DNA of 64,000 bases, taken from contig JAFXSS010000152.1 of the NCBI GenBank assembly GCA_017525455.1, positions 649-64,648 of the forward strand. Reading direction: 5' to 3'. The stretch comes from Paludibacteraceae bacterium (GTDB lineage: Bacteria; Bacteroidota; Bacteroidia; Bacteroidales; Paludibacteraceae). The position numbers were made by a program, and so were the translations under genes. Under the pieces are notes generated by a model. The model saw nothing but the letters and a program-made list of their open reading frames with translations, had not been told where the DNA came from and ran no database searches. Of the stretch, positions 1-64,000 are shown piece by piece. The number at the start of each line of letters is the position of its first letter. Positions within the stretch are counted from its first letter, which is position 1.

Positions 1-294
1 AATACCCAGGCACTGGCAGAAAGCCAGCGTGTCAAAGCCGTGACGCATCTCCTGAAAGATAAGAGTAACCTCGTAGATAGGCTGGTTGAACACCAGCAGT
101 TCGCCATTGCGGTCGTAGATAAGTCCGCGAGACGGGTAAATGATCTGACGAAGCAGAGCATTGCTGTCAGCCTTCTGCTTCTGCGACTGGTCGATGATCT
201 GCAACCAAAACAGCCGGACAATGAAAATCAGCACCACAAACACAACGGATGCGGCGATGATATATGCTCGACGGCTGTAAGGATCGTTGGTCAT
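1..294 (-). CDS. mrdA: penicillin-binding protein 2 (peptidoglycan transpeptidase), first 98 codons; gene runs off the left edge
   Basis: Not in the ORF track because it is truncated. The minus-strand ATG at 292-294 gives MTNDPYSRRAYIIAASVVFVVLIFIVRLFWLQIID...YPSRGLIYDRNGELLV. This is a TM anchor plus the PBP2-type N-terminal motif. It lies directly downstream of mreB-mreC-mreD. Confidence 0.75.
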   Translation of the reverse strand, partial: MTNDPYSRRAYIIAASVVFVVLIFIVRLFWLQIIDQSQKQKADSNALLRQIIYPSRGLIYDRNGELLVFNQPIYEVTLIFQEMRHGFDTLAFCQCLGI

Positions 295-331
295 TTACGA
301 ATTAGGCATTTGCGATTAGGCAATTGGGCGT

Positions 332-829
332 TTAGGTATTTTTGCGAACGTACTCAAACATCAGTACAAGCGCAAAACTAAACAGTCCGCTAAAGATAAT
401 TTGCAGCAAAGTTATACCAAAATGACGGAACGTGAACGCCTCCAACAGAAAAACCATTGTATGATGCACCAGAACCAACACAGTAAGCATACGCAGATAG
501 TTGCTCATGCCGATTGCCTGAATCGTTATGCCACCCTTCATACGCTCGATATCCTGCACGTAATGTGCCACAAGCAACGGACGCAAGTAGGCAATCATCA
601 CACATGCGGCCATATGTATACCGGGAGCGTGCGTACTGATATCCATAACAGCACCAATAGCCGCTCCGATAAGCATCTGCGCCCAACGAGGCAATTCGAT
701 AGGCAACATAATGATTGCCCAAATATACACGAACGGATGCACCAGTCCCAACCAATGCAAGTTATCCAGCAACAGCACCTGCAAGAACAGGAGCAAAGCC
801 AGAATACCTATGTAGCGGAGCCAATTCAC
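332..829 (-). CDS. mreD: rod shape-determining protein MreD (GTG start)
   Basis: 165 aa polytopic membrane protein immediately after mreC. The start codon at 827-829 reads GTG on the minus strand. Confidence 0.8.
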   Translation of the reverse strand: MNWLRYIGILALLLFLQVLLLDNLHWLGLVHPFVYIWAIIMLPIELPRWAQMLIGAAIGAVMDISTHAPGIHMAACVMIAYLRPLLVAHYVQDIERMKGGITIQAIGMSNYLRMLTVLVLVHHTMVFLLEAFTFRHFGITLLQIIFSGLFSFALVLMFEYVRKNT

Positions 830-878
830 GTCGGTTGAATGTTACGTATTGAATGTTTATGTGTTGCAGGACAAATGA

Positions 879-1763
879 CTACTGAATAGAGTCAAGTTCT
901 GCACGGTGGTTATAATGCAAGATATGTACGGTGCGAAGCGAGTGGAAATCAGTAGCCAACGCCACATCGATATCGTAATACGAATCACCCTCACCGAGCG
1001 AGACTTCGGACACGACGCCTACCGGCACATTGGCCGGGAAGATAGCGCTCAATCCGCTGGTGACGATAGTATCGCCAACCTGCACATTCACATGCCGGGC
1101 AACATCCTCAAGTTTGGCCGTGCCGATATCGGGTGTGTGCCAATGGAGGGTAGCCATATAATCATTCTTGCTAATCATCGAGGAGATGAATATTCCCTCA
1201 TGAATGACAGGTGCCACGACTGAGAAATGTGCGCTGACCGACTGCACGACACCAACTATACCATCCTTGCCAATCACTCCCTGGTCGGGCATCACGCCAT
1301 CACGCTCACCACGGTTAAGCGTGAGGTAGTTGTGATGACGGTCGTTGCTGAAAGCAATAACCCGTGCAGGAATAAACGAGTAATCAAGATCGGCAGCGAT
1401 ATATGGCGATTCAACTCCGGTAAAACCCCGAGTATTGTCTAGGATTGTCCCTGTGTTCGCCTTGTCTTGCCCCAAGCCTGCAGCGTTGCTGTTCAGTTCG
1501 CGAGCATTGGTCAGACTCATGATTTGCCGGTTCAGTCTGGCGTTCTCCTCAAGCAGTTGCTCGTTGTCAGCCCGCAGACGGAAATAGGATGCCACATTAT
1601 CCACCGTAAGCTGAATACTACCGGTGACAGCATTGGCTGCTCCCTGCATAGCAATCTGCTGGTACTTATTGCCACGGATAACGAGAATAAAAGCAACAAC
1701 TTCCAAGCCCACCAAGAGCAGGAAGTTGCTGTATCGTACTATCAGTTGCAATAAGTTGCGCAT
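879..1763 (-). CDS. mreC: rod shape-determining protein MreC
   Basis: 294 aa with an N-terminal TM segment, a coiled-coil (LEENARLNRQI) and a beta-rich C-terminus. It sits between mreB and mreD. Confidence 0.85.
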   Translation of the reverse strand: MRNLLQLIVRYSNFLLLVGLEVVAFILVIRGNKYQQIAMQGAANAVTGSIQLTVDNVASYFRLRADNEQLLEENARLNRQIMSLTNARELNSNAAGLGQDKANTGTILDNTRGFTGVESPYIAADLDYSFIPARVIAFSNDRHHNYLTLNRGERDGVMPDQGVIGKDGIVGVVQSVSAHFSVVAPVIHEGIFISSMISKNDYMATLHWHTPDIGTAKLEDVARHVNVQVGDTIVTSGLSAIFPANVPVGVVSEVSLGEGDSYYDIDVALATDFHSLRTVHILHYNHRAELDSIQ

Positions 1764-1817
1764 TGATAGTTAATAGTTAATAATCAACAGTTAACAATTA
1801 ACGATTAACCGCAGTGA

Positions 1818-2837
1818 TCATCGAATCAGGAATCCGAAGCGGTCGTAGTTCTTGAGCGCAATACCCGTGCCTCGTGCTACGGACAAAAGCGGCGCCTCTG
1901 CTACATGGAAGGGGATAGTAATCTTATCCTCCAGACGCTTGGCCAGTCCGTGGAGTTGTGCTCCACCGCCTGCGAGATAGATACCGCGTGCCACAATATC
2001 GGCATAAAGCTCAGCCGGCGTAGCCTCGAGCGCAGCCAGTACGGCTTGCTCGATACGCGAGATCGATTTCTCCAAGCAGTGTGCTATCTCCTGATAGCTA
2101 ACCTGCACCTTCATCGGCAGCGCGGTTACTTTGTTAGGTCCGGTAACCAGATAATCCTCGGGTGCATCCTCAAGTTCGGGCAGAGCAGCGCCAACCGCAA
2201 TCTTGATACGCTCGGCCGTCGGTTCGTCGATACGCATATTGTGCATACGGCTCATGAAGTCGATGATATCGCGGTTGAAGTCATCGCCTGCAGTCTTGAT
2301 GGACTTGTTAGCCACTATACCGCCAAGCGAAATAACAGCGATCTCGGTTGTACCGCCACCTATATCTACGACCATGCATCCTTCCGGTGCTTCGACATCG
2401 ATACCGATGCCTATAGCGGCAGCCATCGGCTCGTAAAGCATATAGATCTCACGTCCACCGGCATGCTCGCAGCTGTCACGTACGGCACGGATCTCAACTT
2501 CCGTACAACCTGAGGGTATACCTACCACCATACGGATAGCCGGTGTGAACAGTCGGTTCTTTTGCGGAATCATCTTAATCAGTCCGCGTATCATCATCTC
2601 ACACGCCTGGAAGTCAGCAATGACGCCTTCCTTCAACGGACGTACGGTACGTATCTGCTGGCTGCCACGGCCAATCATCTGTTGCGCCTTGCGGCCTACT
2701 GCCAGGCACTTGTTGTCTGCAACAGAGATGGCTACCACACTCGGCTCGTTGACAACGATTTGGTCGTCATACATAATGAGAGTGTTGGCTGTTCCAAGGT
2801 CAATTGCAATCTCTTGGGTAAAGGAGAAAAAAGCCAT
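1818..2837 (-). CDS. mreB: rod shape-determining protein MreB (actin-like ATPase)
   Basis: IAIDLGTANTLI and DIGGGTTEIAVISLGG actin-fold phosphate motifs; 339 aa. Confidence 0.95.
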   Translation of the reverse strand: MAFFSFTQEIAIDLGTANTLIMYDDQIVVNEPSVVAISVADNKCLAVGRKAQQMIGRGSQQIRTVRPLKEGVIADFQACEMMIRGLIKMIPQKNRLFTPAIRMVVGIPSGCTEVEIRAVRDSCEHAGGREIYMLYEPMAAAIGIGIDVEAPEGCMVVDIGGGTTEIAVISLGGIVANKSIKTAGDDFNRDIIDFMSRMHNMRIDEPTAERIKIAVGAALPELEDAPEDYLVTGPNKVTALPMKVQVSYQEIAHCLEKSISRIEQAVLAALEATPAELYADIVARGIYLAGGGAQLHGLAKRLEDKITIPFHVAEAPLLSVARGTGIALKNYDRFGFLIR

Positions 2838-2875
2838 AGTGATTATGATTTAGTCATTTACTATTCAATCAGTTT

Positions 2876-3283
2876 TTATACAGGGTCAATAGCCTGTGCG
2901 ATGGAATTGGCTATCTGTGCCATCTCATCAGCGGGAAGCGAAAGCTTGGGGTTGGTAAAGAGCATATCCCGTTCCGAGTTCATCGGCACGAGATGAATAT
3001 GCACATGATTAACCTCCATGCCAAGCACAGCCACACCAACACGCTTGCATCCGGTAGCCTTCTTGATGCCGGCGGCTACTTTCTTGGCAAACAGCATGAG
3101 ACTTGCGAGCAACTCATCATCAAGGTCGAATATATAATCTGCTTCCGGTTCGGGCAACTTGGGGATAACCAAAGTGTGCCCCTTCACCAGCGGATTGATG
3201 TCAAGAAAAGCATAGCAGCAATCGCTCTCAGCCACCTTGTAACTGGGAATCTCACCATTGATGATTTTTGTGAAAATTGTCAT
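2876..3283 (-). CDS. HIT family (histidine triad) protein
   Basis: 135 aa with the HVHIHLVP histidine-triad motif near the C-terminus. Confidence 0.9.
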   Translation of the reverse strand: MTIFTKIINGEIPSYKVAESDCCYAFLDINPLVKGHTLVIPKLPEPEADYIFDLDDELLASLMLFAKKVAAGIKKATGCKRVGVAVLGMEVNHVHIHLVPMNSERDMLFTNPKLSLPADEMAQIANSIAQAIDPV

Positions 3284-3328
3284 AACCGATTACGTAGTTA
3301 GTACATTACTTTTTCAATACTTACATCA

Positions 3329-3799
3329 TTAAAGAGAAATCTCCAGCACCTCAAGTTCGAGAATGCCTGCGGGAACAGTAACCTGCGCCACTTCACCGAC
3401 TTTCTTTCCCAGCAATCCTTTGGCGATGGGTGTAGTAGAAGCAATCTTTCCCTCGGCAAGGTTAGCCTCGCTCTCGGTTACAATCTGATAGACTTTCTCA
3501 GCCCCATTCCTCTTATTACGTACACGTACGCGCGTGAGGATCTGCACCTCGTCGGTGTTGATAGTCGTTTCGTCAATAATGCGTGCATCAACAATCTTGC
3601 TCTTGAGTATAGCGATGCGCGTTTCCAAATGTCCTTGTTCCTCCTTGGCAGCATCGTATTCGGCATTTTCGCTGAGATCGCCTTTATCGCGTGCCTCTGC
3701 GATTGCCGCAATAACTCGCGGACGCTCCACGCTCTCAAGGAAGGACAGTTCTTCTTTCAGTTTCTGCAGACCTTCTGCAGTCATATAAGTTGTTGCCAT
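3329..3799 (-). CDS. greA: transcription elongation factor GreA
   Basis: 156 aa. It has the N-terminal coiled-coil with the DLSENAEYDAAKEEQ acidic tip motif and a C-terminal FKBP-like domain. Confidence 0.95.
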   Translation of the reverse strand: MATTYMTAEGLQKLKEELSFLESVERPRVIAAIAEARDKGDLSENAEYDAAKEEQGHLETRIAILKSKIVDARIIDETTINTDEVQILTRVRVRNKRNGAEKVYQIVTESEANLAEGKIASTTPIAKGLLGKKVGEVAQVTVPAGILELEVLEISL

Positions 3800-3820
3800 A
3801 TATAGTATATTAATTATCTC

Positions 3821-4015
3821 CTAATACTTGCGGTTGAGAATCTCGGCAGCTATGAAAGCCTTGCGGAACATGTCAGGATTGCTCAAGTCCAACAAATCGT
3901 TCTCGTTATCCGCAATGCTTGTCTGCGGCTGCTCGACATGATGCGTTGGTGCAACCATTGCGGCTACCACATGCGATTGTTCTCCGTTCTTAGTTTTAGC
4001 CTTCTTCTTTGCCAT
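3821..4015 (-). CDS. hypothetical small protein (64 aa) just upstream of greA
   Basis: ATG-initiated ORF ending 21 nt upstream of greA. No recognisable motif, so coding status is uncertain. Confidence 0.4.
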   Translation of the reverse strand: MAKKKAKTKNGEQSHVVAAMVAPTHHVEQPQTSIADNENDLLDLSNPDMFRKAFIAAEILNRKY

Positions 4016-4035
4016 AATTCACAACACTTAAACGA

Positions 4036-4091
4036 TGCAATCCCGGGTCTCCCGCGAGTTTGCTACTCGCTGAGGGCGACAGATGCTTGCA
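4036..4091 (-). promoter_or_regulatory. 56-nt imperfect three-tier hairpin in the 5' leader of the 64-codon ORF/greA
   Basis: Pairings read off the sequence: TGCAA(4036-40)/TTGCA(4087-91), GTCTCCC(4047-53)/GGGCGAC(4074-80, 1 mismatch), CGAGT(4055-59)/ACTCG(4065-69). Confidence 0.3.
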
Positions 4092-4099
4092 CCGTTGAT
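4064..4099 (-). terminator. intrinsic-terminator-like hairpin (leader terminator or small-RNA 3' end)
   Basis: Minus-strand RNA reads AACAGGAGG-cugggaag-UUUCCUGUU followed by GUUUUUAG. The two inner pairs are G.U, so they form only in the minus-strand transcript. Confidence 0.4.
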
Positions 4100-4246
4100 A
4101 ATTTTTTCCTTAATAAAAAACAAAACAAAAAAGTCTTCACAGCAAGGTAATTTTTGTCAGGTTCTAAAAACAACAGGAAACTTCCCAGCCTCCTGTTGCC
4201 ATTAAACCTAAACCTTAACTATGAAAATTTTATTTGTTTTCGAGTG

Positions 4247-4254
4247 CAAAGGTA
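4247..4254 (-). promoter_or_regulatory. Bacteroidota-type -7 promoter box (TAccTTTG)
   Basis: CAAAGGTA on the plus strand is TACCTTTG on the minus strand. A TTTGCA -33-like element lies about 20 nt upstream. Confidence 0.5.
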
Positions 4255-4375
4255 ATACATTTATTTTAATTATGCAAATATTTTTGCAAAAAAAAGCTCT
4301 TTTATAGTGTTTTTTTTTGTTTTTTTCGAAAAAAGCCCATTTTTGAACACAAAGTACTTCAAAAAAAGAGGGTTT

Positions 4376-5719
4376 TCATCGCTCATTTTCGACAGGTTCA
4401 CCCTTGAGTGTTGCAGCCGAAGCGGAGATTATTCTGACGTTGACCAGTTCACCTATATGGTGTCCGCCACGAGGGAAGACAACTGTCTTGTACTGCGAAG
4501 TACGACCGTACATATCATCATGGCTGCGTTTGGAGAATCCTTCAACCAGAACTTCAACCACCTTACCTATCTCACGCTGATTGCTCTCAAGCGAAAGGTT
4601 GTTCTGCAGAGCGATGATCTCGTTGAGTCGGCGCACTTTTTCCTCTTCGGGGATATTGTCCGGAAGATGTTTTTGCGCATAGGTACCCGGGCGCTCCGAG
4701 TACTTGAACATGAATGCCGTGTCAAAGCCCACCTCACACATAAGCGAGAGAGTCTGAGCATGATCCTCAAGCGTCTCATCATGGAAACCGCAGAACACAT
4801 CCGTGCCAATCGTTGCATCCGGCACGATGCGCCGTATAGCAGCTATGCGCTCCAGGTACCACTCGCGCGTGTACTTGCGGTTCATGAGTTTGAGAATCTT
4901 GTTGCTACCGCTCTGCACGGGCAGATGGATGAACTTGCAGATATTTGCATTGTCAGCAATAACGTGCAAAGTCTTGTCGCTCATATCCTTAGGGTGCGAG
5001 GTCGTAAAGCGAATTCGCATGTCGGGAACAGCATCAGCCACCATCTGCAGCAGGTCGGCGAAATCGATACATTGGCCATTGGCTATTTGGTCATCAGCCG
5101 GTTGCCAACAGTAGGAGTTGACGTTCTGCCCGAGCAAAGTAACCTCCTTGTAACCACGGCTACGGAGATCGAGAACCTCGTTGAGTATACTTTGTACATC
5201 ACGCGAGCGCTCGCGTCCGCGAGTATAAGGTACAACACAATATGAGCAGAAATTATTGCAGCCTCGCATGATGCTGACAAAGCCCGATATCTGTTTGCCT
5301 ATACGTGCCGGAAGAATGTCGGCATAGGTCTCGGTGGTACTGAGTTGCACGTTGATAGCCTGAAATCCCTGCTCGCACTGAGCAATGAGATTAGGCAAAT
5401 CCTGATATGCATCCGGTCCGGCTACAAAGTCAACTTTGTAGTCGCGCAGCAATTGTTCGCCCATGCGTTCGGCCATACAACCAATGACGCCTATCAGTCG
5501 GCGCTTGTTGTGTTTGCCACCCGCCAGTTCCTGCAAACGATGTTGCACACGCTGCTCGGCATTGTCGCGAATAGAGCACGTGTTCAGCAAAATAATATCC
5601 GCATCGGATATATCGTCGGTCAGCTCAGCATCGGTGGTTTGCAAAATAGCAGCTACCACTTCACTATCCGCCACGTTCATCTGGCAGCCGTAGGTTTCGA
5701 TGTAAAATGTCTTTGACAT
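4376..5719 (-). CDS. miaB: tRNA (N6-isopentenyl adenosine(37)-C2)-methylthiotransferase MiaB
   Basis: MSKTFYIETYGCQMNVADSE N-terminus, radical SAM motif CNNFCSYC and a TRAM C-terminus. I chose the ATG at 5717-5719; the track's 5728 start is a TTG. Confidence 0.95.
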   Translation of the reverse strand: MSKTFYIETYGCQMNVADSEVVAAILQTTDAELTDDISDADIILLNTCSIRDNAEQRVQHRLQELAGGKHNKRRLIGVIGCMAERMGEQLLRDYKVDFVAGPDAYQDLPNLIAQCEQGFQAINVQLSTTETYADILPARIGKQISGFVSIMRGCNNFCSYCVVPYTRGRERSRDVQSILNEVLDLRSRGYKEVTLLGQNVNSYCWQPADDQIANGQCIDFADLLQMVADAVPDMRIRFTTSHPKDMSDKTLHVIADNANICKFIHLPVQSGSNKILKLMNRKYTREWYLERIAAIRRIVPDATIGTDVFCGFHDETLEDHAQTLSLMCEVGFDTAFMFKYSERPGTYAQKHLPDNIPEEEKVRRLNEIIALQNNLSLESNQREIGKVVEVLVEGFSKRSHDDMYGRTSQYKTVVFPRGGHHIGELVNVRIISASAATLKGEPVENER

Positions 5720-5748
5720 CCAATTCAAAAAATCAAAAAATTAAAGAT

Positions 5749-6594
5749 TTAAACCATGAGCCTGTACGCTTTAGGCGTAACCGATGTATGAGTCTTGAAG
5801 AATCGGTTGAAGAAAGCCACGTTGTCAAATCCCAACGACAATGCTATCTCCTTGACCTGCAGGTTGGTAAGTTTGAGTTTGGCCTTAGCATCGGTAATGA
5901 TTGCCTCCACAATCAGATCGCCTGCGGTCTTGTTGCTTACCTGCTTGATAGTAGCACAGAGGTGCGGCAGGGTGATATGCATCGTTTCAGCGTATTTGGA
6001 CACGTGATGCCACTCATGGTAATGCTTCAGCACCAGGTTGCAATACTCGTAATATATTTCATTTTTGCGATCCTGCGGACGCAGAGTAGTCTCCGACTGT
6101 GCACGGAAGAAGCCGTTGTACGTCATCTGCAAGATGTTGTAAACATTGACCATCTTCTCGGTGTTCAGCAACGAAGGTGTACAGTTGGTGGCGTCAATGA
6201 GCAATTTACATGAGTTAACCATTATGCCGGCCTGTTCAGCGGTAAGTGTAACGATGGGCGAATGCATGTGCATAGCATTGGCTGTCAGGCGGGTCTGGAA
6301 AGTATTCTTCTCCATAAACGATGAACTGAACAGCACGTAGTACACCAGAGCATCCTCGGAAAACTCATGTATCAGCAGAAACGATCCAGACTCGAGCAGT
6401 AACGCATCATTGGCATGAAAGTCGTACTGCGTAACATTGATAGTCGCTCTGGCATTTCCGCGCGCCAGAATAGCAAACACCGTACACTGAATCTTACACG
6501 GATAACGACCGTACTCGTTCATGATTCTGCCGCTGGCATCACCAATCAGGTAATCCTTCGGGCAGTCTAACAAGGGAATTGTGTTGTCTTGCAT
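5749..6594 (-). CDS. AraC family transcriptional regulator
   Basis: The C-terminal double HTH (IALSLGFDNVAFFNRFFKTHTSVTPKAYR) is typical of AraC/XylS. The start was moved to the ATG at 6592-6594 because a TAtcTTTG promoter box lies inside the longer ORF. Confidence 0.85.
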   Translation of the reverse strand: MQDNTIPLLDCPKDYLIGDASGRIMNEYGRYPCKIQCTVFAILARGNARATINVTQYDFHANDALLLESGSFLLIHEFSEDALVYYVLFSSSFMEKNTFQTRLTANAMHMHSPIVTLTAEQAGIMVNSCKLLIDATNCTPSLLNTEKMVNVYNILQMTYNGFFRAQSETTLRPQDRKNEIYYEYCNLVLKHYHEWHHVSKYAETMHITLPHLCATIKQVSNKTAGDLIVEAIITDAKAKLKLTNLQVKEIALSLGFDNVAFFNRFFKTHTSVTPKAYRLMV

Positions 6595-6640
6595 AGCAGT
6601 AATGTATCTCAACTTGCGTCCGTTAGTTCGAACGCGAGCA

Positions 6641-6648
6641 CAAAGATA
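6641..6648 (-). promoter_or_regulatory. -7 promoter box (TAtcTTTG) for the AraC-family gene
   Basis: CAAAGATA on the plus strand, about 45 nt upstream of the ATG at 6594. Confidence 0.5.
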
Positions 6649-6746
6649 CAAAAAAGAAATCATTTTTTAAGCACATTCTTAAAAAAAGCACGCTTTTGGT
6701 GTCAAAAACGTACTTTTTGTAAGATAATCCTTAAAAAAGATAGACC

Positions 6747-7415
6747 TTATTGAGGTAAATTATACCACAGCTCCAGTTGTTCGTTGAATGCCCTGCGCTC
6801 GAGTTTGGACCACTCACGCAGTCGGTCGGTCATATCCTCAAAATGCATTGTAATATGACGGCGCAGCACAGGACGGGTCTTTTGCTTACTGAAAAAACTG
6901 TCATCCAATCCTGTTGTTCGCACCATGATAACCCGCACATCGGCATAGGTCTGCCGATTCTCCGGTGCAAACAATCCTTGACAGACCTCATACGCCAGCC
7001 GGCGGTTACCGATAGACTCCATCGGAGTACGACGTATATGCCCAGAAGGATAGAACAGCAGGTCATCGCCATCGGCAAGGGTCTGCAGAGCAGTAGTTGT
7101 AAGTTGTCGCGCCTTGGCAGCGCTCTGCTCACGATGATCGGCCGAGGTTGCCGGCAAGTCAGGCACTACGATAGCACCGGCCAGATTAAGTGCCCAGCGG
7201 GATACGGGCTTGCGGAAGAACGCCTCATCGGCCATCGGACGGAGTATAACTTCGGGAAATTCGGCACACAGCATAGGTGGCTCGACATACGCCGGATGAT
7301 TGGGCAGCACCAAATGCACCTTACCGTCACGCAGCAATTCACCGTCCTCGGTGCGGATATCATAATGCAGATGAAACAACCATCTGGCAAACTTGGCTAC
7401 TTGTATACGGGTCAT
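6747..7415 (-). CDS. lysophospholipid / 1-acyl-sn-glycerol-3-phosphate acyltransferase family protein
   Basis: 222 aa. NHPAYVEP resembles the HX4D/E acyltransferase block, followed by a VVPD-type second block. It is the last gene of the gyrB-kds string. Confidence 0.6.
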   Translation of the reverse strand: MTRIQVAKFARWLFHLHYDIRTEDGELLRDGKVHLVLPNHPAYVEPPMLCAEFPEVILRPMADEAFFRKPVSRWALNLAGAIVVPDLPATSADHREQSAAKARQLTTTALQTLADGDDLLFYPSGHIRRTPMESIGNRRLAYEVCQGLFAPENRQTYADVRVIMVRTTGLDDSFFSKQKTRPVLRRHITMHFEDMTDRLREWSKLERRAFNEQLELWYNLPQ

Positions 7416-7435
7416 AACACGCGCTACCGTTTACC

Positions 7436-8425
7436 TTAAGCAAAATCGATAATATGATGGATGGAGATTATACCGATGATAGCCTCGGTCTCAGGCGACT
7501 CGGTCACAGCAAGAGTAGTGATATTAAACTTATCCATGATAGCCAGTGCCTCTGACAACAGGGCATTCTTGGCTATACGCTTGTAGCTCGGAGTCATCAC
7601 ATCCGCTGCTACGATGTGCAGATCATCGTATTTCTGTATGGCTCGACGCAAGTCACCATCCGTGATGATTCCTACACACCGGTCTGTCACAGCCGGTTGG
7701 GTAGTAGTCTGTCCCGATGAATGCTCGTACACCATTGTCATACCAAGGTGGTGAGCTGTCATTTCGCGAACCAGGTCGCGGAACGATGTATCGGTGAACA
7801 CGCGCGGCACGGATTGCGTCATGTGATTATCAACACGTCCTAATAACTTACGTCCCAATGCTCCTCCCGGATGATACACTGCGAAGTTCTCGGCTTGGAA
7901 ATGCCGTTTCTCCATCAGGCATACCATCAGTGCATCACCCATCAGCAGGGTGGCGGTGGTAGAAGTAGTAGGGGCCAGACCAAGCGGACAAACTTCCTTA
8001 TCCACATGTACGGACAAAACGAGATCGCAGCGTTGTGCCAACGGTGATTGCATGTTACCGGTCATGGCTATCAATCGGCAACCCATCTGATGCAAGGGGT
8101 CGATAACTGCCAGGATCTCGTTGGTAGCGCCGCTGTTGCTTACCAGCAGCACCACATCATCCTTCGATACCATACCCAAATCACCATGCACAGCTTCAGC
8201 TGCGTTGACGAAGATAGCCGGGGTACCGGTTGATGCAAACGAAGAGGCAATCTTATGACCGATTATACCCGTCTTGCCTATACCCGTAACGACAATCTTG
8301 CCCTTACAAGTGTACAAGACATCCACCACCTCGGCAAACGACGAATCGATAGTGTCTGCCAACGCAGTCAGTTCACGTATTTCCTCACGGAATATATCTT
8401 TAGCCCTTTGTGCGATATCTGTCAT
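7436..8425 (-). CDS. kdsD: arabinose-5-phosphate isomerase (KpsF/GutQ family; SIS + tandem CBS)
   Basis: GKIVVTGIGKTGIIGHKIASSFASTG SIS motif plus C-terminal CBS pair. Adjacent to kdsA. Confidence 0.9.
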   Translation of the reverse strand: MTDIAQRAKDIFREEIRELTALADTIDSSFAEVVDVLYTCKGKIVVTGIGKTGIIGHKIASSFASTGTPAIFVNAAEAVHGDLGMVSKDDVVLLVSNSGATNEILAVIDPLHQMGCRLIAMTGNMQSPLAQRCDLVLSVHVDKEVCPLGLAPTTSTTATLLMGDALMVCLMEKRHFQAENFAVYHPGGALGRKLLGRVDNHMTQSVPRVFTDTSFRDLVREMTAHHLGMTMVYEHSSGQTTTQPAVTDRCVGIITDGDLRRAIQKYDDLHIVAADVMTPSYKRIAKNALLSEALAIMDKFNITTLAVTESPETEAIIGIISIHHIIDFA

Positions 8426-8428
8426 CAG

Positions 8429-9208
8429 TTATCTCGTTTTGTGTGCCAGTTCGTCAAAGACCTTAGCCTCTGTCAGCAACCGGCGTATATCCGTCAACCG
8501 CAGTTGGTTGGCAGCATCACTAATAGCCTTGTCGGGATCAGGATGCACCTCCAGGAACAACCCATCGATTCCTACAGCCAAAGCAGCACGCATTAATGGC
8601 GGCACAAGTTCGCGATTGCCACCTGTCACGCCTTGTGCGGAAGAAGGCTGCTGCACTGAGTGAGTGGCGTCGAACACAATCGGACAACCGTACTCACGCA
8701 TTCTAACCAGCGAAGTCATGTCCACTACCAGATTGCCATAGCCAAACGATGAGCCGCGTTCTGTCAGCCACACTTTGCCTTGCGGAGCCACTTCCCGACA
8801 TTTGGCGATAGCGCCGCTCATGTCCCATGGAGCCATGAACTGCCCTTTCTTGATGTTCACTATCCTGCCTGTGCGCGCTGCAGCCTGCAGCAAATCAGTC
8901 TGCCGACTGAGAAATGCAGGGATTTGAAGCACTTCGGCAATCTCGGCCACCGGAGCGCACTGATAACTCTCGTGCACATCCGTCAGTATAGGCAAACCGT
9001 AACGCTGTTTGACTTCAGCCAATATGCGCAGCCCTTCAGTCATCCCCACGCCTCTGCCAGAAGATGAGGATGTGCGGTTGGCTTTATCGAACGACGACTT
9101 GAAGTACAACGGGATGTCCAAATCACGACATACCTGTTGCAATTCGGCTGCTGTATCCAGCACCATCTGTTCGCCTTCTATAGCGCAGGGACCGGCTATC
9201 AGGAACAT
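8429..9208 (-). CDS. kdsA: 3-deoxy-8-phosphooctulonate (KDO8P) synthase
   Basis: FLIAGPCAIE, FKSSFDKANRTS and LTDVHE motifs; 259 aa. Confidence 0.95.
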   Translation of the reverse strand: MFLIAGPCAIEGEQMVLDTAAELQQVCRDLDIPLYFKSSFDKANRTSSSSGRGVGMTEGLRILAEVKQRYGLPILTDVHESYQCAPVAEIAEVLQIPAFLSRQTDLLQAAARTGRIVNIKKGQFMAPWDMSGAIAKCREVAPQGKVWLTERGSSFGYGNLVVDMTSLVRMREYGCPIVFDATHSVQQPSSAQGVTGGNRELVPPLMRAALAVGIDGLFLEVHPDPDKAISDAANQLRLTDIRRLLTEAKVFDELAHKTR

Positions 9209-9211
9209 ATA

Positions 9212-10519
9212 TTAGAATTTATAAACCTTGAACCAGTCAATCGAGGTTACACCCGTAGATTTGACGCCTTGGGGTAAGAACGCAATCACTGTCGGAAAGA
9301 GTTTCGCACCAAGCTTGTTAGCGGTGCGAAGAACCTCCTGATTGTTGACATACCAGGTAATATCGCTCTTGGTGATATCCACAGTGAATATATACTCATG
9401 CCCCTCTTTTACACCTTCAACTACAGTCAGTTCCTCAAACTTATCGAAGGTGACACCCATATTAACTTTGGCTCCATCCCATTGTGCAATACGCAGAATA
9501 GGCAGATGGTTCTCACTAAGCAGGCATATAGCACCGTTAGCCTTGCCCGAGAACGAAGCCTTGACTTGGAACATACCTTCGTCGGCACGGAAATTCTCGG
9601 CAGCTTGAATGACATCACCGGTGTACTCATAGTCCTTCATGATGAAACCTTTCTTCTGCTCCCATGCCGGCACAGTAGCATGTTCAGCCTTGACGGCAAC
9701 TACCAGGCGGCCATCAATCGTGCATACGTTACGACCGTCGTTCATGGCAGCATTCTCATTGGCATACGAGTGGTTGGTCTTGAGTTTTTTGTTACCGAAA
9801 TAGAAACCAGCCTGCCATGGCGAATCCTGCATTCTGTTCCACTGGCACGTATCGGCAAAAATCTCCTGATACGACTCATAACGTGCGATTTGCTTGGGGT
9901 CTTGAGCAAGGAAGAAAGATATGTTCGACGAGTTCTTCAACGCCTCGTACTTACCGTCCTGCTGGCTCTGGAGAGTGGTGTACCAGCGTTTCTCGTTTTT
10001 CCAGAAATGGTTTCTGTCGCGGAACTCTGTATTGTTTACAATCTCGCGCAGGCGATAGTATTCGCTCACTTCAGTCGAGTTCTTATGCACGAGATAACGC
10101 TTAACTGCAAAGGAGTTACCCAAACGCTGCATATGTTTGAGACGCGGATCAGCCTTAACAGCCTCGGGGTCTTTCAACTTGGCAAAATCACTTGTTTCGG
10201 CAAAGTGCATATAGTCCTGCACCTTCTGCAAGCCGCGATAGAATTTGTACCAACGCAAGTGGTGGCTGCGCTTAGCACGATTGTAGGCGGTAATAAGCTG
10301 GTACTCCTCGCGATCCTTGTACCTGGTAGTCAACAATTCTTGCTTGTAGTCCTGGAACTCTTTCGTCTCCACAATCTTTTGGAGGTCAAGGAACTCTGCC
10401 AACTCTTTCGAGTGCTCAACATCGCGGTAGCGGCGGATGTCGGCGCTGACTTGACGGATACGATCTTCCATCTGCTTGGTTGTCAAGGTGTCTGCCTTGA
10501 TTTGCGTAACATGTTTCAT
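9212..10519 (-). CDS. hypothetical protein: helical N-terminal half plus beta-rich C-terminal half (possible concanavalin/GH16-like jelly roll without obvious catalytic residues)
   Basis: 435 aa ORF with 3 and 12 nt gaps to its neighbours. The C-terminus ...SIDWFKVYKF resembles the last strand of ConA-like/GH16 folds. No ExDxxE motif is seen. Confidence 0.55.
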   Translation of the reverse strand: MKHVTQIKADTLTTKQMEDRIRQVSADIRRYRDVEHSKELAEFLDLQKIVETKEFQDYKQELLTTRYKDREEYQLITAYNRAKRSHHLRWYKFYRGLQKVQDYMHFAETSDFAKLKDPEAVKADPRLKHMQRLGNSFAVKRYLVHKNSTEVSEYYRLREIVNNTEFRDRNHFWKNEKRWYTTLQSQQDGKYEALKNSSNISFFLAQDPKQIARYESYQEIFADTCQWNRMQDSPWQAGFYFGNKKLKTNHSYANENAAMNDGRNVCTIDGRLVVAVKAEHATVPAWEQKKGFIMKDYEYTGDVIQAAENFRADEGMFQVKASFSGKANGAICLLSENHLPILRIAQWDGAKVNMGVTFDKFEELTVVEGVKEGHEYIFTVDITKSDITWYVNNQEVLRTANKLGAKLFPTVIAFLPQGVKSTGVTSIDWFKVYKF

Positions 10520-10531
10520 ACGTATGATTGT

Positions 10532-11073
10532 TTAATTAGTATCGTTTGTGAATATTTCATACAACTGTTCGAGCGATGCGACATACTTCGGAGTATATGC
10601 TTCCTGCTTCGGCAAGAATTGCAGAGCTCTCATATCTTCAGCCTCGCGAAGTATACCTTCGTAGAAGCCTTTGTAATTGAGGATGTATATCGGTTTGTGA
10701 TGTTCACCTACCGTGCCGGATGCTATGACATCGTACATCTCATCTAGTGTGCCATAAGATCCCGGCAGGCATACAAAGCAGTCGGCTAACTCGCGCATTG
10801 TCTGTTTGCGTTCGGCCATTGAGCTGACTATATACAGCGTTGTGCAATTGTCAGCCAACCTGCCCGCGCTGATGATTCGCTGTGGCACCACACCGATTAC
10901 TTCGCCTCCGGCATCATGCGCGGCATTGCTCGTGCGACTCATCAAGCCGCCTGTGGCACCGCCATATACCAGCGTATATCCATGTTCGGCTATCCACCTG
11001 CCGAGTTCATCTCCCAAGCGGAGATACTCTTCAGGAATGATATCTTTCGCACTGCAATAAACCGCTATTCTCA

Positions 11074-11074
<1 letters not shown>
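10532..11074 (-). CDS. LOG family / TIGR00730 Rossmann-fold nucleotide-binding protein
   Basis: GGATGGLM and PGSYGTLDEMYD (PGGxGTxxE-like) motifs; 180 aa. Its ATG overlaps the gyrB stop (TAATG). Confidence 0.85.
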
Positions 11075-13164
<2,090 letters not shown>

Positions 13165-13243
13165 TTATACCTATAGGGGTATATTACCGAGGTGGCTCAT
13201 GTTCGCAAAACGGCCGTTTTAGCCGTTATTACTAATTTGCACA

Positions 13244-13251
13244 CAAAATTA
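13244..13251 (-). promoter_or_regulatory. -7 promoter box (TAatTTTG) upstream of gyrB
   Basis: CAAAATTA on the plus strand with a T-rich spacer. It implies a gyrB leader of roughly 115-120 nt. Confidence 0.45.
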
Positions 13252-13313
13252 CAAAAAAAAAATGACATTTGCAAGTTTTTTGTCATTTTTTTTTCACAGA
13301 TAGCAAAAATATA

Positions 13314-14381
13314 TTATTTTTGTCCGAGTCGGTTGAGGTGGCAGAGCATCAGGCTGCCGTCTTCCCGCCTGAGATGCATGCCGTTGCCTTCGCAGAAGTC
13401 GAAGGCTTTGCAGTCTTTGCACGGCTCCAATTTGCGCATCCAACTGCGGTCGCGATAGGGTTTGAATCCGTTCTCCCAGACCTGCCAGAACGAGTCTTTG
13501 TAAATATTTCCCTGATAGTACTTTCCGCGGATGCTTGTGCAGGCAGATATACTGCCGTCAATCAGTATCGATGCTACGCTTATACCCGCAGCGCACTGAT
13601 ATAGATGGTCGCGGACCTTTCCTTCGTAACTGCCCAGATAGCCTTCGCAGGAGTATGATACATGTCGTCCGGCCTCGCGTTCGGCAACTATGAAATCCAT
13701 CAGTTGCTTGAACTGCTCATCCGTCAGAATCAGTTCGGGGTTATCTGCAGCGCGACCCATGGGAGCGATGCCGAACACGCGCCAATCCCGCACTCCGAGG
13801 TTCCACAGCAACTCGCGGATAGCGGGTATATGATCTATTGTCCGCTGGTTGGCGCAAGTCACAACGTCCCATACCAACCCTTTCTCCGCGGCACAAAGTC
13901 TGATTGCCCTGCATGCGCCTTCGAAGGCCAGCGGGTGCTGGCGAAGCCATACATGATCTTCCTCCAGACCATCCAACGACACGGTGATTGATCGCAGTCC
14001 TGCTTTTCTAAGTTCGCGGAAGCGTGCTTCGGTCAGAGCCAAACCGTTGGTGACCATTCCCCACGGATAACCGCGGTCGTACAATGCCCGGCCTATTTGC
14101 GCCAGATCTTTGCGCATCAGCGGTTCGCCACCTGAGATGATGATAAGCACCTTGTGAGGATCGACATGAGGCGTAACCTCCGTGTCAATCACATGCAGGA
14201 AATCCTCCGCAAGCATATCGGGAGTCTGCACCGACGCTATGCAATCACTGCCGCAGTGCAGACAGTGGACATTGCAACGCAAGGTTGATTCCCAGAACAG
14301 TTGCTGCAGCGGATGCAACTCTTTCAGGTTCCTTCTGCGCCATTGTTCGAGGCGCAGTGCCAATCGTATTCTCAGGTTCAT
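13314..14381 (-). CDS. radical SAM protein with a SPASM/twitch-like Cys-rich C-terminal domain
   Basis: The radical SAM core shows in CNVHCLHC (Cx3Cx2C) and the GGEPLM glycine-rich SAM motif. The C-terminal Cys-rich region reads YSCEG...YQCAAG...ISACTS...EPCKDCKAFDFCEGNG...LCH. The start lies 3 nt after the stop of the upstream membrane protein. Confidence 0.85.
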   Translation of the reverse strand: MNLRIRLALRLEQWRRRNLKELHPLQQLFWESTLRCNVHCLHCGSDCIASVQTPDMLAEDFLHVIDTEVTPHVDPHKVLIIISGGEPLMRKDLAQIGRALYDRGYPWGMVTNGLALTEARFRELRKAGLRSITVSLDGLEEDHVWLRQHPLAFEGACRAIRLCAAEKGLVWDVVTCANQRTIDHIPAIRELLWNLGVRDWRVFGIAPMGRAADNPELILTDEQFKQLMDFIVAEREAGRHVSYSCEGYLGSYEGKVRDHLYQCAAGISVASILIDGSISACTSIRGKYYQGNIYKDSFWQVWENGFKPYRDRSWMRKLEPCKDCKAFDFCEGNGMHLRREDGSLMLCHLNRLGQK

Positions 14382-14384
14382 TGA

Positions 14385-15011
14385 TTAGAATCGTATAGTC
14401 ATTCCTACACCATTACCGGTCATACCGAGCGACATTTCCACATCGGTTTGCGGAGCCTGCGGCTGTTGCGGCATGAGGCATAGTTCGTTGTACGTATCAA
14501 CGCTCTTGCTCATCCGTTTGTAACCGACCGTCAGCAGCGGAACAGAACTGATCAGCGCCGCTCCTGCCAGAAAGCCCAGACCGAGGAATGTGCCGTTCTC
14601 TGCCACGAACTTCGGATCTGCAGGTTTCTCCGAATCAGCAACATCGGAAACCACGACACCTACGCCCGATACCAGCCATCCGATGAATGAGGTAGGTGCA
14701 CTTACCAGTCCGAAACCCAAGAGCACCCAGCCGGAGATCATACATTGCTGACCCTGCTTGTACTGTTGGTAAGCTTGCGGACATTCTTCATGAAGAAACT
14801 TCTTGTACGCCGAACCGTTCATCTGCAAATCGCCGCAGTAGTACTTGCCGCCGTCTTTGATAACCACCGACCGCTTTTGTTCCGGCTGTTGTACCGGTTC
14901 TTGCGATACCGTCTGCTCCTCGGTTGAGTTCAATTGTTGCGCCTGCATCGTTGTGCAGCAAGCCAACAAAAGTAATCCTGACAGCAGGAAAAGTTTTATA
15001 TTGTTTTTCAT
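14385..15011 (-). CDS. putative lipoprotein / two-TM membrane protein translationally coupled to the radical SAM gene
   Basis: MKNNIKLFLLSGLLLLAC lipobox-like signal, a Q-rich linker, a small Cys-containing ectodomain and two hydrophobic helices. The start was moved to the ATG at 15009-15011; the longer track ORF would overlap the serpin stop. Confidence 0.6.
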   Translation of the reverse strand: MKNNIKLFLLSGLLLLACCTTMQAQQLNSTEEQTVSQEPVQQPEQKRSVVIKDGGKYYCGDLQMNGSAYKKFLHEECPQAYQQYKQGQQCMISGWVLLGFGLVSAPTSFIGWLVSGVGVVVSDVADSEKPADPKFVAENGTFLGLGFLAGAALISSVPLLTVGYKRMSKSVDTYNELCLMPQQPQAPQTDVEMSLGMTGNGVGMTIRF

Positions 15012-15067
15012 TGTTATAGTGTTTTGCGGAAACAGCCACAAAAACCGTACCACAAAACGATCCGATA

Positions 15068-16336
15068 TTACTTCTCCCACGCCGGATGTCCGATGATAGC
15101 GGTGAAGAGAATCGTTCCGTAATCGCGCTCTCGGATGATCAGCACAAACGGCCGGTCTGCGATGAACTTGCGCCGATCCATCGGTTCGAATTCAGCATCT
15201 TTCGTCATACCTATCGTCACCGCTGCCGCTTCCGTGCCTTCTTCGTCGAACTGCATGAAGCAGTATTGCTTAATCAGGTTAACGAAAGTTGGTTGATTGC
15301 TCAGGTGCGAGAAATTTGCTCTGCTGCTGAACGCATCTTCCACTCCTAAGGCTTGCAGGTCGTCGTTCAGTTTGCGTTCGTACTTCAGCGCGAACTTGGG
15401 CAATGCCAGTTCTACCTCCGGTTGGAACATGTTTGCCAGCATCTCCTGCCATTGTTCAGCATCAAGTTCCTGCACCCATCTGCGGATATCTATACCCTCT
15501 GCCGGCAAGATAATATCTGCACAGTACTTACCGCCTTTGTACGGCAGTTCGAGCAACTGGTAATCATCATCCTCACCATACAGCATCTCGGCCGTACGAT
15601 GGAGCATGTTCGTCTGTATCTCATCACCGGCCAAGGTGGTGAACTTTTGAGGCTTGGTCAGTTCTTTCTTGAACTTATCCTGCCATTTTGCCTTGAAATA
15701 CAGGGCGTTGACCAGCGCCATTACAGTCTCGTCACTCACCATATCGCGAGTGATGATTTTCTTGATGAGATTGTTGGTATGCTGCGCTGCGAAGCGGTTG
15801 ATATCGTCAAGAACTTTCTGATCCGCGAAGGTCGGCACGTTCTTAGCCTCGGCATCGAAACTCCTTTTGCAAGCCTCTGTGTACTCAAGGAATATCGGGA
15901 ATCGCTCTGCCACCCATATACCATTAGCCAGTTTGACGTTTGTGTACTGATCCAATGCCGGCAAGACATCAATCAGTTGGCGATAGTACGCGTTGATCTC
16001 CGTTATCGGAGCATCGTCGTCAAACCCGAGCATCTCCCGAATCTGTTCGAGCGTCTCGCCGTCTGCACCATTCATCAGCATACCGAGCAGCATAGAGGCG
16101 GAAAGCGGCGAGAGGATAATATTCTCCTGCTGTTCGTCGGCCGCAGCCTGCGCCATCAAGTCGAAACTGAAATCGTTGCAGCCTTGCACCATTTCCTGCT
16201 CACTATAGGAGAACTGCAAGCGCTTGGGCTGCGAAACGCCGTTACCCGAACAGGACACAAACATGATCAAGCAAAACAGAATGGCGCACAATCCGAGCAC
16301 CACTCCACTGAACAGGATATTTCTCATTGTGTTCAT
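15068..16336 (-). CDS. serpin family lipoprotein (inhibitory-type hinge)
   Basis: The C-terminus reads EEGTEAAAVT (hinge) ...FIADRPFVLIIRE...ILFTAIIGHP (serpin signature). The N-terminal signal ends in a lipobox, FVSC. The start is ATG 16336 or 16327. Confidence 0.85.
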   Translation of the reverse strand: MNTMRNILFSGVVLGLCAILFCLIMFVSCSGNGVSQPKRLQFSYSEQEMVQGCNDFSFDLMAQAAADEQQENIILSPLSASMLLGMLMNGADGETLEQIREMLGFDDDAPITEINAYYRQLIDVLPALDQYTNVKLANGIWVAERFPIFLEYTEACKRSFDAEAKNVPTFADQKVLDDINRFAAQHTNNLIKKIITRDMVSDETVMALVNALYFKAKWQDKFKKELTKPQKFTTLAGDEIQTNMLHRTAEMLYGEDDDYQLLELPYKGGKYCADIILPAEGIDIRRWVQELDAEQWQEMLANMFQPEVELALPKFALKYERKLNDDLQALGVEDAFSSRANFSHLSNQPTFVNLIKQYCFMQFDEEGTEAAAVTIGMTKDAEFEPMDRRKFIADRPFVLIIRERDYGTILFTAIIGHPAWEK

Positions 16337-16435
16337 TTGTTTAACAATTGTGAGTAATCTATCTATCGTGTGAATATATACGCCCATCCTAAAGCAAACA
16401 TCCATGCTCCGGGATCGCCGTCTCGTAATTGTTGA

Positions 16436-17266
16436 TTACTGAGGAGTATGATACGAGAACCAGTTAGTAGTACGACTCTTCCCGGCGAACAGGCATGCAC
16501 ACCATTCGGTTGGTTCAGCGGGGTAGTCAACAGTTACCATACAACTACCCGGGCAGTGGTCCCCCATATTTGCTTCGCCACTAATGCATTTAGCAAACAA
16601 ATCTTCTGCATAACGTTCAATGCTTGTGTTTAACCGTTGGAGTTCGGCCGACGGACAACTGCAATAGAACAAATAATCTACTGCGAGGCTTGGAGATATT
16701 GATAGCTTGTCTGGTGACTTGTTTTTGTTAGGATTAAAGAATATTTTCACATCATTCATTATCTTTCCTTCTGCCGTTTTGAACGTGCAGACTGAAATCT
16801 TATCAGCATGGTAGTTATCGTCCGGATAGTATGCAAATGCCACATATTCTGTTTCTGGTGCGAGCGCATCCCATTCCGGCTCGCGAGATGTGCCCTTATA
16901 CAGAAAGTCTTCAATCTTTTCGGGTTCTTCCCATGGCTCTTCTCCGGGTTCCAATGGCTCCTCGTCATCACCATCATACGGATAGCCTTGATATATGTAA
17001 CGCAAATCAAATTCCCACTGGTGGTAATAGTATTCTCCGATAGTGTCTTTGAGTTCGGCAAAACGTTCGCAGGTCAAAACGTCCCAATAATAATACTTGT
17101 CGGCATACGCAGGTTCGACAGTGATGCTGACTTGCCGGTCTTGGATATTACTTACGGTAATACTAAAATCGGCATCTTTCACATTTTGTCTCGAGTTGCA
17201 ACCGGTTGTTAGGGTAACCAGTACGCTCGCTCCTATAGCAAGCAATATATATAAGATTCTTTTCAT
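16436..17266 (-). CDS. hypothetical lipoprotein (276 aa, acidic/aromatic-rich, Cys-rich C-terminal half)
   Basis: MKRILYILLAIGASVLVTLTTGC lipobox; no recognised domain. Confidence 0.6.
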   Translation of the reverse strand: MKRILYILLAIGASVLVTLTTGCNSRQNVKDADFSITVSNIQDRQVSITVEPAYADKYYYWDVLTCERFAELKDTIGEYYYHQWEFDLRYIYQGYPYDGDDEEPLEPGEEPWEEPEKIEDFLYKGTSREPEWDALAPETEYVAFAYYPDDNYHADKISVCTFKTAEGKIMNDVKIFFNPNKNKSPDKLSISPSLAVDYLFYCSCPSAELQRLNTSIERYAEDLFAKCISGEANMGDHCPGSCMVTVDYPAEPTEWCACLFAGKSRTTNWFSYHTPQ

Positions 17267-17284
17267 GATAATTGTTGACTATTT

Positions 17285-17503
17285 TCATAGTTCACTATCT
17301 TCAGCAGCTTCGCTTTCCGGCGTCTGTTCCCATTGCGCAGGGCGCACGCCGTACAGTGCTATGACATGCGGATCGTCAATAATGATCGGTTCCACGCCAT
17401 AATCCGTTGCGAACTGTTCGCAACTCGTCAGCGTTGTTCCTGCCAATCCGACAATCACAGCCCCGAGCGCAGCGTTGATGCGTTTCAATACTTTCTTGCG
17501 CAT
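17285..17503 (-). CDS. mini-lipoprotein (72 aa) with two YGVxP motifs and an acidic tail
   Basis: MRKKVLKRINAALGAVIVGLAGTTLTSC | EQFATDYGVEPIIIDDPHVIALYGVRPAQWEQTPESEAAEDSEL. It starts 1 nt after the upstream stop. Paralogous to 21560-21760. Confidence 0.6.
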   Translation of the reverse strand: MRKKVLKRINAALGAVIVGLAGTTLTSCEQFATDYGVEPIIIDDPHVIALYGVRPAQWEQTPESEAAEDSEL

Positions 17504-17504
17504 G

Positions 17505-17906
17505 TTATTCAGTTTTATTTTTTATCATGACAAATACGATTTCGTCTGCCGGGAAGGCACAATCCTTTTCCGGCACGAATCCGGTACCGCATTCAAACAT
17601 ATATCTGGGTGAGATAGACTGTTTCTGATATGCTCCTTTCTGATCAATCGCCGTTACGGTTACATGCGGAATAGGATAGGGCACGTCCTTTATTCGCGAA
17701 TAGAAATAGCCATTTTCGTCGGTACTGACGACGCTCGGGAAACGTACGCCTTCTACTGTTATTTCAATTGCTATACCTTGCAAAAACTCTTCATTCTCAT
17801 TCTGCACAGTGCCATACGTGCTAATGCTAGTCGTATGCATGTGCTTGCAGCCGACCAATACGCTCATTCCTATCATGAGCAGTATAAGTGATATGTATTT
17901 CTTCAT
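17505..17906 (-). CDS. lipoprotein, diverged carboxypeptidase-regulatory-like (CarboxypepD_reg) fold
   Basis: MKKYISLILLMIGMSVLVGC lipobox. ...STYGTVQNENEEFLQGIAIEITVEG...DENGYFY matches the G-x-V-x-D/N...P-L-x-G-[IV] pattern of the neighbouring paralogs. Confidence 0.6.
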   Translation of the reverse strand: MKKYISLILLMIGMSVLVGCKHMHTTSISTYGTVQNENEEFLQGIAIEITVEGVRFPSVVSTDENGYFYSRIKDVPYPIPHVTVTAIDQKGAYQKQSISPRYMFECGTGFVPEKDCAFPADEIVFVMIKNKTE

Positions 17907-17973
17907 AATTGTTGGTGGTATTTGACAATTAATTAGAATCTCACGCTCGGCCATTGTTGACCGATTCTCCCCG

Positions 17974-18411
17974 TTACTTCTTCTTCAGTTGAAAATCCTG
18001 ATGTACATAGCCGGCACCTTGATTCCAATTATCGCCCCATGCCACTTTGCTGCGATCGTAATCCACTTTTACACTCACGGAGTCCGATGCATATACGCCT
18101 GTCGTGTCGGTCACAATAATATCCAAGGAATCCGCAGGGAAGAGACCGTATGGGCCGACTTTATATGTTCCGTCATCGGCGGTATAAACATCGGACATAG
18201 TTCCGCGGTAATCGAGATTCGGACGATACCTGTCTTTGAACGTAACCCGTATGTTCTCTAACGGTTTGTTCTCCTCGTTGGTTATTGTACCTGTCGCCTC
18301 AAACGTCGCGTGAGGCGTTCCGTATTCGCAACGGAAACATCCATTAAGCCCTAATATGCCTAGCAGCAAAGCAATCAACGCATTGATGCCGGTTAACACT
18401 TTCCTTTTCAT
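17974..18411 (-). CDS. lipoprotein with a CarboxypepD_reg-like domain; resembles the family named 'radical SAM-associated putative lipoprotein'
   Basis: MKRKVLTGINALIALLLGILGLNGC FRC EYGTPHATFEATGTITNEENKPLENIRVTF... It is a paralog of 21779-22231. The start was moved to the ATG at 18409-18411, downstream of the promoter box. Confidence 0.7.
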   Translation of the reverse strand: MKRKVLTGINALIALLLGILGLNGCFRCEYGTPHATFEATGTITNEENKPLENIRVTFKDRYRPNLDYRGTMSDVYTADDGTYKVGPYGLFPADSLDIIVTDTTGVYASDSVSVKVDYDRSKVAWGDNWNQGAGYVHQDFQLKKK

Positions 18412-18459
18412 ATCGATGATTTTTTTAGTGGTTATTTGCCATGTTTCGGAAATCGACTG

Positions 18460-18467
18460 CAAAATTA
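18460..18467 (-). promoter_or_regulatory. -7 promoter box (TAatTTTG) of cassette A
   Basis: CAAAATTA on the plus strand, with a -33-like TTTGCATAT 15 nt upstream on the minus strand. Confidence 0.5.
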
Positions 18468-18482
18468 CAACAAATTTCCGAT

Positions 18483-18587
18483 ATATGCAAATAATTTTGT
18501 GGATTTGAATTTTCGCTTAAATGATTGTTTTTCAGCAAAAAGTCATTTCGAGCGTGTGGAAATGTGACAAAATCGGTTATTTAGGGA
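18483..18587 (-). repeat. conserved upstream element, copy A (105 bp)
   Basis: Base-by-base comparison with 22291-22395 gives 2 mismatches in 105 bp (18494 and 18508). It starts 15 nt upstream of the -7 box, the same offset as the other copies. Confidence 0.9.
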
Positions 18588-18602
18588 AGAAATCCGGCAT
18601 GT

Positions 18603-19985
18603 TTATTCCCTCTCTGCGTGCGCCCGTCTGCTCCGCACACACTGCTCTGCCAGGGGGTAATACTTCGTTCCCTCAAACATCCGAAGCATCATTTCGTCTC
18701 TGTCAGCTTCTGTTTGTTCCCGTCTTTCCGGTGCATCGTAGCCCTGTCTGTTTGTCTTTTCAGACCAACTATATATTACTTCCCCTTTCAGATTGATATA
18801 CTTATATACATTCAGTCGGGGATTCTCAGTGTCAACAACCAAGCATAACTCGTTGTGTACGCCGGAACTAATGAGGCTTGCGGGCATCTTATCCCATGTG
18901 TCCATTGACAGCACCACTTCCCCTTGCAGGTTGATTATACAATATAAGTTTACATCTACTTCAGTGGATTTGATGCTCATCGTGGTTGATTTCCATACCC
19001 ATGCATACTCTCCATAAAACGGGTCTGCGTATGCGTATTGATAGGGGATCTGCACTATGCCGTTCTTGTCGATATAGCCATATAATCCTTGGTTGTTACG
19101 CACCGGCATAAGGCCTCCGTCGCCGAAGAAGTTTTCTCCTCCAAGATATATGTTCTGTTCGGTTATTATGTTTCCTTGCGTATCCATTAGTCCGGCGTAC
19201 GTCCAATCACTATCCTTCAATTTATAGAGCAACCTGTCATTTCCAACCGACTGCAAATATGGGTATATGGTGTCTATCACCAATTCGCCCTTGGTGTTGA
19301 TTGCACCGTAGACGTAATAACTTTGTGATTCGTCGGACCAACTTTTGTCAACTACCGCTATGCCGTCGCAGAAATCATACAACTTCCAGTATCTTTCTCC
19401 ATCTACGCCGTTGATATAACTGGAGATTGCTATTTCTCCTTTTTTGTTGTAGTACCCGAAGATGGATGCTGCCAATCCGTCTTTTGTCATCGGTCCTAAT
19501 GGCGTAATGAGGCCATTATCCATAGGCGCAAGAATGGTGCTGAAATGATTGTCCATTATGCCGGTTTTGCGCATGTCGCCGTATCTGCAGCAACCGTAGT
19601 AAAAGTAATGGTCCAAGAATCCCTGACCTTCCGGAAGGGTGTAAACGACTTCACCTTTCTTGTTGATGAATGCGTGTTGGGGGCCAAGGGTGGGCACTTG
19701 GTATCCGGTGCTACGTAAAGGCTCACCGTCAACATCAATATACACCTGAGCCACGCCACCCGAGAATCCGTACGTCCGGTCATATTTCGCAGGAATGACC
19801 ATTTCGCCTTTTTCGTTGATGAAGCCCCAGTAACCCGTGCTGTCTGCCGCCGGCCACAGCATGGTGGTATCTTCTTCCGGAGTCTGCGAGAAAGGTTCGT
19901 TACAGCCGGTCAGTATTCCTGCCAATCCGACAATCACTGCCCCGAGCGCAGCGTTGATGCGTTTGAGAATTCGTTTTTTCATCAT
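18603..19985 (-). CDS. WG (KWG-type) repeat-containing lipoprotein
   Basis: MMKKRILKRINAALGAVIVGLAGILTGC lipobox. It has at least 7 repeats of the YGFI[ND]xKGExVIP type (YWGFINEKGEMVIP, YGYIDKNGIVQIP, YKYINLKGEVIY ...). Its start overlaps the upstream stop (ATGATGA). Confidence 0.8.
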   Translation of the reverse strand: MMKKRILKRINAALGAVIVGLAGILTGCNEPFSQTPEEDTTMLWPAADSTGYWGFINEKGEMVIPAKYDRTYGFSGGVAQVYIDVDGEPLRSTGYQVPTLGPQHAFINKKGEVVYTLPEGQGFLDHYFYYGCCRYGDMRKTGIMDNHFSTILAPMDNGLITPLGPMTKDGLAASIFGYYNKKGEIAISSYINGVDGERYWKLYDFCDGIAVVDKSWSDESQSYYVYGAINTKGELVIDTIYPYLQSVGNDRLLYKLKDSDWTYAGLMDTQGNIITEQNIYLGGENFFGDGGLMPVRNNQGLYGYIDKNGIVQIPYQYAYADPFYGEYAWVWKSTTMSIKSTEVDVNLYCIINLQGEVVLSMDTWDKMPASLISSGVHNELCLVVDTENPRLNVYKYINLKGEVIYSWSEKTNRQGYDAPERREQTEADRDEMMLRMFEGTKYYPLAEQCVRSRRAHAERE

Positions 19986-20365
19986 TCGACTTTTGTCTTT
20001 GATACTACTTTTACTAACTCGTACCATTGGTTCCGAAAGTCAGTAGGGGGATTCTTGTATGAGCTCTCTTTCACAATCAGTTTGCACTCGTATCCTTCCT
20101 CAAACACGAAACCTTCGATGGCCATTCCTTGTATGTTCGGGTCGGTGGAGAATAGTTGTATTGTTCCGTCATCTTCCCATCGTCCGCGGTATATCGGAAC
20201 GAGGGTCGGTTCCGGAGACATCGGCCATGCATTTATCTCCATCTCCGTGAGTGTAGGTTCGGTGATGAGTGCTCTCGTCTTGCTATTGACACCACCGTTT
20301 TCACATGCTGCCAACCCGATGCCCAGCACTATCAGAGCAATGATGAAGAAAATAACCTTTTTCAT
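19982..20365 (-). CDS. small lipoprotein, DUF4377-like
   Basis: MKKVIFFIIALIVLGIGLAAC lipobox. The GFVFEEGYECKLIVKE...NPPTD...YELVKVVSKTK pattern is recalled from DUF4377 proteins; this was not verified. Confidence 0.55.
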   Translation of the reverse strand: MKKVIFFIIALIVLGIGLAACENGGVNSKTRALITEPTLTEMEINAWPMSPEPTLVPIYRGRWEDDGTIQLFSTDPNIQGMAIEGFVFEEGYECKLIVKESSYKNPPTDFRNQWYELVKVVSKTKVE

Positions 20366-20369
20366 ATAC

Positions 20370-20846
20370 CTATTGCTGATTGTTGACCGACAAATTGAGT
20401 TTTTTCAAACCCTGATAGTACCCCACAGGCCCCTCGTCGCCACCGTATGACTCGAACTCCCACTCCATGTAATCTTTTGTAAGTTTGTGGATGGTAATCG
20501 GCGAGCACCCTCCATCCAAGTTCCGCTTCTTATCGTAGTACCCTTCTACAGTCATCAGCCATTTGCCGTTGTCTTGCTGTCGCAGGGTATATGGCCCGGG
20601 AAGATAGTATCCTGTCGGCGATACGGGCTGCATGAATTTTTCGTCAAAAACGAGTGTCATGTCATTATTCACTTGGCGAGTGAATATTCCGCCAAACCCG
20701 TCGCCGTTGGCAACTGTTTCTTTTTCCACTTTCCATTGTCCGATGAGCAGTTTCTGTACGTCTTCTTTCTGCTCCGGCAAATTCTGCCTGCAATTTGCCA
20801 TCAAGGTTATCACCATCAACAGCAATAACATGTGATTCATTTTCAT
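20370..20846 (-). CDS. lipocalin-like domain lipoprotein
   Basis: LMANC lipobox. The LIGQWKV...IHKLTKDYMEWEF pattern is typical of Bacteroidales lipocalin-like domains. Confidence 0.55.
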   Translation of the reverse strand: MKMNHMLLLLMVITLMANCRQNLPEQKEDVQKLLIGQWKVEKETVANGDGFGGIFTRQVNNDMTLVFDEKFMQPVSPTGYYLPGPYTLRQQDNGKWLMTVEGYYDKKRNLDGGCSPITIHKLTKDYMEWEFESYGGDEGPVGYYQGLKKLNLSVNNQQ

Positions 20847-20880
20847 AACGCGAATGAGTTTATCTCTTTAAGTTTCTGTT

Positions 20881-21537
20881 CTACGGGCGGAAACCTATAC
20901 CTATTCGCAGTACGGAAGACGAGCCGATGTTTGTTTCCACGAGTCCGAACACGCGTTCGTTGCCGAAGTTCAATCCTATAGGTGTCATGTTAGCGGCAGG
21001 CAGGTAGAAACCCTCGACCGCACCGCTGGCGTACTGTGAAATATGCATGCCTACGCCTACAGACAATCCGGAATACAAGCGTACATGCTCGCGATTGATG
21101 TAGGTAAAATCCACGCGTGCCACAACACTGACATCATGCGTGCGGTAGTTTCCCGCCCAGCACTCGTAGTTGACGCTTGCGCCCAGCCGGAGCCAGCGCA
21201 GGATGTTATAACCATAATCAATTGCCCAAGCGCCTGTAAAGATGTCTGAGCGCGCCGAACCGCTTGAAGATCCCGGCGCAGGGATGTAGAAATTCCACGA
21301 GTGACTGCCGAACGCCGTGGAGTAGACACTGGGCAGACCGACAGAAAGCGATACGCTCTGCCGATGTTCGCGCCAGTCGTATCCTTTGCGTACGGGCATC
21401 GGAGCGGGAGTCTCTTTGCGAACTACAACAACGGTCTGCGGTGCTTGCTCCTGCGGACCGATTTCAGTTTGCACCTCTTGTGCGGACATGCCTGCCGTGC
21501 ACAGCAGCAGACAGATTGCAATCATTGACTTTTTCAT
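20881..21537 (-). CDS. putative outer-membrane beta-barrel protein
   Basis: Signal peptide ...CTAGMSA|QE, followed by alternating hydrophobic beta-strand patterning that ends ...LRIGIGFRP. Confidence 0.5.
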   Translation of the reverse strand: MKKSMIAICLLLCTAGMSAQEVQTEIGPQEQAPQTVVVVRKETPAPMPVRKGYDWREHRQSVSLSVGLPSVYSTAFGSHSWNFYIPAPGSSSGSARSDIFTGAWAIDYGYNILRWLRLGASVNYECWAGNYRTHDVSVVARVDFTYINREHVRLYSGLSVGVGMHISQYASGAVEGFYLPAANMTPIGLNFGNERVFGLVETNIGSSSVLRIGIGFRP

Positions 21538-21559
21538 ACGTTTGTCCTCCATATGATTT

Positions 21560-21760
21560 TCATTGTTCGCAATCCTCAACACTCTCCCAAGTGGTAGGTG
21601 TCACGCCATACATCGGTTTCAATCCCGGGTCATCCAGATCCCCCTGATATATCGGCGGTACGCCATACTCAACCGTACACCCCGTAAGAGCAGACCCGGT
21701 CAATCCGACAATCATTGCCCCTAGAGCGATGTTGAGATGTTTGAGTAGCGATTTTTTCAT
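21560..21760 (-). CDS. mini-lipoprotein (66 aa) with two YGVxP motifs and an acidic tail
   Basis: MKKSLLKHLNIALGAMIVGLTGSALTGC | TVEYGVPPIYQGDLDDPGLKPMYGVTPTTWESVEDCEQ. Paralog of 17285-17503. Confidence 0.6.
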   Translation of the reverse strand: MKKSLLKHLNIALGAMIVGLTGSALTGCTVEYGVPPIYQGDLDDPGLKPMYGVTPTTWESVEDCEQ

Positions 21761-21778
21761 TGTACCATATTTTTGCGT

Positions 21779-22231
21779 TTAATCATTATCGGCTTTTTTG
21801 CCAAGCACAAAGTCCTGTTGCACTTCGGCCTTACCGCAATTCCAGTGATCCTGCTTCGATACGCCGCTACGGTCGAACTCCAGTCCTCCTACATTGACCG
21901 AATCGGATTCATATACGCCAGCGGTGTCGCGAACGATGATTTCAAACGAGTCTCTCCAAGGATGGGTTTGGGTTCGCCACGCATATTGTCCATCCGAATT
22001 GGTAGAGCAAACGACATAGCCTAAAGAGCCATTCTCTCTATCCCATCTGTCTCTAACAGCCACTTGGATATTCTCCAACGGTTGCTCCTGCTCATCGGTT
22101 ACGGTACCGGACATTTCAAACGTTGCATACGGCGAGCCATACTCGCTATAACCTATGTGGCAACTGACACCCAGCAACCCCATCAGCGTCGCTATCAGGG
22201 CATTGATACCTGCCAAAATACTCTTTTTCAT
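21779..22231 (-). CDS. lipoprotein with a CarboxypepD_reg-like domain (paralog of 17974-18411)
   Basis: MKKSILAGINALIATLMGLLGVSC HIGYS EYGSPYATFEMSGTVTDEQEQPLENIQVAV... The start was moved to the ATG at 22229-22231. Confidence 0.7.
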   Translation of the reverse strand: MKKSILAGINALIATLMGLLGVSCHIGYSEYGSPYATFEMSGTVTDEQEQPLENIQVAVRDRWDRENGSLGYVVCSTNSDGQYAWRTQTHPWRDSFEIIVRDTAGVYESDSVNVGGLEFDRSGVSKQDHWNCGKAEVQQDFVLGKKADND

Positions 22232-22267
22232 ACTTGTAAATGTTAAGTTGTTTTTAAATTGCGAGTG

Positions 22268-22275
22268 CAAAGGTA
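22268..22275 (-). promoter_or_regulatory. -7 promoter box (TAccTTTG) of cassette B
   Basis: CAAAGGTA on the plus strand, with a -33-like TTTGCATAT 15 nt upstream. Confidence 0.55.
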
Positions 22276-22290
22276 CAACAATTATTTCAA

Positions 22291-22395
22291 ATATGCAAAT
22301 ATTTTTGTGGATTTGTATTTTCGCTTAAATGATTGTTTTTCAGCAAAAAGTCATTTCGAGCGTGTGGAAATGTGACAAAATCGGTTATTTAGGGA
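22291..22395 (-). repeat. conserved upstream element, copy B (105 bp)
   Basis: Near-identical to 18483-18587 (2 mismatches). Confidence 0.9.
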
Positions 22396-22657
22396 CCAAA
22401 TTGTCATCCCAATTCACCTCCGAGGCATTGCTGTTTTGCGTGCTGTGCGCATCTTGGTTGTCAATAATTCGCAAGGCATTGGGATCCGGACGTCCTCCTC
22501 CGTTGCCTTTTGGGTTATCACCTTTTCCGCTTGGAGGATTCATGTCATTTTTACCAGCCATACAGCTCACCATAACTACCATCACGGCGCTAAGAAATGC
22601 AACCTTACACAAGCGGAAGGCTATATGGTCAAACTTGATAGTATCTGATTGTGCCAT
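22385..22657 (-). CDS. small G/P/N-rich lipoprotein (90 aa)
   Basis: ...AFLSAVMVVMVSC lipobox, then a low-complexity stretch GKNDMNPPSGKGDNPKGNGGGRPDPN. Its stop codon (TAA, 22385-22387) lies inside repeat copy B. Confidence 0.45.
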   Translation of the reverse strand: MAQSDTIKFDHIAFRLCKVAFLSAVMVVMVSCMAGKNDMNPPSGKGDNPKGNGGGRPDPNALRIIDNQDAHSTQNSNASEVNWDDNLVPK

Positions 22658-22725
22658 TGTCTGCTTTCGTTATACATTTGCCTATGAATGCCGGCGTCTA
22701 CTTGGATACCGGTATTTTGTTTATA

Positions 22726-24198
22726 TCAATTCAGTTCCCCCGTCATCAGCCTGATCATTTGCTGCTTCAGTTCACGGGAGTTCGTGCCGAGTTTGTTAGC
22801 CGTGTGCTGCTTGAAGTTACGTATACCGCTCTGTCCGTAATGCAGCAGTGCCGCCAGTTGCTTGCTGTCGAAGCAATCCATCATCACCAGCACGCAGAGC
22901 CTGAGTTCTTTGTCCGTCAGGTCACCTTTGGCTTTCAGTTTGTCAGCCAGCATGAAGAACTGCCTGTTCACGACAGCGCAAAACTGCTCATAATCTTTCC
23001 AGCACAACGTCTGCTTCCAGTCGTCGGCACGCAGCAGCGTTTCGATGTTCTTCGCCACCTCTTGCTCTATTTTCACCCGTCGGTCGTCAAACTGCTGCTG
23101 CAGTTGGGCATTCTGCTTCTGGCGTGCATGTATGAACGCCTGCGCCCGTTGTTTCTCGTGCGCAATCTCAGCCATCGAACGCTGGTGCTGCCTGCGGATG
23201 TTATACCACCACGCGAGCAACGCCACTATCAGACAAAGCACTCCCGCCAGCAGCAATCCCCATCTGCGCGGCGGTGTATTCATATCCTGCTCCAGCAGTT
23301 CGACCGCATGCGACAGGTCTCCCTGGTCATTGGCAATCACACGCAGCACCGCAGCACGTTCTGCCGCCGCCGCGCGCACATCCTCGAGTTGAGCCGTGCT
23401 GTCCTGCTGGGTAAGTATGTACAATGCATTGGCTCGCAGGAAAAGATGATCGGTAGCCTGCAGCACCTGACGGGCATAATATGTAGCCGAGTCATACTGA
23501 ACCAGATACGAATAACATTGCCCCTTGATCATCATCAGCGACGGCGCTGCCGCCTGCTCGCCTTCAACCATATTCGCATACTGCAAGCCACGGGTGTAAT
23601 CACCTGCACGCATATATGCTTCAGCATAAGTCTCGTAGCACATGGCCAACAACAGTGAATCTGTTACCGATTGAATGACAGGCTCCAGCAATGCCCGCAC
23701 ACCGGCCGTATCGCTCTGCTCAGCCAGGGCGTAGGCCATATTGGTCAGACCAATGCGGTAACGCATAGAGTCACCGGCCTGCAAAAACGCCTGCGTCGAG
23801 CGCTCGTACATAGTGCAGGCCAATGAGTAGTTACTCTCCATTCGGCAGATATAAGCGATATTGCTGTACACGCGTCCAAGCAACTCCTGATCATTCGTGC
23901 GTGCAGCACGCGCGTATAATAGATAAGGCATAGCCTCGGAGTAACTCCTATTGATGCGCAACAGCCGTCCGTAGAAGAAACAGGCCTTGGCGTAAGACGT
24001 AGGCATCAATACGCGCCAAGGCGACAATGCATGCACAGCCTGATGCAAAGCCTCGGCATCGTCAAACACCTGGTCAGCCTGCAGCAAACTGTCGGCCTGA
24101 GCAACCGTGGCGCGAGCCTCATGCACCGAACGGCACGAAGTCATGGCAAACGCAAAAGCGCAGAGCAAAAGCAATACTATGTACAGGCGTTTTTTCAT
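22726..24198 (-). CDS. one-component transmembrane regulator: signal/lipobox, TPR-like ectodomain, single TM, coiled coil, C-terminal LuxR-like HTH
   Basis: MKKRLYIVLLLLCAFAFAMTSC signal. TPR-like repeats follow (YSEAMPYLLYA, YSLACTMYERS, YAEAYMRAGDY ...). The TM segment is WGLLLAGVLCLIVALLAWW. The C-terminus reads LTDKELRLCVLVMMDCFDSKQLAALLHYGQSGIRNFKQHTANKLG. The start was moved to the ATG at 24196-24198, downstream of the promoter box. Confidence 0.7.
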   Translation of the reverse strand: MKKRLYIVLLLLCAFAFAMTSCRSVHEARATVAQADSLLQADQVFDDAEALHQAVHALSPWRVLMPTSYAKACFFYGRLLRINRSYSEAMPYLLYARAARTNDQELLGRVYSNIAYICRMESNYSLACTMYERSTQAFLQAGDSMRYRIGLTNMAYALAEQSDTAGVRALLEPVIQSVTDSLLLAMCYETYAEAYMRAGDYTRGLQYANMVEGEQAAAPSLMMIKGQCYSYLVQYDSATYYARQVLQATDHLFLRANALYILTQQDSTAQLEDVRAAAAERAAVLRVIANDQGDLSHAVELLEQDMNTPPRRWGLLLAGVLCLIVALLAWWYNIRRQHQRSMAEIAHEKQRAQAFIHARQKQNAQLQQQFDDRRVKIEQEVAKNIETLLRADDWKQTLCWKDYEQFCAVVNRQFFMLADKLKAKGDLTDKELRLCVLVMMDCFDSKQLAALLHYGQSGIRNFKQHTANKLGTNSRELKQQMIRLMTGELN

Positions 24199-24229
24199 CC
24201 GCGGCAAACACAAGTAAAAATCGAGACTG

Positions 24230-24237
24230 CAAAGATA
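24230..24237 (-). promoter_or_regulatory. -7 promoter box (TAtcTTTG) of the regulator gene
   Basis: CAAAGATA on the plus strand, with -33-like TTTGCATAT at the same 15 nt offset as in cassettes A and B. Confidence 0.55.
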
Positions 24238-24252
24238 CGAAAAAAAAATGAT

Positions 24253-24345
24253 ATATGCAAATTTTTTTGTGGAAATTTCACTTTGCATAAACTGCTGTTT
24301 ATCAGCGCAAAAAGCATTCCTGCCTGTGGAAAAGTGATTTTACCT
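24253..24345 (-). repeat. conserved upstream element, diverged copy C
   Basis: It aligns to copies A and B with many substitutions and one 2 nt indel. It keeps ATATGCAAAT, TTTTGTGGA, TCAGC..AAAAAG and TGTGGAAA.GTGA, and the two TGTGG cores are 57 bp apart as in copy B. Confidence 0.6.
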
Positions 24346-24455
24346 GCACATTTTTTCGCGCTGTTGGAGTTTAGTCAAAGTGCGCTTGCGGAAAAAAAAT
24401 ACACCTTCGCGCAATTTTTCTGCAAGAAAGTTTGCAAATGTGCATTTTTTTTTGT

Positions 24456-24463
24456 ACCTTTGT
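24456..24463 (+). promoter_or_regulatory. -7 promoter box (TAccTTTG) for typA
   Basis: ttgTACCTTTGtagg, about 88 nt upstream of the typA ATG, with a T-rich spacer and TTTGCAAAT upstream. Confidence 0.55.
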
Positions 24464-24550
24464 AGGTTGTTTAGGTTTTAACCTAAAGATTTGGTGTGCG
24501 CACCGGTACATAACAGAGACTAATCAAGCAAAAGAATATAGAAATAATAT

Positions 24551-26347
24551 ATGCAAAAAATCAGAAACATTGCAATCATTGCCCACGTGGATCACGGCAA
24601 GACCACACTCGTCGACAAGATGCTGTACACATCGAACCTGTTCCGCGACAATCAGGACAAAGGCGAACTTATCCTTGACAATAACGACCTTGAGCGCGAG
24701 CGTGGCATAACGATTCTCGCCAAGAACGTAGCCATTGAGTACAAGGGCTACAAGATTAACATCATCGACACCCCGGGTCACGCGGATTTCGGCGGTGAGG
24801 TGGAGCGTGTGCTGAACATGGCCGACGGCGTGCTGCTGCTGGTTGATGCGTTCGAGGGACCGATGCCGCAAACACGATTCGTGCTGCAGAAAGCCATCGA
24901 ACTAAACTTAAAGCCTATCGTGGTTATTAATAAAGTGGACAAGCTCAACTGTCGTCCGGATGAGGTGCAGGAGGCCGTATTTGACCTGATGTGCAACCTC
25001 AACGCTTCGGAAGATCAGTTGGATTTCCAGACGATATACGGTTCGGCCAAGAACGGTTGGATGAGTACCGACTGGCATCAGCCTACAAAAGATATAACCG
25101 CCCTGATGGATGCCATCATCGAGTATATACCCGAGCCCGAAGTGCTGGAGGGTACGCCGCAGATGCTTATCACATCGCTGGACTACAATCCGTACGTGGG
25201 ACGTATTGCCGTGGGACGCGTGCATCGCGGTGTGTTGAAGGACGGCATGGCTGTCACACTGACAAAAAAAGACGGCACAAAAGTTCGCACGAAGATCAAG
25301 GAACTTCACACCTTCCAAGGCATGGGACATGTCAAGACCGACGAAGTACGTTCGGGTGACATATGCGCATTGATCGGCATCGACGGCTTTGAAATCGGTG
25401 ACACCATCTGTGACGCCGAGAACCCCGAGGCTCTGGATCCGATTGCTATCGACGAGCCGACCATGTCAATGACCTTTACCATCAACGACAGCCCGTTCTT
25501 CGGACAGGACGGCAAGTTTTTACCCTCTCGTCATATTCAAGAACGTCTGACCAAGGAACTGGAGAAGAACCTTGCCCTGCGCGTTGAGGCCAGCGACCGC
25601 GAGTCGGCATGGAACGTGTACGGCCGCGGCATGCTGCATCTGTCGGTACTCATCGAGACCATGCGTCGCGAAGGCTACGAACTGCAGGTTGGTCAACCCA
25701 AAGTTATCATCAAGGAGATTGACGGCGTTAAGTGCGAGCCGGTTGAGCAGTTAACAGTTAACACGCCGGAGGATTGTTCCGGTAAGATTATCGAGTTTGT
25801 GACTGTTCACAAAGGTGAAATGACAAAGATGGAACTTGTGAACGACCGTGTACAGCTGGAGTTTGTCATACCCTCGCGCGGGATTATGGGTATGCGTACG
25901 TACGTGATGAACGTCAGCGCCGGTGAGGCGATCATGGCACACCGATTCCTGGAGTACCAGCCGTACAAAGGCGAAATGCCGCACCGCGTCAACGGTTCGC
26001 TCATCGCCATGGAAGCCGGAACAGCCTCGGCTTATGCGCTCGACAAACTCCAAGACCGCGGACGATTCTTCATCGACCCGCAGGAAGAAGTGTATGCCGG
26101 ACAGGTGGTTGGCGAGAATGCCAAGGAAGGTGACATCGTTATCAACGTAACGAAAGCCAAGAACCTGACAAACATGCGTACCAAATCATCGGACGACAAG
26201 GCTGTGCTTGCTCCGCCCGTACGGTTCTCGCTGGAGGAGGCACTCGAATATATCAAGGAGGATGAGTACGTAGAGGTTACACCTCACGCTATGCGTATAC
26301 GCAAAATCATCTTGGATGAACTGGAGCGCAAACGCGCCAACAGATAG
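24551..26347 (+). CDS. typA: translational GTPase TypA/BipA
   Basis: IRNIAIIAHVDHGKTTLVDKML, DTPGHADFGGEVER and NKVDK G-motifs; 598 aa. Confidence 0.97.
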   Translation: MQKIRNIAIIAHVDHGKTTLVDKMLYTSNLFRDNQDKGELILDNNDLERERGITILAKNVAIEYKGYKINIIDTPGHADFGGEVERVLNMADGVLLLVDAFEGPMPQTRFVLQKAIELNLKPIVVINKVDKLNCRPDEVQEAVFDLMCNLNASEDQLDFQTIYGSAKNGWMSTDWHQPTKDITALMDAIIEYIPEPEVLEGTPQMLITSLDYNPYVGRIAVGRVHRGVLKDGMAVTLTKKDGTKVRTKIKELHTFQGMGHVKTDEVRSGDICALIGIDGFEIGDTICDAENPEALDPIAIDEPTMSMTFTINDSPFFGQDGKFLPSRHIQERLTKELEKNLALRVEASDRESAWNVYGRGMLHLSVLIETMRREGYELQVGQPKVIIKEIDGVKCEPVEQLTVNTPEDCSGKIIEFVTVHKGEMTKMELVNDRVQLEFVIPSRGIMGMRTYVMNVSAGEAIMAHRFLEYQPYKGEMPHRVNGSLIAMEAGTASAYALDKLQDRGRFFIDPQEEVYAGQVVGENAKEGDIVINVTKAKNLTNMRTKSSDDKAVLAPPVRFSLEEALEYIKEDEYVEVTPHAMRIRKIILDELERKRANR

Positions 26348-26477
26348 TTTTGTTTTTTCTTGGCATCTTTGGGCTTTCTGTTCGGTCATTATGCACCACA
26401 TAACTCCCTCACGAGAAAACTCAAATCTGCTCAAGAAAAATCCAAAACATAAATACAAATTAGTATTCAAATATTCT

Positions 26478-27392
26478 ATGAAGAAAAAGATTGCTATAAT
26501 AGCCGGCGGCGATAGTTCCGAACACGATGTGTCGCTGCGCTCGGCTGCAAGTATCAAAGGTTGGTTGGATCCCGAGCGTTACGACGCAGAGATCGTTGAA
26601 CTGCAGGGTGCTGATCTCAAGACCCTGAACAAAATAACGGAGTACGACTATGCCTATATTACCATCCACGGGACACCGGGCGAGAACGGACTGTTGCAGG
26701 GATTTCTGGAGATGATGCACATTCCCTACTCCTGTTGCGGTGTGCTGGCTGCAGCGCTGACGTTCAACAAGTACGCCTGCAACCACTACCTCAAGCAGTT
26801 CGGCATAACCATCTCCCCGTCTATCCTGCTGCGCAAGGGTGCCGAGCGCCCGACAGCGGAACAGATCATACAAGAGGTCGGCCTGCCCTGTTTCATCAAG
26901 TCGAACGTGGGCGGTTCGAGTTTCGGTTGCACCAAGGTTAAGACCATTGATGATGTTGAGCCTGCCATAGCCGCTGCTTTTCGCGAAGGCGATGAGGTGA
27001 TTTGCGAGGCGTTCATGCAAGGCACCGAGATCACCTGCGGCGTTTACAAGACCAGCCGGCGCAGCGTGGCACTGCCAATCACCGAGGTGGTGACTGCCAA
27101 CGAGTTTTTCGACTATGATGCCAAGTACAACGGTCAGGTGCAGGAGATAACTCCGGCACGCATTCCTGACAGCACACGCGATGCCGTGCAGGCAATGACT
27201 CTGAAGATCTACGTTATACTCGGATGCAAAGGTATCATCCGTACGGATTATATCATTGCGCCGGACGGTACAATCCAACTGCTGGAGGTAAACACCACAC
27301 CGGGCATGACTGCCACATCGTTCATCCCGCAACAGGTACGCGCTGCCGGCATGGAGATGCGCGATGTACTGACGGAGATTATAGAGAATTGA
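26478..27392 (+). CDS. ddl: D-alanine--D-alanine ligase
   Basis: MKKKIAIIAGGDSSEHDVSLRSA N-terminus and an ATP-grasp C-terminus (EVNTTPGMT). The start was moved to the ATG at 26478; the upstream part of the track ORF has no coding character. Confidence 0.93.
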   Translation: MKKKIAIIAGGDSSEHDVSLRSAASIKGWLDPERYDAEIVELQGADLKTLNKITEYDYAYITIHGTPGENGLLQGFLEMMHIPYSCCGVLAAALTFNKYACNHYLKQFGITISPSILLRKGAERPTAEQIIQEVGLPCFIKSNVGGSSFGCTKVKTIDDVEPAIAAAFREGDEVICEAFMQGTEITCGVYKTSRRSVALPITEVVTANEFFDYDAKYNGQVQEITPARIPDSTRDAVQAMTLKIYVILGCKGIIRTDYIIAPDGTIQLLEVNTTPGMTATSFIPQQVRAAGMEMRDVLTEIIEN

Positions 27393-27407
27393 TAATTGCT
27401 ATTTATC

Positions 27408-28355
27408 ATGATCGATTGTAATGCCGCAATAGCCGCTTTGGACTGGAGCAAAGAGCCGCAGGGCTTGTATGCGCCTATTGCCTACGCACTGTCGTCGGGC
27501 GGCAAACGCCTGCGTATGCAACTCGTGCTGGCCGGCTGCCGGCTGGCTGGTGGTAACGAGCAGGACGCTTTGCCGTTTGCCGAAGCCATCGAGGTTTTTC
27601 ACAACTTCACACTTTTGCATGACGATGTAATGGATCGTGCCGATGTGCGCCGTGGCAAGCCGACCGTACATGTGAAGTGGAACGACAACACTGCTATTCT
27701 CAGCGGCGACCAGATGCTCATCGAAGCCTATCACCTGCTGGAGAGCGTACCTACGCAGCATCTGCCGCAACTGCTCAAGCTGTTCACCCGTACCGCTACG
27801 GAGATATGCGAAGGACAACAGTACGATGTGGATTTTGAGCAGCGCGATGATGTGCAGATAGCCGATTATATTGAGATGATTCGCCTGAAGACATCCGTGC
27901 TGCTGGCTGCAGCACTCAAGGGTGGTGCAATCATCGGCGGTGCAACCGAAGCGGAACAGGAAGCATTGTATAACTACGGTATTCACCTCGGGTTGGCTTT
28001 TCAGATTCAGGACGATCTGCTGGACTGCTTTGGCGATCCCGCAACATTCGGAAAAGCCATAGGCGGAGACATAAGTTGCAACAAGAAGACTTACCTGCTT
28101 TTGTCGGCACTGCATCGGGCTAATCCTAGACAATACTCGGAACTTCATCGGTGGCTTGAGCTAACCGAGCCGTCCGCTGAAAAGATAGAAGCTGTCAAAG
28201 CGCTGTATATAGCCACACAGGCTCGCGAGGCTGCCGAACAGGCTATAGCCGAACATACAGCCAAGGCACTCGAATGCCTCAAAGTTTTGCCGCAAAACAG
28301 CGAAACGCACCACCTGGAACAGATGGCGCTTAGTCTGGCCAAACGCAATGCTTGA
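27408..28355 (+). CDS. polyprenyl diphosphate synthase (trans-isoprenyl diphosphate synthase family)
   Basis: LLHDDVMDRADVRRGKPT (first DDxxD) and FQIQDDLLD (second DDxxD). I prefer the ATG at 27408 over the TTG at 27396. Confidence 0.9.
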   Translation: MIDCNAAIAALDWSKEPQGLYAPIAYALSSGGKRLRMQLVLAGCRLAGGNEQDALPFAEAIEVFHNFTLLHDDVMDRADVRRGKPTVHVKWNDNTAILSGDQMLIEAYHLLESVPTQHLPQLLKLFTRTATEICEGQQYDVDFEQRDDVQIADYIEMIRLKTSVLLAAALKGGAIIGGATEAEQEALYNYGIHLGLAFQIQDDLLDCFGDPATFGKAIGGDISCNKKTYLLLSALHRANPRQYSELHRWLELTEPSAEKIEAVKALYIATQAREAAEQAIAEHTAKALECLKVLPQNSETHHLEQMALSLAKRNA

Positions 28356-28393
28356 AACGAGGAAATAGTAAATGATCAAATCGTAAATGACTT

Positions 28394-29149
28394 ATGCCAT
28401 ACAGACGTTTACCCAACACCGACCAAGCCCGCCTGCGCGCATTGAAAACTGCCGTGCAGCGTGCGGCCGAAAGCGATTTTACCGAGCAGGTACTGCCCTA
28501 CCGCCTATCCACGGAAGCAGAGAACTGCCTGCTCAAGTTTGAGAACCTCGTTTCGCAGTATCAGACGAGTTTCGACAACAAGGTTGCCGCCAACAAACGC
28601 TACAAGAAGATGGTGCAGAACACGCGTATGTACCTGTCGCATTTCATTCAGGTACTGAACTTCGCTGTTATGCGCGGAGAGATCAAGCGGGAGCAGAAAC
28701 GTCTTTATCACCTCAATGAGAACAACAACAGCCTGCCTGACTTGTCAACGGAGGATGATCTGCTGATATGGGGCAAGAATATCATTGAGGGCGAAACAGA
28801 ACGTATGGGACAGGGCGGAATCCCCATCAATTGTCCGGCTATCAACAAGGTGAAGGTTCACTACGACATGTTCCGTGAGAACCAACTCAACCAGTCGATG
28901 CACAGGATGAACACCGAACGTGTGTACGAAGATCTGGAGGAACTGCGGCAGGAAGCTGACCGCATCATTCTGAATATATGGAACACTGTTGAGGCGCACT
29001 ACGAAAACCGCCTGCCGTACGAACGCTTGCGTAGTTGCGAAAACTACGGACTGAAGTTCTACTACCGTCCGCGAGAGAAACGCATCACGGCAGAAACCGA
29101 CAAAGAAATCGAGAAAGCGGCATCCAGTCAGATGCGATTGGATTTTTAG
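28394..29149 (+). CDS. hypothetical protein (251 aa, helical, cytoplasmic)
   Basis: Clean ATG ORF with plausible codon usage; no motif recognised. Confidence 0.6.
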   Translation: MPYRRLPNTDQARLRALKTAVQRAAESDFTEQVLPYRLSTEAENCLLKFENLVSQYQTSFDNKVAANKRYKKMVQNTRMYLSHFIQVLNFAVMRGEIKREQKRLYHLNENNNSLPDLSTEDDLLIWGKNIIEGETERMGQGGIPINCPAINKVKVHYDMFRENQLNQSMHRMNTERVYEDLEELRQEADRIILNIWNTVEAHYENRLPYERLRSCENYGLKFYYRPREKRITAETDKEIEKAASSQMRLDF

Positions 29150-29748
29150 CGCTCGTAAGTGGCTGAAGGCGTTACAACCTTGTCCATCCGCACGTCACGG
29201 AAGGAACGCGGCAGATCGTCGCTAATCTGGAAGTCGTAGCATACGCCCACCTTTGTCACATTACCGAGTTTGCGCAGAAAGCGGTCATAGTAACCCTTGC
29301 CGCGACCCATGCGCGTAAGATCTTTGTCAAAAGCCAACCCGGGAACAATCACCAGTTCGGGCTTGCCGTGATAAGTACCGGTCTGAGGTGTAGGTATGCC
29401 GTAGTGACCCTGCTTGAGGTTATCCTGACCTACATACTGACGGAGCTCGATGCTGTCGCGATGAGTAACCGGCAGCAGGATGACTTTCTCATCCTTGTAC
29501 TTATCCAGCAGCGGACGCAGATCTACCTCATGATGGACAGGGTAATAAAACATCACTACACGGGCATGGCGAAAACAATGCAGTTGCTCGATGCGCTCAA
29601 TCACAGCATCTGACCAGGCACGGAGGTCTTCCTGGCTCTGGACACGAAGCTTCTGACGCATCAGCTCGCGAAGATCGTTCTTGCGCTTGGCGATTTTGTT
29701 CCAAGGCAACAGACGTTTAAAGTCGCGAATTTGGCTTTCGAAAAGCAT
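29146..29748 (-). CDS. 5-formyltetrahydrofolate cyclo-ligase
   Basis: VPGLAFD...GRGKGYYDRFL motif; 200 aa. Confidence 0.85.
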   Translation of the reverse strand: MLFESQIRDFKRLLPWNKIAKRKNDLRELMRQKLRVQSQEDLRAWSDAVIERIEQLHCFRHARVVMFYYPVHHEVDLRPLLDKYKDEKVILLPVTHRDSIELRQYVGQDNLKQGHYGIPTPQTGTYHGKPELVIVPGLAFDKDLTRMGRGKGYYDRFLRKLGNVTKVGVCYDFQISDDLPRSFRDVRMDKVVTPSATYER

Positions 29749-29802
29749 ATACGGATATACGTTTGAAAAACTTAATTAATTACGATTTTACAAAATCGGC
29801 TG

Positions 29803-29810
29803 CAAAGATA
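29803..29810 (-). promoter_or_regulatory. -7 promoter box (TAtcTTTG)
   Basis: CAAAGATA on the plus strand, about 55 nt upstream of the ATG at 29748. Confidence 0.5.
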
Positions 29811-29835
29811 CAAAAAAATTTTGACATTTGCAAAT

Positions 29836-31182
29836 ATGAAGGGCAACATTTTACATATATTGTGTATAATTAGCGTAATTTTCATCTCCTGTACTGATAA
29901 AAATCGCACAACCGTTACCACTTCGTCGGAAACGGAGATAACAAGTTTCTACTTTACCAAGCTGGACAGTTTTCCCAGTGTAGGAAGCACTACGTTCACC
30001 ATCAGTCACTATGCTGCTCAGGATACGGGACTGATTACCAATGCCGACTCAATGACCTACAAGACTCCTGTCAGCAAACTTGTACCGCGTATCCTGTTCA
30101 AGGCCACGCCTTCATCAGCCACAGTCATGCTGCCTGACACAAGTTTTGCACTCAGCGGCAAAGATACTATTGATTTCAGTCGTCCTGTGATGCTCCGTAT
30201 CATCTCGTCGGATCTGACGGCCACCAAGTATTACCGCGTGGTGGTAAACGTGCATCAGGTGGATCCCGATCTGTTTCACTGGCAGAAACTCAGCACCGCC
30301 GTCATTCCTCAAGGCACTGCTTCCACCAAAGGCCTGGTGCTGGACGGATGGTTCTATCTGTTTGCCAACGACGGCTTCAAGACTACCGTTTATCAGTCGG
30401 CTGACGGGCAAACGTGGGATGGCGGTTCGCTACCCTCCACACTGCCTGCCAACTGCAGGGTTCGCGAGATACTGGCATCTGAACAGCAAGATCGCCTGTA
30501 TTATTGCCAGGACGGCAAGGTCTATACCTCTACCGATGCCCTGGCATGGCAGGTGCAGGATATGAGCGGCGAGACATATGTACCCCGCGTAATGCAGATG
30601 TGCTTCAACGACAGCGTTTGGATGGTTACCGAACATTCAGCCAATCATACTTTCCATCTGGCAGTAGAGGACAACGGCACCTGGCGCTCTTTCGAACGCG
30701 CGCTGCCGGACAACTGGCCGCTATCGGACTTTACGGCTGTTACGTTCCTTGCCAGCAGCGAACGTCCGCGCGCGATGATCATCGGCGGCTACGATACCCG
30801 TGGCAACGGACTGAACTCACGCTGGAACATCGAGTACAGCCTTGCCGGCGGTTATCGCTATGCAAACTTCGCCATCGAACGGCCACTGTGCTCGGCTATT
30901 CTGGGTGCTTCGGCAGTGCACTACGGCAAACGGTTCTATTTGTTCGGAGGCGTGGATGCAGAGGCTAAATATGTAACAAATACAGCCTTGTACTCTGACG
31001 ACGAAGGACTGAACTGGTTCCCCATCGATACAGTACACAACCGACTGATGGATGTCTATTCCGCACGCACGCAGACCAGCGCGTTTGTTCACGAGAGTAG
31101 CGTATGGCTCATGGGAGGACAATCGCGAACAGAGGTGTTCTCCGATGTCATGAGCGGCAAACTGACCAGCATCGACTGGTAA
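29836..31182 (+). CDS. lipoprotein with a Kelch-like beta-propeller C-terminal region
   Basis: MKGNILHILCIISVIFISC lipobox. It has repeated FYLFGG / MIIGGYD / VWLMGG blade-like motifs. The ATG at 29836 is preferred to the TTG at 29821. Confidence 0.6.
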   Translation: MKGNILHILCIISVIFISCTDKNRTTVTTSSETEITSFYFTKLDSFPSVGSTTFTISHYAAQDTGLITNADSMTYKTPVSKLVPRILFKATPSSATVMLPDTSFALSGKDTIDFSRPVMLRIISSDLTATKYYRVVVNVHQVDPDLFHWQKLSTAVIPQGTASTKGLVLDGWFYLFANDGFKTTVYQSADGQTWDGGSLPSTLPANCRVREILASEQQDRLYYCQDGKVYTSTDALAWQVQDMSGETYVPRVMQMCFNDSVWMVTEHSANHTFHLAVEDNGTWRSFERALPDNWPLSDFTAVTFLASSERPRAMIIGGYDTRGNGLNSRWNIEYSLAGGYRYANFAIERPLCSAILGASAVHYGKRFYLFGGVDAEAKYVTNTALYSDDEGLNWFPIDTVHNRLMDVYSARTQTSAFVHESSVWLMGGQSRTEVFSDVMSGKLTSIDW

Positions 31183-31225
31183 AATATTTCTTATTGGAAG
31201 TTTCAAATTTGTAATTCTAAAATTC

Positions 31226-32593
31226 ATGAGAATACATTTCATTGCCATAGGCGGTGCAGCCATGCACAACTTGGCATTGGCTATCCAACAGAAAGCCGGA
31301 TATGTCGTTACAGGTTCCGACGACGAGATTTTTGACCCTGCACGCACGCATCTTCAGGAGGCGGGACTGCTGCCCGATGAGATGGGTTGGCATCCTGAAC
31401 GCATCACGCCTGACATCGATGCTATCATATTAGGTATGCACGCGCGCGAGGATAACCCCGAACTCGTTCGTGCACGCGAACTCGGATTGCGCATCTATTC
31501 GTTTCCGGAGTATCTGTACGAGCAGACGAAGGACAAGTTCCGCATTGTGGTTGGCGGCAGTCACGGCAAGACAACCACCACTGCTATGATTCTCTATGTC
31601 CTCAATCGTTTGGGCATTGAAGCCGATTACATGGTAGGTGCACAGATTGAGGGCTTCGAACGGATGGTACGCCTGAGTGATACCGCTAAGTATGCTGTGT
31701 TCGAGGGCGACGAGTATCTGACTTCGCCGCTTGACCTGCGATCGAAGTTCCTGTGGTACAAGCCCCATACAGCCATCCTCACCGGCATAGCATGGGATCA
31801 TATCAATGTATTCCCGACCTTCGATCTGTATGTCGAAACGTTCCGTAAGTTTGTTGATACTTTCGAGCCAAACGGCACGTTCATTTACTATTCCGGCGAC
31901 AGCAATCTGCAAACTATAGCCCAAGGCGCACGCAAGGATATCCGCTGCCGACCGTATGCAGCGTACAAAGGCGAAGTACCGATGCAAGTGTTCGGTCAAC
32001 ATAACATGGAGAACCTGCAAGCTGCATGCATGGCGTGCGAGACGATTGGTGTACGTCCGGAGGATTTCTACCGTGAGATCAGTACGTTCACCGGTGCCGC
32101 CAACCGGCTGGAGAAGATTGCCGAAACGGCTACGAGTGTTGCCTACAAGGATTTTGCACACTCTCCCTCCAAGCTCCGCGCCACCATCAAGGCGGTACGC
32201 GAGCGCTATCCCGACAAACGTCTCATAGCTGCTATGGAACTGCATACGTTCAGCTCGCTCATGGCAGACTTCCTACCGCAGTACAACGGCTGCATGGCAG
32301 ATGCTGATGTAGCATACGTCTATTTCAACCCGAAGGTTATCGAGCACAAGCGACTCACTCCCATCACGGCGGAAGAGGTTCGCCGGGCGTTCGGCACGGC
32401 TAACGTCGAAGTCTTCACCGAGAGCGAAGCCCTGCAAGCCAAACTGCGAAGCCTGTTCAACACCCAAAATGACAAAATGGCAAACCCCCAAATGGCAAAT
32501 AAAGCTGGCACTGCCCTACTAATGATGTCCTCCGGCACCTTCGACGGTGTGGACGTCAAGCGTTTTGCACAGGAGCTGTTGGGGCAAGCCTAA
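31226..32593 (+). CDS. mpl: UDP-N-acetylmuramate:L-alanyl-gamma-D-glutamyl-meso-diaminopimelate ligase (murein peptide ligase)
   Basis: MRIHFIAIGGAAMHNLALA and VVGGSHGKTTTTAM Mur-ligase motifs; 455 aa. Confidence 0.88.
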   Translation: MRIHFIAIGGAAMHNLALAIQQKAGYVVTGSDDEIFDPARTHLQEAGLLPDEMGWHPERITPDIDAIILGMHAREDNPELVRARELGLRIYSFPEYLYEQTKDKFRIVVGGSHGKTTTTAMILYVLNRLGIEADYMVGAQIEGFERMVRLSDTAKYAVFEGDEYLTSPLDLRSKFLWYKPHTAILTGIAWDHINVFPTFDLYVETFRKFVDTFEPNGTFIYYSGDSNLQTIAQGARKDIRCRPYAAYKGEVPMQVFGQHNMENLQAACMACETIGVRPEDFYREISTFTGAANRLEKIAETATSVAYKDFAHSPSKLRATIKAVRERYPDKRLIAAMELHTFSSLMADFLPQYNGCMADADVAYVYFNPKVIEHKRLTPITAEEVRRAFGTANVEVFTESEALQAKLRSLFNTQNDKMANPQMANKAGTALLMMSSGTFDGVDVKRFAQELLGQA

Positions 32594-32645
32594 ATGTTTC
32601 CTAAACGGTTACTCATACTTCTTGAAAAAGAGTTGTCATCTACCC

Positions 32646-32690
32646 AATCAGGCGCAGCAACGATGCCGCGCCTGATTAATGGTATTTTTC
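32646..32690 (+). terminator. intrinsic terminator after mpl
   Basis: AATCAGGCGC (32646-55) pairs perfectly with GCGCCTGATT (32668-77) across a 12 nt loop, followed by a tattttt tract. Confidence 0.6.
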
Positions 32691-32730
32691 TGCCTGCAGG
32701 CAGATTACAGGTTGCGCAGATACGCAGAGG

Positions 32731-32764
32731 ACAAAATAAAAGACCGCCCTACAGGTGGTCTTTT
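32731..32764 (-). terminator. intrinsic terminator after the glutamate synthase fusion gene
   Basis: An 11 bp stem AAAAGACCGCC/GGTGGTCTTTT (one G.T pair) with a 5 nt loop. The minus strand continues TTTTATTTTG. Confidence 0.6.
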
Positions 32765-32789
32765 ATAGCAAATGTATTAGTACTTTCCC

Positions 32790-35024
32790 CTATTTTCCGG
32801 CAAGGGCGGCATGCATAGCTGCGGCGGCTTTGCGGCCGTCGGACATGGCGAGGATTACCGTAGCGCCACCGCGGACGATATCGCCACCGGCGTACAGGAC
32901 AGGCAGCGACGAGCGCATGTTGTCGTCCACGACGATTGTGCCCTTGCGCGACACCTCCAGTCCGGCTACAGACTTCGGGATGATCGGGTTAGGCGAAACG
33001 CCTACTGCTACCACGACCATATCTGCCGGCATGGTAATTGTCTTGCCCTCGACAGGCACAGGCGAGCGGCGTCCCGACTCGTCGGGTTCGCCCAGGGTCA
33101 TGACTTGCAGCACAGCCTCCTTGACACGACCGTTCTCGTCGGCGTGGTACTCGATAGGGTTGTGCAGTGTCATGAATTCTATACCTTCCGCCTTGGCGTG
33201 CTCAACCTCCTCATGACGTGCAGGCATCTCGTCCTCGCTGCGGGGATAGACGATGATAGCATGTTCCGCACCCAATCGTTTGGCGGTACGCACAGCATCC
33301 ATGGCCGTGTTGCCGCCGCCGATAACGAGCACATTCTTGCCATACAGCACCGGTGTATCAGTAGCAGCGTTGGTAGCATCCATAAGGTTCACGCGCGTGA
33401 GGTACTCGTTGGACGACATGACGCCGTTGAGGTTCTCACCGGGTATGCCCATGAATCGCGGCAGACCGGCGCCCGAGGCAACGAAGACAGCCTTGTAGCC
33501 GTCAGCCTGCAGGTCGTCGACAGTAATCGTCTTGCCGACAATCGTATCCGTAACGAACTCCACACCCAAGGCACGCAGACCGTCGATCTCCTTATCCACA
33601 ATAGCATTAGGCAGACGGTACTCGGGTATGCCGTACTTAAGCACTCCGCCTATGGCATGCAATGCTTCAAACACGGTGACCTGATAGCCGTACTTAGCCA
33701 TATCGCCTGCGAAAGTCAGACCGGCAGGACCGGAGCCTACTACAGCGACCTTTGGTGCTGTAGTAGGCAATTTCTGATTGCTGATTTCTGATTTCTGATT
33801 GCTGTCGGCATGGTCGGCCACGAAGCGCTCGAGGTAACCGATGGCTACGGGTTGGTGACCCATCTTCAGGTGGATACATTGTGCCTCGCACTGTTTCTCC
33901 TGCGGGCAGACACGGCCGCAGACGGCAGGCAGCGAACTAGACTCGTGGATGATATCCGAAGCTTTCTGTATATCGCCAAGTTCAATCTGCTTGATGAACG
34001 CAGGTATATCGATGTTCACGGGGCAACCTTTGACGCAGCCCGGGTTCTTACACGACAGGCAACGATGGCTCTCGGTGAGTGCCTGTTCGGCAGTCAGACC
34101 GAGGTTAACCTCTTTGTGCAGGTATTTCACACGCTCCTCGGGTGCCAGTTCGGGCATAACCACACGGGGTATAGCAGCGCGCTCCTTCGCGGTCAGCGGC
34201 GTGGCTTGCGCTTGATATCGCTCGTAAGCAGCGGCTTCCTCGGGTTTGTAAGAGCGCAGGCGGGAGAGCATCTCGTCGAAATCCACCTGATGGGCATCGA
34301 ACTCAGGACCATCCACACATACGAATTTCGTCTGTCCGCCTACCGTCACACGACATGCACCGCACATACCCGTACCGTCCACCATGATCGTGTTCAGCGA
34401 AGCTTCAGTAGGGATATTGTACTTCTTGGTGGTGAGTGCCACGAACTTCATCATGATAGCCGGACCGATAGTGATGCATTTGTCCACATGCTCGCGTTCT
34501 GCTACCGTCTCTATACCTTGGGTGACCAGTCCCTGCGTTCCCATCGAGCCGTCGTCGGTCATAACGATCACCTCGTCGGAGGTGGCGGACAGTTCGTCGT
34601 GGAGGATGATCAGGTCTTTGTTACGCGCGGCGAGGATAGTGATCACGCGGTTGCCGGCGCGCTTGAGTGCCTGTGCGATAGGTAACATAGGTGCAGCACC
34701 CACGCCACCGCAGGCACAAACAACCGTGCCGTAGTTCTCGATGCGTGTAGCCTGCCCGAGCGGACCAACAATGTCGGCAAGGCAGTCGCCCGGGTTCATG
34801 GCACAAAGCTTGGCACTGCTGACGCCTATACGCTGTACGACCAGGGTAATCGTGCCGGCAGCGGTGTCGGCATTGGATATGGTGAGCGGCATGCGCTCGG
34901 AGTTGTTATCCACGCGCACGATGACGAAGTGCCCGGCGCGACGACTCTTGGCAATGAGCGGAGCCTCAACTACTATCTCCGCCACATTGTCAGAAAAGAA
35001 ACGTTTAGAGATGATCCTATTCAT
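32790..35024 (-). CDS. fusion of an FAD/NAD(P)-binding oxidoreductase (PyrK/sulfide dehydrogenase-like) with the NADPH-dependent glutamate synthase small chain
   Basis: The N-terminal 280 aa are ferredoxin-reductase-like, with a C-terminal CGACRV Fe-S motif. Then come the 2x[4Fe-4S] motifs (CLSCKNPGCVKGCP, CGRVCPQEKQCEAQC) and VAVVGSGPAGL...VIGGGNTAMD Rossmann motifs of GltD. Confidence 0.88.
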   Translation of the reverse strand: MNRIISKRFFSDNVAEIVVEAPLIAKSRRAGHFVIVRVDNNSERMPLTISNADTAAGTITLVVQRIGVSSAKLCAMNPGDCLADIVGPLGQATRIENYGTVVCACGGVGAAPMLPIAQALKRAGNRVITILAARNKDLIILHDELSATSDEVIVMTDDGSMGTQGLVTQGIETVAEREHVDKCITIGPAIMMKFVALTTKKYNIPTEASLNTIMVDGTGMCGACRVTVGGQTKFVCVDGPEFDAHQVDFDEMLSRLRSYKPEEAAAYERYQAQATPLTAKERAAIPRVVMPELAPEERVKYLHKEVNLGLTAEQALTESHRCLSCKNPGCVKGCPVNIDIPAFIKQIELGDIQKASDIIHESSSLPAVCGRVCPQEKQCEAQCIHLKMGHQPVAIGYLERFVADHADSNQKSEISNQKLPTTAPKVAVVGSGPAGLTFAGDMAKYGYQVTVFEALHAIGGVLKYGIPEYRLPNAIVDKEIDGLRALGVEFVTDTIVGKTITVDDLQADGYKAVFVASGAGLPRFMGIPGENLNGVMSSNEYLTRVNLMDATNAATDTPVLYGKNVLVIGGGNTAMDAVRTAKRLGAEHAIIVYPRSEDEMPARHEEVEHAKAEGIEFMTLHNPIEYHADENGRVKEAVLQVMTLGEPDESGRRSPVPVEGKTITMPADMVVVAVGVSPNPIIPKSVAGLEVSRKGTIVVDDNMRSSLPVLYAGGDIVRGGATVILAMSDGRKAAAAMHAALAGK

Positions 35025-35065
35025 TTACGATTTGGCCATTTATTTGGCCATTTGGTTATTTTAAT

Positions 35066-35953
35066 TTAGAAGTATTTCTGCTCGCTGCCCATGATGGATG
35101 TCAGCAGATTGTTAGCCAGGCGGCTGGCACCGAAACGGAAGAGACGGTTGTTGAGCCAATCCTTGCCCAAGATCTCCTTAACCAGGGTATAGTGGGCCAC
35201 AGCCTCGTCGGTAGTGCTGACGCCTCCTGCGGGTTTGTAACCCTTGATCTCGCCCGTTTTCTCCTTCCACGCCTTGATAGCCTGGCACATGATGAACGTT
35301 GCCTCGGGAGTAGCATTGACACTGATCTTGCCGGTCGATGTCTTGATGAAGTCAGCCCCGGCAGCCATAGCGAGAATAGATGCTTTCCAGATGTTCTCGG
35401 CAGTCTTCAGTGCGCCGGTCTCCAGAATAACCTTGAAGTGTGCATCCTTGGCAGCGGCTTTCTGCTCAACGATCTCGTCGAAGCACTCCTGGTACTTGCC
35501 CTCCAGGAACTTGCCCTGCGAAAGAACCATATCGCACTCTGTAGCGCCTTCCCGTACAGCCATAGAAGTCTCGGCAACCTTGATTTCGATGAACGTCTGC
35601 GATGCGGGGAAACCTCCGACTACAGAGGTTATACCTACGCCCTCAGCCTTCAGGTTAGCCTTAACCACAGGCACCAGAGCCGGGTAAACGCAGATGCTGG
35701 CTACGTTATAGTCCTTGAGCTCGGGGAAGTGATCACCGAAATAGTTAACACAGGCAGCCATTTTCTCCACACGTGCATCGGTATCGTCACCCATGAGGGT
35801 GGTGAGGTCGATCTGGTGGAGGCACTGTTTCCAAACAGCAGCGTTGTTGTTCTCTGCAGCGTGCTTGGCAATGATATCTGCGGTCTGAGCCTTAACCTGC
35901 TCGTCGGTCAGCGCAAAGGGATATTGCGCAAAAAGTTCTTCAAATTTGTTCAT
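35066..35953 (-). CDS. deoC: deoxyribose-phosphate aldolase (long form)
   Basis: Contains the ADFIKTSTGK Schiff-base lysine motif and a TIM-barrel-sized body of 295 aa. Confidence 0.82.
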   Translation of the reverse strand: MNKFEELFAQYPFALTDEQVKAQTADIIAKHAAENNNAAVWKQCLHQIDLTTLMGDDTDARVEKMAACVNYFGDHFPELKDYNVASICVYPALVPVVKANLKAEGVGITSVVGGFPASQTFIEIKVAETSMAVREGATECDMVLSQGKFLEGKYQECFDEIVEQKAAAKDAHFKVILETGALKTAENIWKASILAMAAGADFIKTSTGKISVNATPEATFIMCQAIKAWKEKTGEIKGYKPAGGVSTTDEAVAHYTLVKEILGKDWLNNRLFRFGASRLANNLLTSIMGSEQKYF

Positions 35954-35997
35954 GGTGAATTATGTATTATGTGTTATGTTTTACGTATTATGTCTGA

Positions 35998-36681
35998 TCA
36001 GTGCAGTTTGGCGATGATGGTCTGGTTGCCGCGAACGTTCTCACCCATCTCTACGAACATCTCGGTGTTCAGCGGAAGGTACAAATCGACGCGTGAACCC
36101 AATTTGATGAACCCGAGGTGGGAGTTACGGTGGCACTCCTTGCCTGCTCGGGCATAGGTCACAATCCGTCGCGCCATAGCCCCGGCAATCTGGCGAACGG
36201 CAATCACAGCCTTGTTCTTGGTCCGGATAACCACAAGCGAACGCTCGTTCTCTGTCGAAGATTTCGGCAGCCATGCTGCTTTGTGGTTACCTGCCTGATG
36301 CTCGCTGACCAGGATTGTTCCCTCGCACGGATACCAGTTGGCATGCACATTGAACGGCGACATGAAAATACTGACCTGCAGACGCTCCTCGTGGAAATAT
36401 TCGTTCTCCATGACCGGCTCAATCACCACCACTTTGCCGTCAGCAGGGGCGACGAGGTAGTTCGGGTCATCAATGGTAAACACGCGTACAGGGTCGCGGA
36501 AGAAATACACGACAAACACCAATGCCACAGCCGAGATGGCCAGCAATGTGGCCAGAATCCAATGCGGCCAATAGAAATATGCCGTGATATTCAGGATAAA
36601 TACGATAAGAATTACAATCAGTAACATTCTGCGTCCTTCGCGATGCAGTCCTGTACGTTTGCGTTGTTTGGTTTTAGTCAT
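35998..36681 (-). CDS. psd: phosphatidylserine decarboxylase family protein
   Basis: N-terminal TM helices and the FIKLGSRVDLYLP self-cleavage (LGS) motif near the C-terminus. Confidence 0.85.
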   Translation of the reverse strand: MTKTKQRKRTGLHREGRRMLLIVILIVFILNITAYFYWPHWILATLLAISAVALVFVVYFFRDPVRVFTIDDPNYLVAPADGKVVVIEPVMENEYFHEERLQVSIFMSPFNVHANWYPCEGTILVSEHQAGNHKAAWLPKSSTENERSLVVIRTKNKAVIAVRQIAGAMARRIVTYARAGKECHRNSHLGFIKLGSRVDLYLPLNTEMFVEMGENVRGNQTIIAKLH

Positions 36682-36744
36682 GGTTGTGTAGTTACTTTTC
36701 GGGACGTTGTGATGCCGATATTTCGTGATGCCAGGATTATGAGG

Positions 36745-37170
36745 TTACACCCATTGTTCAAACGGCATCTGTGCCATCATGTCAGCGGCTTGATCGATGC
36801 CCTCCTGAATCTTGTTTCCCGCCATCATGGCAATCATCACCGGCAGTTCGGCTTTAAGCGTAAGTTTGATGCGGCTGTCGTGCGGTGCCACCTGCTTGAC
36901 CTGAATCCAGAAATTGCCTTCAACAGGCAGATTCTCGATGCCGAACTTGACCGTATCGTTCTCAATCCTGTCAACAATGCGGATAATAATCTTCTGGCCG
37001 AGACCGTCGACCTTGAGCCGGATAAAATCAACATCCGTCTCAAACTCCTGAACTTTGTCCTGCGGAATAAGGTCGCGCACGCGCTCAAGATTGCGCAAAT
37101 CAGATACTACCACATAAATCGCCGACGCGTCGGCTGCCACTTTGGCTATATGACTTTCGTATGTTTTCAT
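36745..37170 (-). CDS. hypothetical protein, possibly SRPBCC/START-like fold
   Basis: 141 aa with an alpha/beta pattern; no catalytic motif. The fold assignment is a guess. Confidence 0.5.
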   Translation of the reverse strand: MKTYESHIAKVAADASAIYVVVSDLRNLERVRDLIPQDKVQEFETDVDFIRLKVDGLGQKIIIRIVDRIENDTVKFGIENLPVEGNFWIQVKQVAPHDSRIKLTLKAELPVMIAMMAGNKIQEGIDQAADMMAQMPFEQWV

Positions 37171-37275
37171 TGTCGCTGAAATTTCGTCGTTGCAAAATGC
37201 GCTATAAGTCGTTGATTTGTATTATGTTACAAGCGTCCGGTGTCGGATAAGGTCTAGGATTACCCCGATAAGCCC

Positions 37276-37341
37276 CCGAAATACCTCTGAAAGAGTACCG
37301 AAATACATCTAAAAGAGTACCGAAATGCCCCCGATTATAGT
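37276..37341. repeat. 22 bp tandem direct repeat, about 3 units
   Basis: ccgaaatacctctgaaagagta (37276-97) / ccgaaatacatctaaaagagta (37298-319) / ccgaaatgcccccgattatagt (37320-41). A related ccccgataagcccccgaaata precedes them. Confidence 0.85.
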
Positions 37342-37378
37342 GCACGTTTTGTGTGTTTTGTACTTGTTTTGTTGTCGG

Positions 37379-38200
37379 TTATTTTGCTTTTGTTTCAAAG
37401 TGTTCAATCCGTTGCGAGGCGAGTGCGATCTGTTGCTCGAGTTGGTTGATATCGCGCATGAGCAGTCCGAGTTGGTACGTACGGTCCAGTGCCTGCTTCT
37501 CGCTATCGGCTATGTAATACGCCGCTTTGGCACTGCTGCCGGTCTCGCCGTACAGTTCAACGCGGATACGTTCTGCCAAATGCGATGATACGAAATTGAG
37601 CATCTCCAGAGCCTGATCGCCCTCAATGGTCAGAATCTCGTGCCAGCCCTCTACCTCAAATGCATGATTCACACCCTGCTGCGACACCATCTGCTCGCCG
37701 GCCTTGAGCAGCACCGATGCCTGGTGAATATTTTTGGCACCGTAATAGTAACTCTTCACCAGCGTCTTTCTATCGTCGGATACGTATGCCTGCAGGAAGC
37801 AACGGTTGGTGTTCCAGCCGGTCTGCAGCGTACGGTAGACATAATTGCCGTGGTCCTCATAGTTGTCGTTTTTCTCGAAGCGGAACTCTTTGAGCAGTTT
37901 GTCCGCCTCCGGCAAAAGCGGCTGCAGCAGCGAATCGGCATACCTGAGCGTATATTGCGCCTGCAGATATACAATCGAGTCCTTCAGCGCTTTCGCCTGT
38001 CTGCGTTGTGCAACCTGCTTGGGGTATAGCGAATGGACGGAGTCGATTTGCAGCAGAGCAGCTTCGTAGCGATGCTGCTCCACCATTTGTACAGCAGCGT
38101 CCACATGCGCCTGGGCGGCACGCTCCTGCTTCTGCCTGGCGCAAGATGACAGGCACAATACGGCGATGGACAAAAAAACGATATGTCGATAAGTAGCCAT
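37379..38200 (-). CDS. hypothetical lipoprotein (273 aa)
   Basis: MATYRHIVFLSIAVLCLSSC lipobox. The ATG at 38198-38200 was chosen because it lies downstream of the promoter box. Confidence 0.6.
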   Translation of the reverse strand: MATYRHIVFLSIAVLCLSSCARQKQERAAQAHVDAAVQMVEQHRYEAALLQIDSVHSLYPKQVAQRRQAKALKDSIVYLQAQYTLRYADSLLQPLLPEADKLLKEFRFEKNDNYEDHGNYVYRTLQTGWNTNRCFLQAYVSDDRKTLVKSYYYGAKNIHQASVLLKAGEQMVSQQGVNHAFEVEGWHEILTIEGDQALEMLNFVSSHLAERIRVELYGETGSSAKAAYYIADSEKQALDRTYQLGLLMRDINQLEQQIALASQRIEHFETKAK

Positions 38201-38253
38201 AATACTAACTCGGGTACACAATAACGCCATACCCGACAAAAATATACCGTGTG

Positions 38254-38261
38254 CAAAGTTA
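38254..38261 (-). promoter_or_regulatory. -7 promoter box (TAacTTTG)
   Basis: CAAAGTTA on the plus strand, preceded on the minus strand by a T10 spacer. Confidence 0.5.
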
Positions 38262-38374
38262 CAAAAAAAAAATGAAATATCCTAATTCATACCAATTTAT
38301 ATAGTAAAATGTGACTAAAAATATTATTTTTGCAAAAAAATCGCAGAAAATTTGCATATTTGAGAAAAATTTTG

Positions 38375-38382
38375 TAACTTTG
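38375..38382 (+). promoter_or_regulatory. -7 promoter box (TAacTTTG)
   Basis: ttgTAACTTTGcagcc with TTTGCATAT upstream, about 100 nt before the ATG at 38485. Confidence 0.55.
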
Positions 38383-38484
38383 CAGCCGATTAAGAGTGTA
38401 GTGCGCTTACGGCGGACGTGATTGGCGCGCGAAAACGTGTTGAAGCGAACAACAAAACACAAATTATACAATAAATCAACAAGT

Positions 38485-40176
38485 ATGAAAAAACATTTCC
38501 TAATGTTGACAGTGATTGCTCTGGCAGTCCTGACATCGTGTAACAACACCCTGCCTAATCCTGAGCAGGTAAAGATCAACCCAAGCCCTATGGCTGTAGT
38601 AGGTGACAAAGTAAACGTTGACATCACCGGCACCTTCCCTGAGAAGAAATTTGCCAAGAAGGGCGTACTGGTAGTTACTCCGGTTCTCAAGTATGGTGAC
38701 AAAGAGATCCTGGGCGAGCCTGTAACCTATGTAGGCGAGAAGGCTAAAGAGAACGGTACCCAAGTTAACTACAACGAAGGTGGTACCTACCGTCAGCACG
38801 CTACATTCAACTACAGCGGTGCTATGGACAAGAACACCAAACTCTATCTGCGCTTTGATGCCAAGGTTGGCAAGAAAGAGATTGAGTTGCCGGATATGCT
38901 GATTGCTGAAGGTCTGAACACTACCGCTAAGAACGTAAGCGCACGCGACAACAAGCCGCAGGTAACATCCGACAAGTTCCAGCGCGTTATCCAACAGATG
39001 CAGGAAGCTGACATTTTGTTCCTCATCCAGCAAGCCAACCTCCGTAACTCGGAGACCACCACTCAGCAGATGAAAGACCTTCAGGAGGCTATCAAAGAGG
39101 CTAACGCCAACGAGCGCAAAGCTATCCACAGCCTGGAGGTTGCAGGTTATGCTTCTCCCGATGGCGCTCAGGCTCTGAACGAGAAACTGGCTAAGAACCG
39201 TCAGGACGTAGCTCAGAAGTTCCTGGCTAACAACCTGAAGAAGAACAAAATCAAGCAAGGCATCGAGAGCAACATCACCGCTGAGGACTGGGAAGGCTTC
39301 AAGACCGCTCTGGAGAACAGCAACATCCAGGACAAGGATCTTGTATTGCGCGTTCTGTCGATGTACAGCGATCCTGAGGAGCGTGAGAAACAAATCAAGA
39401 ACATCTCCGCTGCTTACAAGAACATCGCTGACGAGATTCTGCCCGCACTGCGTCGCAGCCGCCTGATCCTGACCACCGACCTGATCGGTAAGTCGGACGA
39501 TGAGATTAAGAACCTGTCGAAGAACGATCCTGCCGCTCTCAACGTTGAGGAGCTGCTCTACTCGGCTACCCTGGCTAAGGACAACGGCGAGAAGATCCGC
39601 ATCTACAAGAAGGCTACCGAACTCTTCCCGAACGACTATCGCGGATTCAACAATCTCGGTATGGTTTATATGGACGAGGGTAACGTAGCTGAGGCACGTC
39701 GCTGCTTCCAGAACGCTCTGCAGATTGAGCCGAACAACCCCGATGTAAACTACAACGCAGGTGTAGCTGCTATGGCTGACGGTGACCTGGCTAAGGCTGA
39801 AGAGTACCTGGGCAAGGCTGCCGGTACACAGGCTAATCTCTCCGCTGCTATGGGTACACTGTACACCATGAAGGGTGACTACAAGAACGCTCGCAGCGCT
39901 TATGGACAGAGTGCTACCAACAACGCCGCCGTTCAGCAGATCCTGGCTGAGGACTACGCTGCTGCCAAGAAGACTCTGGATGCTGTAGCTGAGCCGAACG
40001 CAACAACCGCTTACCTGAAGGCTGTTGTAGGCGCACGCACCAACAACCGTGCTGACGTGCTGAGCAACCTCAAGAACGCTATCGCTCAAGACGCAAGTCT
40101 GAAGGCTAAGGCTGCCAACGACGTTGAGTTCGCCAAGTTCGCTGAGGACGCTGAGTTCCAGGCTATCGTTAAGTAA
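38485..40176 (+). CDS. lipoprotein with an OmpA-C-like segment and C-terminal TPR repeats
   Basis: MKKHFLMLTVIALAVLTSC lipobox. VAGYASPDGAQALNEKLAKNRQDVAQKFL is OmpA-family-like. The C-terminus carries TPR units (YRGFNNLGMVYMDEGNVAEARRCFQNALQIEPNN ...). Confidence 0.7.
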   Translation: MKKHFLMLTVIALAVLTSCNNTLPNPEQVKINPSPMAVVGDKVNVDITGTFPEKKFAKKGVLVVTPVLKYGDKEILGEPVTYVGEKAKENGTQVNYNEGGTYRQHATFNYSGAMDKNTKLYLRFDAKVGKKEIELPDMLIAEGLNTTAKNVSARDNKPQVTSDKFQRVIQQMQEADILFLIQQANLRNSETTTQQMKDLQEAIKEANANERKAIHSLEVAGYASPDGAQALNEKLAKNRQDVAQKFLANNLKKNKIKQGIESNITAEDWEGFKTALENSNIQDKDLVLRVLSMYSDPEEREKQIKNISAAYKNIADEILPALRRSRLILTTDLIGKSDDEIKNLSKNDPAALNVEELLYSATLAKDNGEKIRIYKKATELFPNDYRGFNNLGMVYMDEGNVAEARRCFQNALQIEPNNPDVNYNAGVAAMADGDLAKAEEYLGKAAGTQANLSAAMGTLYTMKGDYKNARSAYGQSATNNAAVQQILAEDYAAAKKTLDAVAEPNATTAYLKAVVGARTNNRADVLSNLKNAIAQDASLKAKAANDVEFAKFAEDAEFQAIVK

Positions 40177-40484
40177 TGTCGGTACTTTTTCCGAAAGTAA
40201 ACAAACCTCGAGAGTGGGACTACCGTCCCATCTACTACGACGAAGAGAAGGAGGCGCGCAAGCAAAAACTTGCGCGCCTTCAGGCTTTGCGTGAACAGAA
40301 AGAGCAGGCAGATAGCGAAAACAAGGATGGCAAGGAGCATGTGACAACACTGCACCGAGGATCGTTTCGCGAAGCACACGAGGCACAAACCAAACTGCGC
40401 ATAGATACCGAACGCAAATCCAAACTGTCGTTCTGGATAGTGCTGCTGATACTGCTGTTCATCGTGTTCTACTGGCTGCTGTAG
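40176..40484 (+). CDS. small tail-anchored membrane protein (102 aa)
   Basis: Its ATG overlaps the upstream stop (TAATG). It has a charged helical N-terminus and a single C-terminal TM segment, FWIVLLILLFIVFYWLL. Confidence 0.5.
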   Translation: MSVLFPKVNKPREWDYRPIYYDEEKEARKQKLARLQALREQKEQADSENKDGKEHVTTLHRGSFREAHEAQTKLRIDTERKSKLSFWIVLLILLFIVFYWLL

Positions 40485-40518
40485 GGTTTGAAGATTTGAA
40501 TGAGAGTTTGAAGATTAG

Positions 40519-42309
40519 ATGGATATAATTCGTCTGTTACCGGATAGTGTAGCCAACCAGATTGCTGCGGGTGAGGTGATTCAGCGTCCGGCATCGTGTC
40601 TGAAAGAGTTGGTGGAGAACTCGCTTGACGCGGGCGCACGTACTATACGTGTGCTGGTCCGCGATGCGGGTAAGACGCTCGTGCAGGTAATAGACGACGG
40701 CTCAGGTATGTCCACCTCCGATGCGCGTATGGCATTTGAGCGCCATGCTACATCAAAGATTCGGGATGCGCAGGACTTGTTCCACCTTCGCACAATGGGT
40801 TTCCGAGGCGAAGCACTGCCGAGCATATGTGCAGTGGCACAGGTCAAGATGACCACACGACGCGAACCGGACGAGGTAGGCACGCTGCTGGAGATTGCAG
40901 GTTCGCAAGTGCAAAAGCAGGAGCCATGCCAGTGTCCGGTAGGCACAAGCATACAGGTGCAGAACCTATTCTTCAATGTGCCCGCGAGACGCCGGTTCCT
41001 GAAATCCGACCAAACGGAACTGCGCAACCTCATAACAACCTTCCAGCACATTGCACTCGTGTATCCGGATGTTGCGTTTACCTTCGCTGCCGACGATGAG
41101 ATTATGTACGACCTGCCCGTCGGCACACTCAAGCAACGCATCGAGGGTGTGTTCGGCAAGAGCAAAAGCAAACTGTTCACATCACAACTGCTGGAGATAG
41201 AACAACAGACCGAACTGGTGTCTATCCGCGGGTTTGTGGGCAAACCGGAAGCCGCAAACAAACAGGCACAGCAACTGTTCTTCGTCAACGGACGCTTCAT
41301 GCGTCACCCGTATTTCCACAAAGCAGTTCTGCAGGCATACGCCGGTATGCTGCCGGCAGAACAACTGCCACCGTACTTTATCTACTTCGACATATCGCCC
41401 GAACTGATCGATGTGAATGTTCATCCTACCAAGACGGAGATCAAATTCGCCGATGAACAATCAATCTTTCCCATATTGTCGGCAACGGTGCGGGCAGCAT
41501 TAGGCAAGTTCAATGTCGTACCGTCGATTGATTTTTTGGGCGGTGATATAGAGATACCTGTCGCCAACGACCAGATGCGCGCCAATGCCAAAGTTCCGCA
41601 AATCCACACCTCGACAGGCTATAACCCGTTCACTCAGGAACGCGAACGTGTCACCCCGCACTGGCAGGAACTTTACGAACCGCTCAAGCACGCGGCGCAG
41701 CAGCCGGCATCTGAGCCTCAGCCTCTTGAGTTGGACGACTGGAACAAATCCCCTCTGCATCCGCAGAGCGTTGCCGGAGGATATATCGTATGCGCAACAG
41801 ACAACGGCCTGATGCTCGTACACGCGCGCCGCGCACATATTACCATCTTATATGACCGGCTCATTGCACAACTGCAGAGCCATCATGGCGTCAGTCAGCA
41901 ACTGCTCTTTCCCGAGCAGCTGACCGTCAGTGCAGAAGAACGCCCTGTACTGGAGACACTGCTGCCCGATTTGCAGCATATAGGATTTGAATTGGAGAAA
42001 GTAGCAGTTAACCAATATGATATAAAAGCCCTACCCTCCGTACTGACCAATCAGAACGCCGAAACATCCATTCGTGCCATCCTTGCCCGCGCAAGCGACA
42101 GCCCGACAGATATCCGCGAAGATATGCAGCACCGCATAGCCCTGACACTGGCTCAAAGCGCTGCTATACCAATGGGCAAAGCTATGAGCGAAGCGGAGAT
42201 GACGAATCTACTAACCGACCTGTTCGCACTCCCCTCATATCGCGTTACACCGGACGGGAAAACCGTAATTACTCTGCTGGATGCAGAGGAAATTGCAAGG
42301 CGGTTTTAG
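40519..42309 (+). CDS. mutL: DNA mismatch repair endonuclease MutL
   Basis: IRLLPDSVANQIAAGEVIQRPASCLKELVENSLDAGA and GFRGEAL GHKL motifs. Confidence 0.95.
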   Translation: MDIIRLLPDSVANQIAAGEVIQRPASCLKELVENSLDAGARTIRVLVRDAGKTLVQVIDDGSGMSTSDARMAFERHATSKIRDAQDLFHLRTMGFRGEALPSICAVAQVKMTTRREPDEVGTLLEIAGSQVQKQEPCQCPVGTSIQVQNLFFNVPARRRFLKSDQTELRNLITTFQHIALVYPDVAFTFAADDEIMYDLPVGTLKQRIEGVFGKSKSKLFTSQLLEIEQQTELVSIRGFVGKPEAANKQAQQLFFVNGRFMRHPYFHKAVLQAYAGMLPAEQLPPYFIYFDISPELIDVNVHPTKTEIKFADEQSIFPILSATVRAALGKFNVVPSIDFLGGDIEIPVANDQMRANAKVPQIHTSTGYNPFTQERERVTPHWQELYEPLKHAAQQPASEPQPLELDDWNKSPLHPQSVAGGYIVCATDNGLMLVHARRAHITILYDRLIAQLQSHHGVSQQLLFPEQLTVSAEERPVLETLLPDLQHIGFELEKVAVNQYDIKALPSVLTNQNAETSIRAILARASDSPTDIREDMQHRIALTLAQSAAIPMGKAMSEAEMTNLLTDLFALPSYRVTPDGKTVITLLDAEEIARRF

Positions 42310-42448
42310 CGGGTAGATATAGCAAAAAAAAGTTAATCGCAATGCAAATTGCGTCTCGAATAGCAAATATTTGCTTTTTCAAAGAAAAAGCCTTTACTTT
42401 GCATTCGTGTTTGATTTTGAAAACAATTAACCCATAAACAATAATATT

Positions 42449-42688
42449 ATGTCTGAAATTGAATCGAAAGTTATTGACATCATCGTTGAGAAGTTAGGTG
42501 TCAGCAAATCGCAAGTTACCATGGAATCGTCGTATACAGCTGATCTGAATGCTGATTCGTTGGACGTTGTAGAACTGGTAATGGAGTTTGAGAAGGAGTT
42601 TGGAATCACCATCTCTGACGATGCTACTCAGAAGATCAGCACCGTAGGCGACACCGTAGCTTACATCACCGAGGCTTTGAATAAGTAA
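42449..42688 (+). CDS. acpP: acyl carrier protein
   Basis: [17 protein letters not shown] phosphopantetheine-attachment motif; 79 aa. Confidence 0.95.
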
Positions 42689-42699
42689 TCACAGGTTGC

Positions 42700-43962
42700 A
42701 TGGCATTAAAGCGTGTTGTCATAACCGGTATGGGGACCATCAACCCGTTGGGAAACGATGTCGCTTCCACATGGTCGGCACTGATGGCCGGCAAGAGTGG
42801 CGCAGGCCCTATTACACTGTTTGACGCATCTTTGCATCGTTCGCATTTCGCGTGCGAGGTAAAAGGATTTGACGCAAATGCCTATTTTGACTTTAAGGAG
42901 CAACGTAAGCTGGATCGTTTTACAATGCTGGCTTACGTTGCAGCCCTTGAAGCCTATCAGGATGCAGCCCTTCCTGAAACGGAGGATCCGACACGTATCG
43001 GTGTTATCTTCGGTTCAGGCATGGGTGGAGTAAGCACCTTCGAGCAACAGGTGACAGAGCACGAGCAGCAAGGTGACGGCGTACCGCATTATTCACCGTT
43101 TCTTATCCCGCGAATCATCACGGATATAGCAGCAGGATACATAGCTATACGTCTCGGGCTGAAAGGTCCAAACTTCTGCACCACAGCTGCTTGCGCATCA
43201 TCAGCTATAGCATTCATGTCGGCGATGAATCATATTCGTCTCGGCAAGGCTGATGCTATACTTGCAGGAGGTAGCGAGGCAGAGATCTGCTCGATATCCA
43301 TCGGCGGATTCAATGCACTGCGAGCCCTGTCCACACGCAACGATGAGCCTCTGACGGCTTCACGTCCGTTCTCCGCATCGCGTGACGGATTTGTAGCAGG
43401 CGAAGGTGCAGCATGCTTGATGCTGGAGGAATATGACCATGCCATCCGGCGTGGAGCACATATCTATGCCGAGTTGGTAGGTTACGGCTCAACGGCTGAC
43501 GCGTTTCATCTTACTGCCCCCGATCCTGAGGGCGAAGGAGCAGCGCGCGTGATGCTGGATGCCGTAAAGGATGCCGGCATACAGCCCGAGGATATCGATT
43601 ATATCAATACCCATGGCACATCCACACCTATCGGCGACCTGGCCGAAGCAAAAGCCGTAATCAAGGCATTTGGTGAACATGCATTCAAGATGAACCTGTC
43701 TTCCACCAAATCCATGACCGGTCACCTGCTGGGTGCATCCGGCGCCTTGGAAGCTTTGATAACCACCCTGTCGTTGTATCATCAGGTTGTACCGCCTACC
43801 ATCAATCATGCTGAAGGCGACGATGACCCGAATATAGATGCACGGTTGAACTTCACGTTCAACACCCCGCAAGCCCGACCGTTGCGCTACGCACTGAGTA
43901 ACGCATTCGGATTCGGCGGACACAACGCTGCGCTCGCGTTCCGAGCATGGCAAGCCGAGTAG
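42700..43962 (+). CDS. fabF: beta-ketoacyl-ACP synthase II
   Basis: KRVVITGMG, active-site ACASS, NTHGTSTP and GFGGHNA motifs. Confidence 0.95.
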   Translation: MALKRVVITGMGTINPLGNDVASTWSALMAGKSGAGPITLFDASLHRSHFACEVKGFDANAYFDFKEQRKLDRFTMLAYVAALEAYQDAALPETEDPTRIGVIFGSGMGGVSTFEQQVTEHEQQGDGVPHYSPFLIPRIITDIAAGYIAIRLGLKGPNFCTTAACASSAIAFMSAMNHIRLGKADAILAGGSEAEICSISIGGFNALRALSTRNDEPLTASRPFSASRDGFVAGEGAACLMLEEYDHAIRRGAHIYAELVGYGSTADAFHLTAPDPEGEGAARVMLDAVKDAGIQPEDIDYINTHGTSTPIGDLAEAKAVIKAFGEHAFKMNLSSTKSMTGHLLGASGALEALITTLSLYHQVVPPTINHAEGDDDPNIDARLNFTFNTPQARPLRYALSNAFGFGGHNAALAFRAWQAE

Positions 43963-44070
43963 GCTAACCTTTTTAACCTTCATAATCGATACCATGTTAA
44001 ACGCACTTAACAGTGACAAATAGCACACAACTATTGTGCACCCTAACGTTTAACTAAAAATGATACAATT

Positions 44071-44268
44071 ATGAATGTAGAAATGATTGGCGCTAACGCC
44101 GGTAAGATTTGGAATGCATTGCAGAATGGCGCTCTCTCGAGCAAGGCTCTTAAGAAAGCTACCAAGTTGAAAGAAGCTGAGCAGAACCTCGCATTGGGTT
44201 GGCTCGCTCGCGAAGGCAAACTGACCTTCACGGAGCTTGAAGATGAGACCATCATCGCATTGGCTTAA
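44071..44268 (+). CDS. small winged-helix-like protein (65 aa)
   Basis: IGANAGKIWNAL...LALGWLAREGKL is typical of the small wHTH proteins of Bacteroidales. A strong terminator follows. Confidence 0.55.
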   Translation: MNVEMIGANAGKIWNALQNGALSSKALKKATKLKEAEQNLALGWLAREGKLTFTELEDETIIALA

Positions 44269-44281
44269 CCAAACGACACGG

Positions 44282-44320
44282 ATACCCACCTTGGCTTCAG
44301 GGTGGGTATTTTTTTATTTT
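44282..44320 (+). terminator. rho-independent terminator
   Basis: ATACCCACC (44282-90) pairs with GGTGGGTAT (44301-09), followed by TTTTTTTATTTT. Confidence 0.8.
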
Positions 44321-44342
44321 CGATAACCAATAATCGCATATA

Positions 44343-45431
44343 ATGAAACGAAGTTTACTTACTCTGCTATCGCTGATAGCCAGCCTGTGTATCAGTAGGG
44401 CGGACGATACGCTCAATCCTGATTATGAATATGCCGAACCCACAATCGTAACGAACAGCGAGGACATCGGTTCGAATCTGGTCAACTACTCTTTCGTTTG
44501 CAACAATGTGCAAGTAAGCGTTACCAAAGGTGCGCGCTATGCCGCCTACTTCGGAGTGAACGCAGGCGAAAGCATCACGCTGACTGCTACCAAGCCGATG
44601 AAAGCTATAGTGGTGAACGGATATATCAAGAAGGGATTTAGCGCAACCGCATCCTCCGGAGTCATCGTGTATGCCAATGCAGAAGACGACGAGGTGACGG
44701 CAGAGCAAGTAATGGCCGTAACAGACATCCAAACCACAACACTGACTATCAGTTGCGCAAAGCAATTGCGATGTATGGAAATGAGTATATACTTCGAAGC
44801 CAATCCGGAGATCAATATCAACACCGGCGGGGAAGAACTTTATTCCTACTATTGGGAACCGGAAGAGAAAACAACATTTAGTCTTCGCTTCGATTCACTG
44901 CAATATATCGACATGACCGATAATCTCGGCTATCCGTGCACCAGCCTGCTCTTCAGCAGCGAGCAAGCCGAACTGACACTGGCTGTGTTTGCCTCCACCT
45001 GCGAAGAGGGAACGATTCTACCCGCCGGCACATATACGATTGACGATTCGTATACGGCAGGCACCGTTCAGGCTTCACCGGGAGGCGATGAGTATATGGA
45101 CTATCCGTCTTATCTCGCTACCGATTTTGAGATTGGCACGGATGGAAATCTGCTGTACAACCCCTATTATCTGATTGGCGGGACACTGAGCATAAAAGCA
45201 GTGGAAGGCGGAGCAGAGTTTGAGGTGCAGGGCACTACTTATAACGGATCAACAGTCAATGCTTACTGCTTATACCGCGAGCAGCCGTTAGATGATGCCG
45301 TTGAAGATACAACAGTAGCGCCTCGTGCTACCAAAGTGCTGCACGGGGGACATTTGTATCTCCGTCATGGGAATAAATGGTACGGTATAAACGGTGCAAA
45401 AGAACAGGAGCAAATTAAGCAGTCGCGCTAA
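44343..45431 (+). CDS. secreted hypothetical protein (362 aa)
   Basis: MKRSLLTLLSLIASLCISRADD signal peptide and a beta-rich body. The C-terminal KVLHGGHLYLRHGNKWYGINGAK motif is shared with the nuclease at 58066-60087. Confidence 0.6.
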   Translation: MKRSLLTLLSLIASLCISRADDTLNPDYEYAEPTIVTNSEDIGSNLVNYSFVCNNVQVSVTKGARYAAYFGVNAGESITLTATKPMKAIVVNGYIKKGFSATASSGVIVYANAEDDEVTAEQVMAVTDIQTTTLTISCAKQLRCMEMSIYFEANPEININTGGEELYSYYWEPEEKTTFSLRFDSLQYIDMTDNLGYPCTSLLFSSEQAELTLAVFASTCEEGTILPAGTYTIDDSYTAGTVQASPGGDEYMDYPSYLATDFEIGTDGNLLYNPYYLIGGTLSIKAVEGGAEFEVQGTTYNGSTVNAYCLYREQPLDDAVEDTTVAPRATKVLHGGHLYLRHGNKWYGINGAKEQEQIKQSR

Positions 45432-46243
45432 TAATCCACATGCCCGGCTTGTACTGGTGCGCCAAGGAACAACGCAGCAGCATCGGCGAACTTGTCAGCA
45501 TCATCGGTGGTGAGAAAAGTACACTCACCACCTTTTTGTAGCCGTTGCTCAATCTCCGGATGGCGCTGCAGATAATCCTTAAGACTCTGCGCTACAATCT
45601 CTCCTTGAGCAATCGTCCGACAATCAGGTTTACCCAAGCGAGCCAGTTCGTCATTGATGGCCGGTTGGATTAGCGGATAATGTGTGCAACCCAGCAGCAA
45701 CGTATCAATCTCAGGATCGCGACGGATTATATCCTGCACATACTGCCGGATAAAGAATCTCGCTCCCTCGGAATTATGTTCGCCTGCTTCAATCAGGGGA
45801 ACCCACATCGGGCATGCTTGTTGCGTAACGGTAAGGCTATCGTTCTGCTTCTGCAGTTCTATACAGTAACTCTCCGACGCCACTGTTCCCGGAGTAGCCA
45901 GCACACCCACATGTCCGGTCTGCGTCAGCGAGGGCACAACCTCCACTGTCGGACGGATCACTCCCAACACGCGTACTTGCTGCGGATCAATATCATGTTG
46001 CTGAATCGTGCGCAAAGCCTTGGCCGATGCGGTGTTACAAGCCAGAATAATCAGCGTGCAGCCTTTTTGCTGCAAGTAGCGGACAGCCTCCAAAGTATAA
46101 TGGTAGATGCAATCAAACGAACGCGTGCCGTATGGCGCACGGGCATTATCGCCGAGGTAGATGTAATCATACTCCGGCAACTGCTTGCGGATCTGCTTGA
46201 GTATAGTCAGTCCTCCGTAGCCGCTATCAAAAATGCCTATCAT
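45428..46243 (-). CDS. murI: glutamate racemase
   Basis: IGIFDSGYGGLT, LACNTAS and GCTHYP motifs. Confidence 0.93.
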   Translation of the reverse strand: MIGIFDSGYGGLTILKQIRKQLPEYDYIYLGDNARAPYGTRSFDCIYHYTLEAVRYLQQKGCTLIILACNTASAKALRTIQQHDIDPQQVRVLGVIRPTVEVVPSLTQTGHVGVLATPGTVASESYCIELQKQNDSLTVTQQACPMWVPLIEAGEHNSEGARFFIRQYVQDIIRRDPEIDTLLLGCTHYPLIQPAINDELARLGKPDCRTIAQGEIVAQSLKDYLQRHPEIEQRLQKGGECTFLTTDDADKFADAAALFLGAPVQAGHVDY

Positions 46244-46291
46244 AGCATTTACAATTTTGTCATTTACCGTTTAGCCGTTAACCCTTTGGAT

Positions 46292-48040
46292 TTATTCTTC
46301 CGAGAAGTGCACAAGCACGTGACGGTACGAGTTGAAAATCTTGGACTTTGACACAAAACCAAGATACTTGTTCTGCTCATCCACCACAGGCAGATTCCAC
46401 GCACCCGTATCCTCAAATATCTCCATCACTTTCTCCATCGGCATATCGTGCCGGATTACCATCTGCGGATAATTCATCAGTTGGGCGACGGTGAAGCGGT
46501 TGTACAATCTCGGCTGGAACATGATGTTCCTCACTTCGTCCAGCAGCAAAATGCCCTGCAACTCGCCATTGGTATCCACAACAGGGAAGATGTTTCGTTT
46601 GCTGTCGGCAATCACTTTTACCAGCTGCCCGAGTGTCATGTCGGGTGATACTGTCCTCAGATCAGTCTCCAGCACATTGTCCATCTTCAGGAGCGTCAGA
46701 ACCGAACGGTCCTTGTTATGCGTAAGCAGTTCGCCCTTCTGCGCCAGACGCATGGCATACAGACTATGCGGTTCAAACAGCATAATGGTCAGGTACGACA
46801 CTACCGCCACTATCATTAGCGGCATCAGCAGATGATAACCGCCTGTAAGTTCGGCTATCAGAAAGATACCTGTCAGTGGAGCATGCATCACGCCTGACAT
46901 CAAGCCCGCCATTCCTACCAACGCAAAGTTAACTACCGGCAACGATATGCCGGCTAACTTGAGCAGATAGGCACACAGGAATCCCACCAATGCACCCATA
47001 AAGAGCGAAGGAGCAAATATACCTCCCACTCCGCCGCCACCGTTAGTGGCTACCGATGCTACAATCTTCAGTAGCAACACCAGCGAGAAATATATGATTA
47101 TCAGCCATGTCCCTTCACCCAATCGGGCAAACGGGCTATGCATGATTCCAGACTGCGGATCGTCGTTGAATAGTTGCAGGATAACATCGTATCCTTCGCC
47201 GTACAATGGCGGAAACAGATAGATAAGTACACCCAGCACCGTGCCGCCTATCAGGATCTTCGCCCACATGTTCTCAATGTGTTTGAAGTGCTGCTCCAGC
47301 CAGTTCATGCCGCGAGTGAAATACAGCGACACAAAACCGCACACCACTCCGAGTAGCAGATACCAGGGTATGCGTCCAAGCGTGAATGCCTCGATGGTTG
47401 TCAACTCAAACATCGGCGTGAATCCTGTAGTGAAATAGGCTATGGCCGTGGCCGTGACAGAGGATATGAGCAGTGGCGCGATGGAGTTCATAGTCAGGTC
47501 AATCATCAGCACCTCCAAAGTGAAAACAAGTCCCGCTATAGGTGCTTTGAATATACCGCCTATCGCTCCGGCTGCACCGCAACCTATCATCAACATCATC
47601 GTCTTCTGGTCAAGATGGAAGAGTTTGGCCAGGTTCGAACCAATGGCAGCACCGGTCAGCACAATAGGAGCCTCAGCACCTACCGAACCACCGAAACCGA
47701 TGGTGATTCCGCTACCGATCAGGCTTGACCACATATTATGGCTCTTGATGATGGATTTGCGCTGCGAGATAGCGAACAGAATCTTCGTTATACCGTGGGA
47801 TATATCGTCACGCACCACATACCTGACGAACAACGCCGCCAGAGCTATACCTATCATCGGGCATACTATCAGCCACCAGTAGTGCTCACCGGCTATGAGA
47901 TACGTGTTAATCAAATACTGGATTAGATGGATGAACAACTTGAGCAGATAAGCAGCAATGGCGGACAAGATGCCCACCATCAGGCTCAACAGCAATACCA
48001 GTTGTTTCTGCCCGATATGTTGTTGTATCCACTTGATCAT
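46292..48040 (-). CDS. ClC-family chloride channel/antiporter with a C-terminal CBS pair
   Basis: GSGITIGFGGSVGAEAPIV (GSGIP-like) and GIFAPSLFMGA motifs, about 10 TM helices, and CBS domains at the C-terminus. Confidence 0.9.
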   Translation of the reverse strand: MIKWIQQHIGQKQLVLLLSLMVGILSAIAAYLLKLFIHLIQYLINTYLIAGEHYWWLIVCPMIGIALAALFVRYVVRDDISHGITKILFAISQRKSIIKSHNMWSSLIGSGITIGFGGSVGAEAPIVLTGAAIGSNLAKLFHLDQKTMMLMIGCGAAGAIGGIFKAPIAGLVFTLEVLMIDLTMNSIAPLLISSVTATAIAYFTTGFTPMFELTTIEAFTLGRIPWYLLLGVVCGFVSLYFTRGMNWLEQHFKHIENMWAKILIGGTVLGVLIYLFPPLYGEGYDVILQLFNDDPQSGIMHSPFARLGEGTWLIIIYFSLVLLLKIVASVATNGGGGVGGIFAPSLFMGALVGFLCAYLLKLAGISLPVVNFALVGMAGLMSGVMHAPLTGIFLIAELTGGYHLLMPLMIVAVVSYLTIMLFEPHSLYAMRLAQKGELLTHNKDRSVLTLLKMDNVLETDLRTVSPDMTLGQLVKVIADSKRNIFPVVDTNGELQGILLLDEVRNIMFQPRLYNRFTVAQLMNYPQMVIRHDMPMEKVMEIFEDTGAWNLPVVDEQNKYLGFVSKSKIFNSYRHVLVHFSEE

Positions 48041-49212
48041 TTATCCTGTGTATCCCAACCTATACCTTCGTACTTGCTCAAGTCCCACTCTTCCTCCACC
48101 TCATTGAGATAGACGGTGTGCTCCTCTTCATCCTGCTCGTTGCCGGCTTCGGCTTCCTGACGTTCCACACGCTCGATATCCAGCGGCAAGTGCGAAATCT
48201 CAATCACCTGATTCTGCTCCTTCGACAGTTCGTCCCACAGCACGTCTTTGAGTTCACTTATCCCTTGACCGCTGACCGACGAGAATGCCACTACAGGTAT
48301 GCTGTAGGCTTTGCTAAGTTTGGCTACGATCCTTTTGACATCCTCTTCGGGCATTGTATCAGCCTTGCTTACTGCCAGAATGCGGGCTTTGGTCAGCAGT
48401 TGGGGATTATATTTCTCCAACTCGGAAAGCAAAATCTCATACTCATGCTTCGGATCTTCCGTACATGCCGGCACCAGAAACAGCAACACGGCATTACGCT
48501 CTATATGTCGCAAGAACCGCAGTCCCAGACCTTTGCCTTCAGAAGCACCCTCGATGATTCCCGGTATATCTGCCATGCAGAACGAGCGGTCGTCACGATA
48601 CGACACGATTCCCAATTGCGGCGTCAGTGTCGTGAACGGATAATCCGCTATCTCCGGTTTGGCGGCCGAAACGACGCTCAGCAGAGTCGATTTGCCGGCA
48701 TTGGGGAAGCCCACAAGACCTACATCGGCCAGCACTTTGATTTGCATGATTATCGTGCGTTCTTGCGCAGGTTCGCCCGGTTGTGCATAACGCGGTGCCT
48801 GATTGGTAGCTGTACGGAAATGCCAGTTTCCCAATCCTCCACGGCCGCCTTTGAGCAGTATAACCTGTTCTCCGTGTTCCTTGATCTCAGTCAGCCATTC
48901 GCCTGTATCGCCATCATATACCACTGTGCCGCAGGGCACTTCGATTATCCTGTCCTCACCGTCCTTTCCAAACGAACGGCTCTCACCGCCCTTGCCGCCA
49001 TCGGTGGCTTGGATATGCTTCTGATACTTCAGGTGAAGCAACGTCCACAAGTTGCGGTTACCGCGAAGGATGATATGTCCGCCACGCCCACCATCACCGC
49101 CGTCCGGACCGCCTTTGGGTACGTACTTAGCCCGATGAAAGTGCATACTGCCTGCACCGCCCTTGCCTGAGCGACAATAGATCTTAACGTAATCTATGAA
49201 ATTTGTTGCCAT
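48037..49212 (-). CDS. obg: GTPase Obg/CgtA
   Basis: FIDYVKIYCRSGKGGAGSMHFHR with glycine-rich Obg-fold repeats. GFPNAGKST and DIPGIIEGA G-motifs. There is an acidic C-terminal extension. Its stop overlaps the ClC start (ATGA). Confidence 0.95.
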   Translation of the reverse strand: MATNFIDYVKIYCRSGKGGAGSMHFHRAKYVPKGGPDGGDGGRGGHIILRGNRNLWTLLHLKYQKHIQATDGGKGGESRSFGKDGEDRIIEVPCGTVVYDGDTGEWLTEIKEHGEQVILLKGGRGGLGNWHFRTATNQAPRYAQPGEPAQERTIIMQIKVLADVGLVGFPNAGKSTLLSVVSAAKPEIADYPFTTLTPQLGIVSYRDDRSFCMADIPGIIEGASEGKGLGLRFLRHIERNAVLLFLVPACTEDPKHEYEILLSELEKYNPQLLTKARILAVSKADTMPEEDVKRIVAKLSKAYSIPVVAFSSVSGQGISELKDVLWDELSKEQNQVIEISHLPLDIERVERQEAEAGNEQDEEEHTVYLNEVEEEWDLSKYEGIGWDTQDK

Positions 49213-49239
49213 ACTTGTTTTGATTATTCAGTTACGATG

Positions 49240-49247
49240 CAAAGGTA
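49240..49247 (-). promoter_or_regulatory. -7 promoter box (TAccTTTG) upstream of obg
   Basis: CAAAGGTA on the plus strand, about 28 nt upstream of the ATG at 49212. Confidence 0.5.
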
Positions 49248-49311
49248 CTAAAATTTTCTGACATTTACAAAAGTGAGAAAAATAGGAATCAGGCAGTAGC
49301 GACCGGCACTG

Positions 49312-51387
49312 TTATCCTACTTGCGCACCATTGCGCACAGGAGCCGTAACGGTGGTTACTACAAGTTTGCCATCGGCATCAACTGCCGACAGAATCATTC
49401 CTTGCGACTCAATGCCCATCATCTTTCTTGGCGGGAAATTGGCAATGAACAGCACTTGTTTGCCTACCAGGACTGACGGATCGGGATAACTCTGCGCTAT
49501 ACCGCTCAGTATAGTACGACCACCCATACCGTCATCAATGCGGAACTGCAACAAACGGTCGGATTTCTTAACCGGACCGCACTCCAGAACAGTGCCGACA
49601 CGAATATCTGTCTTGTCAAACTCATCGATATTTGTAGCGGTTTTTACGGGTACGGGTTGCCAGTTTTTCAGCGCTTCGGCTTGAGCAGCCGCCTCGTTCT
49701 CGGTTTTGATACGTGCCAAACGGTCGAGTTGGGCTTGTATGGGCGCCTCGTCAATCTTCTCAAACAGAAGCGACACCTCACCCAGCGCATGACCTTCAGC
49801 CAGTAAATCAGTGCGACCGAGGTTCTCCCAACTGAAAGACTCGAGTCCTAACATCTCACGAAGTTTGGCTGACGAGAACGGCAGGAACGGCTCAAAGGCA
49901 ATGGCCAGATTAGCCGCGATCTGCAGCGATACGTTAAGAATCGTTGCGGTACGGGCGAGATCGGTTTTAGCCAGTTTCCACGGCTCGGTGTCTGCCAGAT
50001 ACTTGTTACCGATGCGAGCCAGGTTCATAGCCTCTTTTTGAGCATCGCGGAAGCGAAAATCGTTCAGCAGACGCTCCAACTCTACTTTGACATTACGGAA
50101 CTCATCGATAGTTTGCCGGTCATAGTCCGTCAATTCGCCCTGTGCCGGTACTTTGCCGTCAAAATACTTGCCGGTGAGCACCAATGCACGATTGATGAAG
50201 TTGCCATAGATGGCTACCAGTTCGTTGTTGTTGCGCGCCTGGAAGTCAGCCCAGGTGAAATCATTGTCTTTTGTCTCCGGGGCATTGGCTGTCAGCACAT
50301 AGCGCAGCACATCCTGCTTGCCCGGAAAATCATCCAGATACTCGTTGAGCCATACTGCCCAGTTGCGCGAGGTAGAAATCTTGTCGCCCTCGAGGTTCAG
50401 AAACTCGTTGCTCGGCACATTGTCAGGTAATATATACGATCCGTCTGCCTTGAGCATTGCGGGGAACACAATGCAGTGGAATACTATATTATCCTTGCCT
50501 ATGAAGTGTATCAGACGGGTGGACGAATCTTTCCACCACGTTTCCCACTTGCCGTATTTCTCCGGCTGGGCATCACATAACTCCTTGGTATTGGATATGT
50601 ATCCTATCGGAGCGTCAAACCATACGTACAGGACCTTGCCTTCTGCGCCTTCCACCGGAACAGGTATGCCCCAATCAAGATCACGCGTTACGGCACGCGG
50701 ACGAAGCCCGCCGTCCAGCCATGATTTGCACTGGCCATATACATTCGGGCGCCACTCTTTATGCTCCTCCAGTATCCATTGCTCCAGCCACTGCTGGTAT
50801 TGATCCAGTGGCAGATACCAATGCGAAGTGGGTTTCTTTACAAGCGGATTGCCCGTCTCGGCATTGTAGGGATTGATCAGTTCCTCAGGCGACAGAGTCG
50901 AACCGCACTTTTCACACTGGTCGCCGTAAGCACCCAGACTATGGCAGTGCGGACACTCACCGCGGATATTTCTGTCGGTCAGGAAATGTCCGGTCTCCGG
51001 ATCATAAAACTGCTCGGTGGTCTGCTCTACAAATTTCCCTTCATCATACAGTTTGCGGAAATAATCTGATGCAAACTGATGATGGATAGCCGATGTTGTA
51101 CGCGAGTAGATATTGAAACTTATCCCAAAATCTGCAAACGAACGTTTGATTAGTTCGTGGTAACGGTCCACTACTTGCTGAGTGGTTATACCTTCTTTAC
51201 GTGCGCGTATGGTTACAGGCACTCCATGCTCGTCGCTTCCGCATACGAACAGGACCTCCTGCCCTTTCAGGCGCAAGTAGCGCGCATAGATATCTGCAGG
51301 CACATATACGCCTGCCAGATGGCCGATATGCACAGGGCCGTTGGCGTACGGCAACGCCGCTGTGATAAGTGTACGTTTATAAGTCAT
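49312..51387 (-). CDS. metG: methionine--tRNA ligase
   Basis: [16 protein letters not shown] (HIGH), zinc knuckle CPHC...CEKC, KISTS (KMSKS-like), and a C-terminal EMAP/tRNA-binding domain. Confidence 0.97.
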
Positions 51388-51419
51388 TATAGTATTTTAT
51401 TTGTTTACTGTAGTAATAA

Positions 51420-52175
51420 TTATTGTTTCTGCTGCAATCTCTCGGTCAGTACGCTCGCTTTGACGGTAGCGATCTTGCCGTCTTGCGCGATGCTGATCTT
51501 GCCGGTCTCTTCGCTGACTACGATGCATAGCGCATCGGATTTCTCCGCCAGCCCGAGTGCTGCACGGTGGCGCAAACCGTAATGCTTGGGTATACGCCTG
51601 TTTTTGGACACCGGCAGGATACATGCCGCAGCCTCCAACCGTCCGCCACGCACTATCAATGCGCCGTCATGCAACGGGGCGTTCTTGAAGAATATGGCTT
51701 CTATCACCGGGGCTGATACATCTGCATTCACTTTCTCGCCCGTCTGCTCATACTCATCCAGTTCCTGCTCGGCTGCAATCACTATCAGTGCACCCACTTT
51801 GTTGTCAGCCATATGTTCGCACGCCAGCACAATCTGGCGGATCTGTTCATCGGTCAGCCAACCTTTCTCTTTAGCCTGATGAAACCGCATGAGTGGAGCA
51901 CTGCTCATACGCGAACCTATGCGGCTGAACATACCGCGTATCTCTTCCTGAAAGATCACCACCAGCGCTACAGCTCCCGCACTGCCGATGAAGTTGAATA
52001 TGGCTCCCGTCAGTTCCAGTCGAAAAATGAACGATACCAGAAACCACACACCCACATAGGCCAATATACCCCAAAACAAGTTGACAGCACCCGACATACG
52101 AAGTATGCGGAACGCCTCGTAGAGCAGTAGTGCTACCAGCAATATATCCACCAGATCTTTGAATCCGAAAAACAT
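51420..52175 (-). CDS. cdaA: diadenylate cyclase CdaA (DisA_N domain, three N-terminal TM helices)
   Basis: PLHDGALIV and GLRHRAALGLAEKSDALCIVVSEETG motifs. Confidence 0.9.
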   Translation of the reverse strand: MFFGFKDLVDILLVALLLYEAFRILRMSGAVNLFWGILAYVGVWFLVSFIFRLELTGAIFNFIGSAGAVALVVIFQEEIRGMFSRIGSRMSSAPLMRFHQAKEKGWLTDEQIRQIVLACEHMADNKVGALIVIAAEQELDEYEQTGEKVNADVSAPVIEAIFFKNAPLHDGALIVRGGRLEAAACILPVSKNRRIPKHYGLRHRAALGLAEKSDALCIVVSEETGKISIAQDGKIATVKASVLTERLQQKQ

Positions 52176-52183
52176 AAATCTAT

Positions 52184-53020
52184 TTAGCCATTTACTGTTT
52201 GCATTGTACGTATCATAGCGCGCGTAACACCCACATCATGCACGCGCAAGACGGTTGCGCCCTGTTCGACAGCCAGCCGCTCCAATCGCAGCGTCTGCTC
52301 CAGACATGTTTCCGGAGTCAATCCCTGCGGCTCATAGGCCATGCGCTTACGTGACACGCCTGCCAGTATCGGACAACCTACATGCTGCAATGTGCGCAGA
52401 TTGGTCAGCAGTTCCAGACTCTCCTGCACCGTTTGCCCGAATCCGAATCCCGGATCTACAATCACATCGCTCACGCCTCGACGATGCAGTTCATCCACCT
52501 TCCGGCTGAAGAACCCGAGCGCATCGCATAGTATATTATCCGTCTTATGCAAGTCGTGCGAACGGTTGTACATCAGCACGTAACACACATTATACTTTGC
52601 TACCACGTCCAGCATCGGCTCCGAGCCTCCGGAAACGTCGTTAATCATATCCACTCCATATTCCTCTATCGCGCGTTGCGCTATGCCCGGGCGGAACGTA
52701 TCAACCGATATCGGTACTTGCACACCGCTTTGCCTGATTACCTGCAGAGCCATAGCCTGCCGTTCCCACTCCAGTTGCTCATCTGCCAATTGCTCTGCGC
52801 TGGATTGTACCGCCGGACGGGTGGAACATGCGCCTATATCTATGATATCCGCACCTTCCGTCACCGCCTGCTGCAATGCCGACCGGATCGCGCCCGAATC
52901 TTGCGTCCTGCTGGATGCATAAAAACTATCCGGCGTCACATTGATGATTGCCATCAACAACGGCGGGTTCAGCCGCAACAATCGCGACCCTAAACGTATG
53001 CTCTGATCCATTCGACGCAT
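52184..53020 (-). CDS. folP: dihydropteroate synthase
   Basis: MAIINVTPDSFY, DIIDIGACSTRP, INDVSGG and DPGFGFGQT motifs. Confidence 0.93.
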   Translation of the reverse strand: MRRMDQSIRLGSRLLRLNPPLLMAIINVTPDSFYASSRTQDSGAIRSALQQAVTEGADIIDIGACSTRPAVQSSAEQLADEQLEWERQAMALQVIRQSGVQVPISVDTFRPGIAQRAIEEYGVDMINDVSGGSEPMLDVVAKYNVCYVLMYNRSHDLHKTDNILCDALGFFSRKVDELHRRGVSDVIVDPGFGFGQTVQESLELLTNLRTLQHVGCPILAGVSRKRMAYEPQGLTPETCLEQTLRLERLAVEQGATVLRVHDVGVTRAMIRTMQTVNG

Positions 53021-53041
53021 CTCTAATCGCCAATAAGCCTA

Positions 53042-53049
53042 CAAAGATA
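53042..53049 (-). promoter_or_regulatory. -7 promoter box (TAtcTTTG) upstream of folP
   Basis: cctaCAAAGATAc on the plus strand, about 22 nt upstream of the folP ATG. Confidence 0.5.
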
Positions 53050-53174
53050 CGAAAAATTCTTGTGTTTTGCTATTATTTTGCAAAAAATAGTTGTAAAAAA
53101 TAGCATTTTGTCAAGAAAACGTACATTTTTTGCTTTTTTTTGCTAAAAAATTTGTGCAATTTGTATTTTTTTTG

Positions 53175-53182
53175 TATCTTTG
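53175..53182 (+). promoter_or_regulatory. -7 promoter box (TAtcTTTG) upstream of the GldJ-like gene
   Basis: gTATCTTTGtagg with a T8 spacer, about 78 nt before the ATG at 53260. Confidence 0.55.
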
Positions 53183-53259
53183 TAGGCTTAATTGTGGGGG
53201 CAACCCGCAAATGCAGAAAATAATTACGAAAATTTAGGTATAATTATAGACCAAACAAT

Positions 53260-55026
53260 ATGAAAAAAGTAGTGCAATCTGTATTCGTCGTGTCGTTGGC
53301 GTTGCTGGCATTGGCCGGTTGTAAGTCGCGCGAATTGAACACTCAATTCTCAAACACGACTGGATGGAACTATTATGACGAAAAAACCACAAACTTCGAA
53401 GCTAAAGAAGGTGTAGGAAATGTTGACCCGATTGGCATGGTGGCTATTCAGGGTGGAACATTTGCCATTGGTCAGACCGATGAGTTCGTTACCGCTCCGC
53501 GCGACAATGCCCGCCGTTCGGTTACCGTCAGCTCGTTCTGGATGGACAAGTATGAGATCTCCAACCTCAACTGGCGTGAGTATATGCATTGGCTGGAGAT
53601 GGTGTTCGGCTATGCTGCTCCCAAACTCGTTCAGTCGGCCTTGCCTGACACATTGGTTTGGCGCGATGAATTGGCATACAACGAACCGTATGTCGAGAAC
53701 TATTTCCGTCATCCGGCTTTCAGTTTCTACCCTGTTGTAGGTATCAACTGGAATCAGGCGATGGAGTACTGCCAGTGGCGTACCGACCGAGTTAACGAGT
53801 TGGCACTGGTTCATGCCGGTGCTATCGAGTTCCCGGATTTTCAGATACTCCGCGCGCTGGATGAGACCGAACTCGAAGACTGGCGTAACGACAACCCCGG
53901 TTACGAGCCTATTGAGGTTGAAGTTACCAATGGCGAGGACATTAATATCGAGTATCACGTACCGTACGAGTGGATACGCGACAAGTTCGTATTCAATACC
54001 GAGAAATATCTCGTTCGCAGGGATTACAACCCCGTTAATCCGGATGCTTCGCGTCGTAGCAAACGGTTCCATGACGCTTGGGGCAATGCACGTAAGGTTG
54101 ACCGTACCGATGGTATTCTGGTTACCGGCTACCGTCTGCCGACAGAGGCAGAATGGGAGTTCGCTGCTTTCGCACCTATCGCCGGAACCGACGGTTTGAC
54201 TATCGAAGGCAAGGTTTATCCCTGGTCAGGCTATCACCCACGTGACTTGAGTAAGAACAACATGGGTATGATGCAGGCCAACTTCATCCGCGGTAAGGGC
54301 GATATGATGGGTGTATCCGGCATGCTTAACGACGGATACGTTATCACCAACCCTGTTGACGCTTTTGCGCCGAACGATTTCGGATTGTACAACATGGCAG
54401 GCAACGTCAACGAGTGGGTAATGGACGTTTATCGTGAGACTACATATCAGGACGTGACCGAGTACAACTCTTTCCGTGGTAATATCTACAGCCGCGCTAA
54501 GAAAGATGACCAGGGCGAGTTCGTTATCAACGCTCGCGGTGGCATCGATGTTGAATGGACCAGCGAGGACGATAAGCGTGATTACCTCGACGGCGACTTT
54601 GCTTCGCTCATCCAGACCGATTACCCGCTTGATACACTCGGCGCACTGTTCCTCAAAGGCCTGGCTGCCAATACTGAAGGCAACGGCGGTGGCGATGAGG
54701 AAGAGGAAGAAGAGGAAGAAGAGGGTGATGAGGAAGAAGGCGGCGACGAAGAAGAAGGCGGCGATGAGGAAGAAGAGGAAAGTGAAGACGATGGCGGTGC
54801 TGCTGTTACCGAGAAGAAGATCGACCCGACCGACATCTATGCTCCCAAGATCACCAAGACCACCCATGTTTACAAAGGTGGTTCGTGGAACGACCGCGTT
54901 TACTGGTTGCACCCGTCGTCACGTCGTTACCTCGAGGCTGACAAGAGCAAGAGTACACTGGGATTCCGCTGCGCTATGTCAACGATTGGTGACCAGATTC
55001 CTTCAGGTCCGAACCCGGGCAAGTAA
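53260..55026 (+). CDS. SUMF1/FGE-domain lipoprotein, GldJ/GldK(PorK)-family-like, with an internal poly-E/G insertion
   Basis: LALLALAGC lipobox. MVAIQGGTFAIGQ and VYKGGSWNDRVYWLHPSSRRYL...LGFRCA are FGE-sulfatase domain hallmarks. The length and architecture resemble GldJ. Confidence 0.7.
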   Translation: MKKVVQSVFVVSLALLALAGCKSRELNTQFSNTTGWNYYDEKTTNFEAKEGVGNVDPIGMVAIQGGTFAIGQTDEFVTAPRDNARRSVTVSSFWMDKYEISNLNWREYMHWLEMVFGYAAPKLVQSALPDTLVWRDELAYNEPYVENYFRHPAFSFYPVVGINWNQAMEYCQWRTDRVNELALVHAGAIEFPDFQILRALDETELEDWRNDNPGYEPIEVEVTNGEDINIEYHVPYEWIRDKFVFNTEKYLVRRDYNPVNPDASRRSKRFHDAWGNARKVDRTDGILVTGYRLPTEAEWEFAAFAPIAGTDGLTIEGKVYPWSGYHPRDLSKNNMGMMQANFIRGKGDMMGVSGMLNDGYVITNPVDAFAPNDFGLYNMAGNVNEWVMDVYRETTYQDVTEYNSFRGNIYSRAKKDDQGEFVINARGGIDVEWTSEDDKRDYLDGDFASLIQTDYPLDTLGALFLKGLAANTEGNGGGDEEEEEEEEEGDEEEGGDEEEGGDEEEEESEDDGGAAVTEKKIDPTDIYAPKITKTTHVYKGGSWNDRVYWLHPSSRRYLEADKSKSTLGFRCAMSTIGDQIPSGPNPGK

Positions 55027-55138
55027 GTCGGAACGTAATATTCAATCGTCATACAATCCTATTGCTTGCGCACATACGCGCTTAGGCGTGTGCGCGTAGT
55101 AATAAGGTAGCATCGATTAACCATAAATATCAACAAAT

Positions 55139-55516
55139 ATGAATTTCCCAAATACAGTTCGTTACACCTCTGAACACGAATGGATTCGCGTCGAGGGTGA
55201 TGAAGCTTATGTAGGCATTACCGATTATGCACAATCAGAGTTAGGCGAGATTGTTTTCGTGGATGTACCCACGGTAGGTGAGCAGGTTGCTCAAGGCGAG
55301 GTATTCGGCTCGGTTGAGGCTGTCAAGACGGTTTCTGACCTGAACATGCCGGCCAGCGGTGATGTGCTTGAACTCAATGCCGAACTTGAGGATCATCCCG
55401 AATTGGTAAACAACGACCCGTATGGTGCAGGGTGGATGATACGCGTTCGTTTGTCTGACCCGAGTGAACTCGACAGTCTGATGGACGCAGCGGCCTACGA
55501 GGCAAGTTTACAATAA
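55139..55516 (+). CDS. gcvH: glycine cleavage system protein H
   Basis: [13 protein letters not shown]...[13 protein letters not shown], which includes the lipoyl-lysine motif; 125 aa. Confidence 0.95.
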
Positions 55517-55536
55517 CAGCATCAGAACGAACAAAG

Positions 55537-55568
55537 GGTAAGCCGCATAGATGGCTTACCTTTTTTTA
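55537..55568 (+). terminator. rho-independent terminator after gcvH
   Basis: GGTAAGCC (55537-44) pairs with GGCTTACC (55553-60), followed by a T7 tract. Confidence 0.8.
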
Positions 55569-55595
55569 TTCGTCATAACATACGTATTCAACATC

Positions 55596-57197
55596 ATGAC
55601 ACATAAATACGACTTTCTGATTATAGGAGGCGGTGTAGCCGGTATGAGTTTTGCGCTGAAGGTTGCACGCGCGCAGAAATATAAGATTGCCCTCTGCTGC
55701 AAGACGACCTTGGACGAAGCCAACACGGCTAAGGCGCAAGGCGGTATAGCATCGGTCACCAATCTGCTCGTCGATGATTTCGACAAACATATCCACGACA
55801 CCATGGTAGCCGGCGACTGGATTAGTGATCCCGCTGCTGTGGAGCAGGTGGTACGCCGTGCACCCGAGCAGATACAGGAACTGGTGCAATGGGGCGTCAA
55901 TTTCGACAAGAACGCTGAAGGACAGTACGACCTGCATCGCGAGGGCGGACACTCCGAGTTCCGAATCCTGCACCACGCCGACGATACCGGCGCCGAGATC
56001 CAACGCGGACTGATGACTGCCGTGCGCAACAACCCGTTTATCGATGTGCTCGAGAACCATTTTGCTGTGGAGATTATCACGCAGCACCATCTGGGTGTAC
56101 GCGTTACTCACCGCACGCCGGACAAGGAGTGCTACGGAGCATACATCATCGATCCCGCTACCGGCAAGATCGATACCTACCTGAGTCGAATAACATTGAT
56201 GGCTACCGGAGGTACAGGAGCAGTGTATGCCACTACTACCAATCCCAATATTGCCACCGGCGACGGTATAGCCATGGTACATCGTGCCAAAGGACTGATC
56301 AAGGATATGGAGTTTGTGCAGTTCCACCCTACTGCCTTGTACAACCCCAACGAGACGCACCCCGCCTATCTTATCACCGAGGCTATGCGTGGCTACGGAG
56401 GCGTACTGCGCTTGCCTAACGGCGAGGAGTTTATGCAGAAGTACGATCCGCGCCTGTCACTCGCTCCGCGCGATATAGTGGCACGTGCCATCGACAACGA
56501 GATGAAGATCCACGGTATCGATCACGTTTGCCTGGATGTTACCCACAAAGATCCCGAGGAAACCAAACATCACTTCCCGAACATCTACGCCAAGTGCCTG
56601 AGTATAGGTGTGGATATTACCAAGGACTTTATACCTGTAGCTCCTTGCGCCCACTATATGTGCGGCGGCATCAAGGTGGACTTGGACGGTCAATCCACTA
56701 TCCATCGTCTGTATGCCGTAGGCGAATGCAGTTGTACCGGATTGCACGGTGGCAACCGTTTGGCCAGCAACTCGCTCATCGAAGCCGTTGTGTATGCCGA
56801 TGCTGCTGCCAAGCATAGCCTGAGCATGATCGAGCAGTACGATTTCAACGACCGCGTACCCGATTGGAACGACGAAGGCACAATGTCCAACGAGGAGCAG
56901 GTGCTCATTTCGCAAGATATGAAGGAGGTCGGACAGATCATGTCCACCTATGTCGGCATCGTACGTTCCGACCTGCGTCTGCGTCGTGCATGGGAACGCC
57001 TGGATCTGTTGTACGAAGAGACCGAAGATCTGTTCAAACGCGTCAAACCTACCAAGGATATTTGCGAACTGCGCAACATGATCAACGTCGGTTATCTCAT
57101 TACGCGTCACGCTTTGGAGCGCAAGGAGAGCCGCGGCCTGCATTACACCATCGATTATCCACATAACCCCAACGGCAACACCAACGAGGTGTGGTAA
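55596..57197 (+). CDS. nadB: L-aspartate oxidase
   Basis: YDFLIIGGGVAGMSFA dinucleotide fold plus RGYGGVL, GGNRLASNSLIEAVV and ESRGLHY motifs. The start was placed after the gcvH terminator. Confidence 0.93.
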   Translation: MTHKYDFLIIGGGVAGMSFALKVARAQKYKIALCCKTTLDEANTAKAQGGIASVTNLLVDDFDKHIHDTMVAGDWISDPAAVEQVVRRAPEQIQELVQWGVNFDKNAEGQYDLHREGGHSEFRILHHADDTGAEIQRGLMTAVRNNPFIDVLENHFAVEIITQHHLGVRVTHRTPDKECYGAYIIDPATGKIDTYLSRITLMATGGTGAVYATTTNPNIATGDGIAMVHRAKGLIKDMEFVQFHPTALYNPNETHPAYLITEAMRGYGGVLRLPNGEEFMQKYDPRLSLAPRDIVARAIDNEMKIHGIDHVCLDVTHKDPEETKHHFPNIYAKCLSIGVDITKDFIPVAPCAHYMCGGIKVDLDGQSTIHRLYAVGECSCTGLHGGNRLASNSLIEAVVYADAAAKHSLSMIEQYDFNDRVPDWNDEGTMSNEEQVLISQDMKEVGQIMSTYVGIVRSDLRLRRAWERLDLLYEETEDLFKRVKPTKDICELRNMINVGYLITRHALERKESRGLHYTIDYPHNPNGNTNEVW

Positions 57198-57202
57198 TTA
57201 TT

Positions 57203-58036
57203 ATGAGTTACGCTGTCGTTTTACATAGTGTCGTTCCCGTACGCCGGGAACCGCGCGAAGGCGCTGAGCAAGACACTCAGTTGCTGTTCGGCGAATTGTG
57301 CAGGATTATTGAGACCGTACCCGGGTGGTATAAGATTCATAACGAGAGTGACGGTGCAGAAGGATATGTGGACGCTATTATGGTTTCGCCCATGTCTGAC
57401 GAGGAATATACTGCCTACAGTGCCGCACTCGGTCGGAGCACCGCACGCGTCATGCTGCCTATGACGTATGCTGTCAGTGACAACAACGGACAAACCATCC
57501 CCCTCACCTTAGGCACACTGCTGCCTGACTATGCCAACGGACAGTTTCAGGTATTAGGCGTATCGTTCCGTATCGACAGTGCTGCCGTAGCCGAGCAACC
57601 GATGCCGCTCAATCAGAACAACCTGATGCAGGTTCTGCGGTTTATGCTCAACACGCCGTACCTGTGGGGTGGCAAGAACGCACTGGGTATGGACTGCTCG
57701 GGTATGACGCAAACGGTGATGAGCCTGTTCGGCATCCGCCTGCCGCGCAACGCATCGCAGCAGGTCAACTGCGGTGAACAGGTCAAGAGCCTCAGCATGG
57801 CTCAACCTGGCGATCTGGTGTTCTTCGACCATGCCGATACCGACTGCAACGGCAGTCTGCCGCATAACTGCTCCGGTGATACACGCATCACGCATGTAGG
57901 ATTGCTACTGGACTCCGAGCGCGTCATCCATTGCTCCGGACGGGTTAAGCTCGAGCATATCGACGAGCGCGGCATCTTGAGCACGGAGCGCCAGGGATAT
58001 ACCCATCATCTGGCAGCTATCAAACGTATGCAATAA
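57203..58036 (+). CDS. C40 (NlpC/P60) family peptidase with an N-terminal SH3b-like domain
   Basis: YLWGGKNALGMDCSGMTQTVMSLFGIRLPRNASQQ (catalytic Cys), and a downstream ITHVGLLL histidine. Confidence 0.8.
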   Translation: MSYAVVLHSVVPVRREPREGAEQDTQLLFGELCRIIETVPGWYKIHNESDGAEGYVDAIMVSPMSDEEYTAYSAALGRSTARVMLPMTYAVSDNNGQTIPLTLGTLLPDYANGQFQVLGVSFRIDSAAVAEQPMPLNQNNLMQVLRFMLNTPYLWGGKNALGMDCSGMTQTVMSLFGIRLPRNASQQVNCGEQVKSLSMAQPGDLVFFDHADTDCNGSLPHNCSGDTRITHVGLLLDSERVIHCSGRVKLEHIDERGILSTERQGYTHHLAAIKRMQ

Positions 58037-58065
58037 TTCAAGTACGATTTATAACTATTCTTGCA

Positions 58066-60087
58066 ATGAAGAAATATCTGCTTCTCATCACCTGTGCTGC
58101 ATGCTTGCTTACTGCAACTGCACTGCAGGCAGCCACATGCAAGCCTGTCAGCGTCAGTTATCTGCAGAGCAGCATGGGCGATATGACTACCGATGCCGGT
58201 GATATATGGACATGGGACGGTTCGTACAACTGCGCCAAGGCACGTAAAGTCGGAGGCGGTGAGGGACATCTGTTCACGCCGGCAGTGGACTTGTCCGGTG
58301 TGGATGAGATCATCGTCAAGTTCAGTCACACCCACCGGTATGCCGCTGATCCGGCTACTGACTACACACTGTGGGTAACCGATGATTACCGGGGCAGTTA
58401 TGCTGCTTCCGCATGGCGGCAACTGACTATCTCGCCTTACGGCACGAATACCAACTGGACCTTTGTGGATGCCACTGTCAATGTGCCCGTAGCGTATGTT
58501 GGCACAAATACTGTCTTCTGCTTCCGCTACACCAGCACCGAAACCACCAACGGCACATGGGAAATCAAGAACCTGCGCATCACAGGCAATTGTGAGGGTG
58601 CTACTGCACCGCCCGTGGCACTGCCCGAGATTGGCAACGGACAACTCAAAGTCTGCGGACAGAACCTGCTTAACTACTACATCAACTACAATACCGGTCG
58701 AGGCGATTACACGCGCGAAGAGTTTGCCGCTAAGACGCGCAAGATTACCGACGCCGTGCTGTGGATTGACGCCGATATCTATGCTTTCTGCGAGTTGGAG
58801 GCACAGGATGTTATCCTCCGCCAATTGGTGGATTCGCTCAACAGGATAACCAAGAGTAGTCGTTTCTCGTACGTGATTGACGGCATCGATGTGCCGTGGG
58901 ATGAATACGACAACAATCTCAAGTCCGGCTTCATCTACCGCAACGACAAGGTTAAAACCATCGGCAGCAACATGCCCGCATACAATGCCAATTATTACGG
59001 CAACACCATGCGTATCCAGACCTTCGAGGAGTTGAGTTCGGGCGAGCGACTCACGGTGTCTATGAACCACTTCAAGTCCAAAGCAGGCAGCGCCGAGGAT
59101 CAGGGCAACTCCACCCGCGTGACCAATGCTACCCGACTGATTGAGAATCTGCCGTCCAAAGCCCTGGACAAAGATATCCTTATCCTCGGTGACTTGAACT
59201 GCGAAGTGGGCGAAGAACCGCTACTGATTATCGAGGCTGCAGGTTACACCGAACAACTCATAAAATACAACTCTAACGCCTATTCGCACTGCTACGGAGG
59301 AGGCGAACTTATCGACCATGTCTATGCCAACGCAAGTATGGCGGAGCAGATCACAGGAGCGGGAGTATTCCATATCTCTACCGGCTGCGGCAGCGATGCG
59401 TCGGCCAATATCGACCATCGCTATTCCGACCACGACCCGTACATCGTAGGCATCAACCTGGCATCGGCGCAATCTACCGAATGTGAACAGATTCAGGCCA
59501 GTTACCTGCCTACAGGTGCAAGCGACCTGGGCGAGATGAAGGCTATTGCTATCAGCGGCAAGTACAATTGGCGTTACCAGAGCAGTTACGGTGCTACATG
59601 TCAGGACAAGGGCGGCGAGAACTGGCTGCTCACACCGGCATACGAACTGTCGAAGGCGGCTACGGTCACACTGGCGTTTGAACATGCTGTCAATTATGCC
59701 AACGACATGCAATCGCAGCAGACACTGTGGGTAACCGATGATTTTAGTGATGTTGAGAACTCACAATGGCGGCAACTGACTATCCCGAACTATCCGGCCG
59801 GAACCAACTGGACATTCGTTCCTGCCACGGTTAACGTGCCGACATCACTCGTGGGCAAAAATACCGTATTCGGATTCAAGTACAGCGTGCCGGCTGATGC
59901 GGCCAACTCTACCACTTGGGAAATCAAGAACCTCAGCATCTCCGTCACTTGCGACGAGACGCATACCGATATCCTCACTCCTTCTGCCGGCAAATCGGCT
60001 GTCAGAAAAATGCTGATGGACGGACGGTTGTACATCGTTATGCCTAACGGCGAGCGATATTCGGTTATGGGTGAGCGAATTCAATAA
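58066..60087 (+). CDS. secreted endonuclease/exonuclease/phosphatase (EEP) family nuclease flanked by two copies of a ~150 aa beta-sandwich domain
   Basis: The signal peptide ends ...ALQA|A. The central EEP domain ends in IDHRYSDHDPYIVGINL. The N- and C-terminal domains share TLWVTDD...WRQLTI...TNWTFV.ATVNVP...G.NTVF.F.Y......TWEIKNL.I...C. Confidence 0.75.
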   Translation: MKKYLLLITCAACLLTATALQAATCKPVSVSYLQSSMGDMTTDAGDIWTWDGSYNCAKARKVGGGEGHLFTPAVDLSGVDEIIVKFSHTHRYAADPATDYTLWVTDDYRGSYAASAWRQLTISPYGTNTNWTFVDATVNVPVAYVGTNTVFCFRYTSTETTNGTWEIKNLRITGNCEGATAPPVALPEIGNGQLKVCGQNLLNYYINYNTGRGDYTREEFAAKTRKITDAVLWIDADIYAFCELEAQDVILRQLVDSLNRITKSSRFSYVIDGIDVPWDEYDNNLKSGFIYRNDKVKTIGSNMPAYNANYYGNTMRIQTFEELSSGERLTVSMNHFKSKAGSAEDQGNSTRVTNATRLIENLPSKALDKDILILGDLNCEVGEEPLLIIEAAGYTEQLIKYNSNAYSHCYGGGELIDHVYANASMAEQITGAGVFHISTGCGSDASANIDHRYSDHDPYIVGINLASAQSTECEQIQASYLPTGASDLGEMKAIAISGKYNWRYQSSYGATCQDKGGENWLLTPAYELSKAATVTLAFEHAVNYANDMQSQQTLWVTDDFSDVENSQWRQLTIPNYPAGTNWTFVPATVNVPTSLVGKNTVFGFKYSVPADAANSTTWEIKNLSISVTCDETHTDILTPSAGKSAVRKMLMDGRLYIVMPNGERYSVMGERIQ

Positions 60088-60105
60088 CAATCAAATCTAT
60101 CAATT

Positions 60106-60795
60106 ATGAATAACAACCACATTTTTTCAGCATGTATCCTGGCCATCGGTATAGCCTTGGCAGGATTGTTTGTCTACTGTGGCATTCATCAGTTTGCCAC
60201 TAAGGACCGCATCGTTTCAGTCAAGGGTCTTTCCACGCGCGACGTACAAGCTGACTTTGTTGTTTGGCCGCTGGATTTCCAGGTTCGCGGCAATGATATC
60301 AGCGCGTTGTACGACGACATGGCGCGAATCGAGAAGACTGCCAAAGCATTCTTTATCGACAAGGGATTCAAGGAGAGCGAACTCACTCGCGGCAACATCT
60401 CTATCGACGACAATTGGGCCAGTTACTACGGTGCACGCCCCGAGTATCATTACACACTGCGCACATCGCTTATTATCTCTACGCCCGATATCGAGCGTGT
60501 GATTGCCAATCTCGGTTGCCAGAGCGAACTCTTGCGCAAGGGTATGATCCTGCAGTCGTATGATTGGAACACTGACTTCCAGTACAACGGTCTGACGGAT
60601 ATCAAGCCCGAGATGGTACAGGAGGCTACGCAGAACGCACGCCAAGTGGCACAGAAGTTCGCCGAAGATGCACAATGCCGACTCGGAAGCATTCAGTATG
60701 CCAATCAGGGACAGTTCTCCGTGGAGTCGGACAACTACCAGCCCTGGATTAAGCACGTTCGCGTCGTTACTACGGTATCGTATTACCTCAAGTAA
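60106..60795 (+). CDS. SIMPL (DUF541) domain-containing protein
   Basis: N-terminal TM anchor, then KDRIVSVKGLSTRDVQADFVVWPLDF and a C-terminal ARQVAQKFAEDA pattern, both typical of SIMPL/YggE-like proteins. Confidence 0.7.
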   Translation: MNNNHIFSACILAIGIALAGLFVYCGIHQFATKDRIVSVKGLSTRDVQADFVVWPLDFQVRGNDISALYDDMARIEKTAKAFFIDKGFKESELTRGNISIDDNWASYYGARPEYHYTLRTSLIISTPDIERVIANLGCQSELLRKGMILQSYDWNTDFQYNGLTDIKPEMVQEATQNARQVAQKFAEDAQCRLGSIQYANQGQFSVESDNYQPWIKHVRVVTTVSYYLK

Positions 60796-60846
60796 TCTAG
60801 AAATCCAGAAGTCTAGAAGTCTAGTAATCTAGAAGTCTAGAAATAG
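60788..60846. repeat. 8 bp tandem repeat (about 7 units, TCTAGAAR), CTAG-rich
   Basis: tcaagtaa|tctagaaa|tccagaag|tctagaag|tctagtaa|tctagaag|tctagaaa|tag. The first unit contains the SIMPL gene's stop codon. Confidence 0.85.
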
Positions 60847-60874
60847 TCCGCAGGACGTTCAAATCCATAAATTA

Positions 60875-60904
60875 AGAAGTGGCCTCTTCGGGTCACTTCT
60901 TTTT
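60875..60904. terminator. bidirectional intrinsic terminator between convergent genes
   Basis: A 10 bp stem AGAAGTGGCC/GGTCACTTCT (one G.T pair) with a 6 nt loop. TTTT follows on the plus strand, and the minus side is A/T-rich. The stem includes the stop codon of 60893-61246. Confidence 0.7.
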
Positions 60905-61246
60905 GCCATACATCAGATGTTTCTTCTTATTCTCGCGCCAGCCGGCTTGGTACTCATGGTCTACAAAGCATATCTTCAGGTCAGCTTGATACTCGTGGTC
61001 AACAAAGTATATCTTCACATCCGCCTGATACTCATGGCTCACAAAATACCATCGGCCTTTATTGCCTTCCGCCTGATATTCATGGCTCTCCTTGTACACC
61101 AGCAGGTCGGCTTGATACTCATGATCCACCACATATACCTTAACATCGGCCTGATACTCATGGTCGGTGGAGTAAACTTTCTGCGCATGTACGGTTGCGG
61201 CACACAATAGGGTCAACACGATGACCGTCAATCGATGATGTTTCAT
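60893..61246 (-). CDS. secreted tandem-repeat protein (six ~13 aa units, [VI]DHEYQAD-x-K-[VI]-Y-x-V)
   Basis: Signal peptide MKHHRLTVIVLTLLCAATVHA|QK. Then KVYSTDHEYQAD / VKVYVVDHEYQAD / LLVYKESHEYQAE / WYFVSHEYQAD / VKIYFVDHEYQAD / LKICFVDHEYQAG, followed by a basic tail. Confidence 0.7.
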   Translation of the reverse strand: MKHHRLTVIVLTLLCAATVHAQKVYSTDHEYQADVKVYVVDHEYQADLLVYKESHEYQAEGNKGRWYFVSHEYQADVKIYFVDHEYQADLKICFVDHEYQAGWRENKKKHLMYGKKK

Positions 61247-61249
61247 AGT

Positions 61250-62374
61250 TTATTTGTTTTGAGTGATGATATCCGCAGCCGTCTCTGCTGCCGGCCGGGT
61301 GCCCAGTTCCTGTCGGATTTCCGCATAACCTTCGCGTATCTTGGCCACGTACGCTTCGTCGCCCAGCAATCGGTTCAGTTCGCTCGCCAGACTGTCCACT
61401 GTGAAGTGACGTGCCAGCAGTTCCACTATCAGTTCGCGTTTCGCCAATATATTCACCAGTGTGAAATGCGGTATACGCAGCACCAGGAATCGCATTATAT
61501 CCAGCATCACACCGCCTGCCAGATGATATACCGCTACTTGCGGACAGCCTAACAGTGCTGTTTCCAGCGTTGCTGTACCGGAGTTGACCACAGCAGCCCG
61601 CGCATGTGCTACGGCCTGATACGTATCGCGCCTCAGTTCTACGGTCGGATAACCGGCCAGCATACTGCTGTAGAACTCTGTTTCTATACCCGGCGCAGCC
61701 GTCACTACTATTTTCCGTATGTCGGGATAGGCCTCCAGCGCCTTGGTTGTGCCGGCTAACATTCGCGGCAGACAGTTCTCTATCTCATGCCTGCGACTTC
61801 CCGGCAGCAGCACCACATAATCCTCATCATCCCGTAACCCGTCTCCCGTAACCGGTCTCCCATAACCCATAACCGCCTCCGCCGTCGGGTTACCTACATA
61901 CGTACATGCGTACCCGTATTGGGCATAGAAGTCCGGTTCGAAAGGAAAGATACCCAATATACGGTCACAATACTTGCCGATGGAGTGCACGCGCCAGCGT
62001 TTCCACGCCCATATCTTTGGCGGTATATAATACGTAACGCGCATGTCGGGCAGATGGTGCTTGGCAAACTGTGCCATATGCAGATTGAATCCCGGATAGT
62101 CTATCAGTATCAGTTCGTCGGGTTGTTCGCTCAGCAGGGCTTGCTCGGCTATGCGGATATTGTTGCGTATATCCCGCATGTGCCGTATCACCTGCACATA
62201 GCCCAGGTAGGCCATCTTGTTGTAATGCTGGTACAATCGGCAGCCGGCTGCTTGCATTTTGTCACCGCCTAAGCCTACGAACGTCGCGTTCGCATCACGC
62301 TGATGCAGAGCTTCTATCAGTCGCGCGGCATGCATGTCGCCCGATGCTTCACCGGCTATCAGAAAGTACTTCAT
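61250..62374 (-). CDS. lpxB: lipid-A-disaccharide synthase
   Basis: MKYFLIAGEASGDMHAARLI N-terminus, a GT19 family hallmark; 374 aa. Confidence 0.95.
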   Translation of the reverse strand: MKYFLIAGEASGDMHAARLIEALHQRDANATFVGLGGDKMQAAGCRLYQHYNKMAYLGYVQVIRHMRDIRNNIRIAEQALLSEQPDELILIDYPGFNLHMAQFAKHHLPDMRVTYYIPPKIWAWKRWRVHSIGKYCDRILGIFPFEPDFYAQYGYACTYVGNPTAEAVMGYGRPVTGDGLRDDEDYVVLLPGSRRHEIENCLPRMLAGTTKALEAYPDIRKIVVTAAPGIETEFYSSMLAGYPTVELRRDTYQAVAHARAAVVNSGTATLETALLGCPQVAVYHLAGGVMLDIMRFLVLRIPHFTLVNILAKRELIVELLARHFTVDSLASELNRLLGDEAYVAKIREGYAEIRQELGTRPAAETAADIITQNK

Positions 62375-62387
62375 TTTCGCGTTTCGG

Positions 62388-62672
62388 TTATAACAGGATT
62401 ATAGCGGCTGCCATGTACGGGATTATGCCCACCAGCACTCCTTTGGCCAGTTTCCACACGTTCAGTTCGTATAGCAGGAACATCACCGCCATGTTCGCAA
62501 ACGTCCCCAGCAGCAACATACGTCCTATCACGGGCTTGAGCATATCGTACATCCCTTCCTGCCACAGGTGCTGCAATCCTATCGTATGCGCATAAGCCAG
62601 ACAGAACAATGCCGGCAACAATATACCTATCGCCAGTCCCAGCCAGAACGAGTCCCACTTGGTTGTTGTCAT
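62388..62672 (-). CDS. small hypothetical membrane protein (94 aa, 3 TM)
   Basis: Hydrophobic ORF packed between surE and lpxB with gaps of 5 and 13 nt. Confidence 0.5.
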   Translation of the reverse strand: MTTTKWDSFWLGLAIGILLPALFCLAYAHTIGLQHLWQEGMYDMLKPVIGRMLLLGTFANMAVMFLLYELNVWKLAKGVLVGIIPYMAAAIILL

Positions 62673-62677
62673 AATCC

Positions 62678-63424
62678 TTATAGCAGATGATATGCTGTCG
62701 TATCGATGTTCGTCGGGGTTATACTTATGCGGTGGTGTGCCAGGGCATACTCGTCGGTATCTTCGGCATCCGGCTCGTGGTTGACGAATGTACCTACCAG
62801 CAGATAATACGTGCGTCCCTCATCGTCGGTGTACGGTGCCAACTCTTTCTCCCAGTGCGCCTTGCTTTGGCGCGTCCACTGCAGACCTTCTATTGCGCCT
62901 ACCGGGAAGTTCACATTGTAGCATATGCCGTATGGCACCTCTTCCTCCATCAGATGACGCGTTATGTCGGGTATGTACTTCTCCGCCTCCGTCAGGTCGA
63001 TATCTGCCTGATGGTCGCAATACGAGTATCCTATGGCCGGTATGCCGTGCTCCGCGGCTACCATGCAGGCGCCCATCGTGCCCGAGTAGATCACATTGAT
63101 CGAGGCGTTCGAACCGTGATTGATACCCGATACTACAAGGTCTATCTTCTTCTCGTCGCCGCCGAACAGTGCGTTTATCGCCAGTTTGATGCAGTCCGCC
63201 GGAGTGCCGTTGGTGGTATATATCTCCGCCTCATCCAACCCGTACGCTGCACCGTCCACGCGCGTCAGGTACATCGGTTTCTGCACGGATATGCAAGCCG
63301 CAGCACCGCTGCGCGGACCTTCAGGGGCAATCACATACACCTTACCGAAGGGCAGCATCAGCCGCGTCAGGGTCAATATACCTTTGGTGCCCCAACCGTC
63401 ATCGTTCGTTATCAGTATGTTCAT
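62678..63424 (-). CDS. surE: 5'/3'-nucleotidase SurE
   Basis: MNILITNDDGWGTKGI and SGINHGSNAS motifs. Confidence 0.95.
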   Translation of the reverse strand: MNILITNDDGWGTKGILTLTRLMLPFGKVYVIAPEGPRSGAAACISVQKPMYLTRVDGAAYGLDEAEIYTTNGTPADCIKLAINALFGGDEKKIDLVVSGINHGSNASINVIYSGTMGACMVAAEHGIPAIGYSYCDHQADIDLTEAEKYIPDITRHLMEEEVPYGICYNVNFPVGAIEGLQWTRQSKAHWEKELAPYTDDEGRTYYLLVGTFVNHEPDAEDTDEYALAHHRISITPTNIDTTAYHLL

Positions 63425-64000
63425 TGTATGGCGTCTTTTATCTGCTGTGCCAGTGCATTGGCCTCAGCCTCGGTGGCGGCTTCGCTGTAGATGCGGATGA
63501 TCGGTTCGGTGTTCGACTTGCGCAGATGAACCCACCCGTCCGCAAAATCTATCTTCACACCGTCTATCGTTGTTATACGCTCGCTGGCATAACGCTGCTT
63601 GATGCGCTCCAGCAATGCATCCACATCCATCTCAGGTGTCAGATCGATTCTATTCTTCGATATGCAGTACTCCGGATAAGTCTTTCTCAGTTCGCTCACC
63701 TTCATGCCGCTGTGTGCCAGATTACTCAGGAACAGTGCCACACCTACCAGTGCGTCGCGACCGTAATGGCTGGCCGGATAGATCACTCCGCCGTTGCCCT
63801 CGCCGCCTATCACAGCGCCGTTCTTACGCATCAGCGTCGTTACGTTCACCTCACCTACTGCCGATGCCTCGTACGTGCCGCCGTAGCGCTTCGTAACGTC
63901 AGCCAGCGCACGCGATGACGACAGGTTGCTCACCGTGTTTCCCGGCGTATGTTGCAGCACATAGTCCGCCACGCTTACCAGCGTATATTCCTCGCCGAAC
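63421..64000 (-). CDS. glmM: phosphoglucosamine mutase / phosphohexomutase, C-terminal part; gene runs off the right edge
   Basis: GGEGNGGVIYP (sugar-binding loop) and RKSNTEPIIRIYSEA (phosphate-binding loop). The frame stays open to the window end (FGEEYTLVSVADYV...), and the track's M at 63972 is an internal GTG. Its stop overlaps the surE start (ATGA). Confidence 0.85.
   Translation of the reverse strand, partial: FGEEYTLVSVADYVLQHTPGNTVSNLSSSRALADVTKRYGGTYEASAVGEVNVTTLMRKNGAVIGGEGNGGVIYPASHYGRDALVGVALFLSNLAHSGMKVSELRKTYPEYCISKNRIDLTPEMDVDALLERIKQRYASERITTIDGVKIDFADGWVHLRKSNTEPIIRIYSEAATEAEANALAQQIKDAIQ

Follow-up and report, generated by a model that had tools for sequence, protein, structure and literature searches.

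A TIGR04133 radical SAM/SPASM enzyme and candidate Tyr-Gly lipoprotein substrates in a Paludibacteraceae gene island

The gene island between gyrB and typA probably contains a maturase that acts on Tyr-Gly lipoproteins, a judgement which leaves the specific chemistry aside. The recurrent functional unit would be a two-part maturation system: a radical SAM (rSAM)/SPASM enzyme of family TIGR04133 and lipoprotein precursors carrying a common N-terminal module. This module, found in mini-lipoproteins and in TIGR04134 proteins, starts with an unusually well conserved signal peptide, after which X-Tyr-Gly-[V/I/P]-Pro occurs one to five times; as far as could be found, the shared motif and signal are undescribed. 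Four candidate substrates are encoded in the window (the whole 64,000-nucleotide stretch of DNA that was analysed): two mini-lipoproteins, each with two motifs, and two TIGR04134 lipoproteins, each with one. The nine other lipoprotein and membrane genes are lineage-specific cargo that has joined them in the operons.

Layout of the region

A sequence-only reading had described 15 minus-strand ORFs in this region, all of which were found on re-checking. The genes and regulatory elements are as follows.

11074-13119, minus strand: gyrB, flanking gene of the island
13314-14381, minus strand: radical SAM/SPASM enzyme, TIGR04133 family, 355 aa (Pfam Radical_SAM and SPASM)
14385-15011, minus strand: membrane protein, unit A cargo
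15068-16327, minus strand: serpin lipoprotein, unit A cargo (Serpin, 325 bits)
16436-17266, minus strand: 276-aa lipoprotein, unit A cargo
17285-17503, minus strand: mini-lipoprotein, 72 aa, candidate substrate (family HMM E=8e-21)
17505-17906, minus strand: CarboxypepD_reg-like lipoprotein, 133 aa, ordinary signal (locus-derived family HMM E=7e-23)
17974-18411, minus strand: TIGR04134 'radical SAM-associated putative lipoprotein' A, 145 aa (TIGR04134 89 bits, cut-off 39.8)
18454-18593, minus strand: upstream element and promoter (18491-18460) of unit A
18603-19985, minus strand: WG-repeat lipoprotein with the special (module-type) signal peptide (WG_beta_rep)
19982-20365, minus strand: DUF4377 lipoprotein, unit B cargo
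20370-20846, minus strand: 158-aa lipoprotein, unit B cargo
20881-21537, minus strand: putative outer membrane protein (OMP), type I signal, unit B cargo
21560-21760, minus strand: mini-lipoprotein, 66 aa, candidate substrate (family HMM E=2e-20)
21779-22231, minus strand: TIGR04134 lipoprotein B, 150 aa (TIGR04134 92 bits)
22262-22401, minus strand: upstream element and promoter of unit B (91% identical to 18454-18593 over 140 nt)
22385-22657, minus strand: 90-aa lipoprotein downstream of the regulator, lineage-specific
22726-24198, minus strand: one-component transmembrane regulator, 490 aa (TPR_12, GerE comparison, faint SusR_C)
24230-24345, minus strand: diverged third copy of the element with promoter (24261-24230), upstream of the regulator gene
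24551-26347, plus strand: typA, flanking gene of the island

When the Met starts of the signal peptides are used, the genes are separated as described before, by a 4-nt overlap and gaps of 1, 3, 4, 18, 18, 22, 34, 56, 67 and ~99-108 nt. The N-termini likewise agree with the export signals assigned earlier: 11 lipobox Cys, one type I signal (the OMP) and one cytoplasmic protein (the rSAM enzyme). Bacteroidetes have an acidic surface-export signal after the lipobox Cys; inspected by eye, the residues at this position mostly lack it. The domain calls held for Radical_SAM and SPASM, Serpin, WG_beta_rep and DUF4377, and weakly for CarboxypepD_reg on three proteins. The 'lipocalin-like' call has no family match at E<=1, and 'beta-barrel' corresponds only to matches of E about 5e-4 and 4e-3. 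The 90-aa lipoprotein matched no family. Units A and B had been called two paralogous cassettes; paralogy holds for the upstream element, the mini-lipoprotein (47% aa identity) and the head gene (TIGR04134 A and B, 48%), but the remaining genes of the two units are unrelated.

The region had been considered chromosomal and non-mobile, and this was upheld: it contains no tRNA, Rfam match, integrase or transposase domain, or att-like flanking repeat, and its GC content (0.487, against 0.49 and 0.516 in the flanks) is not anomalous. A horizontally acquired mobile or defence island is barely credible. Gene content does differ among close relatives, and GC is slightly lower in the middle of the region (0.44-0.48), but overall GC equals that of the flanks and the gyrB-side junction is conserved in the three closest relatives (L004-L006). 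A defence-system scan of 10 of the 15 proteins returned nothing beyond a generic similarity of the rSAM enzyme to PADLOC viperins (53 bits, versus 522 for TIGR04133).

The enzyme and its lipoprotein partners

The enzyme matches TIGR04133 over its full length (cut-off 425 bits) and is deposited as MBR4521351.1, 'TIGR04133 family radical SAM/SPASM protein'. Its CxxxCxxC motif (C36/C40/C43) and SPASM cysteines (C245, C263, C281, C321, C324, C330 and C347) are all invariant among 17 homologues. The sequence-only reading could name no described function for the combination of genes. The rSAM/lipoprotein pair is, however, a curated NCBIfam/TIGRFAM pair whose names are already on the deposited MAG, although the pair itself has no assigned function: TIGR04133 and TIGR04134 are NCBIfam hypothetical equivalogs without a curated function (JGI product name 'radical SAM enzyme (rSAM/lipoprotein system)'), and a literature search for the pair found no paper. 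The enzyme and both TIGR04134 lipoproteins score above the curated cut-offs and share an operon context. The mini-lipoproteins set the present system apart; they matched no family in Pfam or NCBIfam, are covered by no model and are annotated as 'hypothetical'.

The signal peptide of the module has the consensus MKKK-L-R-N--LG----L-GC; its Asn is near-invariant, and beyond this residue it is conserved only modestly more than the mature parts. Five ORFs in the whole window carry it, all inside the island. In the 66-aa mini-lipoprotein the signal MKKSLLKHLNIALGAMIVGLTGSALTGC is followed by EYG (21662-21670) and MYG (21605-21613); in its 72-aa paralogue the signal is followed by DYG (17396-17404) and LYG (17348-17356). 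TIGR04134 A has the signal, Cys25, EYG-T-P (EYG at 18319-18327) and a transthyretin-like beta-sandwich, and B has the same order with Cys24 and EYG-S-P (EYG at 22136-22144). All 29 TIGR04134 homologues drawn database-wide retain the Cys, Y, G and P. An AF2 model of A (pLDDT 81) predicts a helix (residues 2-20), a disordered tether holding the YG (21-33) and the beta-sandwich (34-136); a fold search with A returned generic transthyretin-like domains only. The 133-aa CarboxypepD_reg-like lipoprotein has TYG 11-13 residues past its Cys, without Pro, and a homologue in one other locus (L050, 58% identity); it has no NCBIfam match and was rejected as a TIGR04134 member.

The Tyr-Gly pair is strongly enriched. 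It occurs 122 times in 52 mature peptides, against 9.2 +/- 2.9 expected from composition-preserving shuffles, and 75% of all Tyr residues in these peptides lie in it. Lys, Leu, Met or Glu precedes the Tyr (position -1), the first three accounting for about 90% of sites and Glu for most of the remainder; position +2 is mostly V, P or I; position +3 is Pro in 82/122. Of 85 module proteins, 65 have a YG no more than 20 residues from the lipobox Cys, versus 4 of 163 other lipobox ORFs. There is a second small family in which the lipobox Cys stands directly before Y[G/A]P; here YAP sometimes replaces YG.

Eighty species-level rSAM loci of Paludibacteraceae were compared, of which 78 were usable for adjacency counts. 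Almost every neighbour of the enzyme changes among them. A gene with the N-terminal module ends 300 nt or less upstream of the rSAM gene, on the same strand, in 56/78 loci and is present anywhere in the flank in 65/78 (69/78 when the second small family is added); nine have no candidate substrate in the flank. The mini-lipoprotein is the commonest partner of the enzyme in this family. Searching from the peptide side, a Radical_SAM and SPASM gene was found immediately downstream of six of eight sampled mini-lipoprotein genes. The proposed check on co-occurrence gave a positive result: rSAM enzyme, mini-lipoproteins and CarboxypepD_reg-like lipoproteins occur together in relatives. One locus (L086) has the mini gene without the enzyme alongside, with synteny otherwise conserved, and another (L093) has an orphan mini gene. 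In the window, enzyme and putative substrates are non-adjacent; the latter lie 2.9-7.4 kb upstream. The association extends to distant homologues. Beside a 52%-identical enzyme, the overlapping lipoprotein reads ...LLGYGC-SSSSDDSDVE-MYG-V; a 39%-identical homologue is preceded by ...TLSGC-PGPVM-KYG-P; and a 44%-identical enzyme lies in a classical multi-peptide RiPP cluster, where the adjoining peptide has F-YG-C.

It could be argued that the enzyme has a small molecule or cofactor as its substrate, like AhbD, NirJ or BlsE, and that its linkage to lipoproteins is regulatory or coincidental. In the PDB it is most closely related in sequence to BlsE and PqqE, and the top match, BlsE, is a small-molecule decarboxylase; AhbD and NirJ are among the nearest named families, and the enzyme is conserved nearly as well as gyrB, like a housekeeping protein. 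Such a role is very improbable: the adjacency of a YG-motif ORF survives full turnover of the other neighbours, down to 39% enzyme identity, and conserved biosynthetic partner genes are absent nearby.

The sequence-only reading had also favoured a single regulated surface-remodelling system of all 15 genes. The common strand and short gaps, the one element upstream of three promoters, the export of nearly all products and the many families retained beside the enzyme in L004-L006 are consistent with this, yet it is unlikely. The region is not a single system of 15 genes. The enzyme stays 79-93% identical across 80 species, while the serpin, WG-repeat, DUF4377, OMP and other cargo genes are limited to the three closest relatives, where they vary in order and copy number and are in places rearranged, duplicated or absent. 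In numerous species the enzyme is accompanied only by a single mini-lipoprotein gene amid housekeeping genes. Clear homologues (45% identity or more) of the membrane, serpin and 276-aa proteins, and close homologues (65% or more) of the DUF4377, 158-aa and OMP products, are found beside the enzyme only in L004-L006, as are those of the WG-repeat protein; the 90-aa lipoprotein has homologues in L004 and L005 alone (48% and 29%). Exceptions elsewhere are weak matches to the membrane protein (27-28%; L024 and L061) and the OMP (27-32%; L010 and L082), plus matches of 45-49% to the 158-aa protein (L039 and L068) and a 30-residue fragment of it (L072).

The WG-repeat gene is a variable cargo gene with a swapped signal. 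It has no YG near its N-terminus, and the DNA coding for its signal matches the corresponding part of the 72-aa gene at 83% identity; in L005 the orthologue carries an ordinary signal ahead of the identical mature start NEPFSQ.

Proposed maturation and its chemistry

In the preferred reading, the enzyme would be a RiPP-like maturase which modifies the Tyr-Gly site in the cytoplasm, and the helical signal peptide may act as leader or activator. The product would then be exported by Sec, lipidated and cut at the lipobox, giving a membrane-anchored modified peptide or protein. The favoured modification is a splicease-type excision of tyramine at XYG. Spliceases, themselves rSAM/SPASM enzymes, remove tyramine from XYG sites (natively MYG or LYG) in peptides and proteins, often at several positions; in binary systems a helical leader serves as activator, and the products are ketoamide protease-inhibitor pharmacophores (PMC11414181, PMC11626197, PMC9811515, PMC11002830). 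The present system resembles PlpX, PcpX, RhaX and RcsX in enzyme class, in the X-Tyr-Gly motif (X including Met and Leu), in several sites per precursor and possible action on whole proteins and, as in binary systems, in a helical leader and the lack of a Y protein (PMC11414181, PMC11626197, PMC9811515). It differs in that the candidate precursors are lipoproteins whose 'leader' is a Sec/lipoprotein signal peptide, and in the conserved Pro at +3, which spliceases are not known to require. As far as the tests reach, the enzyme falls outside the characterised splicease family: it scores 118 bits, under the cut-off of 725, against TIGR04103, which we take to be the PlpX family (IPR026482, PMC11002830), no better than against TIGR03913, AhbD, NirJ or MftC. 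A survey covering 189 genera (Scott et al. 2022, Chem; cited in PMC10849128) looked at the YG-rich neighbours of rSAM-SPASM enzymes and may already list the present enzyme family.

There is a modest chance that the same lipoproteins are modified by other rSAM/SPASM chemistry, such as epimerisation, hydroxylation, thioether formation at Cys, or a C-C or C-O bond that crosslinks Tyr (either PqqE-like or a three-residue cyclophane of the triceptide kind). By NCBIfam score, several SPASM families of differing chemistry are equally close to the enzyme; Cys is found at -2 in 13/122 motifs; Pro +3 and the Y-G-[V/I/P] triplet could mark a ring-forming site; and the 44%-identical homologue adjoins Cys/Asp-rich peptides typical of thioether RiPPs. 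However, the middle Gly is invariant and the third residue variable (V, P, I, T, A, C, S), the opposite of the pattern in aromatic-X-X cyclophane motifs. Most motifs are without Cys, and no RRE domain precedes the rSAM core, which begins at about residue 28.

The order of events proposed for the Tyr-Gly maturase has a parallel in anaerobic sulfatase-maturating enzymes (anSMEs), cytoplasmic rSAM/SPASM enzymes which modify a short motif before the protein is exported by Sec; their targets include Bacteroides lipoprotein and periplasmic sulfatases. anSMEs convert C/S-x-P-x-R to formylglycine, whereas the island contains no sulfatase and no anSME family is among the best 25 of 64 NCBIfam matches of the enzyme. 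In bufferins and chryseobasin-type MNIO peptides, an export signal also replaces or joins the classical leader, but the enzymes are MNIO/DUF692 proteins rather than rSAM. The precursors described here carry a lipoprotein signal, and the product would therefore stay membrane-anchored, unlike those RiPPs. In its signal region the mini-lipoprotein weakly matches a chryseobasin-related precursor model (E=0.004).

Regulator and promoters

The regulator gene stands at the head of the region, as had been proposed. Its product has a lipoprotein signal, a weak TPR region (TPR_12, E=6e-4), one TM segment at about residues 318-340 (by eye) and a C-terminal LuxR/GerE-type HTH. Pfam is blind to the HTH, but comparison of the family C-terminus with GerE supports it (hhalign 92.8%, E=4e-7, with the GerE sequence entered by hand). 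Strong homologues (E<=5e-41) lie inside about 22/80 rSAM loci. SusR-like and LuxR/GerE regulators of Bacteroidetes likewise have an exported TPR-like sensor, one TM segment and a C-terminal HTH, and adjoin the genes they presumably control. Here the precomputed SusR_C match is faint, there are no SusC/SusD or glycan-utilisation genes, and the putative operator is made of TCCACA boxes.

The division into three transcription units was confirmed by the promoters. The window contains 10 matches to the Bacteroidetes pattern TTTG-N17-23-TAnnTTTG where 0.9 would be expected, and exactly three minus-strand copies lie in the island, one ahead of each unit. The unit A element has a TCCACA box, about 50 nt, a TCCACAA box, then TTTG at -33 and TAATTTTG at -7. 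The LuxR-HTH regulator probably drives all three units via this common element. The third copy aligns with a local score of 25; the best match elsewhere in the window reaches 15.5, and shuffles give 9.2 +/- 1.5. This copy also matches the composite element pattern at 24330, lies upstream of the regulator gene and is a candidate autoregulation site.

Composition of the island

The island consists of 15 minus-strand ORFs between gyrB and typA (13314-24345), as the sequence-only reading had described, and the short intergenic gaps that it reported are found when each start is placed at the Met opening the signal peptide. Its account of the signals also holds when the N-termini are read: a lipobox Cys is present in 11 cassette proteins, a type I signal is present in one, and only the radical SAM/SPASM enzyme (rSAM) is cytoplasmic. 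The N-termini carry sequences of the lipobox type [LVI][ASTG][GAS]C (LTGC, LTSC, LNGC and GVSC), and lipidation is predicted. The features used below are as follows.

Island features and flanking genes (window coordinates, strand, description)
11074-13119, minus: gyrB, flanking the island
13314-14381, minus: radical SAM/SPASM enzyme, 355 aa
17285-17503, minus: mini-lipoprotein, 72 aa
17505-17906, minus: third CarboxypepD_reg-like protein
17974-18411, minus: TIGR04134 lipoprotein
18603-19985, minus: WG-repeat lipoprotein
20881-21537, minus: protein with the type I signal
21560-21760, minus: mini-lipoprotein, 66 aa
21779-22231, minus: TIGR04134 lipoprotein
22726-24198, minus: regulator, 490 aa
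24551-26347, plus: typA, flanking the island

Pfam and NCBIfam backed the radical SAM/SPASM, serpin (325 bits), WG_beta_rep and DUF4377 assignments. The CarboxypepD_reg calls correspond to weak matches on three proteins, and the beta-barrel call to weak matches at E about 5e-4 and 4e-3; the lipocalin-like call found no support in the family search. The island had also been described as two paralogous cassettes. This is true of the first gene (48% amino acid identity), the mini-lipoprotein (47%) and the upstream element; the remaining genes are not paralogous.

Integrases, transposases, tRNAs, att-like boundaries and compositional shifts were all looked for at the island and none was found; nor is there a GC anomaly. 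With the boundary, tRNA, integrase and composition searches all negative, a mobile element or integrative island was rejected, in agreement with the sequence-only reading. An inverted repeat brackets the island (13244-13281, minus strand, and 24427-24463, plus strand; arms 81% complementary) and was considered as an element boundary. It was discarded because the arms are the outward-facing gyrB and typA promoters; both fit the Bacteroidetes -33/-7 consensus. A PADLOC scan of 10 of the 15 island proteins gave generic similarity between the rSAM and pVip (53 bits) and no match for the nine others; in the absence of a system match beyond this, a defence island was set aside. An RNA element was rejected since no Rfam family was found in the island and the 140-nt repeat ahead of the two cassettes sits upstream of the promoter.

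Loci around relatives of the enzyme were collected with one genome per species, and the best 80 loci of 368 species having a relative were kept. A few records with evidently wrong titles aside, all of these seem to come from Paludibacteraceae-like bacteria of the gut or rumen. Identity to the window is 79-93% for the enzyme in the 80 loci, compared with 91-96% for gyrB, 58-88% for the adjacent LOG-family gene and 39-80% for a 435-aa protein; the enzyme is almost as conserved as gyrB and far more conserved than its LOG-family and 435-aa neighbours. The 435-aa protein (9212-10519, minus strand), encoded downstream of gyrB and the LOG-family gene, matches no Pfam family at E<=0.01; its synteny is kept in the three closest relatives (L004-L006) and in L024, at 39-80% identity.

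Close homologues of the serpin, WG-repeat, DUF4377, 158-aa, 276-aa, OMP, membrane and 90-aa genes occur only in L004-L006, with a few weak matches elsewhere, and in these three loci they are re-ordered, duplicated or missing. On the regulator side, L005 has an M13 peptidase and a 120-aa ORF (Dabb-like by eye) instead of typA. The cargo genes therefore lie outside any recurrent system, and the proposal that all 15 genes act as one system is not sustained. Lineage-specific cargo makes up the greater part of the 11 kb, and island-style readings call for caution. In sum, lipoprotein genes have accreted on the chromosome, in an ordinary way, around a conserved and already catalogued putative maturation system.

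The enzyme and its lipoprotein partners

The enzyme has the Pfam domains Radical_SAM and SPASM and matches TIGR04133 with 522.1 bits (cut-off 425), residues 3-352 aligning to positions 1-349 of the 350 in the model. Its CxxxCxxC motif (C36/C40/C43) and seven C-terminal Cys residues are all invariant in 17 homologues; an AF2 model of the enzyme from 17 close homologues was poor (pLDDT 55). Two island proteins match TIGR04134 ('radical SAM-associated putative lipoprotein', cut-off 39.8), at 89.2 bits (17974-18411) and 92.3 bits (21779-22231). The third CarboxypepD_reg-like protein (17505-17906) does not match this model. The two TIGR04134 genes lie 3.6 and 7.4 kb from the enzyme gene in the window, on the same strand; enzyme and TIGR04134-type genes abut in many relatives and for a 52%-identical orthologue. 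For more than ten years the pair has stood as an orphan, under the name 'rSAM/lipoprotein system'. The JGI product name for the enzyme is 'radical SAM enzyme (rSAM/lipoprotein system)', and the PGAP annotation of the deposited Paludibacteraceae MAG to which the window corresponds includes the TIGR04133/TIGR04134 names and lists the mini-lipoproteins and the regulator as 'hypothetical'. A literature search for TIGR04133/TIGR04134 returned no relevant paper on the pair or its function; a T9SS review that matched was unrelated.

When ORFs were read across the loci, a small lipoprotein was found to recur upstream of the enzyme. Iterated HMMs seeded with the 66-aa and 72-aa window proteins located this mini-lipoprotein family in 65 of the 78 species loci that could be used; in 56 of the 78 the gene shares the strand of the enzyme gene and ends <=300 nt upstream of it. 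In many species the whole system is a mini gene and the enzyme among housekeeping genes. A profile search of 5.8 billion proteins gave 226 mini-lipoprotein clusters, all unnamed or 'hypothetical' and none with a Pfam domain; the named clusters are all from Paludibacteraceae. The mini-lipoproteins are an unannotated family and the commonest partner of the enzyme. In a check that began from the peptide, a Radical_SAM+SPASM gene lay immediately downstream of six of eight mini genes; the other two were a gene whose enzyme has been lost in otherwise identical synteny, and an orphan. Loci L086 (4001-4267) and L087 (4001-5313) share the order 5'-nucleotidase-C lipoprotein, mini, [rSAM], Peptidase_S66, adh_short, aminotransferase, Ldh. 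L086 seems to have lost the enzyme naturally: the rSAM gene is absent there, and the mini gene is kept and overlaps the gene that follows.

A second small family (MR..IDK.L..GIKLC.LTGVAFTFAAC-Y[G/A]P[A/P]P) was found in 22 species loci (25 ORFs), and with its addition 69 of the 78 loci have a candidate substrate. The signal is very conserved and differs from the mini type, and Y[G/A]P[A/P]P follows directly after the lipobox Cys. The genes usually adjoin a mini-lipoprotein gene or sit directly upstream of the rSAM gene.

Second small family, examples from relatives (absent from the window)
L027:4644-4844
L078:9610-9831
L080:1380-1607

Mini-lipoproteins are built from a signal of consensus MKKK-L-R-N--LG----L-GC and a body rich in Pro and Glu. 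Conservation of the mature part is limited to one to five copies of X-Y-G-[V/I/P]-P, and its alignment is otherwise poor; the conserved signal followed by this motif is referred to here as the module. In 52 mature peptides YG occurs 122 times, against 9.2 +/- 2.9 in composition-preserving shuffles, and 75% of Tyr residues sit in YG. The residue before Tyr (-1) is K in 64 cases, L in 35, M in 12 and E in 9; V, P or I occupies +2, and P occupies +3 in 82 of the 122. TIGR04134 proteins with the module signal have one or two YG motifs right after the lipobox Cys, and in 29 homologues drawn from the whole database the Cys, Y, G and P never vary. The motif is missing from CarboxypepD_reg-like lipoproteins whose signal is of the ordinary kind. 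YG falls <=20 residues from the lipobox Cys in 65/85 module proteins vs 4/163 other lipobox ORFs. Asn occupies signal position 10 in 61 of 71 sequences. Pairwise identity of signal vs mature part (0.57 vs 0.40 for minis, 0.54 vs 0.47 for TIGR04134) discriminates weakly. The mini gene and the enzyme have the features of a RiPP-like pair: a short precursor gene adjoining its maturase (56/78), a variable body, and a conserved signal and YG motifs. In an AF2 model of a TIGR04134 protein (pLDDT 81) the motif lies in a disordered tether between a helical signal (2-20) and a transthyretin-like sandwich (34-136); the matches in a fold search with this model were all sandwiches of a generic transthyretin-like kind (intradiol dioxygenases, carboxypeptidase regulatory domains, CnaB), which offer no functional hint.

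Five ORFs in the 64-kb window have the module signal, and all are in the island. The fifth is the WG-repeat lipoprotein (18603-19985, minus strand). Over 65 nt its signal-coding sequence matches the signal region of the 72-aa gene (17439-17503) at 83% nucleotide identity; the L005 orthologue (L005:4542-5915) has an ordinary signal, MNAKFSHPFRLALLATAATLSAALLTGC, before an identical mature start, NEPFSQTPEEDTT. The WG-repeat protein looks to have gained the module signal via a recent swap by recombination. MAG RUG14367 has a pair of TIGR04133 loci (L015 and L030), whose enzymes show 86% and 84% identity to that of the window and which each have their own module-bearing lipoproteins; the system can therefore be duplicated within one genome.

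Among 1.84 billion representatives, searched exhaustively, 290 relatives of the enzyme were found at E<=1e-30, and TIGR04133 was the best family for ten of ten sampled relatives, down to 31% identity. A single-sequence search with a TIGR04134 protein gave only 31 matches, so breadth outside Paludibacteraceae rests on three distant contexts.

Gene contexts of distant enzyme relatives
52%-identical enzyme: upstream, an overlapping TIGR04134-like lipoprotein, ...RWYNAVLTALLTLLGYGC-SSSSDDSDVE-MYG-V...
39%-identical enzyme: upstream, a lipoprotein, ...TLSGC-PGPVM-KYG-PGP...
44%-identical enzyme: AT-rich RiPP cluster encoding multiple peptides and another SPASM enzyme; the abutting peptide has DF-YG-C

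The Tyr-Gly site beside the enzyme thus persists far beyond Paludibacteraceae. The 44% homologue (L097:887-1443, L098:1209-1498) scores 457 bits on TIGR04133, and its cluster has several Cys/Asp-rich peptides sharing a (V/I)SEL(I/V)FL leader. The locus is a classical multi-precursor RiPP cluster, a non-lipoprotein context, and the enzyme family is found in classical RiPP settings as well.

Promoters, upstream element and regulator

A scan for sigma-70 promoters and terminators gave counts equal to shuffles, hence the Bacteroidetes-specific promoter pattern TTTG-N17-23-TAnnTTTG was used. It occurs 10 times in the window (0.9 expected) and exactly three times on the island minus strand. One copy stands 30-60 nt ahead of each of the three proposed transcription units, in agreement with the division made in the sequence-only reading. 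The shared upstream element of that reading was also recovered: the 140 nt ahead of the two cassette heads are 91% identical, and a third, diverged copy before the regulator gene matches the part upstream of the promoter with a local score of 25 (best match elsewhere in the 64 kb, 15.5; shuffles, 9.2 +/- 1.5). The window has three copies of a composite of TCCACA, about 50 nt, TCCACAA and the promoter, with TCCACA boxes at 18560, 22368 and 24330; among related loci totalling 1.4 Mb, only the two closest relatives have the composite. Measured on the sequences, the TCCACA boxes lie roughly 15-90 nt upstream of the -33 element, which is where an activator would bind. L004 and L005 retain the boxes despite diverged sequence between them; for this reason recent gene conversion probably accounts for the 91% identity between the two copies in the window, and the boxes are probably the constrained part.

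The 490-aa regulator has a lipoprotein signal, weak TPR matches, one TM segment and a C-terminal HTH of LuxR/GerE type. The HTH was undetected by Pfam hmmscan; hhalign matched the C-terminus to GerE (92.8%, E=4e-7, 49 aligned columns) using a GerE query sequence that may be inexact. We infer that all three units are controlled by this regulator. Homologues are found inside about 22 of the 80 rSAM loci, typically followed by a 172-aa protein and then by a CarboxypepD_reg lipoprotein with an ordinary signal. Every such locus that was read from end to end has this pair after the regulator, and both members are absent from the window. The ~172-aa protein has the motif PMDGPTGSTPDPTDPNQF(R/A)(A/V)SL; examples are L062:9028-9546, L065, L066, L068, L072 and L073.

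Candidate chemistry at the Tyr-Gly site

X-Tyr-Gly-[V/I/P]-Pro immediately after the lipid-anchor Cys is a concrete candidate target for TIGR04133/TIGR04134, and the outcome is a testable substrate hypothesis for these families and the unannotated mini-lipoproteins. We consider it quite likely that the enzyme modifies the YG site. The change would be made in the cytoplasm, ahead of Sec export, lipidation and signal cleavage. Splicease-type tyramine excision is the favoured chemistry, proposed tentatively and with somewhat less than even confidence.

Spliceases are rSAM/SPASM enzymes acting at XYG, natively MYG or LYG; they often act at multiple sites, and their substrates include proteins as well as peptides. 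Their products, alpha-keto-beta-amino acids, are protease-inhibitor pharmacophores, and in binary splicease systems a helical leader is the activator (PMC11414181, PMC11626197, PMC9811515, PMC11002830). The present system is similar in that the enzyme is an rSAM with SPASM, and conserved X-Tyr-Gly sites are found in precursors encoded beside it, and persist where the enzyme is only 52% or 39% identical. In about 90% of the sites here X is K, L or M, compared with M or L natively in spliceases. Unlike the type I spliceases (PlpX), the enzyme scores 118 bits on TIGR04103 (cut-off 725), no better than its AhbD, NirJ, MftC and TIGR03913 scores; we take TIGR04103 to be the PlpX family (IPR026482). 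A literature search for TIGR04103 or TIGR03913 returned no paper mentioning either. The conserved Pro at +3 and the YAP variants of the second small family were also counted against spliceotide identity. Given the low TIGR04103 score, these two differences and a chemistry predicted from sequence, the system is not classed as a spliceotide. The 80 loci showed no conserved small partner gene (Y-protein-like). The signal peptide, a helix in the AF2 prediction, has the near-invariant Asn (61/71) and could be the activator; binding of this leader by the enzyme is a candidate interaction.

A more far-reaching proposal, which we regard as rather unlikely, is that the lipoprotein signal is a RiPP leader and that the enzyme splices out tyramine at K/L/M-Tyr-Gly, giving either lipid-anchored ketoamides that inhibit proteases or protease-proof tethers. 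Splicing would take place in the mini-lipoproteins and in the tethers of the TIGR04134 lipoproteins; export and lipidation would then yield envelope-borne, membrane-anchored ketoamide (alpha-keto-beta-amino acid) warheads, with trypsin-like or other Ser/Cys proteases as targets. The warhead precursors would be co-transcribed with the serpin lipoprotein, which shares an operon with the system in this genome and is not conserved with it. If true, these would be the first lipoprotein spliceotides. Should the enzyme indeed excise tyramine, backbone beta-amino acids and ketoamides would no longer be confined to soluble RiPPs but would also occur in membrane-anchored envelope proteins of Bacteroidales that are abundant in rumen and gut, with a signal peptide acting as RiPP leader; a new strategy of envelope protection or protease inhibition would be suggested, and protein engineering could gain a compact tool consisting of a single enzyme. 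With a different chemistry, the post-translational modification would nonetheless be new for bacterial lipoproteins.

L006, an 88% relative, has an insertion of two genes that separates the serpin gene from the rSAM gene (L006:2398-3418). The first encodes 204 aa with the N-terminus CPLRCKYCINPQ and by eye resembles a radical SAM activating enzyme; the second encodes a 133-aa Cys-rich protein.

Follow-up and report, generated by a model that had tools for sequence, protein, structure and literature searches.

A Radical SAM/SPASM Enzyme from an Operon of Gut and Rumen Bacteroidales Probably Modifies the Tyr-Gly Motif of Small Lipoproteins, Perhaps by Cutting Out the Tyrosine and Leaving a Protease-Blocking Ketoamide

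Introduction

Spliceases are radical SAM/SPASM enzymes that act at XYG motifs, which are often repeated, and the published representatives fall into several phylogenetic types; the binary systems of this kind have no RRE protein and rely on a leader helix (PMC11414181). Mining by YG-rich neighbours of rSAM-SPASM genes has given 27 confirmed pairs in 189 genera (PMC10849128). Native and engineered splice sites, such as PIRP-L-YG-LPI and AVAA-x-YG-VVFP (PMC10533398), are near to the L-YG-VP sites considered in this work, and ketoamide products were found to inhibit proteases (PMC11626197).

The enzyme family TIGR04133 (rSAM_w_lipo) is very common in host-associated Bacteroidales, yet, together with the lipoprotein family TIGR04134 (lipo_with_rSAM), it is annotated only as an 'rSAM/lipoprotein system'. 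Public records of homologues bear these family names, and both models are 'hypothetical equivalogs', the chemistry of which is undescribed. In the literature covered by our search, no paper mentioning TIGR04133 was found, and the one match for TIGR04134 was a review devoted to type IX secretion of Cytophaga hutchinsonii; a search for papers joining spliceotides with lipoproteins gave none. Scott et al. (in Chem, 2022) reportedly used YG-rich neighbours of rSAM-SPASM genes to predict 939 splicease systems, and the TIGR04133 family may already be among these predictions.

The present work concerns an operon within a 64,000-nt stretch of DNA (the window). The pairing of TIGR04133 with TIGR04134 had been named in the original prediction made from this sequence, and it proved to be correct: the enzyme scores above the curated cutoff of the one family and two lipoproteins above that of the other.

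The Enzyme and Its Relatives

The central gene of this study is as follows.

13314..14381, minus strand: radical SAM/SPASM enzyme of the TIGR04133 family, 355 aa, recognized by profile matches and Cys motifs; the last gene of the operon begun by T134A

The original prediction had placed a radical SAM/SPASM enzyme here, and this is borne out by Pfam, NCBIfam and the conserved cysteines. The protein contains the cluster motif CNVHCLHC (CX3CX2C) and seven C-terminal Cys residues, and it matches both the Radical_SAM (PF04055, 58.4 bits) and the SPASM (PF13186, 31.6 bits, residues 263-325) models of Pfam, that is, both features by which the radical SAM superfamily with a SPASM domain is defined. 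Its score against TIGR04133 of NCBIfam was 522.1 bits, with residues 3-352 aligned on positions 1-349 of the 350 in the model, at a curated cutoff of 425 bits. The three radical SAM Cys and six Cys of the SPASM region are kept at a level of at least 90% in 79 homologues, and the seventh is kept at majority level. The SPASM Cys pattern is CX2CX5C with another Cys elsewhere, the canonical one being CX2CX5CX3C. Enzymes of this type are numerous: more than 6,500 clusters at 90% identity were found at E<=1e-20, and a search of GTDB species genomes gave 531 matches.

Beyond TIGR04133, the enzyme has second-tier NCBIfam matches to AhbD, NirJ, TIGR04053, MftC and TIGR03913 at 95-150 bits. Its score against TIGR04103 (nif11-class maturase 3), which we take to be the family of PlpX-type spliceases, was 118.1 bits versus a cutoff of 725, no better than against several unrelated SPASM families. 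An assignment of chemistry from these matches was rejected as uninformative, because AhbD, NirJ, TIGR04053, MftC, TIGR04103 and TIGR03913 score alike. The profile searches leave the enzyme outside any family with a known non-protein substrate, a point on which the original prediction depended. A sequence search of the PDB found no solved splicease or close relative, the top match being BlsE (1.6e-14). The nearest solved folds according to Foldseek belong to the peptide- or protein-modifying SPASM enzymes SkfB, SuiB, anSME, CteB and ChlB. Neither an RRE domain nor an RRE gene was seen in the Pfam scan and among the neighbour families of related loci.

Lipoproteins with the YG Motif

Four genes of the window encode lipoprotein precursors with a Tyr-Gly motif following the lipobox Cys, and a fifth encodes a paralogue in which this motif is absent.

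17974..18411, minus strand: TIGR04134 lipoprotein T134A, Cys25, motif E-Y30-G-T-P at nt 18313-18327, 89.7 bits; the first gene of the operon
21779..22231, minus strand: TIGR04134 lipoprotein T134B, Cys24, motif E-Y31-G-S-P at nt 22130-22144, 92.7 bits; the first gene of the second cassette
17285..17503, minus strand: pep72, the 72-aa precursor of a YG lipopeptide, with Cys28 in the lipobox and two motifs, one at nt 17387-17404 (D-Y35-G-V-E-P) and one at nt 17339-17356 (L-Y51-G-V-R-P)
21560..21760, minus strand: pep66, the 66-aa precursor of a YG lipopeptide, with Cys28 and two motifs, one at nt 21656-21670 (E-Y32-G-V-P-P) and one at nt 21596-21613 (M-Y51-G-V-T-P)
17505..17906, minus strand: 133-aa CarboxypepD_reg-like lipoprotein with a weak match to Pfam PF13620, a paralogue of the TIGR04134 fold without the YG motif

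Both T134A and T134B have a lipobox Cys and belong to TIGR04134, the cutoff of which is 39.8 bits; pep72, pep66 and the 133-aa paralogue gave no match to this model. Five instances of the motif had been listed in the original prediction, and those of T134A, T134B, pep72 and pep66 stand. The fifth, 'STYGT' at 17505-17906, regarded there as degenerate, had to be discarded as non-homologous: in the family alignment its Gly occupies the invariant Gly column of strand 1 and not the YG column. The formula YG[TSV]P proposed earlier is better written as x-Y-G-x-P, with an invariant Tyr and a near-invariant Gly.

T134A and pep72 share the operon with the enzyme. Three or four inserted genes part the enzyme from the YG genes in the window, and the nearest TIGR04134 gene lies 3.6 kb upstream in the same operon, whereas in relatives the TIGR04133 and TIGR04134 genes are adjacent or a short YG lipopeptide gene takes that place.

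The AlphaFold2 model of T134B (mean pLDDT 85) consists of a signal helix at residues 3-25, a disordered part at residues 23-29 and a beta-sandwich from residue 35. According to this model and the alignment, the YG motif is situated in or beside a flexible tether, just ahead of strand 1 of the TIGR04134 beta-sandwich. Foldseek found for the model only generic prealbumin-like beta-sandwiches with TM of 0.4-0.5 (intradiol dioxygenase, carboxypeptidase regulatory domain), and the metal ligands of dioxygenases are not conserved in the alignment of TIGR04134 proteins. A protein search with T134B gave only 8 close relatives.

Other Genes and Elements of the Window

The remaining features near the enzyme are listed below.

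14385..15011, minus strand: protein of 208 aa that starts with a signal/lipobox-like stretch (LLLAC) and has two hydrophobic segments; a lineage-specific insertion
15068..16336, minus strand: serpin with a lipoprotein-type signal, Pfam Serpin 325 bits; same operon
16436..17266, minus strand: 276-aa lipoprotein without a Pfam or NCBIfam family match, found again only in locus L002; same operon
18454..18593, minus strand: 140-nt upstream region, repeat families D1 and D3, with a second copy at 22262-22401 (91% identity)
18603..19985, minus strand: WG-repeat lipoprotein (Pfam WG_beta_rep), no YG motif near the N-terminus
22262..22401, minus strand: the other copy of the 140-nt promoter/5' region, preceding T134B
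22726..24288, minus strand: TPR-like protein of 520 aa that contains an internal hydrophobic segment

The consensus of Bacteroides promoters is TAnnTTTG/TTTG, and a promoter of the Bacteroidetes type (TTTG ... TAatTTTG) is present within 18454..18593, about 50 nt ahead of the start of T134A. Another repeat, D2, of 65 nt, was found at 17439-17503, 19918-19982 and 21696-21760, in pep72, the WG-repeat lipoprotein and pep66, respectively, and the signal-peptide coding region of the WG-repeat lipoprotein is a near copy of those of the two lipopeptides. About 20 related loci have a relative of the 520-aa TPR-like protein (25-32% identity) upstream of the cassette, and this protein may be a regulator. 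The serpin adjoins the enzyme in loci L001-L003 only. An Rfam scan of the whole window gave no match.

The 208-aa protein has no family match in Pfam and NCBIfam. Its ORF ends with TAA, and three nt (tca) separate this stop from the ATG of the enzyme; both this spacing and the lipobox-like LLLAC with two hydrophobic segments agree with the original prediction. The coupling of the enzyme to this membrane protein, proposed there as well, did not survive the comparison of loci. Of 80 related loci, only the closest relative, L001, has the 208-aa protein upstream of the enzyme; it is missing from the 92%-identical L002 and from all other loci. It is therefore rejected as a partner, and its 3-nt distance from the enzyme gene is an accident of local insertion rather than a conserved coupling.

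Partners of the Enzyme in Related Loci

The conserved genomic partner of the enzyme is a lipoprotein precursor with the motif [E/K/L/M]-Tyr-Gly-x-Pro a few residues past the lipobox Cys. Two kinds occur, namely beta-sandwich lipoproteins of the TIGR04134 family and unclassified lipopeptides of 60-110 aa with 1-5 copies of the motif; in the window, the partners are T134A, T134B, pep72 and pep66.

Two enzyme clades, with a mutual identity of about 52%, were compared. In the first one, consisting of 80 GTDB loci with enzymes 78-93% identical, a YG lipoprotein ORF is located on the same strand not more than 150 nt upstream in about 53-54 of 76 loci, often with a 4-nt overlap between its gene and that of the enzyme. 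No neighbour family other than this one (85 members in 59/78 loci) is conserved here, the other flanks being variable. The second clade comprises 80 metagenome loci with enzymes 55-83% identical to P0129, a homologue that shares 52% identity with the enzyme of the window and also has a YG lipoprotein partner; here the YG lipoprotein is adjacent upstream in 50 of 71 loci and immediately downstream in about 11 more (about 61/71). The co-occurrence of the enzyme with motif-bearing lipoproteins across genomes, on which the original prediction had staked its substrate proposal, is thus strong in both clades.

At the majority of related loci, a short multi-YG lipopeptide homologous to pep72 is encoded directly beside the enzyme, and homologues of pep66 adjoin the enzyme in L004, L015, L020, L025 and L030. 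Such lipopeptides, including pep72 and pep66, are the dominant partner in this lineage, which the original prediction overlooked; they are covered by neither TIGR04134 nor any other NCBIfam or Pfam model, and a class of genes unclassified by these resources is revealed in this way.

The motif itself is strongly enriched. A Tyr is followed by Gly in 70% of cases in small lipopeptides of the related loci versus 5.9% in large ORFs (odds ratio 38). The dipeptide occurs not more than 45 residues from the lipobox Cys in 53/69 and 50/53 of the lipoprotein-like ORFs directly upstream of the enzyme in the two clades, and the same criterion selected 40/573 and 11/185 of the ORFs on the opposite strand; the P values are about 1e-37 and, the loci being phylogenetically related, overstate independence. 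The consensus of 101 sites is [K53 L23 M12 E9]-Y-G-[V68 P13 I9]-[P60]. Tyr and Gly are invariant, the position after them is variable (V, P, I, T, S, A, C, M, G), and the residue ahead of G-x-P is Tyr in 60/60 cases, with no instance of Phe, Trp or His. The YG peptides contain hardly any Phe or Trp. In TIGR04134 proteins, the Tyr is preceded mostly by Glu. Some partners have Tyr-Ala in place of Tyr-Gly, namely those of L086 (LYASP and LYAPL), L004 (MYAPP) and L107 (CYAPP).

More distant homologues extend this picture. At the locus of P0161 (36% identity), the protein upstream reads ...ATC-YGVY. In P0180, three V-Y-G-x-(A)-T-P repeats are fused N-terminally to the enzyme, and in P0197 and P0223 an L/I-Y-G-P-P tail is fused to it C-terminally; the top family match of all three fusions is TIGR04133. 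P0132 (44% identical, 457 bits against TIGR04133) stands beside Cys/Asp-rich peptides and a second rSAM enzyme rather than YG lipoproteins, so at least one enzyme that scores above the TIGR04133 cutoff has partners of another class. No YG lipoprotein neighbour was found at the P0134 locus. Because of these two cases, the chemistry may vary within the wider clade.

Discussion

Summarizing the data on gene neighbourhoods and motifs, the YG lipoproteins are by far the best substrate candidates; it is probable that their precursors serve as the substrates of the enzyme and that the Tyr-Gly dipeptide is the site of modification. Radical SAM enzymes are cytoplasmic and the candidate substrates have Sec/SPII signals, and for this reason modification must precede export. 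It would take place on the unfolded precursor, before lipidation and cleavage of the signal peptide, in the same way as anSME acts on sulfatases. The recognition helix could be the unusually conserved signal peptide (R-I/V-N-x-x-L-G ... L-x-G-C).

As to the chemistry, we tentatively prefer a splicease-like reaction, which is quite possible, by analogy with the published X-Tyr-Gly recognition motif of radical SAM spliceases, overlooked in the original prediction: a tyramine equivalent (C8H9NO, -135.07 Da) would be cut out of the Tyr and the backbone rejoined. Such a reaction would yield lipid-anchored proteins and short lipopeptides with 1-5 ketoamide groups in a membrane-proximal tether. The ketoamide is a pharmacophore inhibiting serine and cysteine proteases, and such products would be consistent with the serpin of the operon, though the link with the serpin is local to this sublineage. 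A further step, in our opinion rather doubtful, would be a splicease of gut and rumen Bacteroidales working on Sec/SPII precursors, in which the signal peptide doubles as the RiPP-type leader and the ketoamide lipoproteins act as covalent protease inhibitors bound to the surface or vesicles. Once exported and lipidated, those lipoproteins and short lipopeptides would carry one to five alpha-keto-beta-amino acid (ketoamide) residues by the membrane anchor and would be ribosomal beta-amino-acid lipoproteins. Some points speak against these proposals on substrate and splicing. The similarity of the enzyme does not single out spliceases, the Glu ahead of Tyr in TIGR04134 proteins is not an obvious P1 residue of proteases, some partners have Tyr-Ala sites, P0132 and P0134 have no YG lipoprotein beside them, and in the window inserted genes part the enzyme from the YG genes. 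The AlphaFold2 model of the P0180 fusion, made to look for docking, was uninformative: its YG tail is disordered (pLDDT <50) with no sign of docking.

Tyr-centred cross-linking of the same substrates at the same site, with a change of -2 Da per site and a rigid tether as the result, is unlikely. It could give a three-residue cyclophane, as in triceptides, with the Tyr ring joined to C-beta two residues on (Y-G-V/P/T), or a C-C/C-O bond of the WgkB/SuiB/PqqE type. An aromatic-x-x motif is indeed repeated in the short peptides, Cys is enriched at position -2 of the motif (11/101 and 9/39 sites), the cross-linking SPASM enzymes SuiB, CteB, ChlB and PqqE are among the nearest solved folds, and WgkB, PapB and DynA models appear among the second-tier matches of homologues. 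The third residue is variable, however, whereas Tyr and Gly are invariant, and triceptide maturase families are absent from the best NCBIfam matches; moreover, Phe, Trp or His, usually tolerated at the aromatic position by cyclophane-forming families, never replace the Tyr.

Another change confined to a single residue of the Tyr-Gly site (epimerisation, C-beta oxidation or hydroxylation, methylation or thiolation), in the manner of anSME maturation, is quite improbable. We know of no epimerase, hydroxylase, methylase or thiolase of this kind keyed to a Tyr-Gly dipeptide, the anSME target C/S-x-P-x-R is absent from the partners, and the 25 best NCBIfam matches do not include TIGR03942. These points are set against the compactness of the SPASM enzyme, which is of anSME size and has no RRE domain, the Foldseek match to anSME (4k36, E 9e-14) with a weaker one to the epimerase EpeE, and the presence of a short linear motif near the N-terminus of Sec-exported substrates.

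The motif is found two to five times in disordered, otherwise unconserved short peptides, it is fused to the enzyme in three distant homologues where no lipoprotein signal is present, the gene pair frequently overlaps by 4 nt, and cofactor-pathway genes are not conserved nearby. All this makes it very unlikely that the lipoproteins are not substrates and that the enzyme acts on a small molecule or cofactor, with the YG lipoprotein as a co-regulated carrier, receptor or immunity protein and YGxP as a structural or sorting element, even though the heme enzymes AhbD and NirJ, as well as BlsE, are among the second-tier sequence matches and the motif directly abuts the folded domain in TIGR04134 proteins. 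Finally, it is hardly credible that the enzyme works with or on the 208-aa membrane protein, which, in spite of its 3-nt spacing and Cys-containing ectodomain, stands beside the enzyme in one of 80 related loci and has neither a YG motif after the signal peptide nor a family assignment.

If tyramine splicing is true, backbone-rearranged ketoamide residues would be routine in the lipoproteins of major gut and rumen bacteria, and this would bear on the resistance of these bacteria to proteases of the host and of other microbes. With the probable target narrowed to Tyr-Gly just past the lipid anchor, what was an annotation placeholder becomes a single question of mass shift.

Comparison with Known Systems

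PqqE, MftC, SuiB, WgkB and the triceptide 3-CyF enzymes are likewise peptide-modifying SPASM proteins directed at an aromatic residue in a short motif, and they are second-tier matches by sequence and fold, with no cutoff reached. The motifs of these aromatic-directed cross-linkers differ from those considered here, in which Tyr-Gly, and not a putative cross-link partner residue, is invariant; the XYE, GRR and FXS families of triceptide maturases are absent from the best NCBIfam matches of the enzyme, and the third residue, conserved in triceptide motifs, is variable in its partners.

Another compact SPASM enzyme lacking an RRE domain is anSME (also AtsB or ChuR), which is structurally near to ours. 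It modifies a short linear motif in unfolded proteins bearing signal peptides, in the cytoplasm and before export, and the same logic is proposed here. The difference consists in the target (C/S-x-P-x-R), the product (formylglycine) and the sequence family, TIGR03942 being outside the 25 best NCBIfam matches of the enzyme of the window.

The spliceases PlpX/PlpA, PcpX, RhaX/RhaA, RcsX and RasX differ in that the present enzyme is outside the presumed PlpX family TIGR04103, that their precursors have Nif11, NHLP or other leaders instead of SPII signal peptides, and that no PCAT protease or exporter is present here and some sites are Tyr-Ala. Binary splicease systems have no RRE protein, and none was seen here; the X of splicease sites is commonly Met, Leu or Asp, and their L-YG-LP and x-YG-VV flanks resemble L/M/K-YG-VP of the partners described above. 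As in spliceotide systems, a radical SAM/SPASM gene stands beside precursors with one or several X-Tyr-Gly motifs, and this arrangement, by which such systems are recognized (PMC10849128), was found in the related loci.

The enzyme and its operon

As judged from sequence, the locus belongs to the catalogued, uncharacterised TIGR04133/TIGR04134 system. This pairing had been named in the original prediction and was borne out: the radical SAM/SPASM enzyme scores 522 bits against NCBIfam TIGR04133 (cutoff 425), and T134A, a 145-aa lipoprotein, and T134B both exceed the TIGR04134 cutoff. The earlier description of the enzyme, with CNVHCLHC and C-terminal Cys residues, was also accurate; Pfam Radical_SAM and SPASM are both matched. 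Between about 8.4 and 24.3 kb, every gene of the window is encoded on the minus strand.

Features of the locus
13314-14381, minus strand: enzyme, 355 aa, CNVHCLHC and seven C-terminal Cys
14385-15011, minus strand: 208-aa protein, next ORF upstream, stopping 3 nt before the enzyme ATG
Further upstream, in order: serpin, 276-aa lipoprotein, pep72 (17285-17503, short Tyr-Gly lipopeptide precursor), 133-aa CarboxypepD_reg-like lipoprotein, T134A (17974-18411)
18.6-22.2 kb, minus strand: second cassette, with pep66 (21560-21760, short Tyr-Gly lipopeptide precursor) and T134B (21779-22231, second TIGR04134 protein) at its high-coordinate end

A 140-nt repeat (18454-18593 and 22262-22401; 91% identity) is located upstream of T134A and T134B; it carries a Bacteroidetes-type promoter (TTTG...TAnnTTTG) and matched no Rfam family. 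Since this promoter-bearing repeat precedes T134A, a transcription unit opens with T134A, includes pep72 and closes with the enzyme. Similar promoter boxes were found before gyrB and a 520-aa TPR-like gene, and a 38-nt box related to the repeat is also present at 13244-13281 and 24230-24267. The nearest public relatives come from rumen and gut Paludibacteraceae/Bacteroidales MAGs.

The serpin (15068-16336, minus strand) has a lipoprotein-type signal, belongs to this operon and is separated from the enzyme only by the inserted 208-aa gene. It adjoins the enzyme only in three relatives (L001-L003) and is lineage-specific; a functional link to protease inhibition is possible. A 435-aa protein without a Pfam family (9212-10519, minus strand) is a conserved neighbour of gyrB and the LOG-family gene; this holds for L001-L003 and for L021.

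Conserved Tyr-Gly lipoproteins

Clade 1 was sampled as 80 loci from species-representative genomes, with enzymes 78-93% identical to that of the window. Most flanking genes vary; gyrB recurs in five of the loci, the serpin in three. The 208-aa protein, which has no family match in NCBIfam or Pfam, indeed possesses the predicted spacing, signal and two hydrophobic segments; its supposed coupling to the enzyme did not hold, as among the 80 loci it was found upstream again only in the closest one. Only one neighbour family is kept across these loci, namely lipoprotein precursors that carry a Tyr-Gly (YG) motif (85 members, 59 of 78 loci). Upstream location on the same strand was found for 82 of the 85, and the precursor ORF terminates within 150 nt of the enzyme start in 53 of 76 loci, often with a 4-nt overlap.

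These partners have two forms: TIGR04134-type proteins with a single YG site just ahead of a beta-sandwich, and peptides of 60-110 aa with 1-5 YG sites, rich in Pro, Val and Glu and conserved nowhere else. The short multi-YG lipopeptides, including pep72 and pep66, are covered by no NCBIfam or Pfam model.

The consensus of 101 sites is [K53 L23 M12 E9]-Y-G-[V68 P13 I9 T6]-[P60]. Gly follows 86 of the 122 Tyr residues in the short peptides, versus 5.9% in large ORFs; Tyr precedes G-x-P in 60 of 60 cases, and Phe and Trp are almost missing. With a distance limit of 45 residues from the Cys, a YG was found in 53/69 (clade 1) and 50/53 (clade 2) lipoprotein-like ORFs adjacent upstream and in 40/573 and 11/185, respectively, on the opposite strand; the corresponding P values are inflated because the loci are related, the effect being large in both clades regardless. 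Four of the five motif copies originally proposed in the window stand. The fifth, 'STYGT' (17505-17906), was ruled out: its Gly aligns to an invariant Gly column in the first beta-strand.

Cys is enriched at position -2 (C-x-Y-G) in 11 of 101 clade-1 and 9 of 39 clade-2 sites, for example, RCEYGTP, VVCKYGVP and FRCEYGTP of the window, and is too rare there for the core chemistry.

In a subclade (L052, L054, L059, L062, L063, L065, L069, L070 and others), a fixed cassette is found at about 1-2.5 kb on the upstream side of the enzyme. A YG peptide comes first, followed by a relative of the TPR-like protein at window 22726-24288, a 172-aa secreted protein of no family with a GPTGSTPDPTDPNQF motif and a CarboxypepD_reg-like lipoprotein that lacks YG, with the enzyme last. 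In 21 clade-1 loci (e.g., L056 11351-20845), the gene directly downstream of the enzyme encodes a giant protein (about 3,160 aa) that is absent from the window. In a close relative (L003 2398-3418), the upstream genes encode no YG lipoprotein; one product resembles a radical SAM activase (204 aa, CPLRCKYC) and the other is a zinc-ribbon/transmembrane protein of 133 aa.

Distant homologues and limits of the clade

Clade 2, which is independent of clade 1, comprises 80 metagenome loci, 71 of them usable, fetched with homologue P0129 (52% identical to the window enzyme). A TIGR04134-like lipoprotein lies directly upstream in 50 of the 71, its [E/M]-Y-G-x-P sitting 8-17 residues past the Cys, and in about 11 further loci a YG lipoprotein immediately follows the enzyme. 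A 36% identical enzyme, P0161, has upstream an unrelated 249-aa secreted protein reading ...ATC-YGVY. In P0180, three V-Y-G-x-(A)-T-P repeats are fused N-terminally to the enzyme, and P0197 and P0223 bear a C-terminal L/I-Y-G-P-P tail with a zinc ribbon on the enzyme polypeptide; TIGR04133 is the best family match of all three by a wide margin. Such fusions are Rosetta-stone evidence that the clade handles Tyr-Gly motifs, lipoproteins aside.

The partnership has limits. An enzyme 44% identical to that of the window (L083 1-2501 and L084) exceeds the TIGR04133 cutoff with 457 bits and is flanked by several Cys/Asp-rich peptides of 37-79 aa (e.g., ...CSCDSDCRRDCSCDSECYCDSDYC...) and a second SPASM enzyme gene; it appears to be another RiPP system, which this cutoff would misname. 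Another homologue is encoded between CNNM and TilS genes, and Tyr-Ala replaces Tyr-Gly in some partners.

Other fusions were also observed. Proteins of about 545 aa (P0169, P0194, P0199, P0204, P0206, P0210, P0232, P0233, P0258) combine a TIGR04133-like enzyme with a C-terminal JAB/MPN-like domain bearing H-S/T-H-P...S..D, typical of JAB/MPN metalloproteases. Two radical SAM units are fused to each other in P0154, P0174 and P0245.

Structure and probable order of events

The enzyme, a SPASM protein of compact size, has no RRE domain. Using Foldseek with an AlphaFold2 model of P0180 (core pLDDT above 90), the closest solved folds were SkfB, SuiB, anSME, CteB and ChlB, all peptide- or protein-modifying. 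In T134B, also modelled with AlphaFold2, the motif (residues 30-34) follows a disordered tether and precedes strand 1.

Because the probable substrates bear SPII signals, modification would have to come before export; the precursors would be modified in the cytoplasm, as anSME modifies sulfatases prior to their export. The signal peptides of YG precursors are unusually conserved and may be a recognition element for the enzyme. A 65-nt repeat (17439-17503, 19918-19982, 21696-21760; 75-100% identity) encodes those of pep72, a WG-repeat lipoprotein and pep66, and this module appears to have been shuffled or converted among otherwise unrelated genes.

Proposed chemistry and comparison with known systems

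Tyramine excision by spliceases is the only radical SAM/SPASM reaction described as keyed to X-Tyr-Gly (PMC11414181, PMC11626197), and splicease sites such as P-L-YG-LP and x-YG-VV (PMC10533398) are like those of the present family. We therefore tentatively propose that the enzyme may splice at Tyr-Gly, leaving alpha-keto-beta-Glu, -Lys, -Leu or -Met residues. Against splicing, similarity of the enzyme is non-specific and does not single out spliceases, and docking of the YG motif, sought in the AlphaFold2 model of fusion P0180, gave no signal. A Tyr-centred cross-link in place of excision seems rather unlikely, and some other single-residue modification is more doubtful still.

Relative to the annotation, the new elements are the pinpointed Tyr-Gly site, the short multi-YG lipopeptides as the main partner class and the documented enzyme-motif fusions. 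The literature search gave no paper naming TIGR04133, one match for TIGR04134 and no paper connecting spliceotides with lipoproteins. In Scott et al. 2022, all rSAM-SPASM neighbours were reportedly screened for YG richness and 939 systems predicted; the TIGR04133 family may already be among them. It is our hypothesis that a Sec/lipoprotein signal peptide serves here a splicease-like maturase. Spliceases themselves were discovered through YG-rich neighbours (PMC10849128) and are often binary systems without an RRE (PMC11414181).

Follow-up and report, generated by a model that had tools for sequence, protein, structure and literature searches.

The regulator gene and the neighbouring operons

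The window, meaning the whole 64-kb stretch of DNA that was analysed, contains a candidate regulator gene, two operons of a TIGR04133/TIGR04134 radical-SAM/lipoprotein cluster and three copies of a non-coding element, designated A, B and C. The functional orientation of the copies is the minus strand, the same as that of the genes. The coding features are as follows.

13314–18411, minus strand: operon from copy A, starting with the second TIGR04134 lipoprotein (17974–18411), then 133 aa, a 72-aa lipoprotein, 276 aa, a serpin (15068–16405) and 187 aa
13314–14381, minus strand: TIGR04133 radical SAM/SPASM enzyme within the copy A operon (522 bits against a cut-off of 425)
18603–22231, minus strand: operon from copy B, starting with a TIGR04134 lipoprotein (21779–22231), with further genes for a 66-aa lipoprotein, a beta-barrel-like protein of 214 aa, 158 aa, a DUF4377 protein of 127 aa and a WG-repeat protein of 459 aa
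22385–22657, minus strand: 90-aa lipoprotein gene, with its stop codon within the upstream block of copy B
22726–24198, minus strand: candidate cognate regulator of 490 aa (domain calls and AlphaFold model)

The two TIGR04134 matches scored 89.7 and 92.7 bits against a cut-off of 39.8, and together with TIGR04133 in the same cluster both families exceeded their NCBIfam cut-offs. A search of the literature on the TIGR04133/TIGR04134 system found nothing beyond a passing mention. No SusC/D or glycoside hydrolase families were found in the regulated cluster, which is not a SusC/SusD polysaccharide utilisation locus. The 90-aa lipoprotein gene is probably co-transcribed with the regulator gene; relatives with the GGGRPDPN motif also come after the regulator in locus L005.

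From the N- to the C-terminus, the regulator has a membrane or signal helix, a TPR sensor (residues 48–306), a long helix (313–390) and a C-terminal domain (~394–486). The AlphaFold model of the full protein (pLDDT 92.5) showed a TPR domain, a single long membrane-spanning helix and a helical C-terminal domain. Helix 313–390 is predicted to form the membrane span plus a stalk, with the TPR domain outside the cytoplasmic membrane; RapH and NprR were among the structural matches of the latter. The top structural matches of the C-terminal domain model (pLDDT 91.7) were all LuxR/GerE/NarL-type DNA-binding domains, for example GerE (TM 0.68, rmsd 2.0 Å), with poor E-values (0.36–2), as is usual with small domains. 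The modelled layout fits that of the SusR family, i.e., an extracytoplasmic N-terminal sensor, a single span and a cytoplasmic C-terminal HTH.

The link of the regulator to Pfam SusR_C at the sequence level is weak. Precomputed PF19904.7 (SusR_C) matches were listed for the window C-terminal fragment P0067, P0083 and P0003, and the match of the full-length window protein was graded as faint. Using the local Pfam copy, the window regulator gave no PF19904 match, and five of 37 family members matched at E<0.01. Searching the sequences of solved structures returned TPR proteins only for the full regulator profile, and LuxR-type domains only at non-significant E-values for the C-terminal profile. 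A further search with the C-terminal-domain profile returned gene fragments only, with usable names and Pfam tags, and provided no link to named SusR proteins.

Architecture of the three copies

Copies A (18483–18587) and B (22291–22395) are identical at 103 of 105 positions, with mismatches only at 18494 and 18508. Their identity drops to background a few bases outside the element (13/47 upstream; 20/29 and then 12/34 downstream). Copy C (24253–24345) matches copy A at 60 of 93 positions in an ungapped alignment. The elements of the three copies are listed below.

18460–18467, minus strand: copy A −7 box TAATTTTG, promoter of the second TIGR04134 operon; fits the TAnnTTTG consensus, with TTTG 20 nt upstream
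18488–18491, minus strand: copy A −33 element TTTG; column invariant across all homologous copies
18495–18503, minus strand: copy A proximal box TCCACAAAA, at about −48 to −40
18519–18548, no strand assigned: copy A central dyad AAATGAcTTTTT-GCTGAA-AAAcAaTCATTT between the boxes, with 12-nt arms that are 83% complementary
18555–18568, minus strand: copy A distal box GTCACATTTCCACA, with the core TCCACA at 18555–18560, 57 bp from the proximal box
18577–18586, minus strand: copy A extra upstream block CCCTAAATAA, found in 8 of 12 clade copies and absent from C
22268–22275, minus strand: copy B −7 box TACCTTTG
22303–22311, minus strand: copy B proximal box TCCACAAAA
22327–22356, no strand assigned: copy B central dyad, from the inverted-repeat search
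22363–22376, minus strand: copy B distal box GTCACATTTCCACA
24230–24237, minus strand: copy C −7 box TATCTTTG, promoter of the regulator gene
24265–24273, minus strand: copy C proximal box TCCACAAAA
24294–24306, no strand assigned: copy C central palindrome-like GCTGATAAACAGC; 11 of 13 positions match the family consensus GCTGATTATCAGC
24325–24337, minus strand: copy C distal box TCACTTTTCCACA

A first-pass annotation of this DNA had described three copies at a fixed position 15 nt upstream of the −7 boxes, with TGTGG cores exactly 57 bp apart. Our analysis agrees: in A, B and C, 15 nt separate the end of the reverse-complement −7 box (CAAAnnTA) from the element start, and the core pairs (18498/18555, 22306/22363 and 24268/24325) are spaced by 57 bp each. 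Read along the minus strand, each copy comprises the distal TTCCACA, a central dyad (GCTGAT..CAGC-like), the proximal TCCACAAAA, the −33 TTTG and the −7 TAnnTTTG, and the box, spacer, box, −33 and −7 stand in a fixed register across all three. The TCCACA core occurs twice in direct orientation in each window copy, and likewise in the 12 clade copies described below. The proximal box, at about −48 to −43, adjoins the −33 element, and its distal counterpart occupies about −105 to −100; the dyad-symmetric stretch is located halfway between the two boxes of each copy. The central dyad of copy A corresponds to the GCTGATnATCAGC-like centre of distant elements, and the GCTGATAA block of copy C has an offset from the distal box identical to that in the distant locus L020.

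The composite pattern TTTCCACASGC-N(44–52)-TCCACAAAAWWATTTGCATAT matched three times in 64 kb, at A, B and C with a gap of 48 nt each, and in none of 100 shuffles. The full-length window matches of an nhmmer profile of the element were the same three sites only.

All three copies fit the promoter of the Bacteroidetes housekeeping sigma factor (TTTG at −33 and TAnnTTTG at −7, ~19–21 nt apart). The same generic promoter was found at unrelated sites in the window, e.g., 4245, 13244, 29803, 38254 and 49238. The first-pass annotation had counted the ATATGCAAAT block with its 15-nt offset among the conserved blocks; since the block and the offset also occur at these unrelated promoters, they represent an ordinary −33 element and no specific site. 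The core promoters of the copies look near-consensus, so dependence on an activator is not obvious from the sequence. Sigma-70 and terminator scans gave chance-level results, and such scans are ill-suited to Bacteroidetes promoters.

Two further candidates were considered and rejected. The repeat at 4216–4286 resembles copy B over the core promoter only and lacks the boxes, so it was not accepted as a fourth copy. The plus-strand ORFs 18521–18796 and 22329–22754, which start inside the element and both begin with MIVFQQKVISSVWKCDKIGYLG, were judged to be chance frames; their common N-terminus follows from the identity of the A and B DNA, and it is absent from copy C and the orthologous elements.

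Near-identity of copies A and B

The proteins encoded downstream of A and B are paralogues with 48% identity. The first-pass annotation had correctly noted that the two copies differ at only 2 of 105 positions next to diverged genes, and had concluded that conservation is stronger in the element than in the coding DNA. That conclusion fails. The flanks of copy A match those of its UBA1180 orthologue at 50/50 and 60/70 positions, whereas the interior matches the orthologue at only 76/105, far below its match to copy B. Flanks that resemble the orthologue around an interior that resembles B indicate a recent gene conversion, a possibility that the annotation had itself named, in which B overwrote the interior of A. 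On these alignments, the near-identity of A and B is not a sign of unusually strong constraint.

Occurrence in close relatives

We scanned one genome per species across 185,579 species, which returned 14 stretches. True homologues were found in only four Bacteroidales/Paludibacteraceae MAGs, always beside the orthologue of the regulator. Eight of the 14 stretches were false, being conserved Firmicutes coding sequence or isolated chance matches. With nhmmer, we obtained 12 full-length copies in six genomes, the window included. Every copy found in the fetched DNA precedes the regulator, the TIGR04134 lipoprotein operon or the WG-repeat gene. A count of copies had been proposed as a check; in the six related genomes, full-length copies were confined to the cluster.

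Phylogenetic footprinting, also proposed at first pass, showed no variation in the two boxes, their strict 57-bp distance or the core promoter among the clade copies, while the spacer drifts (~70% identity between orthologues with identical flanks). The TCCACAAAA columns, for which the search pattern itself had selected, were invariant in nine aligned copies. The copy at 3267–3425 of L005, which was not selected by the pattern, also contains TCCACAAAA at the same spacing, with the distal box TATCCACA. In the P0009 lineage, the regulator gene has no upstream copy.

Elements beside distant homologous regulators

The distant set, drawn from a large regulator family of gut and rumen Bacteroidales, comprised loci of regulators with 30–38% identity to the window regulator, 79 in the 7-mer count and 81 in the element count. 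Exact 7-mer direct repeats in the 79 loci spiked at a distance of 57 (254 pairs), compared with ~70–130 pairs at most other multiples of 3 (maximum 206, at 48) and ~35 at the remaining distances. The top 7-mers at distance 57 were TTCCCAC and TCCCACA. Repeat pairs anchored to a promoter were spaced by 57 bp (n = 33), 55 bp (n = 16) or 56 bp (n = 5), with at most two at each of the other distances between 45 and 84. At 54 of the 81 loci, a similarly built element starts on the strand of the regulator gene, within ~20 nt of its stop codon; the other 27, several of which are short contigs, had no element by the criterion used. At the distant loci, the element follows the regulator gene rather than preceding it. 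The targets in these relatives are small DUF3244-like secreted proteins.

We distinguished at least ten box types. Both boxes are alike within each element, and every type is paired with a distinct recognition-helix signature. Thus, the box TTCCCACA is accompanied by the helix GKLKD[HQ]TAK and the box TTTCCCAAT by SGLGKFK.TTARK, whereas TCCAC[AG] is found with SGIRNFK, as in the window protein. Box similarity correlated with HTH similarity (Mantel r = 0.51, reached by 0 of 2000 permutations) and only weakly with similarity of the gene on the other side of the element (r = 0.13, 206 of 2000 permutations). We must note that such co-variation is partly expected from the co-inheritance of neighbouring DNA, a worry that the downstream-gene control lessens and does not remove. 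The central dyad is conserved across the box classes. In one subfamily (boxes TTTCCCAAT, spacing 55), the spacer is a strong hairpin followed by a T-run (z −3.6 to −6.6), which is probably the terminator of the regulator gene.

Comparison with known systems

As reported by Ravcheev et al. 2013 (PMC3878776), the sites of the Bacteroides regulators SusR (BT3705), SusR2 (BT3091), SusR3 (BT3309) and SusR4 (BT2160) were predicted, by computation only, as pairs of directly repeated boxes at a distance of 67 or 77 bp. The published boxes, such as AATCCACTACTTTTTT and TATCCACTTTTTT, resemble those in the window, and likewise AATCCACT.., TATCCACTT.. and ATCTACAT.. resemble TTCCACA and ATCCACAAAA of the present elements. 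In both cases, two boxes in direct orientation flank a long spacer that is constant in length and poorly conserved in sequence, and the pair precedes the promoters of operons that neighbour the regulator gene. Both kinds of regulator are membrane proteins that place a sensor outside the cytoplasm and a C-terminal HTH inside it (as modelled here), and in both the motifs diverge in step with the regulators. The motifs of Bacteroides hybrid two-component systems are likewise direct repeats upstream of the −33 element of neighbouring operons, read by a membrane-anchored regulator; these regulators, however, are of the AraC type and carry kinase and receiver domains, and the repeats are spaced far more tightly (PMC3878776).

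The present elements differ from the SusR-like sites as follows. The spacing is 57 bp here, 10 bp (about one helical turn) short of 67, and 55–57 bp in the relatives; a dyad-symmetric centre is conserved across specificity classes; and the targets are the TIGR04133/TIGR04134 cluster, or small DUF3244-like secreted proteins in the relatives, and not SusC/D loci. Our literature search found no experimental mapping of SusR binding sites or of the activation mechanism, the prediction for the four Bacteroides regulators being the only description found.

ToxR/CadC-type proteins of Proteobacteria are membrane-bound one-component activators with a winged-helix OmpR-type domain at the N-terminus. They share with the present system a single membrane-spanning protein, sensing on the outside and repeated sites just upstream of the activated promoter, where binding in our case is predicted. 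Their sensor fold is also different, and nothing points to common descent. The RRNPP regulators of Firmicutes (Rap, NprR, PlcR, PrgX) are cytoplasmic receptors that bind imported peptides. As in the window, a TPR sensor is fused or coupled to an HTH, and the receptor gene is directly followed by a gene for a small secreted protein. Nevertheless, the TPR domain is predicted here to lie outside the cytoplasmic membrane, and TPR folds are generally alike, so the resemblance is an analogy only.

Proposed regulation and alternative explanations

We consider it probable that each copy is a regulated Bacteroidetes promoter with the operator of the neighbouring membrane-anchored one-component regulator upstream of it. 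The architecture of the copies, their restriction to the cluster, the pattern of conservation and the family-wide co-variation of box and HTH all point to this explanation, and the boxes are most likely bound by the adjacent regulator. The TPR domain would sense something outside the cytoplasm, and the C-terminal LuxR-type HTH would occupy both boxes, with one protomer per box. The regulator would then most likely activate, rather than repress, three units: its own gene together with the small lipoprotein gene from copy C, and the two operons of the radical-SAM/lipoprotein cluster from copies B and A. At about 5.4 helical turns, 57 bp would not place two protomers on the same face of straight DNA, which counts against the proposal.

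The first-pass annotation had suggested a small regulon with autoregulation. The shared cis-regulatory region upstream of −33 holds up in the comparison of genomes, given the cluster-only copies in six genomes, the constancy of the boxes and their distance around a drifting spacer, and the similarly built distant elements with boxes that co-vary with the HTH. Autoregulation, which our proposal includes for the window regulator through copy C, is not general, as illustrated by the P0009 lineage and the distant loci.

Another factor, such as a second regulator or a sigma-factor-related or nucleoid protein, might bind the boxes instead of the TPR-TM-HTH protein. The conservation of the central dyad across box classes speaks for some such participant, since something shared by all loci probably reads the dyad. 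The boxes, however, are locus-specific, which argues against a shared global factor as their reader; at least ten box types need locus-specific readers, the adjacent regulator is the sole DNA-binding protein common to all loci, and its recognition-helix region follows the box type. We therefore regard binding of the boxes by another factor as unlikely.

It is very unlikely that the similarity of A, B and C is a mere by-product of recent duplication or gene conversion, with no specific function upstream of −33. Conversion did overwrite the interior of A, and the genes behind A and B are paralogous. However, neither event accounts for copy C and its counterparts in five other genomes, which keep the two boxes at 57 bp in a diverged spacer, or for the elements beside regulators of 30–38% identity, which keep the architecture with different boxes.

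A function as RNA (a small RNA, leader, 3′ UTR element or terminator) appears more improbable still. Copies A and B lie directly downstream of other genes and may be transcribed by read-through, and the TTTCCCAAT subfamily has its hairpin and T-run. Against this, the element is upstream of the promoter that it accompanies, and copy C lies between divergent genes, neither of which reads into it. Covariance models of Rfam 15 gave no match anywhere in the window at the gathering score, and the folding of A and C on both strands (z −1.3 to −1.7) was no better than that of shuffles. The conserved feature is a pair of identical direct-repeat boxes and not base pairing.

That a small mobile or MITE-like repeat landed by chance ahead of three genes is hardly credible: the copies are indeed short, non-coding and in two cases nearly identical, but the inverted-repeat search found only the internal dyad and chance pairs, neither terminal inverted repeats nor target-site duplications are present, no more than three copies occur in 64 kb, all true matches of the species-representative scan lie inside the same cluster, and the register to −33/−7 is fixed.

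Implications

Judged from sequence comparison, the element is a real cis-regulatory module of a kind so far only predicted computationally. A broader reading, which we offer as doubtful, is that these loci form a large, hitherto undescribed collection of mutually orthogonal circuits in Bacteroidales of the rumen and gut, combining a specificity code, a DNA geometry and a feedback loop. Each TPR-TM-LuxR regulator would read its own box pair, with at least ten natural classes and a legible code that leads from the recognition helix to the box. A sharp bend or fold at the central dyad, produced by a common bending protein or a hairpin-like structure, would bring the boxes together; DNA in such a U shape would relate the direct repeats by a two-fold axis, allowing a symmetric membrane-tethered dimer to hold both. 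Finally, the small secreted protein encoded right after the regulator could act back on the TPR sensor in a self-inducing, signalling-like manner. The candidates for this small protein are the 90-aa lipoprotein here and a conserved ~131-aa DUF3244-like protein in the relatives, between which we detected no sequence similarity.

Membrane-anchored transcription factors of the SusR type form a class specific to Bacteroidetes, and the question of their sites can now be tested. The window provides a clean test case, in which a single regulator goes with three operators and about 11 kb of target genes, and the related loci add ~50 regulator-operator pairs in at least ten specificity classes and three spacings (55, 56 and 57 bp). 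The data also allow a test of how a membrane-tethered protein reads two sites ~19 nm apart. The loci may become a source of orthogonal promoter-regulator pairs for engineering Bacteroidales. The element would also offer the first regulatory handle on the uncharacterised TIGR04133/TIGR04134 radical-SAM/lipoprotein system.

Three copies of the element and the genes behind them

The element was located at three places in the window, each upstream of genes on the minus strand:

18483-18587: copy A, upstream of a second TIGR04134 gene and six more genes, the last encoding a serpin, a 187-aa protein and a TIGR04133 radical SAM/SPASM enzyme
22291-22395: copy B, upstream of a TIGR04134 "radical SAM-associated putative lipoprotein" gene and five more genes
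24253-24345: copy C, upstream of the gene of the 490-aa protein (the regulator; 22726-24198, minus strand), then a 90-aa lipoprotein gene

This gene order indicates that the three copies head three transcription units of one ~11-kb cluster. With 522 bits, the TIGR04133 enzyme exceeded its cut-off of 425.

In gene orientation, copy A opened with the block CCCTAAATAA, present in some copies only, followed after 17 nt by the distal box GTCACAT-TTCCACA. Next came the spacer with the central dyad AAATGAcTTTTT-GCTGAA-AAAcAaTCATTT, the proximal box A-TCCACAAAA, 3 nt, the -33 TTTG, 20 nt and the -7 box TAATTTTG. Transcription from Bacteroidetes promoters usually starts ~5 nt past the -7 box; if this holds here, approximate positions would be -48 to -43 for the proximal box, -105 to -100 for the distal box and -75 for the dyad. 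Eight of the 12 clade copies also carried the block GTCCC[TA]A[AT]ATA (18577-18586 and 22385-22394 in the window), set 27 nt upstream from the distal box. Homologous copies with this block occurred in the related loci L004, L005, L013 and L017, whereas copy C, L010 and L012 lacked it. In copy B it overlaps the 90-aa gene, whose stop codon it includes.

The composite pattern of both boxes and the -33 region occurred only at A, B and C, and in none of 100 shuffles. Full-length nhmmer profile matches were confined to the same sites, the remaining matches in the window spanning the core-promoter part of the model only. As the first-pass annotation had counted, A and B differed at just two positions (18494 and 18508), the CAAAnnTA box (the reverse complement of TAnnTTTG) lay 15 nt from the element start in every copy, and the two TGTGG cores of each copy were 57 bp apart. 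Copy C was identical to A at 60 of 93 positions, ungapped. The block ATATGCAAAT, listed there as conserved, and the 15-nt rule turned out to describe a generic -33/-7 promoter, the same at unrelated promoters of the window.

Several further repeats were noted. A 65-nt DNA repeat of 75-83% identity (17439-17503, 19918-19982 and 21696-21760) encoded a common lipoprotein signal peptide, M(K/R)K..LKRINAALGAVIVGLAG, at the starts of genes for otherwise different proteins (72-aa, WG-repeat 459-aa and 66-aa). The motif [ED]YG[TSV][PE] followed the lipobox cysteine in both TIGR04134 lipoproteins (17974-18411 and 21779-22231, minus strand) and occurred twice in each of the 72-aa and 66-aa lipoproteins (17285-17503 and 21560-21760, minus strand); these lipoproteins could be substrates of the cluster's TIGR04133 enzyme. 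Two features at 54676-54807 and 60938-61163 were unrelated to the element: a coding repeat rich in GAA/GAG/GGC, translated as an acidic tract of Glu, Gly and Asp, and a group of 61-nt direct repeats spaced 39 and 87 nt apart.

Copies in related genomes and gene conversion

A scan of one genome per species for the two boxes together with TTTG yielded 14 stretches, six of which were true homologues; these came from four Bacteroidales/Paludibacteraceae MAGs, and all six lay in the orthologous cluster. With an extra contig added via a regulator of 60% identity, the full-length copies totalled 12 in six genomes. Copies preceded the TIGR04134 operon in the window (twice), L004, L013, L017 and, via a 140-aa gene, L005, and the WG-repeat gene in L013 and L017. 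Copies lay ahead of the regulator gene in the window, L005, L010 and L012. Autoregulation, proposed in the first-pass annotation, is not universal, since the L017 lineage had no copy ahead of its regulator gene. One L005 copy, missed by the search pattern, kept the same box spacing with the distal box TATCCACA. In the aligned copies, the two boxes and the core promoter were invariant, as were a few positions in the centre, with the spacer free to vary.

The similarity between A and B stopped abruptly at both ends, and the proteins downstream of them were 48% identical. The flanks of A matched the orthologous copy in the related genome UBA1180 at 50/50 positions upstream and 60/70 downstream, yet its interior matched that copy at 76/105 and B at 103/105. 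The "A-type" spacer common to three other genomes was lost in the window. These alignments are most simply read as gene conversion from B to A, recent and ~110 bp long. Hence the near-identity of A and B, from which strong constraint had been argued earlier, is no measure of it.

Spacing, box types and the central dyad in the wider family

Searching with a profile built on 37 homologues of the regulator led to 79 further loci, metagenomic and mostly from rumen, whose regulators were 30-38% identical to that of the window; L019 and L020, fetched through individual homologues, brought the total to 81. Exact 7-mer direct repeats, sought with no prior motif in 550 kb of the 79 loci, peaked at a distance of 57 (254 pairs), against ~70-130 pairs at most other multiples of three (maximum 206, at 48) and ~35 at the remaining distances. 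The commonest words were TTCCCAC and TCCCACA, with lesser signals at distances 55 (TTTCCCAAT) and 56 (GTCCACGC). In a promoter-anchored test, repeated 8-mers directly upstream of -33 in TTTG-N-TAnnTTTG promoters had their partners at 57 bp (n = 33), 55 bp (n = 16) or 56 bp (n = 5), each other distance from 45 to 84 giving at most two. The element started within ~20 nt past the regulator stop codon, on the same strand, in 54 of the 81 loci.

The two boxes of any one element were identical in type, and the type varied by locus: TTCCCACA, TTTCCCAAT, T[AG]TCCACG, TTGCCCACA and TTGCCCATT, and additionally TTGTCTAT, TGTAGACC, TTCTACAT, TCATAGTG and GTCCTCATT. The predicted recognition helix had its own sequence for each box type; the SGIRNFK signature of the window regulator also occurred in the TCCACG class. 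Box similarity correlated with HTH similarity (Mantel r = 0.51; 0 of 2000 permutations as high) and weakly with the gene on the element's other side (r = 0.13; 206 of 2000 permutations). Locus-specific boxes need a locus-specific reader, and the sole DNA-binding protein common to the loci is the adjacent regulator, which we therefore infer to be that reader.

Of 49 distinct distant loci, 37 had as the gene directly behind the element (e.g., L051, 7662-8057) one for a conserved secreted protein of ~131 aa, with a mean pairwise identity of 61% and weak matches to DUF3244 (E = 1e-4) and a T9SS sorting domain (E = 0.0075). It was present regardless of box type, and variable lipoprotein genes came next. 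In L051, a second element of the same box type (TTCCCAC, 57 bp; ~11074-11190) lay 3.6 kb downstream of the first, ahead of other small genes, indicating that distant regulators can likewise own more than one operator.

The family consensus cTGAttaTCAg was centred between the boxes in all three spacing classes. L020, the most distant example inspected by eye, had a central GCTGATAA and a TTTAnGCAAA block spaced from the distal box just as in copy C. Because different specificity classes retain the sequence of the centre, it is probably read by something common to all loci, or is structural; candidate roles are as the site of a bending or otherwise architectural protein, as a terminator or insulator, or as the site of a second regulator. 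In the TTTCCCAAT/55-bp class, the spacer folded into a hairpin of 10-16 bp ahead of a T-run (z -3.6 to -6.6), probably the terminator of the regulator gene embedded between the operator boxes. Folding was weak in the 57-bp classes (mean z for all 50 elements, ~-1.9), and RNA folding of the window copies was not significant. Strong hairpin spacers of the TTTCCCAAT/55-bp class, with compensating arm changes, were seen in L028, L036, L054, L055, L059, L074, L085 and L090.

The regulator

The AlphaFold model of the regulator (pLDDT 92.5) comprised an N-terminal helix, a TPR domain (48-306), a very long single helix (313-390) and, at the C-terminus, a compact domain of helices. A separate model of this last domain (pLDDT 91.7) matched LuxR/GerE/NarL-type DNA-binding domains and little else (GerE, VraR, LiaR, DosR, EvgA, RcsB and a Bacteroides LuxR-domain protein), with weak E-values and a uniform family. 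Pfam SusR_C (PF19904) is recorded for the C-terminal fragment of the window regulator and for some relatives; with a local Pfam copy, 5 of 37 relatives matched SusR_C, 5 GerE and 6 sigma-70 region 4. As modelled, the regulator combines the SusR architecture with a LuxR-type HTH, and its membership in the SusR family is weakly supported by sequence. In structure the TPR sensor matched generic TPR proteins and, among them, RapH and NprR, which are peptide-binding receptors, and a small secreted protein is encoded directly after the regulator gene, which together hint at a peptide or protein ligand.

Nature of the element

We conclude that the element is a cis-regulatory module, real and not a product of chance, and most likely the operator of the adjacent SusR-like TPR-TM-LuxR regulator, controlling the regulator's own operon and the radical-SAM/lipoprotein cluster. 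The regulon idea of the first-pass annotation thus gained support from the cluster context of the scan homologues, the retained boxes and 57-bp spacing, and the box-HTH co-variation. A protein other than the adjacent regulator may nevertheless read the boxes. An RNA element fails as an explanation, given the position upstream of the promoter, the location of copy C in a divergent intergenic region, the lack of any Rfam match in the window, and the folding results. A mobile repeat is contradicted by the copy number, the genomic context of the copies and the lack of transposon-like ends, and pure duplication or conversion without function by the conservation of boxes and spacing across genomes and across the family.

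Ravcheev et al. 2013 (PMC3878776) aligned predicted SusR-type sites, called untested by the authors themselves, with the boxes AATCCACTACTTTTTT/AAACCACTATATTTTTT, TATCCACTTTTTT/AATCCACTTATT and ATCTACATTTTTT/ATCTACATAAAGT, which resemble the TCCAC-type boxes of this element. The architecture, position, regulator type and motif-regulator relationship also agree. In contrast, their predicted boxes are 67 or 77 bp apart and those here 57 bp, shorter by one helical turn, and this element has a central dyad, targets without SusC/D and a weak SusR_C sequence link. In the literature searched, no later experimental study of SusR binding sites turned up. The kind of module is thus already known, from computational prediction only, and the present element is a new variant. 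By themselves, the three copies in the window are ordinary promoter biology; the helix-to-box co-variation across the family, with its fixed 55-57 bp geometry, offers a way to test directly how such membrane-tethered regulators work.
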